From the NCBI RefSeq assembly GCF_030028105.1, contig NC_092379.1:21801309-21865308 (forward strand): DNA of 64,000 bases. Reading direction: 5' to 3'. The translations under genes and the position numbers were made by a program. Source of the stretch: Mobula birostris. Taxonomy: Eukaryota. Of the stretch, positions 1 to 64,000 are shown in pieces; the stretch's first letter is position 1; the number at the start of each line of letters is the position of its first letter. The notes under the pieces are model-generated. The model had not been told where the DNA came from. It worked only from the letters and a program-made list of their open reading frames with translations, and did no database searches.

Positions 1-304
1 CTTCCGCTAATGCCCCACCTCCCCCTCGTACCCCATCTGTTACTTATTTTTATACACACATTCTTTCTCTCACTCTCCTTTTTCTCCCTCTGTCCCTCTG
101 AATATACCCCTTGCCCATGCTCTGGGTGCCCCCCCTCATTTTCTTTCTTCCCGGACCTCCTGTCCCATGATCCTCTTGTATCCCTTTTGCCAATCACCTA
201 TGCAGCTCTTGGCTCCATCCCTCCCCCTCCTGTCTTCTCCTATCATTTTGGATCTCTCCCTCCCCCTCCAACTTTCAAATCTCTTACTCACTCTTCCTTC
301 AGTT

Positions 305-340
305 AGTCCTGACGAAGGGTCTCGGCCTGAAACTTCGACT
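305..340 (+). ncRNA. Hammerhead ribozyme copy with mutated stem III, at the end of a Penelope-like terminal repeat
   Basis: agtc-CTGACGA-agggtctcggcct-GAAAC-TTC-gact; G>T breaks the ACGT palindrome. Confidence 0.6.
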
Positions 341-459
341 GCACCTCTTCCTGGAGATGCTGCCTGGCCTGCTGCATTCACCAGCGACTTTGGTGTGTGT
401 TGCTTGAATTTCCAGCATCTGCAGAATTCCTGTTGTTTGCGCCTATAATCACCAAGATC

Positions 460-3400
460 CTTTTCTGTAGTGAATACTGAAGCTAAGTATTCATTAAGTA
501 CCTGTGCTATTTCCTCCGGTTCCATACACACTTTCCCACTGTCACACTTGATAGGTCCTATTCATTCACGTCTTATCCTCTTGCTCTTCACATACTTGTA
601 GAATGCCTTGGGATTTTCCTTAATCCTGCCCGCCAAGGCCTTCTCATAGCCCCTTCTGGCTCTCCTAATTTCCTTCTTAAGCTCTTTCCTGTTAGTCTTA
701 TAATCTTCTAGATCTCTAACATTACCTAGCTCTCTGAACCTTTCATAAGCTTTTCTTTTCTTCTTGACTAGATTTACTGCAGCCTTTGTACACCACGGTT
801 CCTGTACCCTACCATAACTTCCCTGTCCCATTGGAATGTACCTATGCAGAACTCTACACAAATATCCCCTGAACATTTGCCACATTTCTTCCATACCTTT
901 CCCGAGAACATCTGTTCCCAATTTAAGCTTCCAAGTTCCTGCCTGATAACCTCCTAATTCTCCTTACTCCAATTAAACACTTTTCTAACTTGCAACACAC
1001 ATAAAAGTTGCTGGTGAACGCAGCAGGCCAGGCAGCATCTTCTAGGAAGAGGTGCAGTCGACGTTTCAGGCTGAGACCCGTCGTCAGGACTTTTCTAACT
1101 TTTTCCTTTTTCTCGCCAATACTATTGTAAATGAGATAGAATAATGATCACTATCTCCAAAATGCTCTCCCACTGAGAGATCTGACACCTGACCAGGTTC
1201 ATTTCCCAATACCAAATCAAGTAGTCTCTCCTCTTGTAGGCTCATCTACATATTGTGTCTAGAAACCCTCCTGAACACACCTAACAAACTACACCCCATT
1301 TAAACCCTTTGCTCTGGGGAGATGCCAATCGATATTTGGGAAATTAAATCAACCACCACGACAACTATGTTATGATTACACCTTTCCAGGATCTGTTTCC
1401 CTACCTGCTCCTCGATATCCCTGTTATTATTGGGTGACCGAAAAAAACACCCAGTAGAGTTATTGACCCCTTCCTGTTCCTAACTTCCATCCACAGAGAC
1501 TCCGTAGACAATCCCTCCATGACATCCACCTTTTTTGCAACCGTGACACTATCTCTGATCAACAGTGCCACGCCCTCACCTCTTTTGCCTCCCTCCCTGT
1601 CCTTTCTGAAACATCTAAAACCCGGCACTTGAAGTAACCATTCCTGTCCCTGAACCATCCAAGTCTCTGTAATGGCCAACATATCATAGCTCGAAGTACT
1701 GATCCACGCTCTAAGCTCATCCGCTTTGTTCACAATACTTCTTTCATTAAAATAGACACATCTCAAACTGTCGGTCTGAGTGCGTCCCTTCTCTATCACC
1801 TGCCTTTCCTCCCTCACACACTGTCTCCAAGCTTTCTCTATTTGTGAGCCAATCGCCTCTTCCCCAGTCTCTTCAGTTCGGTTCCCACCCCCGAAAAATT
1901 CTAGTTTAAACTCTCCCCAGTAGCCTTAGCAAACCTCCCCGCCAGGGTAATAGTCCCCTGGGATTCAAGTGCAACCTGTCATTTTTGTACAGGTCACACC
2001 TGCCCCAAAAGAGGTCCCAATGATCCAGAAATCTGAATTCCTGTCCCCGCTCCAATCCCTCAGCCACACATTTTTCCTCCACCTCATTCTATTCCTATAC
2101 TCACTGTCACATGGCACAGACAGTAATCCTGAGATTACATAGCACATAGAATAGTACAGCACATTACAGGCCCTTCGGCCCACAATGTTGTGCCGACCCT
2201 CAAACCCTGCCTCCCATATAATCCCCTACCTTACATTCCTCCATATACCTGTCCAGTAGTCTCTTAAACTTCACGAGTGTACCTGCCTCCACCACTGACT
2301 CAGGCAGTGCATTCCACACACCAACCACTCTGTGAGTTAAAAACCTTCCTCTAATATCCCCCTTGAACTTCCCACCCCTTACCTTAAAGCCATGTCTTCT
2401 TGTCATCAGCAGTGGTGCCCTGGGGAAGGGGTGCTGGCTATCCACTCTATCTATTCCTCTTAATATCTTGTACACCTCTATCATGTCTCCTCTCATCCTC
2501 CTTCTCTCCAAAGAGTAAAGCCCTAGCTCCCTTAAACTCTGATCATAATCCGTACTTTCTAAACCAGGGAGCATCCTGGTAAATCTCCTCTGTACCCTTT
2601 CCAATGCTTCCACATCCTTCCTATAGTGAGGCGACCAGAACTGGACACAGTACTCCATGTGTGGCCTAACCAGAGTTTTATAGAGCTGCATCATTACATG
2701 GCGACTCTTAAACTCTATCCCTTGACTTATGAAAGCGAACACCCCATAAGCTTTCTTTATTACCCTGTCTACCTGTGAGGCAACTTTCAGGGATCTGTGG
2801 ACATGTGCCCCCAGATCCCTCTGCTCCTCCACACTACCAAGTATCCTGCCATTTACTTTGTACTCTGCCTTGGAGTTTGGCCTTCCAAAGTGTACCCCCT
2901 CTAACTTTACGGTCCTGCTTCTCAACTTCCTTCCTAACTCCCTGTAATTTGTTTTCAGGACAATATGTACCACGACCTCTGGCTGTTCTCCCTCCCACTG
3001 CAGGATATCGTGGACGCGATCGGAAACATCCCGGACCTTGGCACCTAGGAGGCAAACTACCATCCCAGTTTCTTTCCTGCATCCACAGAATCGCCTGTCT
3101 GAACCCCTAACTATAGAGTCCCCTATCACTACTGCCTTTCTCTTCCTTTCCCTACCCTTCTGATCCACAGGGCCAGACTCTGTGCCCGAGGCATGGCTGC
3201 TTCCCCTAGGTAGGCTGTCCCCCCCACCCCCAACAGTAATCAAACAGGAGTACTTATTGTTCAGGGGGACAGCCACAGGGGTACTCTCGAGTACCTGGCT
3301 CTTCCCCTTCCCTCTCCTGACTGCGACCCACTTGCCTGGCTCCTGTGGCCTTGGTGTGATCACTGGCCTATAACTATTTTCTATCACCTCCTTGCTCTCC

Positions 3401-3790
3401 CTGACCAGACGAAGGTCATCAAGCTGCAACTCCAGTTCCCTAACGCGGTCCCTTAGGAGCTGCAGCTCGACACACCGGGTGCAGATATGGCCGTCCGGGA
3501 GGCTGGCAGACTCCAGGACCTCCCACATCTGACACCGAGCACAGAACACCGGCCTCACACACATACCTCCTTTCTACAATTAACACAGGTAAACCTACCT
3601 CACCTCATCCCGTTACTGCCTAAGCCCGTTGAGCTTAAGCCCTCTCACTCCGCTGCCTGCTGGATATGGCAGTCTTTAAACATTTCCCGCTCTACCGGCA
3701 GACATCACGCGCCTGCGCAGTCTTGCCTCTCTTTACCCTGAGTAGTAAAATGCCTTCGCTCCAGAAATCCTCAGCCGTTCCACTCGCAGC
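460..3790 (-). mobile_element. CR1 LINE (ORF1 zinc finger and esterase, ORF2 endonuclease and RT start) with nested CR1 3' fragment at about 2140-2912
   Basis: CARCQMWE...CTRCVEL and VIGDSIVRG motifs; endonuclease YFNERSIVNK; nested piece ends in a typical CR1 3' tail and ORF1 resumes after it (VISGLL...). Confidence 0.88.
1056..1091 (-). ncRNA. Minimal type I hammerhead ribozyme (Penelope-type)
   Basis: agtc-CTGACGA-cgggtctcagcct-GAAAC-GTC-gact on the minus strand. Confidence 0.72.
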
Positions 3791-4999
3791 CTTCTTGCTT
3801 AGAAAGTAGTCTACACTTTATCATATCTGCCACTTCTTTGCCCATTTTTAAAATCTGTCTAAGTATTTCTGTAGCCTCTCTGCTTTATCAACTCTATCTG
3901 CCTTTCCACCTCTCTCAGTATCATCCACAAACTTGGCCATAAAAGCCATCAATTTTGTAATCCAATTCACTGACATTTTACATGAAAAGATGCAGTCCAA
4001 ACACAGACCCTTGTGGAACATCACGAGTCACCAGCAGCTAACCAGAAAAGGCTCCCTTTATTCCTACTTTTTGCCTCCTACCAATCAGAGAATGTTCTAT
4101 CCAGGTTCGTATCTCTCCTGTAGAACTATGGGTCATTTGGCAACACACACACTATGCTGGAAGAGTTCAGCAGGCCTGGTAGCACCTACAATAAAGAGTA
4201 AACCATCAAAGTTTCAGACTGATGAAGGGTCTTGGTCTGAATCATTGTTTGTTAACTCTTTTCCATAGATGTTGCCTGGCATGATCCTGCCTTTAGAATA
4301 TTTCTTCTTTGGGGTCCATCTGTATTGTGCCTTTCAAATTGCTCCCAGATAATCCAGCCATTTCTGCTGTGCCGTCATCCCTTCTAGTGTCCCCTTCCAA
4401 TCAATTTTGGCCCACTCCTCCCTCATACCTCTGTAATTCCCTTCACTCCACTGTAATACTGACTTTAGATTCTCCTTTTCAAATTAATTGCAGGGTGCAT
4501 TACATCATATTATGATCACTGGCTCCCAAGTGTTCCCTTACCTAAAACTGCCCACTCTATTCTGGTTCATTGCACAATGCCCAATCCAGAGTAATTGCCA
4601 AGTGGGCTCATTCACCCCTAATCTAAAAAAAAACTCGTAGGAATTCGACAAATTCTTTCCCTTGGGATGCGGCACCAAAATAATTTACTACAGCTTGGGC
4701 CATTTTGGCTGCACTGGTGAGCCGAACCAGCTACAAAGTAAATCAAAAACACCCAAGCACCAATCCCTACCACCTACACCATGTCCATATCCCCCCTTCT
4801 TCCCTATATCCACTTGCCTCTTCAAACATCTCTAATGTACTTGCGTCTACCACCACACCAGGCTGCGCATTCCAGACATCCTCCACTCTCTGCATATAAA
4901 ACTCACCCCTCATATCCCCTTCGACCTACACCCCTTTACCTAAAATTCATTCCCTCTGGTATTACATGTTTCAACCCAGGGAAAGAGATACTCTCTGTC

Positions 5000-6185
5000 C
5001 ACACAACACACACACAATGCTGGTGCAACGCAGCAGGCCAGGCAGCATCTAAAGGAAGAAGTACAGTCAACGTTTCAGGTTGAAACTCTTCGTCAGGACA
5101 GGAGGGGGTGGGATGAAGTCAAGAGCTGGGAAGTTGATTGGAAAAAGGGATACAAGGCTGGGGAAGGGGGAGTATCATGGGACAGAAGGCCTTGGAAGAA
5201 AGAAGAGGGGAGGGGAGCACCAGAGCAAGATGGAGAACAGGCAAGGAGTTGTTGTGAGAGGGAAAGAGAGAAAAAAATTATAATAATGATAATAAATAAT
5301 AAGGGATGGAGTAAGAAGGAGAGGAGGGGTATTAACAGAAGTTAGAGAAATCGATGTTCATGCCATCAGGTTGGAGGCTACCCAGACGGAATATAATGTG
5401 TTGTTCCTCCAACCTAAGTGTGGCTTCATCTCGAGAGTAGAAGAGGCCATAGATTGACATATTGGAATGGGAATGGGACGTAGGATTAAAATGTGTGGCC
5501 ACAGGGAGATCCTGCTTCCTCCAGCGGACAGAGTGTAGGTGTTCAGTGAAGCAGTCTCCCAATCTGCGTCGGGTCTCACCAATATATAGAAGGCCACACT
5601 GGGAGCACCGAATACAGTATATCACACCAGCAGACTCACAGGTGAAGAGTCATCTCACCTGGAAGGACTGTCTGGGGCCCTGAATGGTGGTGAGGGAGGA
5701 AGTGTAAGGACAGGTGTAGAACTTGTTCCGCTTACCAAGGTAAGTGCCAGGAGGGAGATCAGTGGGAAGGGATAGGGGTGATGAATGGACAAAGGAGTCG
5801 TGTAGGGAGCGATCCCTGTGGAAAGCAGAAAGTGGGGGGGGGTAGGGAAAAATGTGCTTTATGCTGGGGTCCCATTGTAGGTGGCGGAAGTTATGGAGAA
5901 TTATATGTTGGACACGGAGGCTGGTGGGGTGGTAGATGAGGACAAGAGGAACCCTATCCCTAGTGGGGTGGTGGGAGGATGGGGTGAGAGCGGGTGTGCG
6001 TGAAATGAGAGAGATGCATTTGAGGGTTGAGTCGATGGTGGAGAAAGGGAAGCCCCTTTCTTTAAAAAAGGAAGACATCTCCTTCGTCCTGGAATGGAAA
6101 GCCTCATTCTGAGAGCAGATGCGGTGGAGACGGAGAAATTGAGAGAAGGGGGTGACACTTTTACAAGTAACAGTGTGGGAAGAGG
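5000..6185 (-). mobile_element. Penelope-like element 3' part (RT C-terminus, GIY-YIG endonuclease, terminal repeat)
   Basis: YCIRCSQCGLLYIGETRRRL...ATHF GIY-YIG signature at 5332-5625; hammerhead-like core near 5065-5100. Confidence 0.9.
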
Positions 6186-6189
6186 AATA

Positions 6190-9100
6190 CTCCAGGCAGC
6201 TTTGAGAGACGTGGGCTTATAGTAGACATCATTAGACCCAAACTCTCTGTCCACTTTATCATTGTCTCTCATAATCTTGCAAACCTCTATCAGATTCTGC
6301 CACCCCTCAGCCTCCAACGCTCCAGAGAAAACAACCCAAGTTTATGTGGCCTCTCCTGCTTGCATGTTCCCTCGAAACCAGGCAGCATCCTGGCAAACAA
6401 CTTCTACACCCTCTCCAAAGCCTCAACTTCCTTCCAACGGTGGGGCAACCAGAACTGCATGCAGTACTTCAGTGTGGTCTAACCTGACTTTTATAAAAGT
6501 TGCAACATAACCTCCTGACTTTCGAACTCAATGCCTCGAATATTAAAAGCAAGCATTCCTTAAACCTTGTTAACCATCTTATTGACCTGTGTAGCCACTT
6601 TCAAGGAGTATGAACTTGGACCCCAAGATTTCTCTGCTCAACAACACTGTAAAAGACCTTGCTGTTAAAGGTGTACTGTCTCTTTTCATTTGCCCTCCCG
6701 GGGTGTAACACCTCACATTTATCTGGATTAGACTCCATTCTGCCATTTCTCAGTCCACATCTGCAGCTGATCAATGTTGTGCTGTATTCTTTGCCAGTCT
6801 TCTACACTGCCAACAACTGCACCATTCTTGGTATCATTCACAAATTTACAAACCCACCCGTCCACATTTTCATCCAGATCATTTATATACATTACAGACA
6901 GCAGAAGTACCAGCACAGATACCTACGGAACTCCACTAATTACAGACCTCCAGCTTGAACAAGTCCCCTAAACCATTACCCTCTGTCTTCTATTCACAAG
7001 CCAGTTCTGAATCCAACAGCAAATTTGCTACGGATCCCATGTATGTTAATCTTCTGGATTAGCCTCCCACGGGGGACTTTGTCAAATGCCCTCCTAAAAT
7101 CCATGTAGACAACAACCACTGCCCCACCCTCATCAATCTGTCTTGTCACCTTGTCAAAAAACTCTATCAAGTTGGTAAGGCACAACCTACCACGCTTAAA
7201 GCCATGCTGTCTCGCCCCAATTAGGCCATGGGTTTCCAAATGCTCAGATATCCTATCCTTATGATTTTTATTGGGCAATTTCCCTTCAGTTGAAGTGAGA
7301 TTTACTGGTCCATAGTTCCCACAATTCTCCCTTTTTCCCTTCTTAAATCGAGGTACAATATTAGCCACTCTCCGGTCTTCAGGGACCTCACCTGTGGCGA
7401 GAGAGGACACAAAGATGCTGGTCAAGGGCCCAGCAAGCTCACATCTTGCATCCTTCAATAACCTGGAGTCAATTACATCTGGCCCTGAGGAGTTATCCAT
7501 CTTAATCCTGATCAGGAGGTCCAACACTTCTTTCTCCTTGACCTCTAAATGCCCGAATGTATTTATATACTCAGCACTGATCTCCTGGTCCTCCATATCC
7601 TTTTCCTTGGTAAGTACTGAACCAAAGTACTCACTTGGCACCTCACTCACATTCTCTGCATTCAAGCAAATGTCCCCTCTCCCCATTCTTGAGTGGTCCC
7701 ACCCTGTTCTAAGTTATCATCTTCCTCTCGGTGTCTGTATAAAATGCCTTGAGATTCACCTTAATCCCACTTGCCAAGGACTTTTCATGGCCCTTGCTGG
7801 CTTTCCTCATTCCCTTTACTTCCTTTCTCGTTTCTTTACACTCCCCATGTGCTTCCTTTGATCCAAACATCTGAAACTTTACATACTTCTTTTCCTTCTT
7901 GACTAAATTCATCACCTCTCTGGATATCCAAGGTTCTCTTATATTTCCATCCCCATCCTTCCTTCTAACAGGTACATACCTTTCCTGTACTCTGTGCAAT
8001 TGCTCTTTAAACACCCTGCATTCTTTAAGAAGGGAGGAAGGCAAAATAAAGGAAATTATAGGCGAGTTATCCAAAACTCAGTGGTTGGGAAGTGTTGAAG
8101 TCTCTTTCTTTAGGATGAGGTTTGGGGTATTTGGAGACGAATGATAACATTTGTCAAAGTCAGCGTCGTTTCTGCAATGGGAAATCTTGCCTGACAAATC
8201 TGTTAGAGTTCTTCGAGGAACTAACAAGCAGGCTGGACAAAGGAGAGGCAGTGAATGGTACTTACTTGGATTTTGAAAAGTTATTTGATAAGGAACAACA
8301 CATGAGGCTGCTTTACAAGATAAAATTGAATGGTGTTACAGGAGAGATATTGACATGGACAGAGGAATGACTGACAGGTAGGAGGCAGCAAGTGGGAATA
8401 AAAAGGCCCTTCTCTGGTTGGTTGCCATTGACTAGTGATGTTCCTCAGTATTGAAACCGCTACTTTTCACATTGTTTGGTTATGATTCAGATAATGGAAT
8501 TAATGGCTCTGTAGCAAAGTTTGTGGATGATACAAAGATAGGTGGAGGGGTAGGTAGTCCTGAGGAAGCAATGCAATTGCAGTAGGACTTAGATAAATTG
8601 GAAGAATGGGCAAAAAGTGGCAGATGGAATACAATCTTGGGAAATACATGGTAATGCATTTTGGTAAATGAAACTATAGTGCAGACTACCATCTAAATGG
8701 GGAGAAGGTTCAAACAACAGAGGTGCAAGGGGACTTAGGAGTCCTCGTGTAAGACTCTCAGAAGTTTAATTTACAGGTTGAGTCTGTGGTGAAGAAGGCA
8801 AATGCAATATTAGCATTTATTTCATGGGAATAAAATATAAAGGCAAGGAGATATTGCTGAGGCTTTAAAAGACACTAATCAGGCTGCACTTGGAGTATTG
8901 TCAACAGTTTTGGACCCCTTATCTCAGAAAGGGTGTGTTTTCATTGGAGAGAGTCACGAGGATAATTCCAGAAATGAAGGGGTTAACATATGAGGAGAGT
9001 TTGGCAGTGTTGGGCCTGGACTCGCTGGAACTTAGCAGAATGCAGACAGATCTCATTGAAACCTAGTGAATGTTGAAAGGACGAGATAGGGTGGATATAG

Positions 9101-11990
9101 AGAGGATGATTCCTATGGTGGGAGTATGCAGAACAAGAGTGCACAGTCTCAAAATTGAGGGGGATCTTTCAGAACAGAGGTAAGGAGGATTTTTTTTTAG
9201 CCTGAGAGTAGTGAATTTGTGTGTTGGCGTGTGGCCAATTGATGAACGCATCTGTCTAGTGATCTGAAGATCACTGGTTTGAGCCTCAGCTAAGGCAGTG
9301 TGTTGTGTCCTTGAGCAAGGCACTTAACCACACATTGCTCTGCGACGACACTGGTGCCAATCTGAATTGGCCCGAGTCCCTTCCTTTGGACAACATCAGT
9401 GGCATGGAGAGGGGAGACTTGCAGCATGGGCAACTACCGGTCTTTGATACAACCTTGCCCAGGCCAAATCCATGGTTTCACGAGACTACAGATGCCTAAA
9501 GTGAAACTGTGGAATGGTCTGTCACAGACTGCAGTGGAGGCCAATTCTGTGGGCATATTTAAGGCACGTTGATATTTTCCTGATCAGGGTATCTAAGGAT
9601 ATGGTGAGAAGGCAGGTTTATGGGGTTGAGTGGAATCCAGGATCAGCCATGATGGAATGGCAGTACAGCCTTGATGGGCAGAATGGCCTAATACTGCTCC
9701 TGTCTCATGGTCTTATGTCTGATGTGGACTTGCCAGAGAAAAGGTGTTCCCAATTAACGCTTCTTCGTTCTTGCCTAATGCCCTTGTAAATTGCCCTGTG
9801 TCAATTTAAATCTCTTCCACAAGGACCATACCTATTCTTTCGATAACTATCCTGAAAGTTAACAAGTTGTGGTCATGATTCCCGAACTGTTCACCCACTG
9901 AAAGGTTAATCACCTGGCCAGGGTCATTCCCCAAAACCAGGAACAGTATGGCCAACCGCCATAAAAAACTCAGAAACCTATTGACCATTGAAAGGCCCAG
10001 ATGGGGTTGATGCAGAGAGGATGTCTGCGAGAGTGTCGGGATGTAAGTATACACAGGCCATTCCCACCGGAGGCTGTTTGCGGAGGGAAGACAGAGAAGG
10101 GAAACGTCAGAGAAAATGTCAGGTAGACACAGTGAACCAGACCTCCCACCTACCTGTTTCTATCCCTGCAGCCATTGATTAAAAGGTCTGCTGGTCCTCC
10201 CACCTGTCTTTTATCTGGTTAGAGAAACATGCCAACCGCCTGTCTCTATTGGTTGGAGGTCTGCATGTTGCCACCCTCGCTTTTTATCTCCATCGGTTTG
10301 CCTGCAGATCCGACACACAGCTTGCCTCACCATTGGTGACGTTTGTTTAAAATCGTGGCAGGGGCTGAATGCCACGAAAATTTTTCAGAAAGGTCCATTT
10401 GGTTCATAAAATTAAAGTAGATGTTTCAGCAAAGCTGTAAAATTGTGAAAAGGACAAGACTTGTGATTGAACACAGAAAACTTTGGGAACAAAGGTGCAG
10501 CAGCTTTACGCCTGCACTGAACGGCGATGTTTACCGTTCGTTGCCGTTTAAATTATCAACATTACATCCTTGATTTTATATTCTAGTCCTCTACATCACA
10601 TTGCCTTCCTCACCACCGACTGCAAATTAACCTTTCGAGTATCCTGCACGAGGACTCGCAAAACACTTTGCGTCTCAGTGTTTCATATTTTCTGTCTATT
10701 TTGAAAATAGTCAACCCTTTCATTTCTTCTGCCAAAGAGCATGACCATACACTTCCCGAATTGTATTCCATCTGCCTCTTCTTTGCCCATTCTTCTAATC
10801 TGTCTATCTTTCTGTAGCCTCTCTACTTCCTCAAGATGACCTGCCTCTCGACCTGTCTTCATATCGTCTGCAAACTTTGCAACAAAGCCATCAAGTCCAA
10901 CATCCAAATCGTTGACATATAATGTAAAAAGAATCATTCCGAATAAAGACCTCTGTGGAACACCACTAGTCACCTGCAGCCAACCATAAAAGTCTCCCTT
11001 TATTCCCACTCTTTGCCTCCAACCAATCAGTCACTGCTTTAAACATCCTGGAAATTTTCCTGTCGTACCATGGGCTCGTAGCTTGTTAAGCAGCCTCATG
11101 TGTGGCAGCTTGCTGAAGGCTTTCTGAAAATCCAAGCACACAACATCAACTGATTCTCCTTTGTCTATCTTGCTTTTTATTTCTACAATGAATTCCAACA
11201 TATTTGTCATGAAAGATTTTCCTTTGAGAAAACCATGCTGACTTCTGCCTATCTTACCATGTGCCTTCAAGTACCCCAAAACCACAACTTAACAATCAAT
11301 TCCAACATCTTCTCAACCACTTAAGTCAGACTAACTGGCCTATACGTTCCTTCCTTCTGTCTCTCTCCCTTCTTGAAGAGCAGAATGGCATTTGTAATTT
11401 CCCAGAATTCTGGAACTATTCCAGAATCTAGGGATTCTTGAAAAATCACAGTTAATGCCTCTACAATCTCCAAAGCTACCTCCTTCTGAACCCTCGTGTG
11501 TACACCATCAGGTCCAGGTGATTTATCTACCTTCAGACCTTTCTATTTCTCAAAAATCTTCTCCGTAGTAATGGCAGCTTCACACACGTCATGACCCCGA
11601 TGCCCGGATGTTCTATCAGACTGCTCATGTCTTCCTCAGCGAAGAGTGATGCAAAATATTTATTCAGTTCCTCCTGCATTTCCTTGTCCCCTATTACTAC
11701 CTTTCCAGCATTGATTTCCACTCTTGCCTCTCTTCTACACTTTATGTATCTGAAGCGACTTTTGGTGTTTCTTTAATATTATTGAGTAGCTTACTTTAGC
11801 ATTCCATCTGATTCTCCTTGTTGACTTTTTTAGTTGCCTTCTGTTGATTTTAAATGCTTACCAACCCTCCAAATTCCCACCAATTCCAGCTCAATTATAT
11901 GCCCTCTCTTTGGCTGTTATGTTGCCTTTGAGTTCCCTTGATACCATAATTGTGTCATCTTGCCTTTTGAACACTTCTTCCTCTTCAAAT
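6190..11990. mobile_element. Mosaic of decayed CR1 ORF2 fragments in both orientations
   Basis: RT motifs (DFRRAFDKVP, YINDLDE, KFVNDTK) in ORFs 6994-7686, 8122-8370, 10683-11285; interrupted by a SINE near 9225-9500. Confidence 0.82.
9225..9500 (+). mobile_element. tRNA-derived SINE inserted in a CR1 3' end
   Basis: Degenerate A/B boxes followed by gtgtccttgagcaaggcacttaacc core; splits the CR1 tail. Confidence 0.55.
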
Positions 11991-12229
11991 CCCCGTCTGA
12001 ATCCTCAGGCAACAGCAATAAGGCATTACTGAGGGTTATTTCCCTCTTGGAAAAAGACTTCAAGGGTCAGCGTAAAGGAGACTTATCCCTTCCTTTGGAA
12101 CTGGCGGCTGGATTCCATAAGCTTGGCTGCAAGTTCCCCAGACTGTTCAGGTATTTGCTTTGTCCTGTCCTGATCGAGAGGACATGACTAGATAGTGTTT
12201 GGACTCACAGAGTCCTATTGACTGGAAAT

Positions 12230-13760
12230 GGCTTGTTTGTCCTTGAGGGCAGGACTTGGTCTCTAGGAGGTCTCAGGTTACCTCACACTGAAGGCTGCCC
12301 TCTAATTAGTTCTTGGTCACAGGAGTGTTTGCGTCTCGGAATACCATGGTGCAAATAAAACCTCTTACGATGAATGGACCAAGCAATGATTCTGCCCTTT
12401 CTCCAGTCCACGGATGGGTTATACTGGGACAGCCCAGGGTACCTGAGGATCAGTGATATGAGTGAAGAGTCAATAATGTGGAAGCTAGTGTCTTCCACAT
12501 GACCCCTATCCTCATCTGCAAATCCACAATCTGTTGCTGGATCTGCCCGGAACCTAGTGGGCGACCGTCCAAGACAGTTGCGGGCATGTGTTGGCTCAAC
12601 TCTCACAGCGGTATGTGGAACCGATGGGTGGTTCTTAAATCCAGAAAATAACCCACTGTCCCAGAGTCCAGGCAGCTCTCACCTGCCTTAAGTTTTTACC
12701 CCGGGTGAACTCTGCCTTCAGCATGAACCCAGAGTCAGTTGTACTGGGAGTAGTGACTGCCACCGTCACAGTCCTCCTGATACTGGATGATCTTAGCAGT
12801 CTCGACGGTTGCAGCCTGGGACACTCGGCTCACCAGTGACATACTCCCCCACAGTAAAAGCAGCGACTCTGACGCCGGGACCTTTCATCACCGGAGAGCC
12901 CAGCACAACCGACCTGCATGAGTTCGACTGGATCTTGAGCAGCGACGGGCTGGTTATGGTCCGAGGTTGTGGGGTGGAACTGTGTTGCATGGGGACTGGG
13001 CTCAAACTGGCTCACTTTGATTTCCTGAGGTGGTCCCACTTTCGCTCTGCCAGACGATTGTTGAGACGGACGGACTGGTCACTCAAAGCCTCGAAGATCT
13101 CAGCTGGCTCTCCCAAAACGAGGCATCCTTTAGTTCTTCTGTGGTGGTAGAGCATGGCCATGGCCTCTCCATTCCAACCACTCTTCTGGGACAAGGTCCA
13201 AAATTCAATTGCGTTGTCGGCTGTGGACCATCCCCCCTGTCGAATCTTCATCAGCCGGTCTGAGTCTCAGCTGGCTCCAGTGAGGTGATTAAACACCTTC
13301 CTCATGGCAGCCATGAATTCCTCTGAATCCGAGCAGATCTCAGACCGATGTTCCCAATGCGCAGTGGCCAAGGCCAGGACTTTTCCAGTCCTGGAGAGAA
13401 AATGAAGGCCACCTTTCCTCGCTCTGAAAGGAACTGGGACAGCTGTAGTTCAAACACGAGTGAGCATTGGCTGAGGAAGCCACGGTAAGAACCCGAGTCA
13501 CTGTCGAATCTCTGCAGGGTTGGGAGACCTGCTGGCTCCACAGAAGCACCAACTGGCTCTCCCGAGTGACCTTGGCTTCCTCCCTGAGAAAGTTGATGAA
13601 CAGGTACCAGGAGGTCGTTAATCTCCAGACCTTGTCTGGAAATCCTTTCACTGTGGCTCACCACAGTGGACGAAAGACTTTGATATTGCACTGGGTCCAT
13701 GTTGGCTCAATCGTACTGAGACAAGAGTCCTTGATAAGGATGGTTTGGACCTAATTGCCG
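12230..13760 (-). mobile_element. Sushi/Ty3-gypsy-like gag-protease remnant
   Basis: Frameshifted gag (FLSQCSLVFELQ..., CFYCGGVCHW knuckle) and protease-like ...NPSVDWRKGRII segment. Confidence 0.75.
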
Positions 13761-13939
13761 GGGTAAATGAAGCAAGGTTCTAGTCAGGGTATCAAATTAG
13801 AGCTGAGCACAATACTAAGCTGGATGATAGCACAAAGCAGCTTACGATTGAGCGCTGAACTTCTGTTCAGTTGTTCCTTCAATACTCAATTCTTGGCACA
13901 CAAACATGATTATCAATTAGCAGGACCGTCCTGATCCCT

Positions 13940-16900
13940 TCAAGGGGCCGTGCCAGCTATCCATACTCCCGGAAGCTGGTGCAGTTGGGAGTGTCTCATA
14001 ACAAAGACTTCCGGCTGTTCATGCTCGCCATTGAGAATGCCATGGACACAATCTGTGATATCCCTGATCCTGACAGCAGGGATGCAGCATACCATCTGTG
14101 TGTCAGTATCGCACCCACAGAACCTCATCCTGATCCTCTGTCTGAGGAATCTCCTATCATCACTGCATTCCTCTTCGCCTCTCTCCTCTTCTGAGCCACA
14201 TCACCAGACTCAGTGCCAGAGACCCAGTCACTCTGACTCCCCTTCAATATTATATAAAGTTATAGATTTATTATTGAGGGGAACAGCCACAGGTGTTCTC
14301 TGCACTTCTTGTACATTTGCCCTCCTTCTCCTGACAGTCACCCAGACACCTGTCTCCTGCAACCTTGGGGTGATCTCATCCCTGTAGCCCCTGTCTATCA
14401 CCTCCTCATATCTACCACTTCTTCAACCATTCTTCTGATATTTCTTAGTATTTCTGTAGCCTCTCTGCTTCCTCAACTCTGCCTTCCCCTCCACCTCTCT
14501 TTGTATCATCTGCAAACATGGACATAAAAGCCATCAATTCCGTTATCCAAATTATTGACAATTGACATGAAAAGAAGCAGTTGCAACACAGACCCTTGTG
14601 GAGCACCACTATTCACTGGCAGCTAACCAGAAAAGACCCTCTTTTCTTTGCCTCCTGCCAATCAGCCAGTGTTCCATCCATGCCAGTGTCTTTCCTGGAA
14701 TACCATGGCTTCTAACACACATAAAATGCTGAAGGAGCTCAGCAGACCTGGCAGCATCTGTGAAAAAGAGTCAATCATCAATGTTTCAGTCTGATGAAGG
14801 CTCTTGGCCCAAGACATTGTTTGTTTACTCTTTTCCATAGTTACCGCCTGGCGTCATCCCACCTTTAGAATATTTCTTCTTTGGGATGCATCTATCTTGC
14901 GCCTTCTGATTTGCACTCAGAATCACCAGCCATTGCAGCCCTGCCATCATCCCTGCTAGTGTCCCCTTCCAATCAATTTTGGCCTGCTCCTCTCAGTGTC
15001 TTCTGCCCTATCCACAACTCCACCAGCCTTGGAATCATGCACAAATTTACCAACCAACCCATCTACACTTTCATCCAGATCATTTATATACATTACAAAC
15101 AACGATAGTCCCAGTACAGACACCTGTGGAACTCCACTAATCACAGCCCTCCAGGTTGAACATGTCCCTTCAACCACTAGCCACTCTCTTTTATGTGTAA
15201 GCCAGTTCTGAATCCAAAAAGATGATTAGACAATAGACAACAGGTGCAGGAGTAGGCCATTCAGCCCTTTGAGCCAGCATCACCATTCACTGTGATCATG
15301 GCTGATCATCCACAATCAGTACCCTTTTCCTGCCTTCTCCCCATATCCCTTCACTCCACTATCTTTAAGAGCTCTATCTAACTCTTTTTTGAAAGAATCC
15401 AGAGAATTGGCCTCCACCGTCTTCTGAGGCAGAGCATTCCACAGAACCACAGCTCTCTGTGTGAAGAAGTTTTTCCTCAACATTCTAAATTGTCTACCCC
15501 TTATTCTTAAACTGTGGCCTCTGGCTCTGGACTCCCCCAACATGGGGAACATGCTTCCTGCCTCTAGCGTGTCCAATCCCTTAATAATCTTACATGTTTC
15601 AATCAGATCCCCCCCTCATCCTTCTAAATTCCAGTGTATACAACCCCAGTCGCTCCAGTCTTTCAACATATGACAGTACCGCCAACCCAGGAATTAACCT
15701 CGTGAACCTACGCTGCACTCCCTCAATAGCAAGGATGTCCTTCCTCAAATTTGGAGAGGAAATCTGCACACAGTACTCCAGGTGAGGTCTCACCAGGGCC
15801 CTGTACAACTGCAGAAGGACCTCCTTGCTCCTATACTCAATTCCCCTTGTTATGAAGGCCAGCATGCCATTAGCTTTCTTCACTGCCTGCTGTACCTGCA
15901 CGCTTACTTTCAGTGACTGATGAACAAGGACTTCCCCTTTTCCTAACTTGACACCATTCAGATAGTAATCTGCCTTTCTGTTCTTGCCACCAAAGTGGAT
16001 AACCTCACATTTATCCACATTAAACTGCACCTGCCATGCATCTGCCCACTCACCCAAGCTGTCCAAGTCACCCTGCATTCTCATAACACCCTCCTCACAT
16101 TTCACACTGCCAGCCAGCTTTGTGTCATCTGCAAATTTGCTAATGTTACTTTTAATCCCTTCATCTAAATCATTAATGTATATTGTAAATAGCTGCGGTC
16201 CCAGCACCGAGCCTTGCGGTACCCCACTTGTCACTGCCTGACATTCTGAAAAAGACCTATTAATCTCTGCTCTTTGTTTCCTGTCTGCCAACCAATTTTC
16301 TATCCATGTCAGTACCCTATCCCCAATACCATTTGCTCTAATTTTGCACACTAACCTCCTATGTGGGACCTTATCAAAGGCTTTCTGAAAGTCCAGGTAC
16401 ACTACATCCACTGGCTTTCCCATATCCATTTTCATAGTCACGTTCTCAAGCATGATTTCCTCTTCATAAATCTATGCTGACTCGGACCTATCCTGCCACT
16501 GCTATCCAAATATGTCACTATTACATCTTTTATAATTGATTCCAGTATCTTCCCCACCACTGATGTCAGACTAACTGGTCTACAATTGCTTGTTTTCTCT
16601 CTCTCTCCTTCTTTAAAAGGTGGGATAACATTAGCTACCCTCCAATTTGTAAGAACTGATCCTGAATCTATAGAACATTGGAAAATAATTACCAATGCAT
16701 CCACGATTTCGAGAGCCACCTCCTTAAGTACCCTGGGATGCAGACCATCAGGCCCTGGGGATTTATCAACCTTCAGTCCGATCAGTTTACTCAACACCAT
16801 TTTGTGCCTGATATGAATTTCCCTCGGTTCCTCTGTTACCCCAGGTCCTCTGGCCACTATTACATCTGGGAGATTGTTCGTAACTTCCCTAGTGAAGACA

Positions 16901-19900
16901 GATCCAAACCACCTGTTCAGCTCGTCTGCCATTTCCTTGTTCCTCATAATAATTTCCCCGTTTCTGCCTTCAAGGGCTCAACTTTGGTCTTAACTATTTT
17001 TTCCCTCTTCACATACCTAAAGAAGCTATGACTATCCTCCTTTATATTTTTGGCTAGCTTACCTTCGTATCTCATCTTTTCCCCTCATATTGCCTTTTTA
17101 GTTATCTTCTGTTACTCCTTAAAAGTCTCCCAATGCTATGGCTTCCCACTCATCCTTGCTATGTTATACTTCCTCTCTTTTATTTTTATAATTTACCACG
17201 TATCCCATGCATCTTAATCTTCTGGATTAGCCTCCCATGGGGGACTTCGTCAAATGCCTTGCTAAAATCCATGTGGACAGTATCCACTGCCTTGCCTTCA
17301 TCAATCTGGCTTGGCACCTTGTCAAAAAACCCAATTAAGTTGGTAAGGCACAACTTGTGCCACAGAAAGTCGTGCTAGCTCTCCCTTCTTAGGCCTTGGG
17401 TTTCCAAATACTCAGATAATCTTTCTCCAAGATTTTTCCTTAGCAATTTCCCTTCAATTTACGTGAGACTCACCAGTCTATAGTTCACAGGATTTTGCCT
17501 TGTTCCCTTCTTAAGTAGAGGTACAACATTAGCCTCTATGGATTTCAGCGAGGCATTTGATAAAGTACCCCACGCAAGGCTTATTGAGAAAGTAAGGTGG
17601 CATGGTATCCAAGGGGACCTTGCTTTGTGGATCTAGAACTGGCTTGCCCACAGAAGGCAGAGGGTTGTTTAGACAGGTCATATTCTGTATGGAGGTTGGT
17701 GACCGGTGGTGTGCCTCATCTGGGACCTCATCTCTTCGTGATTTTTATAAATGACTTGGATGAGGGATGGGTTAGTAAATTTGCTGATGACACAAAGGTT
17801 GGGGGTGTTGTGGATAGTGTGGAGGGCTGTCAGAGTTTACAGCAGGACATCAATAGGATGTAAAACTGGGCTGAGAAGTGGCAGTTGGAGTTAAACCCCG
17901 GTAAGTGTGAGCTGGTTTATTTTGGTAGGTCAAATATCATGGCAGAATATAGTATTAATAGTAAGACTCTTGGCAGTGTGGAGGATCAGAGGAATCTTGG
18001 GCTCCATGTCCACAGGACACTCAAAGCTGCGACACAGGTTGACAGTGTGGTTAAGAAGGCATATGGTACGCTGGCCTTCATCATCTGTGGGATTGAGTTC
18101 AAGAGCTGAGAGATAATGTTGCAGCTGTATAGGACCGTGCTCAGACCCCACAGAGTACTGTGCTCAGTTCTGGTCACCTCACTAGAGGAAGGATGTGGAA
18201 AATATAGAAAGGGTGCAGAGGTAATTTACAAGGATGTTGCCTGGATTGGGGAGCACGCCTTACGAGAATAGGTTGAGCAAATTTAGCCTTTTCTGCTTGG
18301 AGTGACGAAGGATGAGAGGTGACCTGATAGAGGTGTACAAGATGATGAGAGACATTAATTGTGTGGATAGTCAGAGGCTTTTCCCCAGAACTGAAATGGT
18401 TAACAAGAGAGGGCACAGTTTTAAGGTCAGAGGAGATGTCAGGGGTAAGTTTTTACACAGAGAGTGGTGAGTGTGTGGAATAGGCTGCCGACGATGGAGG
18501 TGAAGGCGGATACAATAAGGTCTTTTAAGAGGCTGCTGGATAGGTCCATGGATCTTAGAAAAATAGAGGGCTCTGGGTAACCTACGTAATTTCTAAAGTA
18601 AGAACATGTTCGGCACAGCATTGTGGGCCACAGGGCCTGTATTGTGCTGTAAGTTTTCTAAGTTTCTATGTAACATTAGTCCTGAGGACTTATCCATCTT
18701 AATCCTTTTTTGGAGGCCCAACACTTCCTCTGCCTTTACCTCTAAATTCCCTAATTTATTTATACACTCAGCACTGTTCTTCTGGTCCTCCACATCTTTT
18801 CCCTTTGTAAATACTGAAGCAAAGAACTTATTAAGTTCCTCACTCACATTCTCTGCATCCAAGCAAATGTTCCCCCCTTTATCATTGAGTTGTCCCACCA
18901 TCTCCTGAGTTATCCTCTTGGTCTTGATGTATGTATAAAACGCCTTGGGATTCTCCTTAATCCAACTTATCAAGGACTTTTCATGGCCTCTCCTGGCTTT
19001 CCTAATTCCCTAATTCCCTTTAGTTCCTTTCTGGCTTCTTTATACCCCTCATGTGCTTTGTTTGATTCAACCTTCTGAAGCCTTACAAACTTTATCTTTT
19101 TTTCTTGACTAAATTCATCACTTCTCTGGACATGCAGGGTTCCCTTATCTTTCCATGCCCATCCTTCCTTCTGACAGGAATATACCTTTCCTGCATTCTG
19201 CGCAATTGCTCTTTAAACACACTCCACATGTCTGATGTGGACTTGCCAGAGAAAAGGTGTTTCCAATTAACTCTTCTTAGTTCCTGCTGAATGCCCTTGT
19301 TCCCTTACTGTTCACCCACTGAAAGGTCAGTCACCTAGCCAGGCTCATTCCCCAACACCTGTAACAGAATGGCCCCCTCCTTTCATTGGACTGTGCACAT
19401 ACTGATTTAAGAAACCTTCCTGGACGCACATACACTAAGATAGTCCCAGTTGATATTAGGGAAGTTGAAACCCTCCATGACGACAACAAAAATATTATTT
19501 TTATACTTTTGGTGAACCTAATTACATATCCATTCCTCAATGTCCTGGTGGCTTTTAAGGGGTCTGTAGTACAATCCCATTAGTGTGATTGCACCCTCCT
19601 TAAAGAACCTGGTACATTAATCACCCATTCCTGCCCCTCTCTTGACCAGGTTTCTGAAATGTCTATAAGATTGTAGTTCCACAAACTGCTCCATGCTCTA
19701 ATTTCATCTTGGCTAAAGGATGGCTGCCATTGGGAGCTGAACGTCCAAGGATATATGGTGTATCGGAAAGATAGGTTAGTAGGCAGAAGGGGTGGTGCGG
19801 CCCTGTTCATAAGAAATAATATTAAGTCATTAGAAAGGGGTGACATAGAATCGGAAGGTGTAGAGTCTCTACGGGTTGAGTTAAGGAATGGCAAGGGTAA

Positions 19901-20990
19901 AAGGAACCCAGTGGCAGTTGTAGACAGGCCTCTAAACAGCAGCCAGGATGTGGATTAAAAATTACAGCAGGAGAAAGAAAAGACATATGCAGTATATTGG
20001 ACAAGTAGGTGCAGTGAAAATGACGACTGAGAAGGTGCTCAGGAAGCTGAATGGTCTGAGGTTGGATAAATCTCCTGGACCTGATGGAATGTACCCTCGG
20101 GTTCTGAAGGAAGTAGCCTTTCAATACCTTTCCTGACATCTAACTTCTGGTCAGGTCCTTCCCCTACTGACCTGGGGCTCTGGCTCTCAGCCCCTGCAAG
20201 ACGAGCTTAAACTCTCCCAAGTAGCATCAGCAAAGCCAGGATATTGGTTCCACTCCAGTTCAATCAACGTGCATATTGAAATTCACGATGACTATCTTAA
20301 CATTGCACTTTTGACATGCACTTTCTGTCCGCGGTTGTAATTTGTAGACTACATCTTTGCTATACTGTTTGCAGGTCTGTATATAACTCCCATCAGGGTG
20401 TTTCACTCTTCCAGATTCTGAGCTCTACCCAGAACGATTCTACGCCTTCCGATCCTATGTCACCTCTTTCTAATGATTTCATTTAATTTTTTACCAATAC
20501 TGCCACACCACGCCTTCTGCCTACTTCCCTGTCCTTTCGATACAATGTGTATCCTTGGACATTAAGCTCACAGCTATAATCTTTCAGCCACAATTCGGTG
20601 ATGCCCAGAAAGTCAATATGTAGCTGGGCTTCAAGTTCATCGAGTTTATTCCATACCCTGCGTGCATTCAAATATAACACCTTCAGTCCTGTATTCATCA
20701 CATTTTAAATTTGCGTCCTCTTTTACATTGCAACTCATCCCGTTAACTGTAATTTTACCTGGTCATCAGCTTCTTCTTAGTAGCAGTCTCACTACACACT
20801 GCTCCTGTTTGTAAACATAACGATTTGATCCTCATCCCTATCACATCATTTCCCATCCCCCTGCCAGATTTGTTTAATCTCTTCTGAACAGCTCCAGCAA
20901 ACCTGTCTGCAAGGATATTTGTCCCCTGTGGATTCAGGTGTAACCTGTCCCTTTTGTACAGGTCATAACTTCTGCTTATCAAGGCCCAGA
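13940..20990. mobile_element. Stacked CR1 fragments; best preserved 3' piece at about 15230-17170 (minus)
   Basis: RT ORFs 15599-16453 and 16438-16947 (YLDFQKAFDKVPH, FADDTKL), plus further ORF1/EN/RT remnants. Confidence 0.85.
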
Positions 20991-21160
20991 GGCTCGGAGT
21001 AAAGAGGAAAGGTGTAAAGTCCCAGGGGTTGTGAAGGCCTCAGACTGCGTTGTCTGTTGATTGTGCTGTCGTTGGGATTGCAGTGTCAGAGAATGCAATG
21101 TGAGGTAAGGAAGGTGAAAGTTTGTGTTTCATGGGATGTCTCTGTTAGTCAATTAGTTAC

Positions 21161-21303
21161 CTTGACAACGGTGACTAAGGTGCTGTAGAGGAAACTGATG
21201 ATGAACAGAATGACAAAGGCAACAACCGTAAGCACATTGTCATCTCCGTCCACGTGTCCCTGTTCTTCCTTCCCCTCCTCTCCTGTCAAGTCTGTGCAGG
21301 TTT
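21161..21303 (-). CDS. IgW: IgW transmembrane exon TM1
   Basis: Acceptor tctttcag|AA; acidic spacer, then VVAFVILFIISFLYSTLVTVVK with the antigen-receptor TM motif (F..LF..S..YST..T); phase-0 GTAACT donor or read-through VTN*. Confidence 0.92.
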
Positions 21304-23452
21304 CTGAAAGAATAGAGAAAGTGAGAAGGTTAGTTTCTTGTCGTTGTTTCTTGAAGATCAACATGGCAATAAAGTTGAGTAAACTTGATGACTTGTTTCT
21401 TCACAGCATGTCATTTGTAACCTGTGAGCCCCTGGACAGAACTAAATGAACTAGTTTCTCTGAATCAACTATGTTCGCTCTGCTAAAAATATTGACCAGG
21501 TCTTCACTTAATGTTCATTAACCATCATCCCAACTTGTAATTTGCTCTGGGGAGTTCATGTATGTTCAGCAGTCCCTCCAAGACAGTTTGTCCAAAGACC
21601 TGGAGTTGGTTCCTGCCTATTCATTTCATCGATTATTATCTCTGTAGTTAAAGCTTTCCAGATGCTGACAGGTCTGCCAGCCTTGTGTGAGTGGCAAAAA
21701 TTATTCATCTGTGTTTCTACCCAATATCTAAACCATGAATAAATCTAGTGAATAGTGTCATCACTGAACACATTGCTGCAGGTCAGAGGACATCACTGGC
21801 TACATATTGTCCCTTCTTTCTGTAACTCTCCACTTTCTGAATGAGTTCACCAATTGTCTTCACACAGTTGATGAAATACCTTTCCCTGTCTATTAAACTT
21901 TGAAATTGTGGACCAATCCAAAATTTTCTATCATTTGCACAGTGGAAACGATAGTACACATTTACCAAAATCTACTTGAATGTCTGTCTGTCTGTCTGTA
22001 CAATGAAGGACAGAACCAACCAGGCAACACTTCTAGCCCCTCAGGTTTAAGTCACACAATTGTATCCCAAAACATACCGGCACGGAACACTGGCAGCCAA
22101 ATGCTTTCCATACCTTCTTATTGAACTTTGATTACACAAACACAGGCTGACTTTTAACCTGTCAAGTAGTCTACACAAGTTTCCAACAGGATCAGACCTG
22201 ACACAAGGAAGTTTTAACAAAATCCGCAGGATCTCAGAAATGTTGGTAATTTATTTTGATGTACTTAGTCATGGAATATATATTTCCATTTTGAGCCAAT
22301 GAGAAAGGACTTGCAGGTAACCTTGCTTGTTTCAGAGACGTAAACCACACTGTTGGAGGATCAACCATCAGTTGAAGGTTGACAACTGGACTTGTTGGTC
22401 ACTCTGTCCATGGGAATCTCTGCTGCAGAGAACCCAGTGACCCAACTTCTTTCCGTCTCATCTGGTGGGGAAGGGTAACTTCAGAGGGTCCCTATTGGGA
22501 ATGGACTTTTTCATTTGCATGATGTTCACCTGGAATATTCTGCTCTTACACCATCGAGGCCAATGTTTACACCACTAGTGATCTCTCCACATCTAAAATG
22601 TAAAAGTTTTTACTTTTGGAAATGAAAGATAAATTGTGGAAAGTGTTCAGTGGGTTAGAGAACACTTGTGAACAGAGAAAGGGATAACACTGAGATAGCA
22701 TCACAAGTGTACTCTGTACCATTGCTTCAGCACTAGTTCTGTGCCTGGCTGAGTACTGTGCATCTCTCTGGTTTACTGGAACTCAACAACTGTCTGATGT
22801 CCAGTTACATTCCACAATGCCTGATCCAGTGGAACTCAGTTCCTCCAGTTCTGCTGACAATAGTCTCTGAGACGTTGGTGTGGAAACATTGACCCTGCAG
22901 TCATTATTTCATCATTCCCTCACTGACAAGGCCGGCATTCCTTACTCTGCTCCAGCAGGTCCATCAGAGAGCAATGAAGAGTTTGATGTGAGACTGATGG
23001 ATACGGGTAAACAGGGTAGGAAGGCCAGGGTCCTTCACCAAAGAACATCAGTGAAATAGTTTGTAATCTAAAGCTACAATCTTTCACAGTCACCTCTGGT
23101 TGTGTGTTCACGCCATTGTCCTGAGGCTTGGGAACAGACTGTAGGTCAGTGATCCTGGTACTAGTACTGAGTGGATGCTACACTCTTGCACATCTGTCTG
23201 AGATGCGACAGAGGGGCCCAGATGGGTATTTACTGATGGACAGACAGACCTTGTGTTGGTAGTTTAGAAGAGAGTTAAGTTTTGAAAGCATCGGATGAAC
23301 TCTGCTTCTTTCCCACTCTCTGCCTCTGCATTATTAATCCACTCACACAACTACAACAATGCCAGACTTGCCGTTACCTATTGACCTTGCTTGTCCCTGG
23401 GTTGTGACTGTGGCAGAGGATGTCAACAGTGGAGTGAATCTCAGAATCATAC

Positions 23453-23776
23453 CTTGAATGTTTTTCACATCCTGCCTGACACTGGTGTTGGAGGGGGGAT
23501 GAGACACTGTGCATCTGAAAACTGAGCCTTCCTTCCACTCCTCTGTGCTCACGGTCAGGACGTAGCTGGCAATGAAAGTCCCTGCCTGTTCCAGAGCAGT
23601 TGGTCTCACACTGGTGTTGGAAGAGATCAGAGAGTCCCCTTTCTCCCAGGTGACGGTTATTTGGTCCGGGTAGAATCCAGAAGCAACACACTCGAGGGTG
23701 ACCGTGTTCCCACTCTTGGTCTCTCCCTCTGGCGGTGGCAGCAGTCTGACTTTGGGACCTTTTGTCTCCAGTGGAA
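23453..23776 (-). CDS. IgW: IgW CH8 exon (paralog of CH4)
   Basis: 324 nt, open; VPLETKGPKVRLLPPP...LECVASGFYPDQITVTW...FRCTVSHPPS; donor G|GTATGA. Confidence 0.88.
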
Positions 23777-23859
23777 CTGATGGGCAAACAATGGAAATGT
23801 CAAACATTTTTACTGAGGTAACCAACGTTGTCCATTTTAATCGCTGACCTCTTGCCCAC

Positions 23860-24162
23860 CTTTGGTACTTTTTGTCCGTGCTGATACTGGTGAGGTTGCA
23901 GAAGGTTGTTGGGCAGAGCAAGTGTACTCCACCCCACTGGTCCACTCCTCCACACTGGTCTGGAGTTGGCTGATCACTGTGTCTTGGGTTCCTTCCTCTC
24001 TCAGTTTTTTGGTGACATTTGCTTTGATTTTCTCCCTCTCATTCACCTTCCAGTGGATTTGGACCTGGCTCAGATCAGCACCCACAATCATACACACCAG
24101 AGTAGCGGTCTGGTTGATCCACATCTCTTCAATGGAGGGATTTTGGATAAAGACAGACAACT
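23860..24162 (-). CDS. IgW: IgW CH7 exon (paralog of CH3)
   Basis: 303 nt, open, same length and splice sites as CH3; about 53/101 aa identical by manual count. Confidence 0.9.
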
Positions 24163-25169
24163 CTGTAGATTAGAAATAGAAAATTTACAAACTGGACAAT
24201 ATCTGCCGTCAGCTGGCTTGACAACTTCAGCTCAGACTTATCCTGTGCAGAATTGTACATCGGAATGAAATCAGGTTTGTTTACAGAGTGGGTTGCTCAT
24301 CTCTGCTTACAACCTCTGACTGAGAAAACAAAATCAAACATCAAGGAGCTTATTTCCTCGGGACTCAGTTGGGTCACAGCTTGAACTGTGGGACATTTGC
24401 CCAGCTACATGACATTTAGCTGCTAGAATGCCAATAAAATGTGCTATCGGAGCTGTGAATTGCAATGAGAAATGCAGTTTCTGATCAAAGACAGCATTTC
24501 CTGCAACCTTCTTGTCTCAGTGCAGGTGAGAGTCTGTAGATCCATTTGTGACATTGACCTGAATCAATGAGCTGCCTCATATCTGTTCAGACTGATCCTG
24601 GGATTCCTCCAGATTGAAAATTCTGATTCTGACTTTCGAATCCCTCATGAAAAATCTCTCTTTTCATCTCTGTAACTTGCCTGCCCCAGTCAATGATTTC
24701 ACTTTGTTCCATAGACATGGCTTTGTGTCCCATCATCCACATCATTAGTTATATCAGTGAATAGTTGCAGGGCCGACAAAGATCATTGCAGGACACTGCT
24801 CACGATTAAATCCTGCTGGGTTCAGTCCCCTGTCACATGACACAGTGATAATGGAGTTGTTGATGAATGATTGCAAACAATTTCAGTCCATTAGTCTACA
24901 GCAGATCCAGGCATGGTGTGGGGGCAGCCACCTCAGGCCAGCATCGGACAGTCACTGGAAGAGCTGAGCACTGTGATCAGTGGACACGAAATAGCACACC
25001 TGGATTTGAACCACGACATCTTGAAGAACTCTCTGAACAATGACCACTAACATATCTCCTGTGGAACCAGAGGAGCCAACACTTGACCACTGTGATACCA
25101 CCATCAACAACGGTTACCGTGCCAGCACGTGGCCACACTTTGGTGAGGCCGATGACCTGGCTGTACTTC

Positions 25170-27090
25170 AACTCCCAGCATATAGGCAGAGACTAAAGAC
25201 CACAGTGCTGGTAGTGAGGACCAAGAAGATTTGGTCAAGGAAGTCACAAGTGCGCTTACAGGAGTTTGAGCTGGTGAACTAGACAATATTCAGAGACCTT
25301 TCTTCCAATCTGAATGAATATGCCACAGTTGTCACTGACTTCATCAAGACCTGTGTGGATGAGTGTGTCCCTTCGAGAACATCCCGGATATCCCAAACCA
25401 AAAGCTGTGGATGGACCTGGAGATTTGTACTCTGCTGAGGCCTCGATTTATGGCAGTCTAGGCTGGTGACTCAACATAGGACAAGAAGCCCAGATACGAA
25501 CTGCGGTAGGCTATTGGTTAAGATGGTGCCAGAGTGCAATGCTCCCTCAGTCAACGTCTTCCAGATAGCTCACAAAAATATCCTTTTCTGGTCCTTTGCG
25601 TCTGTTTTTCTTCTTAAATATGTTTCTCAGACTGTTAGATTTCGAGACTGTGATTTAGATTGGATATTGTTTCAGTGATCCAGTGCTTTGCTATCTCCAA
25701 AAAGATTCCGAGTATGTACTCAGATGGCTTTGATGCAATGAAACTTCAAGACAGCGTGTGAGCCGACGATTGACTCCATTTCGCCATTTAAAGCATCCAT
25801 TAAGTGAGCGACAGTTTCATCGCCGATGCCTGTCTTTTTGTGGCTATCTGGAGAACACAAATTTCAAGTTGTATGTGGATACAGGCTTCGATAATAATGA
25901 ACCTTTGAACAATTCCAATTGAACTTAGAGAAGGAATCAGATCCCTTCAGCTCTGGCAGACTTTTCAGGCCATTACTTCCTACAAGGTGAAACCAAACAA
26001 CATGAATGGCAGTGATGCTTCATTCCCAGATGAGCTCAACGCCATTTAAGCACACTTTGAAAGGGAGAATAAAACTACATGTGGGTGAATCCCTGCAGTG
26101 TCTGTTGACCCTGTCATCTCTGTCTCGGATGCCAACGTCTGAGCAGCTTTCAAGAGGGTGAATCCTCACACTGAATCAGGCCCTGATGCTGTGCCTGGTA
26201 CGGAATTGAAAACTTGTGCAACCAACTGGTGGGAGTGTTCAGGAACATCTTCAATATCTCACTGCTGCAGTCAGAGGTTCCGATCTGTTTCAAAAGAGTG
26301 AGAATCATACCAGTGCCCAAGAACAGCAGGGTGAGCTGTCTCAATGACTATCACTCAGTTGCACCCACATCTACTGTGAGGAAATGCTTTGAGAGGTTGG
26401 TCATGGCCAGAATCAACTCCTGCTTAAGCAAGGACCTGGACCCACTGCAATTTGCCTGTTGCCACAATAGGTCTACAGCAGGTGGAATCTGACTGGCTCT
26501 CCACTCGGCCTTGGATCACCTGGACAATAACAATACCTGCTGAACGTCAGGATGTTGTTTACTGATTACAGCTCAGTGTTCAACACAATCATAACCTCAG
26601 TTCTAATCAACAAGCTCCAAAACCTGGGCCTCCAGACCTCTCTCCACAACTGGATCCTTGACATCCTCACTGGGAGACCACAGTCAGTGTGGATCTGAAT
26701 GAGCATCTCCTCCTCACTGACAATCAACACTGGAGCACCTCAAGGATGTGTGCTTAACCCACTGCTCTACTCTCTCTGCACCCACGACTGTGTGGCTAGG
26801 TAGAACTCAAGTGGCATTTATAAATTTACTGTTGAGCTATTGTAGGCTGAGTTTCAGGGTGATGAGGAGGCATACAAGAGCAGGATAGATCAGTTGGGTT
26901 CATGGCGTTTCAACAACAACCTTACTTTCAACGTCGGTAAGACGAAGCAATTGATTGCAGACTTCAGGAAGGGGAAGTCATAGGAACACACATCAGTCTT
27001 CATTGAAGGATCAGCAGTGGAAAGGTTGAGCAGTTTCAAGTTCCTGGGTGTCAAAATCTTTGAAGATCAATCCTGGGTCCAACACACCTA
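25170..27090 (+). mobile_element. Rex1/Babar-L2-like LINE remnant between CH6 and CH7
   Basis: RT motifs IIPVPK...CFERLV...LDPLQFA at 26214-26492. Confidence 0.8.
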
Positions 27091-27459
27091 TTTCTTTATT
27101 TGCATAGTTCTGATCTCATCCTTTGTCTCTTCTTCTAATCCTCTCTGTCTCTGTCTCCACTGAACTCACAAGAAGAAAACAGGAGGAAGTGCAGACCACC
27201 AGATTCCATCTTCTGGGCTAAGGTTTCTGGGAATTCATTCCATCTGAGGGAAGAAATCTCTGCACCACAGTTTCAAATGTCCTGCTCCTTACTTTGTAAC
27301 TCTGTCCCCTTGTTCGTTGCTGTATGACAGGTGAAATTCTCCCAACATCTACCCTCTCGTGCCCCTTTTACATCTGATATGTTTGTCCAGAAATCTGGAT
27401 TCTTGTCAACTGCAAGCAATGCAGACACAGACTGTCTGGTCTTGGTCATTGTCTGACAG

Positions 27460-29760
27460 TCACAGAGTCACAGAAAAGTACAGCACAGAAACAGGCCCTT
27501 TGGCCCATCTGGTCTGTGCTGAGCCATTTGAGCTGCCAAGTCCCATTGACTTGCACCCAGACCATTGCCCTTCATACCCCTCCCATCCATGTAACCATCC
27601 AAACTTGTCTTAAACATTGAAATCGAGCTTGCAAGCACCACTTGCTCTGGCAGTTCATTCCACACTCTCACAAAACTCTGAGTGAAAAAGTTTCCCCTCA
27701 GGTTTCCCTTAAACATTTCACCTTTCACCCTTAACCCATGATCTCTAGTTGTAGTTCCAGCCAACCTCAGTGGAAAAAGCCTGCTTGCATTTACCCTATC
27801 TATACCCCTGATAATTTTCTATACTGCCATCAAATCTCCCCTCAACCTTCTACGTTGCAAGGAATAAAGTCCTAACCTGTGTAATCTTTCCTTATAACTC
27901 AGTTTCTCAGTCCTGGCTGCATCCTCTTAAACCTTCCCTGTACTCTTTCAAGCTTATTTACACCTTTCCTGCAGATGTGACCAAAGCTGAACAGGTAAAG
28001 ATTTTTCCTCCTCATGTATATGAAGGATGTAGGTAATAAAGTCAATTCAATTCAATTCAATTCAAATTAGGCCTCAAGAATGTCTTATACAACTTTAACA
28101 TAACACCCCATCTCCTGTACTCAGTACTTTGATTTATGAAGGCCAGTATGCCAAAAGATTTCATTATGATCCTATCTACCTGTGCCTCCATTTTCAATTA
28201 ATTATGAACCTGTGTTCCCACATCTCTTTGTTCTACTGCACTCCTCAGTGTCCCATCGTTCACTGTGTAAGACCTACCTCAGCTGGTCCTACCTAAGTGC
28301 AACACCTTGCACTTGTCTGCATTAAATTCCATCAACTATTTTTCAGACTATTTTACCAACTGGTCCAGATCCCACTACAAGCTCTGATAGTCTTTCTTGC
28401 TGTCCACAACACTTGCTGTCCAGCATCACTCTTCCTTCAGTTCGTCCTGACGAAGGGTCTCGGCCTGAAACGTCGACTGCACCCCTTCCTAGAGATGCTG
28501 CCTGGCCTGCTGCATTCACCAGCAACTTTGATCTGTGTTGCTTAAATTTACAGCATCTGTAGAATTCCTGTTGTTTACATTCGTTCATTCTTTTAGCCGT
28601 TCTTATTTCTTTCTTAGGTGTTTTCTTCATATTTCTTACACTCCATAAGTACCTCATTTGTCCCTACCTGCCTATACCTGCTGTGCACTTCCTTGTACTT
28701 CTTAACCAGGACCTCAATATCAAATGTCATCCTTGCCTTTTCTTCTGACAGGCACATACAAGCAACGTGCTCTCAAAATTTCACTTTTGAAGGCTTCTCA
28801 CTTACCAAGTACACCTTTGCCAGAAAACAGCCTGTCCCAATTCACGCTTACCAGATCCTTTCTGATATCATCAGAACTGGCCTTTCTCCAATTTAGATTC
28901 TGAACCTGGGAACGAGATCTATTTTTTTCCAAATTTATTTTGAAACTAATGGCATTATGATCAGTTGATGCAAAGTGTTTCCGTACACAATCTTCTGTCA
29001 CCTGCCCTGTCTCATTCCTGAATAAGATATCAAGAATTGCACACACTCTGTTGGGATTTCTATCTACTGATTAAGGAAACTTTCTTGAATACATTTGACA
29101 GACTCCATCCCTTTTGTAGTCTGGGTGTCCAAGTCAATTTGTGGAAAGTTGAAATCACCTCCTATCGCAACCTTGTGTTTCTTGCAATAGCCTGTGATGT
29201 CCCGACAATTTGTGCCTCTAGGTCCTGCAGGGCGATCTATAATATAGCCCCATTAACATAGCCATACTTTTCTTAGTCCCCATTTCCACCTGTAAAGTCT
29301 CAGAAGAGGAGTTCTCCAGTCTCTCCTGACTGAACACTGCCGTCACATTTGCACTTTAATCCCTCCCATTCTGTGCATCTAAAAAATGGAACCCCAGAAT
29401 ATTGAGCTACCAGTCCTGCCTCTCCTGCAACCAAGTCTCACTAATGGTCACCATATCATAATTCCATGTATTGATCTCTGCCCTGAGTTCATCTGCCTTT
29501 CCTACAGTAATACTTGCTTTGAGATATACGCAGCTCAGAACATTACTCACACCATGCTCAACATCTTGATTCCTGACTTTGTCTAATGTCTAAACAACAT
29601 CTGTCTCCACAACGTCTCCACAATCTGTTCTGACACTCTGGTTCTCACCCCCTGCAACTCTAGTTTAACCGGCATCCCCCGCCACCCCCACCATGCAGCA
29701 CAAGCAAACCTTCCCACTGGGATATTAGTCCCCCTTCAGTCCAGATGCAAACCATCTGCC
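27460..29760 (-). mobile_element. CR1 fragments with an inserted Penelope-type terminal repeat (about 28390-28575)
   Basis: CR1 3' tail and RT end, endonuclease remnant 28798-29046; insert carries a hammerhead core. Confidence 0.78.
28444..28477 (+). ncRNA. Minimal type I hammerhead ribozyme (Penelope-type), intact core
   Basis: gtc-CTGACGA-agggtctcggcct-GAAAC-GTC-gac: stem I gtc/gac, stem II agg/cct, palindromic stem III ACGT, GUC cleavage triplet. Confidence 0.75.
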
Positions 29761-30154
29761 CTGACAGACAGATGTTTAACTGCGCCATTGCAACAGAACT
29801 GTTCCCAACAATGATATGTTTCATTTAGTTAGTGACACACAGGCACCAGATGAGGAGCAGAAATGTTAGTGGGGACAAGGAGCCCTCAAACAGTGATCCA
29901 ATATCTTTGACACCGATATGACGTTTGGTCACTGGTTTCAACTCTCAACTCTTTGTCAGATTGCCGTACATTCTAATCTCTCTGACCATCAGTTGACAGC
30001 TGATCAGTGGGATACCCGATGCAGGAAGGGTTCAGACACCAGAGAAACAAAGATTACTGTTTCTCCCTGACTGTGTGTCACATGCCACGCCTCATGTTGA
30101 AAGTTCCTTTTTTCTCATCACCAAAAATCACAATGAATACATTTTCATGTCATA

Positions 30155-30160
30155 TTTATT
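30155..30160 (-). terminator. Poly(A) signal of the long secretory form
   Basis: AATAAA about 300 nt after the tailpiece stop codon. Confidence 0.65.
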
Positions 30161-30454
30161 GAACTTGGATCGGTACATTGACACGTACAAGGATTTAATA
30201 CATTGTGCAGTCCCACACAGGGTTGAAATCCATTCAAATGTGGCAGAAGAAGGTCTAAGAATGTACACACAAACTCAGAGATTTGTGGTGAATCATGTTT
30301 GTAGTTTAATTTGGTTCTTGATCTTAGTTTCATTCTTAATTATGTTAAAAGGTCCAGATTTTAATCATGTTTTAATCAGCTAAATAATCCTCTGTGATAA
30401 TTAATAGTCATAAAACTAACAAAACTAGGGTTTCATGGATTGAATCACACAGTA

Positions 30455-30840
30455 TTACACACAAGATTTAAAACTATCAGTCAGAACGAGTGAGACATTG
30501 ACCAGGGTGAGTTTGCTGTGAGATTTATTGATGCTTCGGAACAGGTTGGTTGGGAGCGACTCATGACCCACCACACAGGAGAAAGTGGTGCCGCTATTCC
30601 ACTCCTCAGGAGAAACCTTCAGCTGACTGGTCATTGTGTTCCAGCCTTTTCTGGGGTCCTTGGTCACTGGCTGGTTCACAAACCCCGTCTTCAGAAGGCT
30701 GTCATTGGCCTTCCAGACCACATAGATCTCTGTGGGAGAGAACTTGGTGATCAGACACATCAAGGTCACAGTCTGATCGGTGTCTACCTCATCTGATGAA
30801 GGGAGGAGGAGGTAGACATGAGGACGAGTCAGAACACCAC
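30455..30840 (-). CDS. IgW: IgW CH6 exon with secretory tailpiece
   Basis: Acceptor ctctgttccag|GT; Ig domain then tail KLTLVNVSLVLTDSFKSCV* with N-x-S site and penultimate Cys. Confidence 0.94.
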
Positions 30841-31442
30841 CTGGAACAGAGAGAATCTCAGTTAGAATGAATCTTCCAATTATTCCCTACTTACCTGACA
30901 CATTCTGGTCTTGCACCAACATGAACAATTTCTAAATCTGAGGGGCTTCACTTGATCTGAAACTGAAGGCTTTTCCCTTTCTGCTCATTGTTGGGATTTG
31001 TGGAGTGGAAATCTTGGACCTGCTGCATTTTACAGCTTCCAGCGAGGTTAGTCTATTCAGTTTAATCAATGGGAGTAACTGAACACAGCAACTCGACAGA
31101 AAGTGGAACTCAGCCCCTGGACTTGCATCATCCTGTGCTGTTTGTTCCATCTCCCCTGGAGCAGGGGTGGCAGTCTAAGCTGTGTACATGGGAGAGGGAG
31201 TGAGAACCTGTGGAACTCTCTCCCACAGAAAGCACTTGAAGAATTATCATCTAACATATTCAAGAATGGGTTGAATATACTTCTTCGGGTGAAAGTGTCA
31301 AAGGATATCTGGAGAAAACAGGAACAGGGATTGAATTTGGATGATCAGCTGAGACCAGATTGAATGGTTGAGCAGTGCTGGATGGTGATTAATCTGTCAA
31401 ATTGCTAAGATCAGACTCACACTGAATTCTGTCCGCACGTAC

Positions 31443-31764
31443 CTGTGTCCTTCCTGATGGATTTCTTCACTGGTGTTGGCAAATTCTTGTCCTCTATCAC
31501 ACACGAGTACTCAGCCCCACTGTTCCACTCTGCAGCAGGGACTGTCAGTCTGCTGGTGATCACGTCTTCACCTCCATTGCTGTCTGGACCCAGAGTCCTC
31601 ACCTCATCTTCCCTCTTCCTTCCGTCCACTTGCCAGGTTACAATGAATCCCTGTAAATCACTGTGAACCACCTCACACAGAATGGTCGCTGTCCTCTTAC
31701 GTCCAGATCTCTTCGAAGGGAGGTTTGCTTAAAGTTACTGAGAGGGGGGTATCTGAGCAGTCAA
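31443..31764 (-). pseudogene. IgW: IgW CH5 exon with +1 frameshift
   Basis: 322 nt between good splice sites (3n+1); TGG ACG TAA stop at 31697-31699; removing one base restores WTKRTATILCEVVHSDLQG...YSCVIED. Confidence 0.88.
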
Positions 31765-33102
31765 CTGGGAGAAACGTCACAATTATTATTTCAAAATTCC
31801 CAAATGGATGAGTTTGTCTCTGACGACCAACATTTCCTGTTCATTCCCGGTCAATGATTTGCCAGTCCCATCAAGATGAGATGAGACCAATCTACATTGG
31901 TGAAGAAAGGAATCTCCCCTTTTGAGCAGATAGGGTAATACCCTGAGCAAATGTAAATGAACAAGATTGGCCCTCAGATTGTCTTTTGCAGTTTCATGGT
32001 CACTTAAACTGTTACCAGAGACTTATTAAAACAAATACAGAAAATCCCCAGTATTTCAGAATGTGTCGGTGGAACAAGAAACAGAGCAAAATTTCACATG
32101 AAAATCTTCCAGAAAATACACTTCATATTTCAAAATTTCTGAGAAATATTTAGTTTTTGTTACAAATATTAAAATGCACTCTTTTTGTCTATCAGGTGTA
32201 ACTAACATTTGCTGCTGCTTTGTCAGAATGTAGTATGTTCAGGCCGCCCTCCTGAGGCTTCTACACATTGTCCAGGCTGACTATTCTCACACAGGAGCAG
32301 AGGGAGAGCTGCTCTGCTGGAAATTCAGTCACATCTGAGGCACTGATCGGAGGCTGGGATTAGGTTCAAAGGTAGAGGGAGGGAGCATTTTGAAGACGAG
32401 TATCAGCGAGTTGCAGAGAGTCTGTCGAGTGAAATGGTCTGGATTCTCCTCCAGTTATGAAAGTATTTTCTGGGATACTCTTATTTCTATGGTGAAAGTG
32501 TGGATTATGTTGGTTGAGAGTGGAAAACAAACCGTTGATTGGCCGATTTAAGTGCCAAGAGAGATCAAAAAGATGAAGGCATTGAGGCTGAGTCAATGGA
32601 CAAACCGGTATTCAGCTCACTTCTCGATGAGGCTTCACTCGCCTCAGCACTGAACTGACTCTGCAGCTGCGGCCTGCAGCCATCGGCACTCACCTCAGCA
32701 CTGAGCCTGGCTCCACAGCCGTGGCCTGCAGCCATCGGACTCCTGGACCGGTTGCAGTGCTGAACTGGCAACATGGCTGTGGATTTACTTTGGGGGGCTC
32801 TGCGGTTCAGTTTCTGTGGATTGTTTGTTTGAATTTTTTTATTGTTTGCACAATCTTTTTTCACACATTGGATGTTTGACTCTGAATTCTATTGTATTTC
32901 TTTGTTTTGTGACTGCCTGCAAGAAGAGAATCTCAAGGTTGTATATGGTGCACATACTTTGATAATAAATGTACTTTGTACTTTGAACTTTATCAGTTCA
33001 CTCACATAACTAAACCAAGACTGCACCATTATTCGGTGTTTACCTTGAATTCATAGCACAATGTAAACAATTTCAATAATGGGATGCATCCCAGGACCCT
33101 AC

Positions 33103-33420
33103 CTTGGAAGTTCTTCACTTGTTTCTTGATACTGCTGTTGGAGGGGGGATGAATGACTGTACAGCTGAAGACTGATTCTGTCTTCCACTCCTGTAAACTC
33201 ACGGTCAGGAAGTGTCTGGCACTGAAAGTCCACCCCTGCTCCAGAGCGGTCGGTGTAGCACTGGTGTTGGAGTTGATCACGGTGCTGCCTTTCTCCCAGG
33301 TGACAGTTATTTGGTCCGGGTAGAATCCAGACACCACACACTCCAGTGTGGCTGTTTTCCAATTCTTGGTCTCTTCCTGAGGTGGAGGCAGCAGTCTCAC
33401 CTTGGGACTTCTTATCTCGA
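33103..33420 (-). CDS. IgW: IgW CH4 exon
   Basis: 318 nt phase 1-1; VEIRSPKVRLLPPP...LECVVSGFYPDQITVTW...FSCTVIHPPS. Confidence 0.93.
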
Positions 33421-33508
33421 CTGGAATAGAAAAGAAAACAAAGGAAATGTCAAACATTTTGACTCAGGTAACTAATGCTGGCCATTTAATCACTGGTCTC
33501 TTGCCCAC

Positions 33509-33811
33509 CTTTGGTACTATTGGTCCGTGCTGACACTCGGGAAGATGAAGGAGATTCCTGAGCAGAGCACTCGTACTCCACCCCACTGAACCACTCCTCC
33601 ACACTGATCTGGAGTTCGCTGAGCACTCTGTATCGGGACCCGTCCATCTCCGCTTGATGGGTGTGAATTCCTTTAGTTTTCTCCTTCCCGCCCACGTGCC
33701 AAGAGATGTGGATATCTTCGGGATCTGTACAGATAACTGTGCACTTCACGGTAGCAGACTTGTCGATCCACATCTCTTCAATGTCGGGATTTTGAATAGA
33801 GACAGACAATT
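33509..33811 (-). CDS. IgW: IgW CH3 exon
   Basis: 303 nt phase 1-1; ELSVSIQNPDIEEMW...KC...W...YECSAQ; canonical splice sites. Confidence 0.93.
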
Positions 33812-34379
33812 CTGTGGATTAGAAATTGAAATGCTCAGAATCTTACTGGAGATATTTCCATTGGTTGTGTTAGGTCCAGGCAGATCATCAGTACTTGACA
33901 GCTGCATTTAATGCAAACAGAATAACAGGAACACCCAGGGCTGAGTCACGTGCCTCATATTCCTATAAGTTTGATTGAGAAAAGAAATTCAGAACAAAGG
34001 ATGTGCTAACGAGGTTTAGAATCCCTTTCTAATAACTGTACCAATCGGTTCACTGTGAGACGGAGCTCTGTGAGACAGAGAAGCATGCAGATTTCTCAGC
34101 AGAGACACAGCTCAGTATATTCTTTGCTTGGAGACTCAGTGCCATTGATTAGTAACAGTGAACACTGTGAATCAATGAGAATCCCTTTCTCCATCTGGGC
34201 TGAGCCTGGGATTCACTCAGTTTAATAACTTCACATCCCGACATTCCAGTCTCACTGTGGCTGTGCCTCTCCTCATCTCTGCAACCTTCACCACCCACAC
34301 AAACTTCAGACAACATTGTATTCTTTCAACTCTGCTCACTCATACACCTGCACTACTTCTGCTGGTGCCTGTGGTTTTA

Positions 34380-34740
34380 GCATTCTTGCTGACAAACACT
34401 GAAGCCTCTGTCTCACTTGAAATGAGCAACATGGTCAGAGTGTATCCATAAGTTAGAGACTGATGAACTGGCAAAGTGGGTTCAAATCCCAACCTGGTGG
34501 ATGGGAGTTTAAATTCAATTCATCAATGCTTTTTGAAATAAAAAGAAGACTATGGAGGTATTTGTAGTGTTATTCTCTGTGGTAATTTCCAGAGAGAAGT
34601 CTCGTCTGGTCTGGCTGGTTTGTGACTCCAGACCTGCAGCAACACGGCTGGAGCTGAATCACCATCAGGAATGAGGCAGCAAGTCCCTCAGTTCCAGAGA
34701 GATCAGTGATTGATGGGAAATGATAAATGAATAAAACAGC
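34380..34740 (+). mobile_element. SacSINE/DeuSINE-like SINE remnant
   Basis: B box gggttcaaatccc, core tggtctggc...gtgactccagacc, A-rich end. Confidence 0.5.
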
Positions 34741-35849
34741 TCTTTGATCAAGTGTTGGGTCACCTGTCCTCTGGGTTAGTGTCAGTTTTGTGTGATTGCG
34801 GTCAAGTGAAGTTGTTGAGGTCATCTCCCACTGCACGATCGTCAGTTCACTTACATTGCAGCTCCCTGCACTTTGTGTTCACCATTTACACACTCGGTCA
34901 CCTTCAGGCACGTGGGGTGTTTCTGCTCTTTGACATTTAGTGTGGAGGCTGATTGTGTTTGTGTCATGGCTGAGACCTTCAATGAGACTGAGAGTCAGTG
35001 TCTTTGTCTGACGAAAGAGCAGACGTAACACACACAGTTCCAGTCTAACTGGGCCGGATCATCCGACAAGGTGTGATGTGTATTTCTTCACCTTTCTCAT
35101 GTCAGTAAGATTATGAGCAATTTTCTTTTAAAACAGAAAGTCCGTGGGTATAGTCCAGATGACCATTGTTGTCGAGTAATACCACAAATATGCAAACCTA
35201 GGTGTATACTGAATGCTCATTGAATTGTGAATCTTAGTTTAATCAGCACTGTGATGTTGTTAAACATGTTTTCTGCAGGTTTCTCAGTTATGTCCCATAT
35301 CAGCACAGTCTTGATGTTCAGCAGTCCCTGGGAAATGCGGTCCCCTCATAAAACCTGACTGAGTCAAGTTCGCTCCCCTTATTACTGAATGCTGGTGTTA
35401 TTCCACAAGAAGCATATAATTCTGTCAATGCTTGGGTAATTCTATCAAAACATCCTCCTTTGTGACATTCCTTAGAGTCACTGAATTTCCCTCTTGGACT
35501 GAATTCACTGTCCGGCACGTGGGTCAATGTAACTTTAGCAATTTGTCTGATCCAGGATTTACACACAAAGCATGTCAGATTGGACAGGAGACTGGTTAGA
35601 CCCCTGAGTCTTCTCTCACCAATTTGTCTTGTTCCCAGAATTATCAAAGGGTCATCCGTCCTTTGACTGAGTCAGCCCCGTTCACCTTCATCACCTCGTG
35701 CCTCACAGCCATTGGGTGAAAAACAGGTTCCAGTTCTTGTTGACTGGAGTTAGACAAGAGGGAATCTGGCCAAGGAAACTGGAATTGGGATCTGAGTCAC
35801 ACTGAAGCAACAATGTACACAAATGAATGAGTGTATGGACAACCAGAAA

Positions 35850-36480
35850 CACAAGAGATTCTACAGATGCTGGAAATCTTGAACAACACACTCAAAATGC
35901 TGGAGGAACTGGGCAAGTCAGGCAGCATCTGTGGATGGAAATAAACAGTCGATATTTTGGGCCGAGAGATTTCACTGGTACTGGAAAGGAAGTGGGCAGA
36001 AGCCAGAATAAGAAGGTGGGTGGAGTAGAGAGGAATACATTCTGTCAGATGAGAGGTGATACCAGGTGAGGGGGAAAGTGTGTGGACGGGAGAGAGGTAT
36101 GAAATAAGAAGCTGGTAGGGGATAAGTGGAAGAGATAAATGGCTGAAACAGAAGGAATCTGACAGGACAGTGGACCATGGAGGAAAGTGCAGGAGGAGGG
36201 GAACCAAATGGAGATGATGGGCAGGTGAGGAGAACTGAAGGGATGAGGGGGTGTCTAGTATGGGGAATAGAATAAAATGGAGAATAAAGGAGTGGGGACT
36301 ATTACTGCAAGTTAGGGAATAAGTATTCATGGGATCGGGTTGGCATATGAAGTGTTGCTACTCCAACCTGAATTTGGCCTCACCATGGCAGTAGAGGAGG
36401 CCATGGACAGACATGTCAGAATGGGAATGGGAAGTCAAATTGAAATAGGTGGCCACGAGGATAATAGAAATGCGATTGGA
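35850..36480 (-). mobile_element. Decayed Penelope-like 3' end and terminal repeat
   Basis: Resembles 5000-5500 (gcagcatct..., purine-rich tract, atgggaatggga), with a degenerate hammerhead. Confidence 0.65.
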
Positions 36481-36613
36481 GAGGTAGTCAGTTTGAATCG
36501 TGTTTTCTTCTCTTTCTGTTAAACGTCAATCCCAATGGATACCAGAGGCAGGTCTGGAATCTAGTAAATGGAGTGTAATAAAATTCAATGACGAATTGTA
36601 GACAGCCAATCAC

Positions 36614-36631
36614 TTTATTTCACACTTTATT
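36614..36631 (-). terminator. Tandem polyadenylation signals in the CH2-CH3 intron
   Basis: AATAAA on minus strand at 36626-36631 and 36614-36619. Confidence 0.55.
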
Positions 36632-36972
36632 GCTGAACAATGATACTGTTGGGTAGAACCATCGGAGAATGTTGCATTGAGATTACTCTGTTGAAACAAC
36701 ATTGCCACTGGCTTCGAAAAACAGTCGGGACCTGGAAACGGAAGATTCATAGATTTAATTGTTAGATATTTTCACCTCTTTTCCCATGCTTGGGAAAAAG
36801 GGAGCCCCACATATTCCCACTTTCTATCCTCTGTATATCACATCCTATCGGGATGAGGTTATGTCAGCCATGATAAATGCATGTTGTCTCTGAACCTGGT
36901 CGAGGATCTGAGGACACAAGGTCGCAACATTCACTGGAGGATTGGGCATCAATTCAAAAATAATCCAGGCAC

Positions 36973-37031
36973 CTACAGTGGACAATCGACAGAAGAGTCT
37001 CTCAGGAAACACTGGAAACAGACTCTGGAGA
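36973..37031 (-). CDS. Candidate short-form secretory exon (VSRVCFQCFLRDSSVDCPL*)
   Basis: Strong acceptor tttgcatttgcttcag 363 nt after CH2; phase-1 reading gives a 19-aa three-Cys tail; two AATAAA about 340 nt downstream. Confidence 0.5.
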
Positions 37032-37394
37032 CTGAAGCAAATGCAAAATTGCAGAGATATTTTTAGAAGAACTAAAACGAGAAGACAGTGAAAAGGGAAC
37101 AGGGAGATCTTCTCCAGATGGTAAAGCCTGGGACGTGAGCTTTGCTCACTAACTTATTTTATTTATAACTACAAACAAAGACAACTAAAATTATTGAGAC
37201 AGAATGGACAGGTGACCTAATCTTACACCTTTCCTGCCCAGTTAAAGCTGCTGGTGAAATGAGTTGATTCAAGGTGCAAAGATCATCTGTACGTCACTCA
37301 ACAAGATTGACGGTAGGGACAGGAATTGTGTGGGAGTATTAGTTTAGTATTTTAGTACTCTAAGTTAATTAATTTTTCTTCCGATATCACTCAC

Positions 37395-37694
37395 CCTCTT
37401 GATACGTCATGTTGACCTGACCACTGAAACCGGAGGGTGCGTGATTCACTTCACAAGTATATTTCTGTTTCTTGGTCCAGTCCTGCATAGGCACTGTCAG
37501 GTAAGAGATTGTTTCAAATGTACCATCAGATCTCTGAGTGGAACGGAGAACAATCCCTTCTTGGGCAGATCCAGCTTTTTTCCAGAATACTTCAATGTTG
37601 TCAGGAGAGAATCCAGATATCACACAGCCCAGGACAGCATTTGCTTGACTGTGGATTGCCTCCCGGGATGGAACAAGGGAGCTGAGCTTTGGAG
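37395..37694 (-). CDS. IgW: IgW CH2 exon
   Basis: 300 nt phase 1-1 exon; C1-set Ig domain (LGCVISGFSPDNIEVFW...YTCEVNH), donor G|GTGAGT. Confidence 0.93.
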
Positions 37695-38644
37695 CTGTAA
37701 CACAATAAATATCTGTCAGTACATGATTGCTTTGCCCAAGTTTTGGACTTCATTCCCCCTCATCCTGGACAAGTTCCCCAATTCCAGTCCTCTCAAGAAT
37801 GTTGTTAATTTACAGCTGATCTGATGATCTGATGGCTCACACCAGCAAATGGGAGGGCTGGGTGTATAACTTGGACCTCCCAGCAGTGTGTCCCACTGTG
37901 CTATGATAATGCAGAGAGGTGGGTCATGGGGTTGAGGTGCAGACCTGCCATGATCTAATTGTTTACTGGAGAATGACTGATACCAGCTCCTGTGAGCATG
38001 TGTACATGGTGTGGGACTGTTTCCATTAGCAAGTTTGGGAAACACAATTTTACTTTCAATGAGAAAGAAGAACAGATGGACAGGAGGAAATTAATTTGTT
38101 GTAACTGTAAAGGCTTGTTCAGATCTGTGAGAAGATGGTTAAAGAAGGGCAGTGGAGTGGATTCCTTCATCACATTCACAAGGGATTGCTTTTCCCAGAA
38201 GAGGGGCAGCTGCAGGGTGGAGGGGAAAGTGCAGGAGGAGTGGGGTAAAGCTTAAATTGTCGTTCTGTGTGCAGGGGTACGATGGGCCAGCGGTCTCTGT
38301 ATGTGTACAGGAGCTGATCTGTAGGGAGGGTTTAGTGGGGGAGGGGGGGGGTGGAGAGTCTCCCGAAAGGAATGGATACAATGGAGGCAGATCAGCACAA
38401 GTTGTGTCCTCCACCCTCCACTGATACTGAGTTTCAGTGAGTTCAGGAGGACGTTTCCCCCATTTCAATTCCTTATTTTTTCTCAATGTCAATTTGGTAA
38501 GGGGTAGGGGGTAGTACTACTGTTGTAAGAGTAGATTAAAGGAGCTAGTTGCCATGCCCAGCATTATCTGACAAAGATTCCTACTCCAGATTTATGCTCT
38601 GAGATCAATGCAGCTTTTAAGAGAAAATTACGTCTCATACTAAC

Positions 38645-38938
38645 AGTGATGTTTCGGGAACACCGCTGTCACACTCGCTGCCTTGCAGGAGTAGACTTTA
38701 TTCTTCTTCCAGTCTGCCGCAGAGACTTCGAGCAAGCTGCTCATCGTGTACTTTGAATTTTGCCCCAACACCGCCGGGTATTTCTTGATTCCGCTGGTGA
38801 TGTCCCCACTGTTAGTGGACCATGTCTGACTGATGCTCTCAGGCTGATAGTCCTTGACCAGACAGAGGAGGCTGATCTTTTGGTCAGATTCTGTGTTGCA
38901 GGAAGGAGTGATGTAGACTGATGGCGAGGACGTGAGCT
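38645..38938 (-). CDS. IgW: IgW CH1 exon
   Basis: Acceptor tttcag|AG; [14 protein letters not shown]...[17 protein letters not shown]...YSCKA; N-terminal Cys typical for light-chain bond; 294 nt to a phase-1 GTTAGT donor (3' end less certain). Confidence 0.88.
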
Positions 38939-39949
38939 CTGAAATGGAAAGAAATTCACAGAAATTTCTGTAAATAAATGCATTACTGGCAGACAAAGAA
39001 GGAGACATGTTATTCACTACAATTACTACAGTACTGTGCTGAAGTCTTAGCCACATAGCTGGATTACCCCCCCCCCCCCCCAACACACACAGTAGTAACT
39101 TTATGTATTGCACTGTACCTCTGCCACTAAACAAAAACAAATTTCATGACAGATGTGAGTGAGGATAAACCTGATTCTGATGTGGGTCTCTATTGTGGAC
39201 TGAGAGTGGGAAAGGGGAGTGAGTGGGAAGCACCAGAGAGACATTCTGGAAAGATCAATAAACCAATAGTTTGGAATGAAATGACCTTGCCTGTTGTCTC
39301 AGTGTTGGGAGTGTCTGCACCCGTGCCGAGCCCTGCCCCTGCCACTCCTTCTCTGTCCCCTGTCCCACTCACATCCCGCAGCGCTCCACCCTCACCATTC
39401 CCAACATCCTTTGCTCTCACCAGATTTACAAACTCACTCTCCATTCCACATTGATAAATATGTTATTATGATAAAGTTTTAGGCACACTAGCAATATAGA
39501 TGTGCCCAAGACTTTTGCACAGTACAGTTTACAAACCAGTAATTTCTAAAATTATTCACTCCATTAAATAATACTCTCACCATTTCAACACCCAGCTGGG
39601 AATCTGTGTCACTGAGCTCAGAGGCTATGGATCAGTCTCACAGTGGAAGTTTGAGCACACAGTCACAAGTGTGCCCCAACACCCCACCCACAGCCATACT
39701 GAGACAGTCACCCAATGTCCCATGTGTTGGATTTCAGACAAAATGTCAAAGTTTTACCTTGTCTCTTCCCCAAATATAATTCCTGATTCTTAGAAGTCTA
39801 TTCGCACCAGATTGGTGGAGTTTACAGAAAGAGTAAACATTTAGCAGTAGTTTATTTGAATAATTATGATCTGTTCAGTATTGATGTTGAGTCTAAAGTA
39901 ACCCTTGTGTGCATATCTGTACCTTGTCTCCAACACCATCTGTGTGATA

Positions 39950-41280
39950 TAGTGGTGGGTGTCTAATGGTCTCTGCTTCTGAAATTCAACTGAACAGACT
40001 ACCATCAGACCATAAGACTGTAAGACATAGGAGCAGAATTAGGCCATTCAGCCCATCGAGTCTTTTCCGACATTCCATCATGGCTGATTGGATCCCACTG
40101 AACCCCTACACCTGCCTTCTCACCGTATCCTGGGATACCCTGACAGACCAGGAAACGGTCAAATTCCACCTTAAATACACACATAGACCTGGCTTCCACC
40201 ACAGTCTGTGGCAGAGCATTCCACAGACTGCTCTGACTAAAAAAGTTCCTCGTTACTTCCATTCTTAGGGGTCACCCCTCAATTTTGAGGCTGTGCTCTC
40301 CAGTTGTGGATGCCCCCATCATATAGAAAACATAGAAAATAGATGCAGGAGTAGGCCATTCGGCCCTTCAAGCCTGCACCGCCATTCAGTATGATCATGG
40401 CTGATCATCCAACTCAGAACCCTATACCAGCATTCTCTCCATACCCCCTGATTCCTTTAGCCACAAGGGCCATATCTAACTCCCTCTTAAATATAGCCAA
40501 TGAACTGGCCTCAACTGTTTCCTGTGGCAGAGAATTCCACAGATTCACCACTCTCTGTGTGAAGAAGTTTTTCTTAATTTCGATCCCAAAAGGCTTCCCC
40601 TTTATCCTCAAACTGTGACCCCTCGTTCTGGACATCCCCAACATCGGGAACAATCTTCCTGCATCTAGCCTGTCCAATCCCTTTAGGATTTTATACGTTT
40701 CAATTAGTTCTCCCTCAATCTTCTAAATTCCAATGAGTATAAGCCTAGTCAATCCAGTCTTTCATCATATGAAAGTCCTGCCATCCCAGGAATCAATGCG
40801 GTGAACCTTCTTTGTACTCCCTCTATGGCAAGGATGTCTTTCCTCAGATTGGGGGACCATGAAACATCCTCTCCACATCCACCCGATCCAGTCCTTGCAA
40901 CATTCGGTAGGTTTCTATGAGATTCCACTACATACTTCTAAATTCCAGTGAGTACAGGCTCAAAGCTGCCAAATGCTGCTCATATGTTAACCCCTTCATT
41001 TCCAGAATGATCCTCGTGAACTCCTCTGGAATCTGTCCAATAACAACACATCCTTTCTGAGATATGGGGCCCAAAACACTTGACAATACTCTAAGTGTGG
41101 TTGACTAGCGTCTTATAAAGACTCAGCATTATTTCCTTGCTTTTACATTCTATTCTCCTTGAAACAGATGCCAACATTGCATTTGCTTTCTTTACCACAG
41201 GCTCAACCTGTAAATTAACCTCTGGTAGTTTTGCATGAGGACTCCAAAGTCCCTCTGCACCTCTGATGTACCCTCTGCAC
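39950..41280 (-). mobile_element. Nested CR1 3' fragments in the J-C intron
   Basis: Two CR1 3' tails (ggccattcagccc) and RT C-terminal text (FFTQRVVNLWNSLP). Confidence 0.8.
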
Positions 41281-41859
41281 TACATAATGCATCTGACACT
41301 GCCTCAAAATTAAACACATGTAACTGAGGAAGAATTTCAACCACACCGAGCCTGTGGAACTTACAAGCCAAACACCTTCCTGACACACCAGGCCAGGAAT
41401 CGCAGTCAGAGGAATAGTGACTGTGATCCTTTGACAAGTCTAGTCTGTGAGGGACTCATTGAGGTGGAATCCACAGTTTAATCCTGGGAACTCCAGCAAG
41501 GCCACGTGTCATGTGGTGGAGTGTGGTGACAGTTCTGGTGGCATCTGTCACTCAGTAAATCCCGGGGTACAGTGGTCTGTGGAACTGTGAGACTGACTCC
41601 AGTGTAAGTGAATGAACACTGATAAATGGTTCACTTTGGAAATGCCAGCTACAGCCAGCACCATTCAAACCACAGAATCGTCAGCTTCCCTCGTACTCAG
41701 CAGCTGGGGAAAGGGATGGTCAGCTGTGGTCTGAGGAACCTCACTGCTGTTTATCAGCATCAACCCCTGACAACAAGGGAGTTACGGGACCAAAGGCCTG
41801 GGGCCATCAGGATGATCATCAGTAATCTGCATCTATCTGTTCATCTACTGCACAGTCAG

Positions 41860-42605
41860 TAACTTTAAATTCCTGGGTGTCACTATCTCAGAGGACCTGT
41901 CCTGGACCCAGCTTATAAATGTAATTGCAGAGGAAACAGGACAGTGCCTCTACTTCCTCAGGAGTCTGCGGAGATTCAGCATGATGTCAAAAACCTTGAT
42001 AAACTACTATAGATGTGTAGTGGAAAGTGTATTGACTGGCTGCATTACAGCCTGGTATGGGAACACCAATGCCTTTGATTGGAAAATTCTACAAGAGATC
42101 ATGGATTCAGCTCAGTACATAATGGGTAAAGCCCTCCCAACCACTGAGCACATCTACATGAAACGCTGTCATAAGAAAGCAGCATCTATCATTAAAGATT
42201 CTCACCACCCAGGCCAGGCTCTTTTCTCGCTGCTGCCATCAGGGCAGAAGGAACAAGAGCCTCAGGACTCACACCACCAGGTTCAAGAACAGTTACTACT
42301 CCTCAACCATCAGGCTCCTGAACAAAAGAAGATATTTACGCTCATCTATTGAGACATTCCCATAAACAATAATCTCACTTTAAAGACACTTTATCTTGTT
42401 ATTTCATGCTCTTATTATTTATTGCAGTTCATTTAGGGTTACATTTCAACAGTTTATTGTCTTCTATGCTCGTGCTGTTTCATTGATCCTGTTTACAGTT
42501 ACGATTCTATAGATTTGCTGAGTATGCCCACAAGAAAATGAATCTGAGGGTTGTATGTGATGACATGTATGTATTCCGATAATAAATTTTACTTTGAACT
42601 TTGAG
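41860..42605 (+). mobile_element. Rex1/Babar-L2-like LINE 3' end
   Basis: YYRCVVESVLTGCITAWYGN C-terminal domain; tail ending tttgaactttga. Confidence 0.8.
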
Positions 42606-43135
42606 ACATCAAGTGAGGATTTCCCAGTGGTGGGGAGCTTTAGGAATTGTTGGCTAAAAGTGACCATTCCCTTCCAACATCACCCAGACTAGATTGTCAT
42701 GTTGTAGTTCAGTTTGTGGGAACAAGATGCAGACAAGTTGGATGTTTAGTCACCCAAATGAAGTGACACACTGCAGAAGTACTTGCTGGGTTGGGAAAGG
42801 CTCTGGGATGTTCTGGGGTTGCAGAAGTCAATGAAAAACAAATTGTTTTCATCAAAATAAATTCAGTAAAATAAAACTGGAAACAGCATAGTTGCCAGAA
42901 ATCAGAGTGACAGAGTCTGGTGAAAGGTCACTGATGTGAAACATTAACTCTGTTTCTCACCCACAGATGTTCCCTGAGCTGCTCAGTGTCGGCAGTGCAG
43001 GAGGCACAATAATGTCAGTCGGTGAGATTTGCAGCTGAGGATCTTTTACATCCCGAGACCAGCAGGTGGTAAGTACAGTTCTGTCTGGATCAGTGTTCCT
43101 CTGGGTCTTCATAAAGACACCCATCAAACTGACAG

Positions 43136-43620
43136 CAGGGTGCTGGGGTGAAGAGGGGAACTGGATCTGGGTAGGTCACAGGGTGCTGGGGCGAAGAGGG
43201 GAACTGGATCTGGGTGGGTCACAGGGTGCTGGGGTGAAGAGGGGAACTGGATCTGGGTGGGTCACAGGGTGCTGGAGTGAAGAGGGGAACTGGATCTGGG
43301 TGGGTCACAGGGTGCTGGGGCAAAGAGGGGAACTGGATCTGGGTGGGTCACAGGGTACTGGTGTAAAGAGGGGAACTGGATCTGGGTGGGTCACAGGGTG
43401 CTGGAGTGAAGAGGGGAACTGGATCTGGGTGGGTCACAGGGTGCTGGGGTGAAGAGGGGAACTGGATCTGGGTGGGTCACAGGGTGCTGGGGTGAAGAGG
43501 GGAACTGGATCTGGGTGGGTCACAGGGTGCTGGGGTGAAGAGGGGAACTGGATCTGGGTGGGTCACAGGGTGCTGGGGTGAAGAGGGGAACTGGATCTGG
43601 GTGGGTCACAGTGTGCTGGG
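43136..43620. repeat. 43-bp G-rich tandem array, 11 full units plus a partial
   Basis: Unit cagggtgctggggtgaagaggggaactggatctgggtgggtca, near-identical copies, in the J-CH1 intron. Confidence 0.95.
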
Positions 43621-44639
43621 TATTTGTACAATATAATCAATGATGAATCAGCAGATCTGGGGAGACTCGTTCTGATTTTAGTCTGTATTGTAGTAAGTGG
43701 ATAGAACATCAGGTACTATGAACAACTGGTGGGCAATTTTATTTATTCATTTTTAGGGATCTGGGCTTTGCCAGTAAATTCCAAATGAGTTACACATCTG
43801 AGCTGCCATTCAGAGGGCATTTGGAGACAAACACATTGATGGGTCAGGAGTCATAAATAGGCTCGGAGGGTAAGGATGAGACATCTCCTTCCCTGACAGA
43901 CATGAGTAAAGCTGAAGGATCATCATTATTAATGGCTGGATTTAAAAACAATACCAATTATTAAACTGTTGGAAATCTGACCGCAGATCCAAATCTGCTG
44001 CAGATTATTATGAACTGAGTTTAAATTTGTCAGATTGTTGTGGTGGTATCCGTGGACTGTTCATCCATCCCTCTGCACTACTCATCTGCTTTGATGTACT
44101 GCCCCGTTTCCCATCACTCCGAATCCAACCTTGTGCCTGTCCATTGGATCACTGTGTCCACGGTGTCCTGGACAATATTTCTCCTTCAATAACATCACCA
44201 GAACAGACTGTCTGATGGTTCTCACCTTGCAGTTTGTGGATTCTGCTGTGTGCAGAGTGGCTCTACATTCCCGACTCTACAACAGGGCTGTACTTTGAAA
44301 CTACTTTGTTGCCTGTGAAGAGCTCGGGGGCACCATGAAAGGTGCTCTGTAAATGTCAGCACTTTATCTCACAACCACTTTTACTGAATCACCAGCAGCA
44401 CTGGTTAATGGAGGTTAAACAAACCCAGTCGGGGGATGGAGGAGGGCAAGAAATTAGCGCAGTTGCTCTGTCTGTGAACTGAGAATAAGCAGTTCATTTG
44501 AACAGTAAAGTTCAACTCGTGTCCTGTGAGTGTGTGATGGGACAGGTTGGGGGAAGTTTCACACTGTGTCTAATCTCTGCTGCCCCTGTCCTGGAGGGAT
44601 GGGACAGTGCAGAAAGATCTTTGTATCTAATCCGTGGCT

Positions 44640-45030
44640 GCCTGGAATAGGTTGAGTGAATTTGACGTTTTCTCTTCAGAGCTTCGTAGGATGAGAGGTG
44701 ACTTGATAGAGGTGTATAAGATGATGAGAGGCATTGATCATATGGATATCGAGAGGCTTTTTCCCAGGTCTGAAATGGTTAACATGAGAGGGCACAGTTT
44801 TAACGTGCTTGGAAGTAGGTACAGAGGAGATGTCAGGGGTAAGCTTTTTTCGTAGAGAGTGGTGGGTGCATGGAATGGACTGCCAGCAATGGTGGTGGAG
44901 GTAGATATGATAGGGTCTTTTAAGAGACTCCTGGATAGGTACATGGAGCTTAGAAAAACAGAGTGTAACCCTAGGTATTTTCTAAATTACGTACATGTTT
45001 GACACATCATTGTGTGCTGTAGGTTTTTCT
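44640..45030 (+). mobile_element. CR1 3' fragment
   Basis: RRMRGDLIEVYKMMRGID...RGKLF and typical 3' UTR. Confidence 0.8.
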
Positions 45031-46202
45031 AGGACATGGGAGCTGTAATCTGCATTTAATTCATGCTCTGTGTACCCTGAGGTGATTGATGGAATCCCTT
45101 TGAGGAAGAATTTCCCAGATTTACAAGATAAATACTGATTCCATTGAATGACAGAGCAGAGAGTGAGGCCATTCATACTATTGTTTCCGTGCTTCCCTTT
45201 AGCTGAGCAAACCCAATAAACCCATTGGTCTTTCTGCTCTTCCCTGTATCCCAACAAAAGGCGGATCTCCTCCTTTTCCCTCTCTACACTCACAATTAGC
45301 CACCACCATCATTCAGGCAGTGTGTTCCAGATCACAAGTCTTCCCTTAAATACTCCCCTATTACACATTATTGACTTGAACGCTTCCCTCCCCACCCCAC
45401 CTGCACCACTCCCCACTCCCCCACCCACCAATGCAAGGCTGCCCGGAATGTGTGAAGGAATTGTGACTTCAATTCCCGGCCATACCTTTCCTGCACGACT
45501 TCCCCACTGCCTTCCCAACTCCAAAATTCTTCCCACCGCACCCCACCTCCTCACCCATCAGGGAATAAAAGTAAAACGTTAATCCCATCAATTAATTCTG
45601 GGATATTGCCGATACTTTTGCTGTATCGCGGGACGGACCTCACGCCGGACATTACATGATGGGACTGACACCCACCTGTACCCTGGGGATATTGAGCCAT
45701 CAACCAGATGATACATGTGTACACCATTCCCTCAGATTATGTCTTAATCCCATTACCTTCAACATGAAAGCAGCTGACAGTAAAACCCGATCCCAATAAC
45801 TGGACACTGAACAGATCCATTATTGTCACTGACAGGGAACAAGTTCAACTGCACTGAAACGCTCAGCCCCTGAACGTGGCTTCAGTCGGTGCTGAGGATC
45901 AGAAGCCAGACTTGAACCAAACATTGAGCTCACTCAGCACAATCGGCCGGTGTCAAGGCACAGTCTGGTGACAAGATCCGACCCCATTCCCCTGAGCCTG
46001 TTCCCGGTCTGTGGACAGGTCACTGGTGGGTGGGGTATGTACCCTTGTACTGTTACTGGGCTCCAGAGAAACCCGCCGGTTCGGGGAGATTCATGTACTG
46101 CTCTAAATATCGCACTGATTTCAGATGAATCGACAGATTCACCAAACCCGTAAATAAATAAAATACTAGCGCGTGAAGATACGATTGAGAAGTTGGTCTT
46201 AC

Positions 46203-46250
46203 CTGAAGTCACTGTCAGCGGGGTTCCTCCGCCCCAGTAGTCAAGATTGT
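46203..46250 (-). CDS. JH segment (NLDYWGGGTPLTVTS)
   Basis: WGxGT motif, RSS upstream, phase-1 donor TCAG|GTAAG. Confidence 0.95.
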
Positions 46251-46289
46251 CACAGTGCTCCGTCTCCCCATTCACCGAGTGCAGTAACT
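46251..46289 (-). other. 23-RSS of the JH segment
   Basis: Heptamer CACTGTG abutting J, 23-nt spacer, degenerate nonamer (plus strand gcagtaact). Confidence 0.82.
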
Positions 46290-46624
46290 TCACTTGCCCG
46301 TCACATCCAATAATCTCAGCAAAATGTCAACATGATCCCTGTCCGGACCGGGAGCAGCCGCTTCCTGGATTTCCATCCCAAACTTCGTCCTTGTTTCTTC
46401 CTGGCGTGTGAATAAAAGAGGCATTTTCACAGTTTTCTTGTCTGCGGACAACGGCTCTCGCCATTCCCCAGAATCAGAGTCGAATCATTTTGGGCTTTTA
46501 ATTGTCCAGAAATGGACATTTGCGCCCAGCAGTCCGAGTGAGGCTTCATGGATTTGACTCTGGGAAGCAGCAATGCGGAATCCGTGGAGACAGACTGCGC
46601 TGCAGACGCTCCTTTGTCGGGACC

Positions 46625-46691
46625 AGTTTCTGTTCAGCTCGCCATCACCGTGCACAGTGTGAGAGATGGCGGCTCCCTCCATACACAAACC
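46625..46691. other. Precise RSS signal joint: 12-RSS fused heptamer-to-heptamer with 23-RSS
   Basis: Plus strand: agtttctgt-12-caccgtg|cacagtg-23-acacaaacc; no bases between heptamers; creates GTGCAC (ApaLI) at 46650-46655. Confidence 0.92.
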
Positions 46692-47026
46692 CACCGCAAC
46701 AAAACTCTTTAAATCGGGCTCTTCGGGCGCTTCCACCGGCCCTTACCCCGGGATCCGTGGATATAAATCAGATCCCGAGTGGATAATCCGGGAGTGGGTA
46801 CAAGTTCCACTGGAGATGTGTCCGGAAGGGAACGAGACCACCGAGGAGGAGCTGTCAGGGGAAGCCCAGTGAAAGGTCCCGGTGGGTTATATCATCTCCA
46901 CTTCAGCACTGGGATGGCCGAGATTGAGACCCGCTGTGTGGGACACCCGGACACAGAGGGAGAGTTTAATAAATCCGCTGACCGGCTCTGGGATCCACTG
47001 GATTTTGGGTTGGATGTGATGAGGGC

Positions 47027-47054
47027 GGTTTGTGACCTGTGGTGAAGCACCGTG
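47027..47054 (-). other. 12-RSS following the V-D fusion (CACGGTG-12-TCACAAACC)
   Basis: Heptamer 47048-47054, 12-nt spacer, nonamer 47027-47035; points toward J. Confidence 0.9.
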
Positions 47055-47376
47055 ACGAAACTGCCACCCAGTATAGCTCTCGCACAGTAATAGGTGGCCG
47101 TGTCGTCCAGTCTCAGGTTGTTCATTTGCAGATAAAAGTTGCTGCTGCTCTTGGAAGCGGTGAAGCGGCTCTGGACTCCAGGCGCGTAGTACTTGGTGTT
47201 ACTTTCATCATAGCACGTTACCAGCCACTCCAGCCCTTGCCCGGGGACCTGCTTCACCCAGCTCATCCAGTAGCTGTTGACATTGAACCCACTGACCGCA
47301 CAGGACAGTCTGTGGGACTGCCCGGGCTTTACCACCGCTGACTCGGGCTGTGTCAGCACGATGTCGGACCGCACAC
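47055..47376 (-). CDS. IgW VH exon already fused to D-derived sequence (DIVLTQPES...[12 protein letters not shown])
   Basis: Acceptor ttattgacag|GT; canonical Cys, WVKQ and YYCAR; 23 nt of extra in-frame sequence after CAR codons, then a 12-RSS instead of the V 23-RSS. Confidence 0.95.
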
Positions 47377-47485
47377 CTGTCAATAAAAAAGAGCAGAAAT
47401 TAATAAAATGTTCCACGGTCAGAGGTTCACAAAGCCTCCGAGAAACAGCCGGTCCCGGTTGGGCGACAAGCCGCGGGACACCCAC

Positions 47486-47531
47486 CTGCCAGACAAGACA
47501 GGAGGAGACAGAGATAAGGAACGACCCCCAT
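47486..47531 (-). CDS. IgW heavy-chain leader exon ([16 protein letters not shown])
   Basis: ATG at 47531, hydrophobic signal peptide, phase-1 donor G|GTGGGT; splices in frame to the V exon. Confidence 0.93.
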
Positions 47532-47619
47532 CGCCCTGAACACTGAGCCGGACTTGGACACTTTTGAGATCGGAGACTGCAGCTCAGGCCGGCTTTGTCC
47601 GGAGCCGCAGTGAGCGCTG

Positions 47620-47627
47620 TTTAAATA
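47620..47627 (-). promoter_or_regulatory. TATA-like box of the VH promoter (TATTTAAA)
   Basis: About 90 nt upstream of the leader ATG on the coding strand; no ATGCAAAT octamer seen nearby. Confidence 0.6.
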
Positions 47628-49639
47628 GGGACGTGGGCTGTGAGTGAGAGAGGGATCCACGGTTTGAACAGCCTCTCACACACTGAAACCAGAGGCGCAG
47701 CTTCCTGTCCCCACCCACAGCAGCGATTTCAATTCCCCTAAAGGTGTTTGTCTCTGCAACAGGCGGCAGGTCAGCGGCCGTGACCAGATCCGGATTAAAG
47801 ATCTGTCACACTCTGCTCGATCCATCAATTTCAGCGATGAACAGTTTGTGTAAACTGAGACACACAGAATCTCAGCGAGAGAGAATGAGACACAATTTGT
47901 CAGTGGGCAGATATGACCGAGAGACACCAGTCAGTGGACAGAAATCCCACCCCACCCCCCCAGTGACAGGGACTGAGAAACACTGGTCAGTGGACAGGGA
48001 CGGAGAGACACCAGTCAGTGGACAGTTATTCTCCTTAGAGACACAGTGTGAGACTGTCTTTGCAGGAAAATGTATTTAGCAACAAAAAGAGTTACCACAC
48101 AATCTTCTTACTGCACCCACTCCACTAGAATCAATGTTAAACGGAGATTCCTGGTGGAAATGGGTGGAATTTACACTTTTAAGATATTTTCTCTTTCAGG
48201 GACCAGGCACCATGAACTGCCAAGTCCTCAGCAGTTCTCCCCACAAAATCTCTTTGACCTGTTTCAGCCGGTGAGAGAAACAGGGTGTTTGATGCAGGGA
48301 ACTCGGGAGCTGAAGCCACTCAACAGAAGTCATTGTTGCTGGTAACAGGGTGCTCCCCAGTAGATTGGCAGACAAGTGCAGCTGAACGGTCCGTATTGAA
48401 AGGAGACTGATGGGGGGGTGGTGGTGGGGAGGGCATACAGGATGCAGATCAGCAAGGTGGGTAATTTTGATCACCCACCCTGGTGATGGGAATACTGTGT
48501 GTCCCAAATTTTGCATCCTGGGTAAAGTATAAAGCGGGCTGATTGAATGACTCAGTAAGCCACAGCACCCCTCTCTCCAGGTGAATTGTCATCACTCAGC
48601 AGCTTTCATGACGCCATGGCAAACCAGAGCGGGTTCTGCAAACAATGAAGTACCTTTTGAAGTGGAGTCTCTGTTGTGACGGAGGGAAGGTGGGACCCAA
48701 GTTACACAGAGCAACCTCTCTGAAACAGCAATGAAGTACCAACAGATCAGATATTCTGTGATGCTGACTGAGGCATCAATGTTGGGACAGATAGTGGAGA
48801 ACTTTCCAAACCTTTTATGTCCACCTGACACAACAACCTCACCATGGCACCAATCAAAATGGTGAATCTTTTTTTTTTCTCCAAGAGGACCACAGCCTTG
48901 CTCTCAGGTTTGGAGGCTTGAAAGCCTCAGTGATCCAGAGATCTATGTTGGCCTGAGTCAGGGCCTTGTGCTTTAGCTCCAGATAGGGTCAACCATGCCA
49001 AACAGGTCAAAAGGTAGAGGCCAGACTAAAAGAGATCCAGGTTCAGAGTTTCAGGTCAGGGTTAGTGAACCTGACTAGTCAAAATAAAAAATTGTGATTG
49101 TTACGAGATGCTCCCAACCACGCCAGCTTCCGGGATTCAGACTGTCTAACTCTCTGGAGTACAGATAGCTAGTTGCAGTCCCTTTACGAGTTCAGGATGA
49201 TCCCACTAATTGGAAATCATAACTTGGGTCCAAAGAATTGTATATTTAAAGAATATCTGAACTGATGTTGGGTGCTCAATCATAAGCCCTACTCATGATA
49301 TCGTTTAGCATTTGTTTTGTGCTCAGTTTTCGATCCAGTTTGATACAGTGTCTTGATCTTTACTTCAGATACTCCAGCAAACCAACCTTGTCAACGACTG
49401 TCTTCACAGTTACGGAAACGGCAATGAAGAATCCTTCTACATCTGAATGTGATGGTATTCACTAGTCACCACCCAGGACTTGCATGGCTGACAGGAGTGA
49501 AAACTGAGAGGAAGCTACAGGCATGGTGAAGGTAGCCATGAACTTTGCCAATATCATGACCAAAAATGTTTTTTGCAATTGTCAAACCATGTACAACACT
49601 GGCAAGTTCACACAAACAACCACAGTAATGTGTCATTAC

Positions 49640-52600
49640 AGGCAACATACACTGGCATCAGTGAAAGTAGTTCGACAGAGTTTGGCAGATGAAAAGCAGC
49701 AACTGGTGAAACTATTTTCTATGCAGGAAGACAAGATGGTCAGCATCATGATGGTGTAGCTGTCATTTTGAAGAAAGGCATTGATAAGTCCCCACTGGAG
49801 TGAAAACCATTGAACAGTCGGCTGGTGAGAGTCAGGCTGAGAGTGAAGCAAGTGAACATGACTGTGATCCAGTGCTATGCTCCAAATAACAAGAGTGATA
49901 TTGAAGAAAAGGGCATCTTCTACAAACAGCAGAGATAGAGTTAACATCACGCCATGACATAATCATCATCATGGGAGATCTAAATGGCAAAGTGGAAAAT
50001 ACAACTCACACTTCACTAGGGTTATGGGTACATAGGGATGTAGAACGATCAATAACAATGGTGAAAGACTGGTGGAATTCTGTGCCATGAACTATCTGGT
50101 CACAGGAGGAACCCTCTTTCCGGACCACGAAATCCACAAACTGACATGGTGCTCACCCAGTGGACATGACAAGATCCAGATTGACCATTTGATGATCGAT
50201 GGTACATGGAGACGATGCTTGCAGGATGTAAAGGTGAAGAGAGGAGCAGATACAGGGAGTAATCACCACCACCATCTGTAATCCATTGGACAATGACTTT
50301 GGTGAGACAAATGAGTGGTGCCACATCAATTGTTGCAATCACTTAGTGCTCCTTTCTTGGGGATCCTAACTCCCTTTGTCCAGTCCTTGGACACTTGTCC
50401 CCATTCACAGATTGTTGTAAACAGAGGTTGCAGGAACCCAGTCGCAGACCAAGTACTGTGCACACTGTGATATTTACTGAGTAGCAAATCCAGAGGGTCA
50501 ACAAGGTCGGCATCAAAGTTCAGGCAGAGATCAAAAATTCCAGAGAAATCCAAAAACCAGAATCGGGACTGGAGCACATGGGGCATGAAAACAAACAAGA
50601 GCACATGGCAATACAAAAGCACAGACTGATGGCGAGGGGGAAAACACACAAAAAGACAAAGTTCAGTTGGAGGTACTGACAGACTGCTGCAACTTTTTGT
50701 TCAGCTTTGAACAGTTTGGCTTTCAAATTGTCATGTTCTGGAGCTTTGCTGTTTCTTAACGATTTAATCACAGTAACAATTGTTATGTACCCCGTAACTG
50801 GGTTGCCAAACCAGCAGAAATGGATCACTCAGTTGGAGTCTGGATTACCAGGACTAAGAAAGTTTTATTAAAGAAACAAGCAACACAGTACTCTAATCAA
50901 AAGGATAATAAATGCAACAGTTCAGCAATGATAAACACACCTGTGCACAGAATTAAGATAACAGGATCAATCAAGCTCTATCGTTGTCTAGGGGTAAATG
51001 ACCAGTTTCAAAGTGACACAAAGTCCAGTTCAATTTAGTTCAGTTTGCAGTAATCTTTGCCATGGCGATGGACAGTGGGGGGGGGCGGGGAGAGAGAGCA
51101 AAATGAATGAATATTCAACACAGCTTCCACACAGACCTTCGCAGTCAGCTTTCTGGCGAGTCCTTTGTGATGTCTCTCTCTCTCTCCTGAAGACAGGTAG
51201 CAGACCAACTGCTGATCACACAGGACAGCGAACATTTTAATCTATGTGTATTCTTGTCACGCTTCCCCCCTTTAAGGATTTTTCCCGGGGGGGCAAAAAT
51301 TACAAACGTGAATACATTATTTGATACACACACAAATATACATCTTTATCAGCTATTTGGCTAATACAGCGAGTTTGAAGTTGTCAACACCTGACAGACA
51401 GTCAGCCATCACATTTTCTGTTCCTTTTATACGTGTTATTAATAATCCCTTAGACCAGGCTCCAATTTAGCAAACTTCATAGTGGCCAAAAACACTGATG
51501 AATTGCGATCAATGTAACCTCTCATTTGGTTTTGTCCCGGACCACAATAACAAGGGTCGTCCCATTCCGACTTAGTTTTCTCTCGCAAGGGCTTAGTGGG
51601 AGGGGGAGGGGTAGTGACCACAGAGTTATTGCAAAACTTCCTACAGTACCCCACCATCTCCAAGAGCCTTCTGAGGGCCCTCTTGTCTGTCGGGGTTTGG
51701 AGGTCAGCGATAGCCTGCACTGTAGCTTGTATCGCTGCCAGCTGCCCCTGTGTCACCACAATTCCCAGGTAAGTGACCTTCGTGTGGCCGAACTCATTTT
51801 TTTCAAGGTTCACTCTCAAGCTGGCTTCAGACAGCCGTATTAAATTGCCAATACACACCTCTGTTTTCGTCAGCCCTTTAGTCACTGAATTACTCATTCT
51901 ATATGATTGTTGCTTGCTAGGCTGACCTAACAGACACCACCCAACGTCCCAGTTCTTTGCATCGCCTCGGGACAATCAAACACACGGGTGCGAGTCGTTT
52001 AATTGCTTCTCCTAAAGAGTCGCTTTGTTCGGGGATTAAGGGAGAGACCTTATCAGCAGACCTGGCCAAAACAATAGCCTTCTCCCATCTGGTGGATACC
52101 ATACTCATCTTTTCAAAATGGTTTTTTTCTCTTATCGGGGGGACCCTAGCTTCATTGATTTCCGCGCTAACATGGACTAGGTTTGTTAGCATATCAAAAG
52201 CCTGTGACCGTCTCAGTTCGCGTCGGTCATAATCAATAACATCCTTCCCCCTGGGCAGCCGGTAAACCTCTTTCATGATTCCACCAACTGTTCCCTCCAG
52301 TACCGCAAAATGTCCACCGGGGGGTACCTTGTGGGCCAGGTTAAAAACCTCATCCCCATAACTCTTTTGCACCACCCCTCATTCCGCATCTGCAGGTACG
52401 GTACTTGGTCTCCCTTTCTTCCTTAGCACTTCCTCCTCCACCAAAACCATCAGCCCCTCGTCTCGCTCCTGCGTCTGCACAAATTCTTTCCTGGCTAATG
52501 TTACGTCCGTCCCAGCTCCCTCACTACCTCTTGCCTCACTACACTCCTTCTTTTCACTTTCTACCCCCTTCTCGTACAAGGCTGGCAGAAACGTCTCAGC

Positions 52601-55600
52601 TAAATTCACTACCGCGGTCCCGTGATGAACCTGTGAGTCCATGGGCGGGGCCTCAATGCTGGCAGGCTGACCTGTCAATCTCACGACTGGGAACACGATT
52701 CCCCCGGCGACGTCATTACCAAGCAAGACTTCCACGCCTTTCATCGGTAATTCGGACCTCACCCCGATCGTGACTAGTCCAGAGACCAGGTTGCTTTGTA
52801 AGTGTACCTGGTGCAAAGGGACTGACTCTGTCCCTTCCCCAACACCTTGGACCTTTACCTCCCCAGTCTGGGTCTCTGAGCTAAACTCTAATACACTCTT
52901 CAGTATTAGTGGCTGACACGCTCCCGTGTCTCTCCAGATCCGCACTGGAACTGGTTTTAACCCCTCCTTTGCCGACACCAATCCGGCCGGGGTAAACCTC
53001 TCGCGCCCTTCCTGAACGTTGGCAGACCTGTCCTTCCTTAGCGGTTCGTTTACCAGCTCGATACAGCCAGTCAAAATCGCTGTTTTTCCTTTTCCCGTCT
53101 CCTTCTTTGGGGCAAAGCACCTGGACGCAAAGTGTCCGGCTTTCCCGCAATTATAATAGACGACCCCAGGAGACTTCCTGCCAGACTGCTCCCGGTCTAC
53201 CTTATCCCTCTCACTAGTCCCCGGCTTACTTTCTGACTTTTCCGGCGGACTCTCCCCGCCGTCCTGACTACCCTTCAGGTAGCCTTTACTCGGGGCAAAC
53301 TTCATTTTTTGCGTCAACGCATACTCATCCGCTAACTTAGCAGTTGCGGCTAACGTGGCTGCCTCTTTCTCATCTAGGTAGGGTCTCATACCCTCAGGGA
53401 CACAACCTTTAAACTGCTCAATCAGGATCCGCTGTAGCAGTCTGTCATAATCCCCATCTACCCCCTTCGAGGCGCACCAACTCTCACAATATGTCTGCAT
53501 CTCACGGGCAAACTCTAAATACGTGCGGTCCCACTGCTTCCTCGCATTCCGGAACCTCTGCCGGTATGCCTCCGGGATCAACTCATAAATCCTGAGGATG
53601 GCCTCTTTCACCACCTCATACCTCTGGGCATCTTCCGCTGACAAAGTTGAGTAAGCTTGTTGGGCTTTCCCTTTCAGTACACTTTGAAGCAAAACAACCT
53701 ACTTATCCCTCGGCCATTCCAGCCTAACCTCCTGGGTCGCCCGGAACCCTCCACCTTGGTTCGGCACGAGACCCTGCTCGGCCCTTATCTTTAACTTCTC
53801 CAGCTCAAATTCCTTTTCCCTCTGCCTCTCTCTCTCTTCTCGCTCCCATTGCCTCTCTTTCTCTTCTCTCTCCAACTGTTTCTCCCTCTTTCTCTCTGGC
53901 CTTTCTAACTCTCTCTCTTGCCTTTCTAACTCTTTCTCTTTCTCCCGCCTTTCTAACTCTCTCTCTTTCTCCTGCCTTTCTAATTCTCTCTCTTCCTCCC
54001 GCCTTTCTTGCTGCTTCTCTTCATGTTCTAACTGTCGTACCCGGAACTCGTGCTCGAGTCTCAGTTTTTCAAGCTGTACCTGTACCGCGTCTCCGGCAGG
54101 TTTTTCAATAGACACCACCCCCAGCTCGCCTTGGGGAAACACACCTTTAGATGCATAGTGCTCTATGATAGCTCTGTGTATCTCCTCTCTCCTCATTGTC
54201 AACTTCCCCTTAGCAAGATTCAACAGTTTGACCACAGCTACCAATTCCGATTTCCTGGCATCCTCTAATGCCTCCAAGGTCGGCGCCTTTATAAATTCCT
54301 CAGCCTCCATTTCTGCTGTTTGTCTTTTCTTTCTTTTGGGAATTTTGACCCAATCAATTTACTCCGTCCCAAATTTAGCATTCAAAATCGCGGACGAGAA
54401 CCCCACTTATGTTACGTACCCCGTAACTGGGTTGCCAAAACAGCAGAAATGGATCACTCAGTTGGAGTCTGGATTACTAGAACTAAGAAAGTTTTATTAA
54501 AGAAACAAGCAACACAGTACTCCAATCAAAAGGATAATAAATGCAACAGTTCAGCAATGATAAACACACCTGTGTACAGAATTAAGATAACAGGATCAAT
54601 CAAGCTCTATCGTTGTCTAGGGGTAAATGACCAGTTTCAAAGTGACACAAAGTTCAGTTCAATTTAGTTCAGTTCGCAGTAATCGTTGCCATGGCGATGG
54701 ACAGTGGGGAGGAAGGAGAGAGAACAAAACGAATGAATATCCAACACAGCTTCCACACAGACCTTTGCAGTCAGCTTTCGGGCGAGTCCTCTGTGATGTC
54801 ATCTGAGGTCACCAACTGTGACCCTTCCATTTCCAGATACGATCGTTTCCCTGCATTGAACCTGGCACCCAGGCAAGGGTGGACACACACCAGGTTCCCG
54901 CTGATCGTGCCTTTCCACCCTGAGCGTCTAAGGCTTGATCCCGCAATCAGCCATCCAAAAGCTTCCCACCGGCTTCTGAGAGGCCCACCACTTCCAGGGT
55001 CTCGTTACCTCGGGTGTCGTGTGTGTCCTGCCTTAGCGAACCTGTCCCTTTTTATCCCCCTGCTGGGGTATCGCCTGTTCTTCACTTCAAACAGTTCAGG
55101 GTTCAAAGGGGGAGCCGCTCTTGACAGCTCTCCTTCCCCTTCATTACACATCTCCAAATGCTGCTCCATTGTTTTCCTTATCTCTCTCTCTCCTGAAGAC
55201 AGGTGGCAGACCAACTGCTGATCACACAGGACAGTGAACATCTTAATCTACGTGTATTCTTGTCACACAATCTCTTCCTTCTTGAGTGGATCTGCGTTGA
55301 TATCAAGGTCCTCTGCGTCCATTCAGTAAATCTCTGAAATGCCCTGTCCATCATTCTTCGTGCATTTGTCAAAAGTAGACAGTTCTTAACTCTCATGGGG
55401 CTACTAGGTCTGGCTTGGAACTTTCCACATACCAATTTTGAAATCGTGTATATATTTTCCTGATCACGTCAATTGGCTGCTGCTGTGGCCAGCATGCAAG
55501 GTCTTCCATGTAGACTCTTTTATCCATTCTTAAAAGCTCTTCACATTCTTGCTAGCGTCAGTGAATGCCAGTTGAAGTTTCACCTTAATTTGTGTTGACT

Positions 55601-56140
55601 TTGCATCGAACACTTTCATCCTGATTTTTTATCTTTCTTCTAAGGCTGTCCCATGTTTCCTGCTGTATGCATTCTTCGTTTTTCTTTACAGCTCTGTAAT
55701 GTAGACAAGCCTCGCTGATCTCCTTGAACACTGACACAATCTGTTTCCACATCGTGTTGATCTTGCACACTGACACAACCTCGCCAAGGCCTGAAATCTG
55801 TTCTTTAAGTTGAATGATGACAACAGGTCTCACACTGGTGTCCTTGAACTTCTCAACATCAAGACGTCTTTGTACATGTGCTCTGGTCCCAGTGGTTCTC
55901 AGCATGAGTGCTTGAAGAAGGAGCAAGTTGGCTTCAGGAAGAATAGAGGCTCTGTCAACCAGATCTTCAGGCTATGCAACATCACAGAGCAGTGCACAGA
56001 GTGGCAGAGACAACGATACATCAATTTCATGGACTTTGAAAAGGCTTCTGATAGCATCCACAGGGAGAGCCTCTGCTGAATTCTCAGATCATATAGGATC
56101 CCTTCCAAAATTGTCCAGCATACCTTGAGTTTTCATTTCA
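49640..56140. mobile_element. RTE-clade LINE, internally inverted and interrupted by the LTR element
   Basis: Endonuclease on plus (IQCYAP, TWCSPSG...QIDHLMI) to about 50275; linker and RT start on minus (about 55900-55272, 50780-50282); RT resumes on plus (KEQVGFRKNR...DFEKASDSIHRE). Confidence 0.75.
50781..55267 (-). mobile_element. Gmr1-like Gypsy LTR retrotransposon, internally deleted
   Basis: LTRs 54410-55267 and 50781-51261; 4-bp TSD CAAT (50777-50780, 55268-55271); tRNA-Pro-like PBS 54381-54405; PPT 51262-51273; gag with CCHC knuckle (YNCGKAGHFASRC), protease (RDTGA), then integrase and RT remnants. Confidence 0.92.
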
Positions 56141-58189
56141 CATTTGGATCAGGTAAAGTTCTAGTCATTGCATAACAGGAATGATGTGGATGCTTTGGAG
56201 AGGGTGAAGAATGGATTCAGTTCAGTGTTGTTTGGATTGGAGCATATTAGCTGCAAGGAGAGGTTGGATAACCTTGGTCTGTTTTTGCTGGAGCTTTGGA
56301 GACTGTGGGATGGACTGACAGAAGTATGCAAATTTATGAGGAGCATAGACAGTCACAGCCTTTTTCTAGAGTAGAAACCTCAAATGCCAGCAGTTTCAGG
56401 TGAGGGGGAAATGTATAAATTTATGAAGCAAAATTTCGGTCGATATCTGGAGTGTGTTGCCAGAGGAATTGATAGCAGCATATAAGACAACAAGATTGAT
56501 CAATGAAGAACCAAGTGGTCCCATAAAAACCTAAACTGGTCACTGGCGATGAGGTTATTTGGTGAGTAAGTGCCACTTTCCAACACTGTCGACTATGGCT
56601 CCCATCACTTTTCTGAAGATTGAGCAGACGAATTGGGCTATTATTGTCTAATTAGATTTGTCCTGTATTTTGAGAATGGACATACTGGGCAATTTTTCCC
56701 ATTCTTATGCAGATATCAATGTTGTATCCGTACTGGAGCAGTTTCGTTGGAACTATCAGTATAATGGCATTGGGCCAGAGCACAAATTTCCTACTTGCAG
56801 TGTAAATAAGCACCGCCATCAATCTGAGCCCATCTGTTTTCTTCCCATAGAAGACAATATTTAAGTTTGGTTCAAGTCAGCATTATATTGTTAATTCCCA
56901 GAAGATAGATGTCTCCATGCTTGCAGGGACTCCTTCTCCCTTCAGGGTTTCAGTCACATTCGTCAATCCGCTTTTCAGTACTACAAGAATTGTTTATTGA
57001 TATTGGTCCCTGAATCAGAAAAATATTCCCATGCCTTGAGCAGCGAAGTTATTCTCTTTAGTAAGCCTATTTCCTCTGGAAGGCCCCCTGTTCAGATTAA
57101 GTCAAGCCACATCTCCAATAGGAAACTGAGAAGGAAATATCCCCTATATCGCTGCCCAGTTTCACCCACCTGTCAAGAATGAAAATATGAAATGTGTTTC
57201 TGGTAAATCAACAGCTGCACACAGAGATTCTGTTCAAATTTATCCCATGCACTGAGTGTCAGAAGGAGGTTGTTCAGCCCTCCAGTCTATTCCCTCTTAA
57301 GCTGACCTGTGTCCGAGCTCCATTTACCCTCCTTGACTCCACATATTTTATTAATTGAACTCAAACAAAATTCTATTAATTTTGAAGTTTCAACTGACAC
57401 CTCCTACCCCACCTCCCCAGTCTTGCACACTTCTCAGGGAGAGTTCCAGATTTCCAGTGCCCTGGATATCCTGAAGTAACAGATTCTTTGTGTTATCTGC
57501 ACCATCTTGAATGTTTTTTAAACTCCCGAATTACACTGGCCTTCAATTTTCCACACTTCAGGGAACAAGAGACCAGACTGAATATTCTATCCCAGTCCCA
57601 GTAGCACTTCACTGTGCCTCGTCCACACAACCCGTCTCCAAGGAAAACACTTCCTGAGGGGTGATGCTAAGAATCACAGCCGGTGCACCAGATGTGGTCT
57701 CATTAGATCTCTACTCCATAGCAGTGTAATATCTACCCCTCTGTAGCCCTGTTTTCCCCATTAACTGCAGTACATTGAGACTTTTAAGTTAAATATGTCC
57801 TCAGGATTAATTAGAACCCAAACCTGCCAGGGGTCTCTCATCCAAAGTGAACATTCCCCATTCCCTCTCTGTCCACTGGGATTAGTTAATCCTTTATGGA
57901 ATCTGTGTCAGTCAGCTGACACAGCGGAAACAAGACCTCTCTTGAAACACAAACTCACTAAACAACAACCTCTATGACTGTGGGCAGTTTGCCTCCTTAT
58001 GTTTCTCGCCACACCTGAGTATTTTCATATGTACCTGACTCAACCTACTATTGGCTTGTATTCATTACAGATTGTTTAAAACTTCCTAGTCTTACTGCTG
58101 TTAGATAAAAATCTCACTCACAGCTGGCTATCCCATTCCAGCTCCCACTGCCTCTGTCCCATTCTGAACTGAGATACGGGACATGCTCC

Positions 58190-59095
58190 ACTCTACTCTC
58201 TCTCTACACCCATGACTGTGTGGCTCAGCACAGCTCAAATGCCATCTTCACATTTGTCTGTTGTTGGCAGAATCTCAGATGGTGATGAGGAGGGGTACAG
58301 AAGTGAGCCAGATTGGCTGGTTGAGTGGTGAGACAATGATGACCTGAACTCAATGCCAGTCAGAGTAATGAATTGATTGTAGCTTTCAGGAAGGGAACAT
58401 GGCGGGGGGCCGGGGGTGACATACACCAGGTATCATTGAGGGATCAGCAGTGGAAAGGGTGAGCAGCTTCAGATTCCTGGCTGTCAACATCGCTAAAGAT
58501 CTATCCTGGGACCAACTTATTGATGAAATGACAAAGAAAGAGGTTACATTTCATTAGGAGTTTGAGATGATTTGGTGTTTCACCAAATACGCCAGCAAAT
58601 TTCTACAGATGTACTATGGAGCATTGGATGTGGTTGCCTCACCGTCTGGTACAGACAGGCCACTGCACAGGGTCAGAAAAAGCTGCAGAGAGTTGCAAAC
58701 TCGGCCAGCTCCATCACGGGCACCATCTTCCCCAGCACTGAGGACATCTTCAAAAGGCAATGCCTCAAAAAGCCACATCCATCATTAAAGACCCACATCA
58801 TACCGGACATGTTCTCCTTTTATTACTACCATCAGAGAGGAGGTACAGGAGCCTGGAGACACACACTCAACATTTCAGGAACAGCTTCTTCCCCTCTGCC
58901 ATCAGATTTCTGAACAGGGAATGAACCAACTTATGAACACTACCTCCTATTTTTGCTCTCGATTTGCATGTGTTATATATACATGTATCTCATTGTAATT
59001 TATGGTTTTTATCTGTTGCACTGTACTGCTGCCACAACACAACAAATTTCACAGCATATGTCAGTGATATTAAACCTGCTTCTGATACTGATGGG
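58190..59095 (+). mobile_element. Rex1/Babar-L2-like LINE 3' part
   Basis: Decayed RT end and C-terminal domain with the ...aaacctg(a)ttctga tail. Confidence 0.72.
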
Positions 59096-62076
59096 AGTGA
59101 AGGCAGAAACTAGTTGAGTCTGATGATCTGATATACCTGACCGTAGGTGACCGGTCTGGGCCCAACTGCTACCGCTGGGAAACAACAGTTCCTGAGAAAG
59201 AGTTTGGGGTCGGGTGATGGACAGAAAAGTGAAGGGAAAATAAAGAGAGAGGAACATACAGAGAGAGTGAAGGAGGAAGAGGATAAGAGACATGCAGTGA
59301 GAAAGAATGAAATGGGGAGGAAGTGATGAGAGGGTGACAGAAAGGGGAAAGAGGAAATGAGAGAGAAACGATGTGGATATGCAGTGAGTGTGCAGGAACA
59401 GGAGAGTGAAAGTCCCAGGAAGACATAAAGAGAGTGGGAGAGGAACATGGTGAAGGAAAGGAAACACAACAGATTTTGTTTCTCTCCCGTGACTCTGGTA
59501 TGACACAGACTTAAATGAAATGTACAGCACAGGAGCAGATTCAGACCAATTATTTCATGTCATTGTTTATTTTCCACACAAACTTCCAGTCACTCCACCT
59601 TTGTGCAACTGGGTTAATTTCTCCTTCTGTTCCCTTTCCCCACATTCACTTCTGTGGGAGAGATCCATATTCTCCCAAACCTCTGGATAAATAATCCAAA
59701 TTGGATGATTAGTGATTATTTACAACAGTTTTACTCCCCTGAAGACTGAACAACCTTTCTCTTCCACCCTATCAGGTATTTTTTATATTCTGTGACGTGG
59801 ACATGTGCTTTACCCTTCAACCTTCTCATGACCCTTTTTTCCAGGATGTATTTGAGCAGCTAAAATATTCACCTATTACTAATGAGGTACAAAATGTCCC
59901 CGTTTTCACAGGAAAGAGCCCAAGAGTCAAATCCAGCACATTCCAGCATCAATGAGACAGTGTCCCTGCTGGGAGAATTTCATGGGACTGGGTAAGAGGA
60001 GAGTACAAATTGGTTTTTGTCCAAGTTGAAGCATAGGTTTCATGCCTGCATTAACCTGGGTGAAACTTCATGAACCCTCAGTTCTGGTTGCGCCGTTGTA
60101 AGGATGTGGAGGCTTTGCAGAGGGTGTAAAAGATGTTCATGAGCATGTTGCCTGGATTAGAGAATATTAGCTGTAAGGAGTGGTTGAACAATCTTTGTTT
60201 ACTCTGGAGTGTCGGCTGAGAGGCAACCTGATAGAGGTTTATGAAAGCATAAGAGTCATCGACAGGGCCGAGAGTTAGAGTCATTTTCCCAGGGTAAAAT
60301 GTCATTTCCAAAAGGACAAAGATTTAAGCTGAGGGGTATACCATTTAAAGGAGATTTGTGGGTTGTAGTTATTACACACAGAGTGATAGGTGCCTGGAAT
60401 GCACTGGCAGGAGTGGGGTGAATCAGCATGATAGTACAGTTGAGATACATTTGAAAAAGCACATGACCATTCAGGATACGGAGGGATGTGGATTCTGTGC
60501 TGATAGTTCGGTTTAGATTAATTTGGTGGTGTGGTTGTCACAGTCATCATGGGCTGAAGGGCCTGTTCCTGTGCTGTACTGTTCTGTGTTGTAGGTTTAC
60601 TTGAAGCTCAGTAACTATTTGTTATTAATAGCTGACAGATGTCTGAAACTCTGTGATAACATTAACACTCAGTCCTTACACTTCCTGTCAGGTTTAATTT
60701 GAGCAGGGGGCCCTCCCAGTGGAGCTGTGTTACTAAAAAGAATAAACACACTACTTTACATATGTAAATACAAATCTAACATTGTGCTTTGCACCAACCA
60801 ACAGGTTCACATTTACCACACAGAATGAGACAAAATGAATCAAAACCAAAGGACAAAAGACACAGAGACAGCAAGACCCTCTCCTCGTTACAGAGCATTT
60901 GCCTCATGTCAGAAACAGGCTCACTGTAATGATGATTGACTGTTACTGATTGATTTATTGATTATGCTATGGAATGAGCAGTTCACATGTATGTACACTT
61001 GCGTTTTATGTTCTGTAGCAGTTGGGAGACTCCCACTGACAACTGAAAGTGTGTTTGCTCAGACTGAGCACAGAAGTCCATCCTGATGACTGTAGTTCAG
61101 GTGATCAGATGATTGTGAATTGGCAGCAATCAAGTGGAAAATAAGGGGAAACTAAGAGATGTCACAGACTGCCTTGTCAATATTCCATCAATGGGCAGAA
61201 TCCCGGTGTGACATGCTGGAGCTGATGTTTATTGAAGAGAATGAAGGCTGCCTGGTGATTCTAGTTTAGACTGAAGCAGCCACACAGATCACAATCGCTA
61301 TGAATCACTAAGCTGGGGGTTATCATTGGCCTGGAAGCTCTCAGGCCCTGAAGATCAGGTTTAACAAACTTGCATATTCAGAGAGATTCAGTGATCTGTC
61401 ATCCAATTGTCACTGCAAGGTTGTCAGCTGATGAGGTCCACAAGTTCAGATATCTACTAAACCTTTCTTTCTGACATCTGGACAGTAAAATGTATAGTTT
61501 TACTCCTGTAAGAGCCTTAGGCCAGTAGCTTGCTGTTTGATTTTTGTATTCACCTTAAATAAAATAACATCTCTGAATCGGATTCGTGTCTTTAAACTCT
61601 GAATCTATTCTGGTAAGAACAGATTGATAGATCTCACAATACCTGAAAATAACTGTCCTGAAGAAGGTACTGGATGGTACTGCCGTACCATTTTGGGAAT
61701 TTTGTGCTTTCAGATGTCAGATTGGACTACACTCTATTTTCATTGTGGTTTAACTTTATTATGTTTGTTTGTTTTTAAAATAATTATCAATAAACATGTA
61801 ATTGTTCAGTGGGTTGCCATTGTCTGTGTATCTACTGGAAACTCTCAGTTTCAGTGGTGGGTATCACATTGCTCAAATAGGGACTATCTCATTGGTTAAT
61901 TTCAGCATGGGAATTTGAATGGAATTTCTGCTCCCAGTATTCTGCAGTCATAAGCAATGGGTTTTAATGCCCCTTCTGACATCTGAAGAACATTAGGTCG
62001 CAAAGACATCTGGACCCAACACAAGTTTAAGTTTTGATCAAATAATCCATCAGACAGGCTGGGGAACCCAGCATTT

Positions 62077-62375
62077 GGGTGGCATGATAGTGTAGTGGTT
62101 AGCAGAATGCTTTCCAGTGCAGGCGACCTGGGGTTCAATTCCTGCCACTGGCTGTAAGGAATTTGTAATTTCTCCCCGAGAATGTGTGGGTTTCCACCGG
62201 GTCTCCGGTTTCCTCTCACAGTCCAAAGACATACCATTTGGTGCTTTAATTGGTCATTGTAAATTGTCCTGTGATTAGACTGGGATTAAATCGGGGGATT
62301 CCTGAGCAGTGTGGTTCGAAGGGCCAGAAGGGCCTATTCCATGCTGTATGCCAATAAATAAATAAATTAAATAAT
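62077..62375 (+). mobile_element. tRNA-derived V-SINE (HE1-like)
   Basis: A box tagtgtagtgg, B box gggttcaattcc, V-core gtgtgggtttcc...ccggtttcctc.cacagtccaaagac, CR1-like tail, (aaat)n end. Confidence 0.85.
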
Positions 62376-63199
62376 TTTCATGGACTTTACTGATTTTTGC
62401 TATGAGTTCATTCTAAAATGATTCTGAAGTTTCCTCTCATCCTCCTCCATATGGGAGTCCAGTCAATTACTCTGTCTGAGGAGCTTTCTCAACAAAGTTC
62501 ACATATTCATTCTAATGAATTTAAACCTGCAGTACTGCCTTTCTCTTCCTCTTTAATTTAAATCCATCTTATGGATGTCATTTCCATTCCCTTCACTCTT
62601 CTATCACTCTGTGTCTGACGTCTCAGTGAGTCAGTAAATTGTGGTGTAAACCATTTCAGCACATCATCCCGTTGGACTGAGGCATTGCTTCCAGATTCCT
62701 CCTCTGACCACATACTTCCTCACCTGCCACTCCCTCTCCTTCTATGACCTGACGTCTGATTTATGCTCCTGTGAAACACCTTCTGATAATTTCCTATATT
62801 AAATCCACATTGTAAATGCAAGTGGTTGCTTTTGGGTAAAATTGTCCAATTATTTTGCATTGCAGACCAACCATGTCCACAAATGAGCCACAAAAGTTCT
62901 TGACGATGAACGGGGGCTGAGTCCCAAGGAAGTCACATTTTCTATTAGAATGTGCAAGAGCATAGAAAATAAAATCAGAAAACTGTGAGGTAGGCAGTGT
63001 CTGGGAAAGAACATCAATCACTGGTGATTCTGGTCTGCATTCCCCTTCAGATTGCAGTGAGGTCACACTTACCTCTTTTGATGCTTAACCCCGGGAACAC
63101 TTACAATACTTCTGTACTAACCATTAACCACTGAGTCTGTACTAAACTTTAACCAGACTGAGTCTGCACTAACCATTATTAACCTCTGAGTCTGCACTA

Positions 63200-64000
63200 A
63201 CTATTAACCACCTGGCCTATAATCTCCTTTCTTCTGCCTCTGTCCCTTCTTAAAGAATAGAGTGACATTTGCAATTTCCCAGTCCTCTGGAACCATTTCA
63301 GAATCTAGTGATTGTTGAAAGATCATTACTAATGCCTCCACAGTCTCTTCAGCTACCTCTTTCAGAGCCCTGAAGTGACATCCATCAAGTCCAGGTGATT
63401 TAAGCGCCTTCAGACTTTTCAACATCCCAAGCACCTTCTCCTTATTAATAGAAATGACATTCACTTCTGACCCCTGACACTCTTGCATTTCTGGCATTCT
63501 TCTGGTGTGTTCCACAGTGAAGACTAACATAAAATATTTTCTAAGTTCTCCTGTCATTTCTTTACCCACATTTCTACTTTTCCAGCGTAATATTCCAGTG
63601 GTCCGATGTCCATTCTGGTCTCTCATTTACTTGATATATATCTGAAAAAAATTTCGGTATCCTCTTTTATATTATTGGCTAGGTTACCTTTATATTTCAT
63701 CCCTTCTCTCTTTATGTCCTTTTTTAGTTGCCTTTAAGTTTAGGTTCATTTATTGTCATTCATCCAGGTGTGAATGCCCATCAATATGGACAAACAAAGC
63801 AGCGATTCTCCAGGGCCAAGGTGCAAAACATAGTACAAAGTCATACACAGCACAAACTACAATAGCACATATTAGATAGCAAGCCTTCTGTTGGTTTTGC
63901 TATATTATATGCCCTTTCATTTCCTTTGTGCTGATTTTGACTTCCTTTGATAGTTATGGTTGTTTCATCCTCCCTTTAGAATACTTCTTCATCTTTGGGA
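63200..64000 (-). mobile_element. CR1 ORF2 fragment
   Basis: KSPGLDG...LKEVAEE...DWEIANVTLFFKKGQR in ORF 63204-63626. Confidence 0.8.

Follow-up and report, generated by a model that had tools for sequence, protein, structure and literature searches.

The window, by which we mean the whole 64-kb stretch of ray DNA analysed here, contains an Ig heavy-chain gene in whose interior, at positions 46625-46691, the heptamer of a 12-RSS is fused directly to that of a 23-RSS, with zero bases between them. We consider it probable that an ancestor underwent inversional V(D)J recombination in its germ line and that this fusion is the signal joint which the event left on the chromosome. On the plus strand, the 12-RSS is composed of a nonamer (AGTTTCTGT, 46625-46633), a 12-nt spacer (46634-46645) and the heptamer CACCGTG (46646-46652), after which the 23-RSS begins directly with the heptamer CACAGTG (46653-46659) and continues with a 23-nt spacer (46660-46682) and the nonamer ACACAAACC (46683-46691). 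The fusion CACCGTG|CACAGTG (46646-46659) creates a GTGCAC core. Compared with ACAAAAACC, the nonamer of the 12-RSS (minus strand ACAGAAACT) agrees in 7/9 positions and that of the 23-RSS in 8/9. As in a signal joint, the heptamers stand head to head, the spacers measure 12 and 23 nt, and the nonamers lie at the correct distance; moreover, in unrearranged copies each of the two RSSs adjoins a coding segment, namely D1 in the case of the 23-RSS and D2 in the case of the 12-RSS. The first-pass annotation had described a 12-RSS and a 23-RSS fused without an intervening base, and had placed a signal joint between V-D and J. Both descriptions hold, the former being read directly from the sequence: this is a 12/23 signal joint, with the V-D fusion and its 12-RSS (47027-47054) on one side and J with its 23-RSS (46251-46289) on the other.

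The arrangement is not one that chance would be expected to provide. The 14-base core CACNGTGCACNGTG has one copy in the 64-kb window, both strands counted, and in 100 dinucleotide-preserving shuffles its mean count was 0.00, with a match in 0 shuffles. We also scanned the whole window for RSSs, defined as CACNNTG followed after 11-13 or 22-24 nt by a nonamer. Such a loose definition returned 20 RSS-like sites in 64 kb, whereas exact 12 or 23 spacing together with a nonamer of at least 7/9 left only 3 sites in the window: the two halves of the joint and the 12-RSS at 47027-47054 beside the V-D end. The observation at 46625-46691 is confirmed, and we regard the fusion as a genuine, non-chance signal joint.

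The gene that surrounds the joint lies on the minus strand, where the order is leader, V, a D1 remnant, a 9-nt D2 remnant, a 12-RSS, a 335-bp spacer and the joint, followed by a spacer of 367 bp, a 23-RSS, J and then six C exons; read on this strand, the joint itself is 23RSS|12RSS. The leader exon (47486-47531, ATG at 47531-47529) is separated from V by an intron (47375-47485) that RNA contigs skip (47374 to 47486) and that has GT..AG ends on the minus strand. A few hundred bases upstream of the leader, at 47873-48025, there is a 69-nt direct repeat of 80% identity. The VH exon (47077-47374, minus strand) has an open frame whose translation ends in ..YYCAR (..TGTGCGAGAG); it has VH homologues of up to 66% identity and matches the Pfam V-set family (PF07686). 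Fused to it, as coding joint 1, is the D1 remnant CTATACTGGGTGG (47064-47076, minus strand), and the V frame stays open through the V-D junction. The next nine bases (47055-47063) are a putative D2 remnant, ACGAAACTG, with its sense on the plus strand and thus inverted relative to the gene; the minus-strand reading is CAGTTTCGT, and the 9-mer adjoins the intact heptamer of its uncut RSS. This RSS, a 12-RSS of the form CACGGTG-12-TCACAAACC (47027-47054, minus strand, nonamer 7/9), ends the V-D1-inverted D2 unit and faces the 23-RSS of J. Beyond it lies what the paralogue contigs described below identify as the former D1-D2 spacer (46692-47026), now in plus orientation and inverted relative to the gene; the scan for CACNNTG plus nonamer detected no further RSS-like sites within it. 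Then comes the joint, made of the former 3' RSS of D1 (46653-46691, plus strand) and the 3' RSS of D2 (46625-46652, minus strand), the latter in its original place and orientation. The D2-J spacer (46290-46624, minus strand) is unrearranged and common to D2-bearing paralogues (contigs 46517/46529-46652). It leads to the 23-RSS of J (46251-46289, minus strand), which has its heptamer at 46251-46257 and a weak nonamer (5/9) at 46281-46289, and to the JH coding segment (46203-46250, minus strand, ..DYWGGGTPLTVTS) with a splice donor after 46203, at which 155 RNA contigs leave the stretch. When 45001-48500 was self-compared against the window, no second cluster was found. Long open frames resembling reverse transcriptase and gag are present at 1-22000 and 51400-56000, and retroelement copies occupy most of the space around the cluster.

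The origin of each signal can be traced through paralogues. We compared public contigs with 45900-47700 at 85% likeness, using DNA from run X1 (the probable assembly sample, organism A), from run X25 (another study, sample and organism label, organism E) and from run X9 (a third organism label, organism B), as well as RNA from run X2. Recombination partners can be identified in this way because contigs of unrearranged paralogues break off at the recombination points; the evidence on orientation consists of short contigs and loose ends of 30-110 nt. For the 23-RSS half of the joint, an 80-nt X25 contig matches 46652-46688 (1 mismatch in 37), that is, the 23-RSS, and upstream of 46652 it reads ..GGCGGTGTAT CACTGTG ACTATACTGGGTG, a 5' heptamer followed by D1. 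In other words, the order along this contig is CACTGTG, D1 (ACTATACTGGGTGG) and the 23-RSS of the joint. The same contig overlaps by 30 nt another one (46659-46774) that enters the spacer, and because of this overlap D1-23RSS-spacer can be taken as the unrearranged order, in the plus orientation of the window. Unrearranged D1 is accordingly in plus orientation, whereas the same letters (12/12, against the loose end of the organism-E contig) stand on the minus strand in the V-D junction. Together, these contigs show that the 23-RSS of the joint would normally follow D1.

For the 12-RSS half, the match of three X1 contigs ends at 46652, past which they read GTGGACAT and CATAGTG-CTTCACTGCAGG-TCA.., an unrearranged D2 with its 5' RSS. 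Their order on the gene strand is 12RSS-D2(ATGTCCAC)-12RSS-spacer-J, and since they run from the D2-J spacer through the 12-RSS into D2, the 12-RSS of the joint is the 3' signal of D2, unmoved. The spacer of the paralogue D2 5' RSS agrees with 47036-47047 in 10/12 positions, yet the two stretches are oriented oppositely when the D2-J spacer is taken as reference, which shows that the 12-RSS at 47027-47054 would originally have been the 5' RSS of D2. From the other side, an X9 contig is contiguous over 46805-47055 and passes from the spacer into that 12-RSS in the plus orientation of the window. Paralogue V contigs diverge exactly at 47077 into the heptamer of V itself (loose end ..CACTGTGT). 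The RSS of V was also considered as the 23-RSS partner and was rejected: its spacer differs from that of the joint after about 14 nt, so the 23-RSS of the joint comes from D1 and not from V. The orientations of the D1, D2 and spacer contigs imply an inverted interval from 46653 to about 47063, just as the first-pass annotation had proposed.

Based on these assignments, we propose the following scenario. On the gene strand, the ancestral cluster would have read V-23RSS, 12RSS-D1-23RSS, 12RSS-D2-12RSS, 23RSS-J. The 3' 23-RSS of D1 would have recombined with the 3' 12-RSS of D2, a pairing that obeys the 12/23 rule because D2 has a 12-RSS on both sides, and since both signals point the same way, cutting and rejoining would have inverted the piece between them. 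This piece (46653-47063, 411 bp) would comprise the 23-RSS, the D1-D2 spacer, the 5' 12-RSS of D2 and D2 itself. The blunt signal ends would have been ligated exactly at 46652|46653, and the coding ends would have been joined tail to tail at 47064|47063 (D1|inverted D2). The fusion of V to D1 would be a separate, ordinary deletional join, made either before or after the inversion; judged by the paralogue ends, this join removed a single base from each of V and D1, without any addition. The product would be a partly pre-joined V-D1-D2inv gene that ends in the former 5' 12-RSS of D2, aimed at J. As this terminal 12-RSS faces J, a single 12/23 deletion to J could complete the gene in lymphocytes and would at the same time discard the signal joint, although normal junctional processing would still be needed because the untrimmed join is out of frame. 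The data themselves establish the anatomy, the identity of each RSS by means of the paralogue contigs, the flipped orientation and the occurrence in a second sample. We infer the enzyme, which the 12/23 rule and the exact fusion of heptamers suggest to have been RAG, as well as the germ-cell setting and the order of events. Two statements in the literature count against the inversion reading: that shark Ig segments share one orientation, necessitating deletional rearrangement (review PMC5192425), and that inversional germline joining would be hindered, needing ligation at two sites (Lee et al. 2000, PMC2193156).

The inversion model is at its weakest at the 9-mer ACGAAACTG (47055-47063). Among the sampled paralogues, D2 reads ATGTCCAC or ATATGCAC, which the 9-mer does not resemble; with the first nine bases of unrearranged D1 (ACTATACTG) it agrees in 7/9 positions. 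At 47063/47064 a D1 with 12/12 identity abuts nine nucleotides that are attached to the inverted 12-RSS and match no known D2, and it is from the adjoining RSS and the position that we infer them to derive from this cluster's own D2. Either the D2 of this cluster was D1-like or the junction has a hidden history. In this lineage of clusters, the two D segments may have arisen by a recent duplication.

Could the joint be a product of lymphocytes or of the assembly rather than a heritable allele? Signal joints are exact, so that independent somatic inversions in B cells would share one joint sequence; DNA for fish genomes is often taken from blood; and in the run of the assembly sample the contig depth over 46693-47058 is low (2.6-19). 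Nevertheless, a somatic lymphocyte rearrangement or an assembly error in the reference seems very unlikely to us. A single 496-nt X1 contig (46611-47106, 1 mismatch) bridges the joint and runs uninterrupted through the spacer, the 12-RSS and both D remnants as far as the V end. The joint is also bridged by a 100-nt X25 contig (46589-46688, 1 mismatch), which extends 64 nt beyond it on one side and 36 nt on the other, and the depth of this contig (4.3) equals that of neighbouring germline sequence (2.7-6.2 for contigs of the same run). This sample comes from another study and bears another organism label. The V-D fusion is present in the assembly, and it is the joint itself that the second sample displays at normal depth. 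A rare product restricted to B cells could not attain germline-level depth at such low coverage. We also rejected the idea that the joint reads derive from an excised circle, because signals pointing in the same direction give no circle in cis. The occurrence of the joint both in the assembly and, at ordinary depth, in a second sample with another organism label points to a germline, heritable joint that is not lymphocyte-derived, in agreement with the germline event that had been postulated from the sequence at first.

Other routes to the same arrangement have to be weighed as well. The topology and the order of elements would be identical if D1 and D2 had been joined by deletion and the excised signal circle had then been re-cut by RAG and recombined in trans at the 3' 12-RSS of D2, leaving a new signal joint and a pseudo-hybrid joint. 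Reinsertion of signal circles by the V(D)J recombinase has been documented in mammalian cells and in vivo (PMC1820826), and it would make CAGTTTCGT a forward D2, which is compatible with the data. However, this route calls for two rare germline events, one of them intermolecular, and a processed, hairpinned end would be expected at the 12-RSS heptamer of the circle, whereas CACGGTG at 47048-47054 is intact. A single intramolecular inversion accounts for everything without a circle, and we therefore regard reinsertion as improbable.

The piece 46653-47054 has outward-facing heptamers at its bounds, which is how a fragment flipped through hybrid joints would look, and one might imagine a Heterodontus-type flip of the RSS-bounded D1-D2 spacer followed by the exact loss of D2 from between the signals. 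Such a flip, however, leaves D2 between the 23-RSS and the 12-RSS, where there is no base here, and leaves nothing between D1 and the 12-RSS, where there are 9 nt. Exact removal of D2 with both heptamers whole would require a second RAG event between signals 8-9 bp apart, and at so short a distance a RAG event is judged sterically implausible. With the bases wrongly placed, and with the Ds not separate but D1 fused to 9 more nt, hybrid-joint inversion was rejected; we consider it highly improbable. Being bounded by RSS heptamers, the same fragment also resembles a RAG transposon. Yet its flanks (CCGTG vs ACGAA) lack the 5-bp (or 3-5-bp) target duplication, on which ground transposition was rejected, and the fragment would have to have inserted precisely at another heptamer. 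The chance expectation for the fused core is 0.00. The likelihood that the structure stems from RAG-mediated transposition of a signal-ended fragment or from a chance juxtaposition of RSS-like sequences is next to nil. Germline inversion thus remains the reading that we prefer.

Transcripts related to the cluster were found in the X2 RNA. Many contigs, which represent somatic VDJ transcripts from this V/J family, skip from J (46236-46248) to the V end (47074-47083) with 24-40 differing inserted letters. Because these V-to-J joints start at 47074-47083, the listed ones come from V genes that are not pre-joined. Several VDJ contigs hold D1-like (ACTGGGTGG) and D2-like (ATGTCTAC) letters in forward orientation. 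Elsewhere, 222 bases within 46099-46322 are skipped, with TTCTCT instead, in one X1 DNA contig and one X2 RNA contig (depth ~1000), on account of which there is a transcribed paralogue without the J segment and its RSS. Most of the J-bearing RNA contigs (155) continue past the J donor (46203) into CTACTGCTATAG and sequence like 37677-37695. What follows the donor matches the start of the 37.7-kb exon (1 mismatch in 19) and not the 38.9-kb exon; in expressed relatives, J seems to be spliced to an exon of the 37.7-kb type.

The constant region consists of six consecutive C1-set exons (30458-39143, minus strand), the sixth of which ends in secretory-tail-like sequence. In PDB sequence searches, the C exons match constant domains of Ig heavy chains, with the IgNAR C domain 4q9c as the best single-domain match (E 9.5e-29); these matches do not discriminate between isotypes. 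Protein searches with the V exon and one C exon retrieved no named elasmobranch IgW homologue; apart from one unnamed Logan fragment, the hits were all distant VH proteins from snake, gar and turtle. The cluster had initially been labelled IgW. The six C1-set exons, the last with a secretory-tail-like end, and the cluster organisation fit this label, and the gene is consistent with the IgW isotype, but the label has no named IgW homologue among the retrieved proteins behind it. Further downstream, past the secretory-tail-like end of the sixth C exon, an additional pair of C1-set exons is found at 23346-24169, with 55% and 66% protein identity to the pair at 33.8/33.4 kb. It could be either a duplicated exon pair or a V-less remnant of another cluster.

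What does such a joint mean for the origin of pre-joined Ig genes? In cartilaginous fish, germline-joined VD-J, VD-DJ and VDJ genes are established, as is RAG activity in shark germ cells (PMC2193156, PMC5192425, PMC8355894); for the germline-joined genes, Kokubu 1988 is the source as cited. The joined genes are attributed to RAG acting in germ cells (PMC2193156, PMC5192425). Deletional cases lose the reciprocal product, and consequently the RAG view of pre-joined genes rests on coding joints only. In the ray cluster, both products of what would be one event are preserved next to each other, which makes retroposition or gene conversion hard to invoke. If our reading is correct, inversional joining, deemed unlikely in co-oriented clusters, has reached the germ line, and a D that has a 12-RSS at either end can be incorporated in reverse, giving its 5' signal to the fused V-D. 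It would also mean that nature does contain the intermediate through which D segments have been proposed to arise and RSSs to be swapped, namely a signal joint that is inherited. Nonetheless, the advance is limited: germline RAG joining is already widely accepted and is here confirmed and extended, not overturned.

It is tempting to go further and to regard the joint not as a passive scar but as a working D of zero length (23RSS|12RSS) between a 12-RSS and a 23-RSS, even though we find this rather doubtful. If it were so, the V-D of a B cell would join the 23-RSS of the joint and then J, with an extra round of junctional processing, and the ray cluster would be a living example of the Lewis-Wu step towards D segments. 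Alternatively, a working joint might compete with J and thereby tune the frequency at which the cluster is completed.

Inversional V(D)J joining, which keeps the signal joint on the chromosome, is familiar from mammalian Ig kappa V-J joining and from inverted D segments at IgH. The ray cluster shares with these a 12/23 pair pointing in the same direction, what would be a coding joint at one end and an exact GTGCAC signal joint at the other. To our knowledge, however, the known inversional joinings with a retained signal joint are somatic events in lymphocytes, whereas the ray joint is present in an assembled genome and in a second sample. In addition, one partner in the ray event would be the 3' RSS of a D that is flanked by two 12-RSSs.

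The resemblance to the germline-joined Ig genes of cartilaginous fish lies in the genomic V-D fusion, in the coding-joint-like trimming and in the RSS left for one-step completion. The genes described so far are deletional and their reciprocal signal joint is lost, whereas here it is kept and one D would be inverted. In the searchable, non-subscription literature, we found no description of a signal joint retained in the germ line of a cartilaginous fish; what came up on the subject was Lewis and Wu 2000, a 2021 hypothesis paper and unrelated reviews. Lewis and Wu 2000, citing Kokubu 1988, describe a Heterodontus cluster in which the D1-D2 interval was inverted by hybrid joints (PMC2193153). 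The Heterodontus case, from horn shark, is likewise a RAG-type inversion in the germ line, and it concerns the same D1-D2 interval of a heavy-chain gene of the cluster type. It differs in that two Ds exchanged their RSSs without being joined to each other, with neither a signal joint nor a coding joint, whereas in the ray D2 would have moved with the inverted piece, so that D1 and D2 would be fused, as their signals are. Signal-circle reinsertion (Vanura et al. 2007, PMC1820826) has in common with the ray cluster a chromosomal signal joint, a joint between an RSS and a coding flank and the order of elements, but it is somatic, intermolecular and mostly directed at cryptic RSSs, while in the ray one intramolecular event would be enough.

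Lewis and Wu propose a scheme in which signal joints that formed in the germ line, with bases inserted at the junction, gave rise to D segments (PMC2193153, Fig. 2B ii); the legend of their Fig. 2 names shark evidence for events i and iii, not ii. Within this scheme, a heritable joint such as that of the ray has the make-up of a zero-length D: its 23RSS|12RSS has a 12-RSS on one side and a 23-RSS on the other. The two differ in that Lewis and Wu invoke intercluster recombination and junctional insertions, whereas the ray joint would have formed by inversion within one cluster and has no insert, its use in lymphocytes being hypothetical.

What the first reader, a model, noticed from the sequence alone, without database searches (positions are those of the whole stretch)
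47027..47086. Pre-joined, in-frame V-D1-inverted D2 junction encoding a fixed CDR3 start ([10 protein letters not shown])
Seen: after TGT GCG AGA come 23 nt (GCTATACTGGGTGGCAGTTTCGT) and then a 12-RSS, where an unrearranged shark VH has a 23-RSS directly. The insert contains an inverted repeat ACTG...CAGT, and both 12-RSS here share the variant heptamer CACGGTG. Inference: forward D1 (CTATACTGGGTGG) is joined tail-to-tail to inverted D2 (ACGAAACTG read on plus). That needs two RAG events: D1(23) x D2 3'(12) inversion and V x D1 deletion. The alternative is V joined to a single long inverted D. The frame is open and 12/23-compatible with J, so the gene could still finish rearranging somatically (blunt join is out of frame; -1 or +2 nt restores it), giving a semi-invariant CDR3.
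Basis: partly seen in the sequence, partly recalled or inferred. Interest (0 to 1): 0.8.

Follow-up and report, generated by a model that had tools for sequence, protein, structure and literature searches.

The report
Inherited V-D1-inverted-D2 antibody gene joint
In one IgW antibody gene of this ray, the inherited DNA already has V fused to D1 and to a back-to-front D2, which shows that the antibody-cutting enzyme RAG once acted in the germline by flipping a DNA block; part-joined genes are long known in sharks and rays, but I found no report of one made by inversion.

Summary

**What is there (minus strand).** An intact IgW V exon ends TGT GCG AGA G at 47077. It is followed by 13 nt of forward D1 (47076-47064), 9 nt of inverted D2 (47063-47055) and a 12-RSS (47054-47027).

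**Comparison with an unrearranged sawfish IgW cluster (L001, V-D1-D2-J).**
- The 404-nt block 47055-46652 is the sawfish segment, from the D1 3' 23-RSS to the first base of D2, in reverse orientation (87% identity, E 1e-142).
- Homology starts and stops exactly at heptamer borders.
- The 23-RSS in the retained signal joint (46652/46653) is D1-type (spacer 21/23), not V-type (10/23). This refutes the one-step "V to a single inverted D" alternative.
- The D1 part matches sawfish D1 at 11 of 12 positions.
- The D2 part does not match sawfish D2. It does resemble this cluster's own D1 (7/9).

**Function.** The frame, the J segment and six C exons are open. Expression and germline fixation could not be tested.

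**Novelty.** This is a new variant of the known germline-joined Ig genes. The scan had already noted the signal joint on this same DNA (s1-145059).

The parts
47486..47531 (-). Leader exon (ATG at 47531), followed by a GT splice donor
   Evidence: The leader peptide is identical to that of ray IgW V models P0034 and P0037. The upstream TATA-like box and the promoter region are conserved with sawfish.
47077..47376 (-). V exon of an IgW-type VH, open, with the conserved Cys/Trp/Cys; it ends TGT GCG AGA G
   Evidence: Pfam V-set E 4e-16. It is 83% identical to the Hemitrygon IgW V and 76% to the Pristis 'Ig delta heavy chain-like' protein. Homology with the sawfish V stops at 47077.
47064..47076 (-). 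D1-derived nucleotides, forward orientation (CTATACTGGGTGG); the 3' end is untrimmed
   Evidence: 11/12 identical to sawfish D1 when anchored at the heptamer border, p about 2e-6.
47055..47063 (-). D2-derived nucleotides, inverted (CAGTTTCGT; forward D2 = ACGAAACTG), still attached to their never-cut 5' RSS
   Evidence: The assignment is by topology. The 9 nt match this cluster's own D1 5' part at 7/9, p 0.0013. They do not match sawfish D2 (2/9).
47027..47054 (-). 12-RSS now flanking the V-D1-D2 fusion; originally the 5' RSS of D2, now inverted
   Evidence: 25/28 identical to the sawfish D2 5' 12-RSS, with identical heptamer and nonamer.
46692..47026 (+). D1-D2 intersegment DNA, inverted relative to V
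   Evidence: blastn: window(-) 47055-46652 aligns to L001 6306-5908 on the minus strand, 87.4% over 404 nt, E 1e-142. See also alignment A1.
46653..46691 (+). 23-RSS, originally the 3' RSS of D1; it forms one half of the retained signal joint
   Evidence: 37/39 identical to the sawfish D1 3' RSS against 25/39 to the V RSS. The same block lies forward after a V-D1 fusion in the Mobula birostris paralogue P0034.
46625..46652 (-). 12-RSS, originally the 3' RSS of D2; it forms the other half of the signal joint, heptamers abutting with no loss or gain
   Evidence: 24/28 identical to the sawfish D2 3' RSS. The same RSS and its downstream flank follow CAR-GWE in paralogue P0052.
46251..46289 (+). 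J 23-RSS (heptamer CACTGTG as read on the minus strand; weak nonamer that is conserved with sawfish)
46203..46250 (-). J segment (NLDYWGGGTPLTVTS) followed by a GT donor
   Evidence: Homologous to the sawfish J.
30458..39140 (-). Six open C1-set constant exons, at about 38.9, 37.6, 33.7, 33.3, 31.6 and 30.7 kb; the last carries a secretory tail (IgW long form)
   Evidence: Pfam C1-set hits; tblastn and open reading frames.

Best explanation
This is an IgW heavy-chain cluster whose ancestor had the usual layout V(23) - (12)D1(23) - (12)D2(12) - (23)J. RAG recombination changed it in the germline in two steps; their order is unknown.

Step A. The 3' 23-RSS of D1 paired with the 3' 12-RSS of D2. 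These two signals point the same way, so joining inverted the DNA between them. D1 was fused tail-to-tail to an inverted D2, which is the coding joint. The two signals were fused heptamer-to-heptamer about 400 bp downstream, which is the signal joint, and it stayed in the chromosome.

Step B. The V 23-RSS paired with the D1 5' 12-RSS in an ordinary deletional join, fusing V to D1.

The product is V-D1-D2(inverted), followed by the former 5' 12-RSS of D2. That RSS now points at J.

Shown: the anatomy, the orientation, which original RSS each present RSS descends from, and the frame.

Inferred: that the events happened in germ cells. Also inferred: that lymphocytes can finish the gene with a single 12/23-legal join to J. 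Such a join would delete the signal joint and give a CDR3 starting ARAILGGSF, with diversity at one junction only.
For: - blastn against the unrearranged sawfish cluster L001 gives three collinear pieces. V aligns forward (87%). The block from the D1 3' RSS to the D2 5' RSS aligns reversed (87.4%, 404 nt, E 1e-142). The stretch from the D2 3' RSS through J aligns forward (82.6%).
- The breakpoints fall exactly on heptamer/coding borders.
- RSS identities: the signal-joint 23-RSS matches the D1 3' RSS at 37/39 and the V RSS at 25/39. The junction-adjacent 12-RSS matches the D2 5' RSS at 25/28. The signal-joint 12-RSS matches the D2 3' RSS at 24/28.
- The D1 part matches sawfish D1 at 11/12. The D2 part matches this cluster's own D1 at 7/9.
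- Mobula birostris paralogues carry the same blocks in forward orientation. P0034 has V-D1 followed by the 23-RSS block. P0052 has V-D followed by the D2 3' 12-RSS.
- There is no sign of N additions at the V-D1 joint, where only about 1 nt is missing from each side relative to the sawfish ends.
- Leader, V, J and six C exons are open. A -1 or +2 nt join to J is in frame.
- Germline RAG joining is established for cartilaginous fish (PMC2193156, PMC5192425).
Against: - The 9-nt D2 part has no similarity to sawfish D2 (2/9). No D2 from a manta or stingray cluster could be fetched, because the assemblies were too large.
- No annotated protein reads through the inverted block, so there is no paralogue, orthologue or transcript support.
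- Germline presence rests on a single assembly.
- The J nonamer is weak (5/9 to consensus), although it is conserved with sawfish.
- The two signal-joint RSSs lie between the fusion and J and could compete with, or divert, the final join.
Confidence: 0.85

Rival explanations
1. One-step model: the V 23-RSS recombined by inversion with the 3' 12-RSS of a single long D flanked by 12/12 RSSs. Under this model the whole insert is one inverted D.
For: It predicts the same overall topology. An earlier scan note (s1-145443, unchecked) reports a sister cluster with only one D flanked by 12/12 RSSs.
Against: - The signal-joint 23-RSS is D1-type (spacer 21/23), not V-type (10/23).
- The inverted block is homologous to the D1-D2 intersegment, not to the V-D1 intersegment.
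- The left part of the insert matches D1 in forward orientation at 11/12.
- No inverted D1 with its RSSs lies inside the block.
Confidence: 0.03
2. Hybrid-joint route. First the RSS-bounded D1-D2 intervening DNA was inverted by hybrid joints, as described for a horn shark cluster. D2 was then excised between its new 5' 23-RSS and its own 3' 12-RSS, which left the signal joint. Under this route the 9 nt next to D1 are junctional insertion, not D2.
For: An inversion of this hybrid-joint type is reported in Heterodontus (PMC2193153, citing Kokubu 1988). The 9 nt do not match sawfish D2.
Against: - It needs three RAG events instead of two.
- It needs a 9-nt untemplated insertion in germ cells.
- The 9 nt resemble a D segment (7/9 to D1, anchored at the heptamer border, p 0.0013).
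- One standard inversion yields both joints at once.
Confidence: 0.04
3. The arrangement is not inherited. It is either a somatic lymphocyte rearrangement captured by the assembly or an assembly error.
For: Only one assembly was seen, and no independent reads or individuals could be checked.
Against: - A single lymphocyte clone cannot dominate a consensus assembly.
- An assembly error would not place its breakpoints exactly on heptamer borders, nor remove exactly the stretch from the V RSS to the D1 5' RSS.
- There are no apparent N additions.
- According to scan notes and to P0052 and P0034, many other clusters in this genome are germline part-joined.
Confidence: 0.05
4. The origin is as in the best explanation, but the gene is a neutral relic. 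It is never completed or expressed, so there is no semi-invariant CDR3.
For: - No transcript or protein with this junction was found in the databases.
- The blunt join is out of frame and gives a stop.
- The signal-joint RSSs may divert recombination.
- The literature doubts that many joined genes are used, apart from some expressed early in life (PMC2193156).
Against: All exons, splice sites and RSS heptamers and nonamers are intact. The promoter region is conserved with sawfish.
Confidence: 0.4

Closest known systems
Germline-joined (VD-J, VDD-J, VDJ) immunoglobulin genes of sharks, skates and rays (Kokubu 1988; Lee et al. 2000, PMC2193156; review PMC5192425)
   Same: V is fused to D nucleotides in inherited DNA. 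The RSSs and intersegment DNA are lost at heptamer borders. One somatic join to J remains. The fusion is attributed to RAG activity in germ cells.
   Different: The described cases are deletional joins with D segments in forward orientation, and nothing of the reaction's by-product remains. Here the D1-D2 joint was made by inversion, D2 reads backwards, and the signal joint is still in the chromosome. The review states that shark and ray clusters call for deletional rather than inversional rearrangement.
Horn shark (Heterodontus) cluster with the D1-D2 intervening sequence inverted by hybrid joints (described in PMC2193153)
   Same: A germline, RAG-type inversion of DNA between D1 and D2 of a heavy-chain cluster.
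   Different: There the D1 3' RSS paired with the D2 5' RSS. The RSSs were swapped, D1 and D2 stayed separate and forward, and no coding joint or signal joint was formed. Here the partner is the D2 3' RSS, and a standard coding joint plus a signal joint resulted.
Somatic inversional V(D)J recombination (for example Ig kappa V genes in opposite orientation, TRBV30, inverted D use in IgH)
   Same: The chemistry and topology are the same. Two RSSs in the same orientation are cut. The coding joint and the precise signal joint both stay on the chromosome, and the block between them is flipped.
   Different: Those events occur in lymphocytes and are not inherited. Here the product sits in the assembled genome of the animal.
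Chicken VH pseudogenes with fused VD
   Same: VD fusions carried in the germline and thought to stem from RAG action in germ cells (PMC2193156).
   Different: The chicken pseudogenes lack RSSs and act as gene-conversion donors. Here a usable 12-RSS, a J and a full C region remain.

Membership tests
Germline-joined Ig heavy-chain gene of cartilaginous fish | V is fused directly to D-derived nucleotides, with no RSS between them | tested here: met
   V homology ends at 47077, and 13 nt matching D1 follow at once.
Germline-joined Ig heavy-chain gene of cartilaginous fish | An unrearranged relative shows that exactly the RSS-bounded DNA is missing | tested here: met
   Sawfish L001 5460-5892 (the V 23-RSS, the V-D1 spacer and the D1 5' 12-RSS) has no counterpart in the window.
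Germline-joined Ig heavy-chain gene of cartilaginous fish | Present in non-lymphoid (germline) DNA and inherited | not testable with these tools
   Only the assembled window is available. DNA of the Mobula and Hemitrygon assemblies could not be fetched.
Inversional V(D)J recombination product | The block between the two cut sites is inverted relative to the unrearranged layout | tested here: met
   Window(-) 47055-46652 aligns to L001 6306-5908 in reverse, 87.4% over 404 nt.
Inversional V(D)J recombination product | The coding joint and the reciprocal signal joint are both retained on the same chromosome | tested here: met
   The coding joint lies at 47064/47063. The heptamer-to-heptamer signal joint lies at 46653/46652.
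Inversional V(D)J recombination product | The partner RSSs obey the 12/23 rule and have the same orientation in the ancestor | tested here: met
   The D1 3' 23-RSS and the D2 3' 12-RSS both lie on the plus strand of L001.
Inversional V(D)J recombination product | The inverted coding segment is recognisable as D2 | tested here: inconclusive
   2/9 identity to sawfish D2 and 7/9 to this cluster's own D1. No manta D2 was available.
IgW (IgD-like) heavy-chain cluster | IgW-family V followed by J and six C1-set constant exons with a secretory tail | tested here: met
   The best V hits are ray 'Ig delta heavy chain-like' proteins and the Heterodontus IgW V W26. There are six open C1-set exons. No phylogeny of the C exons was made.

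The most novel reading that the evidence does not exclude
The cluster is a working IgW gene. Germline RAG action, through an inversional D1-D2 join, has hard-wired the first two thirds of its CDR3 (ARAILGGSF), so that D2 is read backwards. Lymphocytes complete it with a single join to J. This would give an innate-like, semi-invariant IgW specificity, perhaps used early in life. The retained signal joint would make this the first inherited record of both products of one RAG reaction.
Probability: 0.25. Interest if true: 0.75.

Novelty: new variant of a known kind. Interest (0 to 1): 0.6.

Why it matters
Germline-joined antibody genes are the main evidence that RAG has acted in the germ cells of sharks and rays and has reshaped antigen-receptor loci. 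Until now that evidence has rested on coding joints alone.

Here the coding joint (V-D1-inverted D2) and its reciprocal signal joint survive side by side. The reaction can therefore be reconstructed base by base, and the partner RSSs can be named.

The finding shows that the 12/12-flanked D2 of elasmobranch clusters can be used by inversion. It also shows that germline events are not limited to deletional joins, contrary to what reviews assume. In addition, an RSS can be moved onto a new coding segment in this way.

Finally, it offers a concrete, testable candidate for a semi-invariant IgW receptor.

Tried and rejected
- **Fetching sister clusters.** I tried the loci of Mobula birostris (P0052, P0034), M. 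hypostoma (P0050), Hemitrygon akajei (P0037) and Scyliorhinus (P0045). No DNA came back because the sample files were too large. Only the sawfish locus L001 was returned.
- **First V-exon search.** This search, with short length limits, found no ray hits.
- **Read-through of the inverted block.** A search for any protein reading through the block found nothing, even at E up to 1. There is therefore no evidence for shared inversions or for transcripts.
- **Earlier scan notes.** Look-ups by sequence and by the D2 letters gave nothing.
- **Octamer search upstream of the leader.** It was uninformative: 80 hits against 70 expected, and none at the promoter.
- **P nucleotides.** I considered whether the ACTG/CAGT repeat marks P nucleotides and rejected it, because the arms are not contiguous.
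- **Copy of the RSS nonamer.** I considered whether the 9 nt are a copy of the 3' RSS nonamer region (ACAGAAACTG). I judged this a coincidence, because about one such near-match is expected in a few kb.
- **Hemitrygon P0049.** I considered reading its 'CARDWGGYGT' as a VDD joint that would show a D2. I dropped this because the sequence after it matches neither an RSS nor J.
- **Kokubu 1988.** The paper could not be read.

Full report
**1. What is in the sequence**

The gene lies on the minus strand. Its parts, in order, are:
- A leader exon (47531-47486) and a 109-nt intron.
- An open V exon (47376-47077). It scores as a V-set domain (E 4e-16).
- A 12-RSS: heptamer CACGGTG 47054-47048, a 12-nt spacer, and nonamer TCACAAACC 47035-47027.
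- About 335 bp further on, a 23-RSS (46691-46653, readable on the plus strand). It abuts, heptamer to heptamer with nothing lost or added, a second 12-RSS (46652-46625) that has the same CACGGTG heptamer.
- A J segment (46250-46203, NLDYWGGGTPLTVTS, with a GT donor), preceded by a 23-RSS (46289-46251).
- Six open C1-set exons between about 39.1 and 30.4 kb. The last ends in a secretory tail.

A stringent RSS scan of the whole 64-kb window finds four sites. Three of them lie in this 430-bp stretch, whereas shuffled sequence gives 0.27 on average.

**2. Which gene family**

The V exon is closest to ray gene models:
- Hemitrygon akajei, 83% identity.
- Mobula birostris, 77%.
- Pristis pectinata 'immunoglobulin delta heavy chain-like', 76%.
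- The Heterodontus 'IgW heavy chain V region W26', 61%.

Together with the six C1-set exons, this makes it an IgW cluster. Earlier scan notes call the genome giant manta ray. I could not verify the species directly. However, the Mobula birostris model P0052 matches the window's D2-J spacer at 88-95% amino-acid identity.

**3. The decisive comparison**

Only one related locus could be fetched as DNA: the sawfish locus L001. It is a fully unrearranged V-D1-D2-J IgW cluster with this layout:
- V ends ...TGTGCGAGAGA, followed by a 23-RSS.
- D1 (ACTATATACTGGATGG) has a 5' 12-RSS and a 3' 23-RSS.
- D2 (ATATGGATATAC) has 12-RSSs on both sides.
- J has a 23-RSS.

blastn of the window's minus strand against L001 gives three pieces:

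| Window (minus strand) | L001 | Orientation | Identity | Content |
|---|---|---|---|---|
| 47640-47077 | 4892-5459 | forward | 87% | promoter, leader, intron, V |
| 47055-46652 | 6306-5908 | reverse | 87.4% over 404 nt, E 1e-142 | D1 3' RSS to D2 5' RSS |
| 46652-46100 | 6318-6868 | forward | 82.6% | D2 3' RSS through J |

The alignments show that homology begins and ends exactly at heptamer/coding borders.

The individual signals can be assigned as follows:
- The signal-joint 23-RSS matches the sawfish D1 3' RSS at 37/39 (spacer 21/23). It matches the sawfish V RSS at only 25/39 (spacer 10/23).
- The RSS next to the junction matches the D2 5' 12-RSS at 25/28.
- The signal-joint 12-RSS matches the D2 3' 12-RSS at 24/28.

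The variant heptamer CACGGTG is thus ancestral to D2's signals. It is not a product of decay.

**4. Dissecting the 23 nt**

- V homology runs through the G at 47077. The sawfish V ends AGAGA, so about one base was trimmed.
- The next 13 nt (CTATACTGGGTGG) match sawfish D1 at 11 of 12 positions when anchored at the heptamer border (p about 2e-6). They are in forward orientation, and the D1 3' end is intact.
- The last 9 nt (CAGTTTCGT) are still attached to the never-cleaved former 5' RSS of D2. By topology they must be the 5' end of D2 read backwards (forward ACGAAACTG).
- These 9 nt do not resemble sawfish D2 (2/9). They do resemble this cluster's own D1 start (7/9 when anchored, p 0.0013).

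**5. Support from the same genus**

Public gene models that read through V into flanking DNA act as translated copies of sister clusters.
- Models from Hemitrygon, Pristis and Mobula hypostoma show a V-type 23-RSS directly after CAR.
- Mobula birostris P0034 has V fused to a long D1. After that comes the D1-type 23-RSS and the D1-D2 spacer in forward orientation. These match the plus strand of the window at 46654-46758, which is the strand opposite to this V.
- Mobula birostris P0052 has CAR-GWE followed at once by the D2 3' 12-RSS and the D2-J spacer (88% over 110 residues). That is an ordinary deletional VDD join.

The same genus therefore holds the forward versions of both blocks.

**6. Mechanism**

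The layout V(23) - (12)D1(23) - (12)D2(12) - (23)J allows the D1 3' 23-RSS to pair with the D2 3' 12-RSS. These two signals point the same way. Standard V(D)J chemistry therefore inverts the DNA between them. It yields a D1-D2(inverted) coding joint and a precise signal joint that stays in the chromosome. This is established knowledge of inversional V(D)J joining, summarised in PMC2193153.

A second, deletional join between the V 23-RSS and the D1 5' 12-RSS fused V to D1. The order of the two events cannot be told.

The one-step alternative (V joined to a single inverted D) is excluded by three results:
- The 23-RSS is D1-type, not V-type.
- The inverted spacer is the D1-D2 spacer.
- D1 lies in forward orientation in the joint.

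A hybrid-joint route of the Heterodontus type, followed by excision of D2, would need three events and a 9-nt untemplated, D-like insertion. I give it about 4%. An assembly or somatic artefact is unlikely for breakpoints of this precision, but it cannot be excluded from one assembly.

**7. What it can still do (inferred)**

The fusion now carries a 12-RSS that faces the J 23-RSS, so one legal join would finish the gene and delete the signal joint. Outcomes depend on junction processing:
- A blunt join gives a stop codon.
- Loss of one base gives [26 protein letters not shown].
- Gain of two bases is also in frame.

All exons, splice sites and signals are intact, and the promoter region is conserved with sawfish.

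No transcript or protein with this junction was found. However, the searches could only see annotated or called proteins of limited length, so expression remains open. The two signal-joint RSSs lie between the fusion and J and might compete. That is the subject of another note (s1-146205) and was not tested here.

**8. Comparison with what is known**

- Partly and fully germline-joined heavy-chain clusters (VD-J, VDD-J, VDJ) have been known in sharks and rays since 1988. They are attributed to RAG activity in germ cells (PMC2193156, PMC5192425).
- A germline inversion of the D1-D2 intervening DNA by hybrid joints is described for horn shark (PMC2193153). There D1 and D2 stay separate and no signal joint forms.
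- The review literature states that shark and ray clusters call for deletional rather than inversional joins.
- Lee et al. note that inversional joining in germ cells should be rarer, because two ligations are needed.
- Five full-text searches found no report of a germline coding joint made by inversion, of an inverted D in a joined gene, or of a retained germline signal joint. The key 1988 paper could not be read.

I therefore class this as a new variant of a known kind.

**9. Verdict**

Confidence in the origin is about 0.85.

The functional reading (a semi-invariant CDR3) is plausible but untested. Interest is 0.6: the finding is an unusually complete molecular fossil of a germline RAG reaction, within a phenomenon that is already known. 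The scan had already noted the signal-joint half of this structure on the same DNA (s1-145059).

Noticed in passing
window 23424-24160 (minus strand): A second pair of C-domain exons lies about 6 kb downstream of the secretory-tail exon. They are 54% and 66% identical in protein to the C exons at 33.8 and 33.4 kb. They could be duplicated IgW C3/C4-like exons or the remnant of another cluster.
   Followed up: partly
window 46100-47055 versus L001 5908-6868: The non-coding D1-D2 and D2-J spacers are as conserved between this ray and sawfish (83-87%) as the V exon itself (87%). This suggests either very slow evolution or constraint on the intersegment DNA.
   Followed up: no
window 47055-47063 and 46624-46633: The forward D2 remnant ACGAAACTG is nearly the same as the nonamer region of the D2 3' RSS (ACAGAAACTG; one base fewer). 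This is probably coincidence.
   Followed up: partly
Proteins P0034, P0037, P0039, P0043, P0044, P0050, P0052 (public annotations): Public gene models for ray IgW V genes read straight through the RSS into intersegment DNA or splice across D segments. They are annotation artefacts, yet they are useful as translated copies of the flanks.
   Followed up: yes
window 47200-47215 (minus strand, CDR2): The V exon encodes an extra cysteine in CDR2 (LVTCYDES). Sawfish and stingray relatives have A/S/E-Y/H-Y at this position.
   Followed up: no
window 51439-54310 (minus strand): Long ORFs with a gag-like zinc knuckle and protease/RT-like parts indicate a retroelement about 4 kb upstream of the IgW promoter.
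   Followed up: no
window 43066-43452 (plus strand): A tandemly repeated unit of about 100 nt lies in the J-C1 intron. As an ORF it repeats the motif GCWSEEGNWIWVGHRVLG.
   Followed up: no
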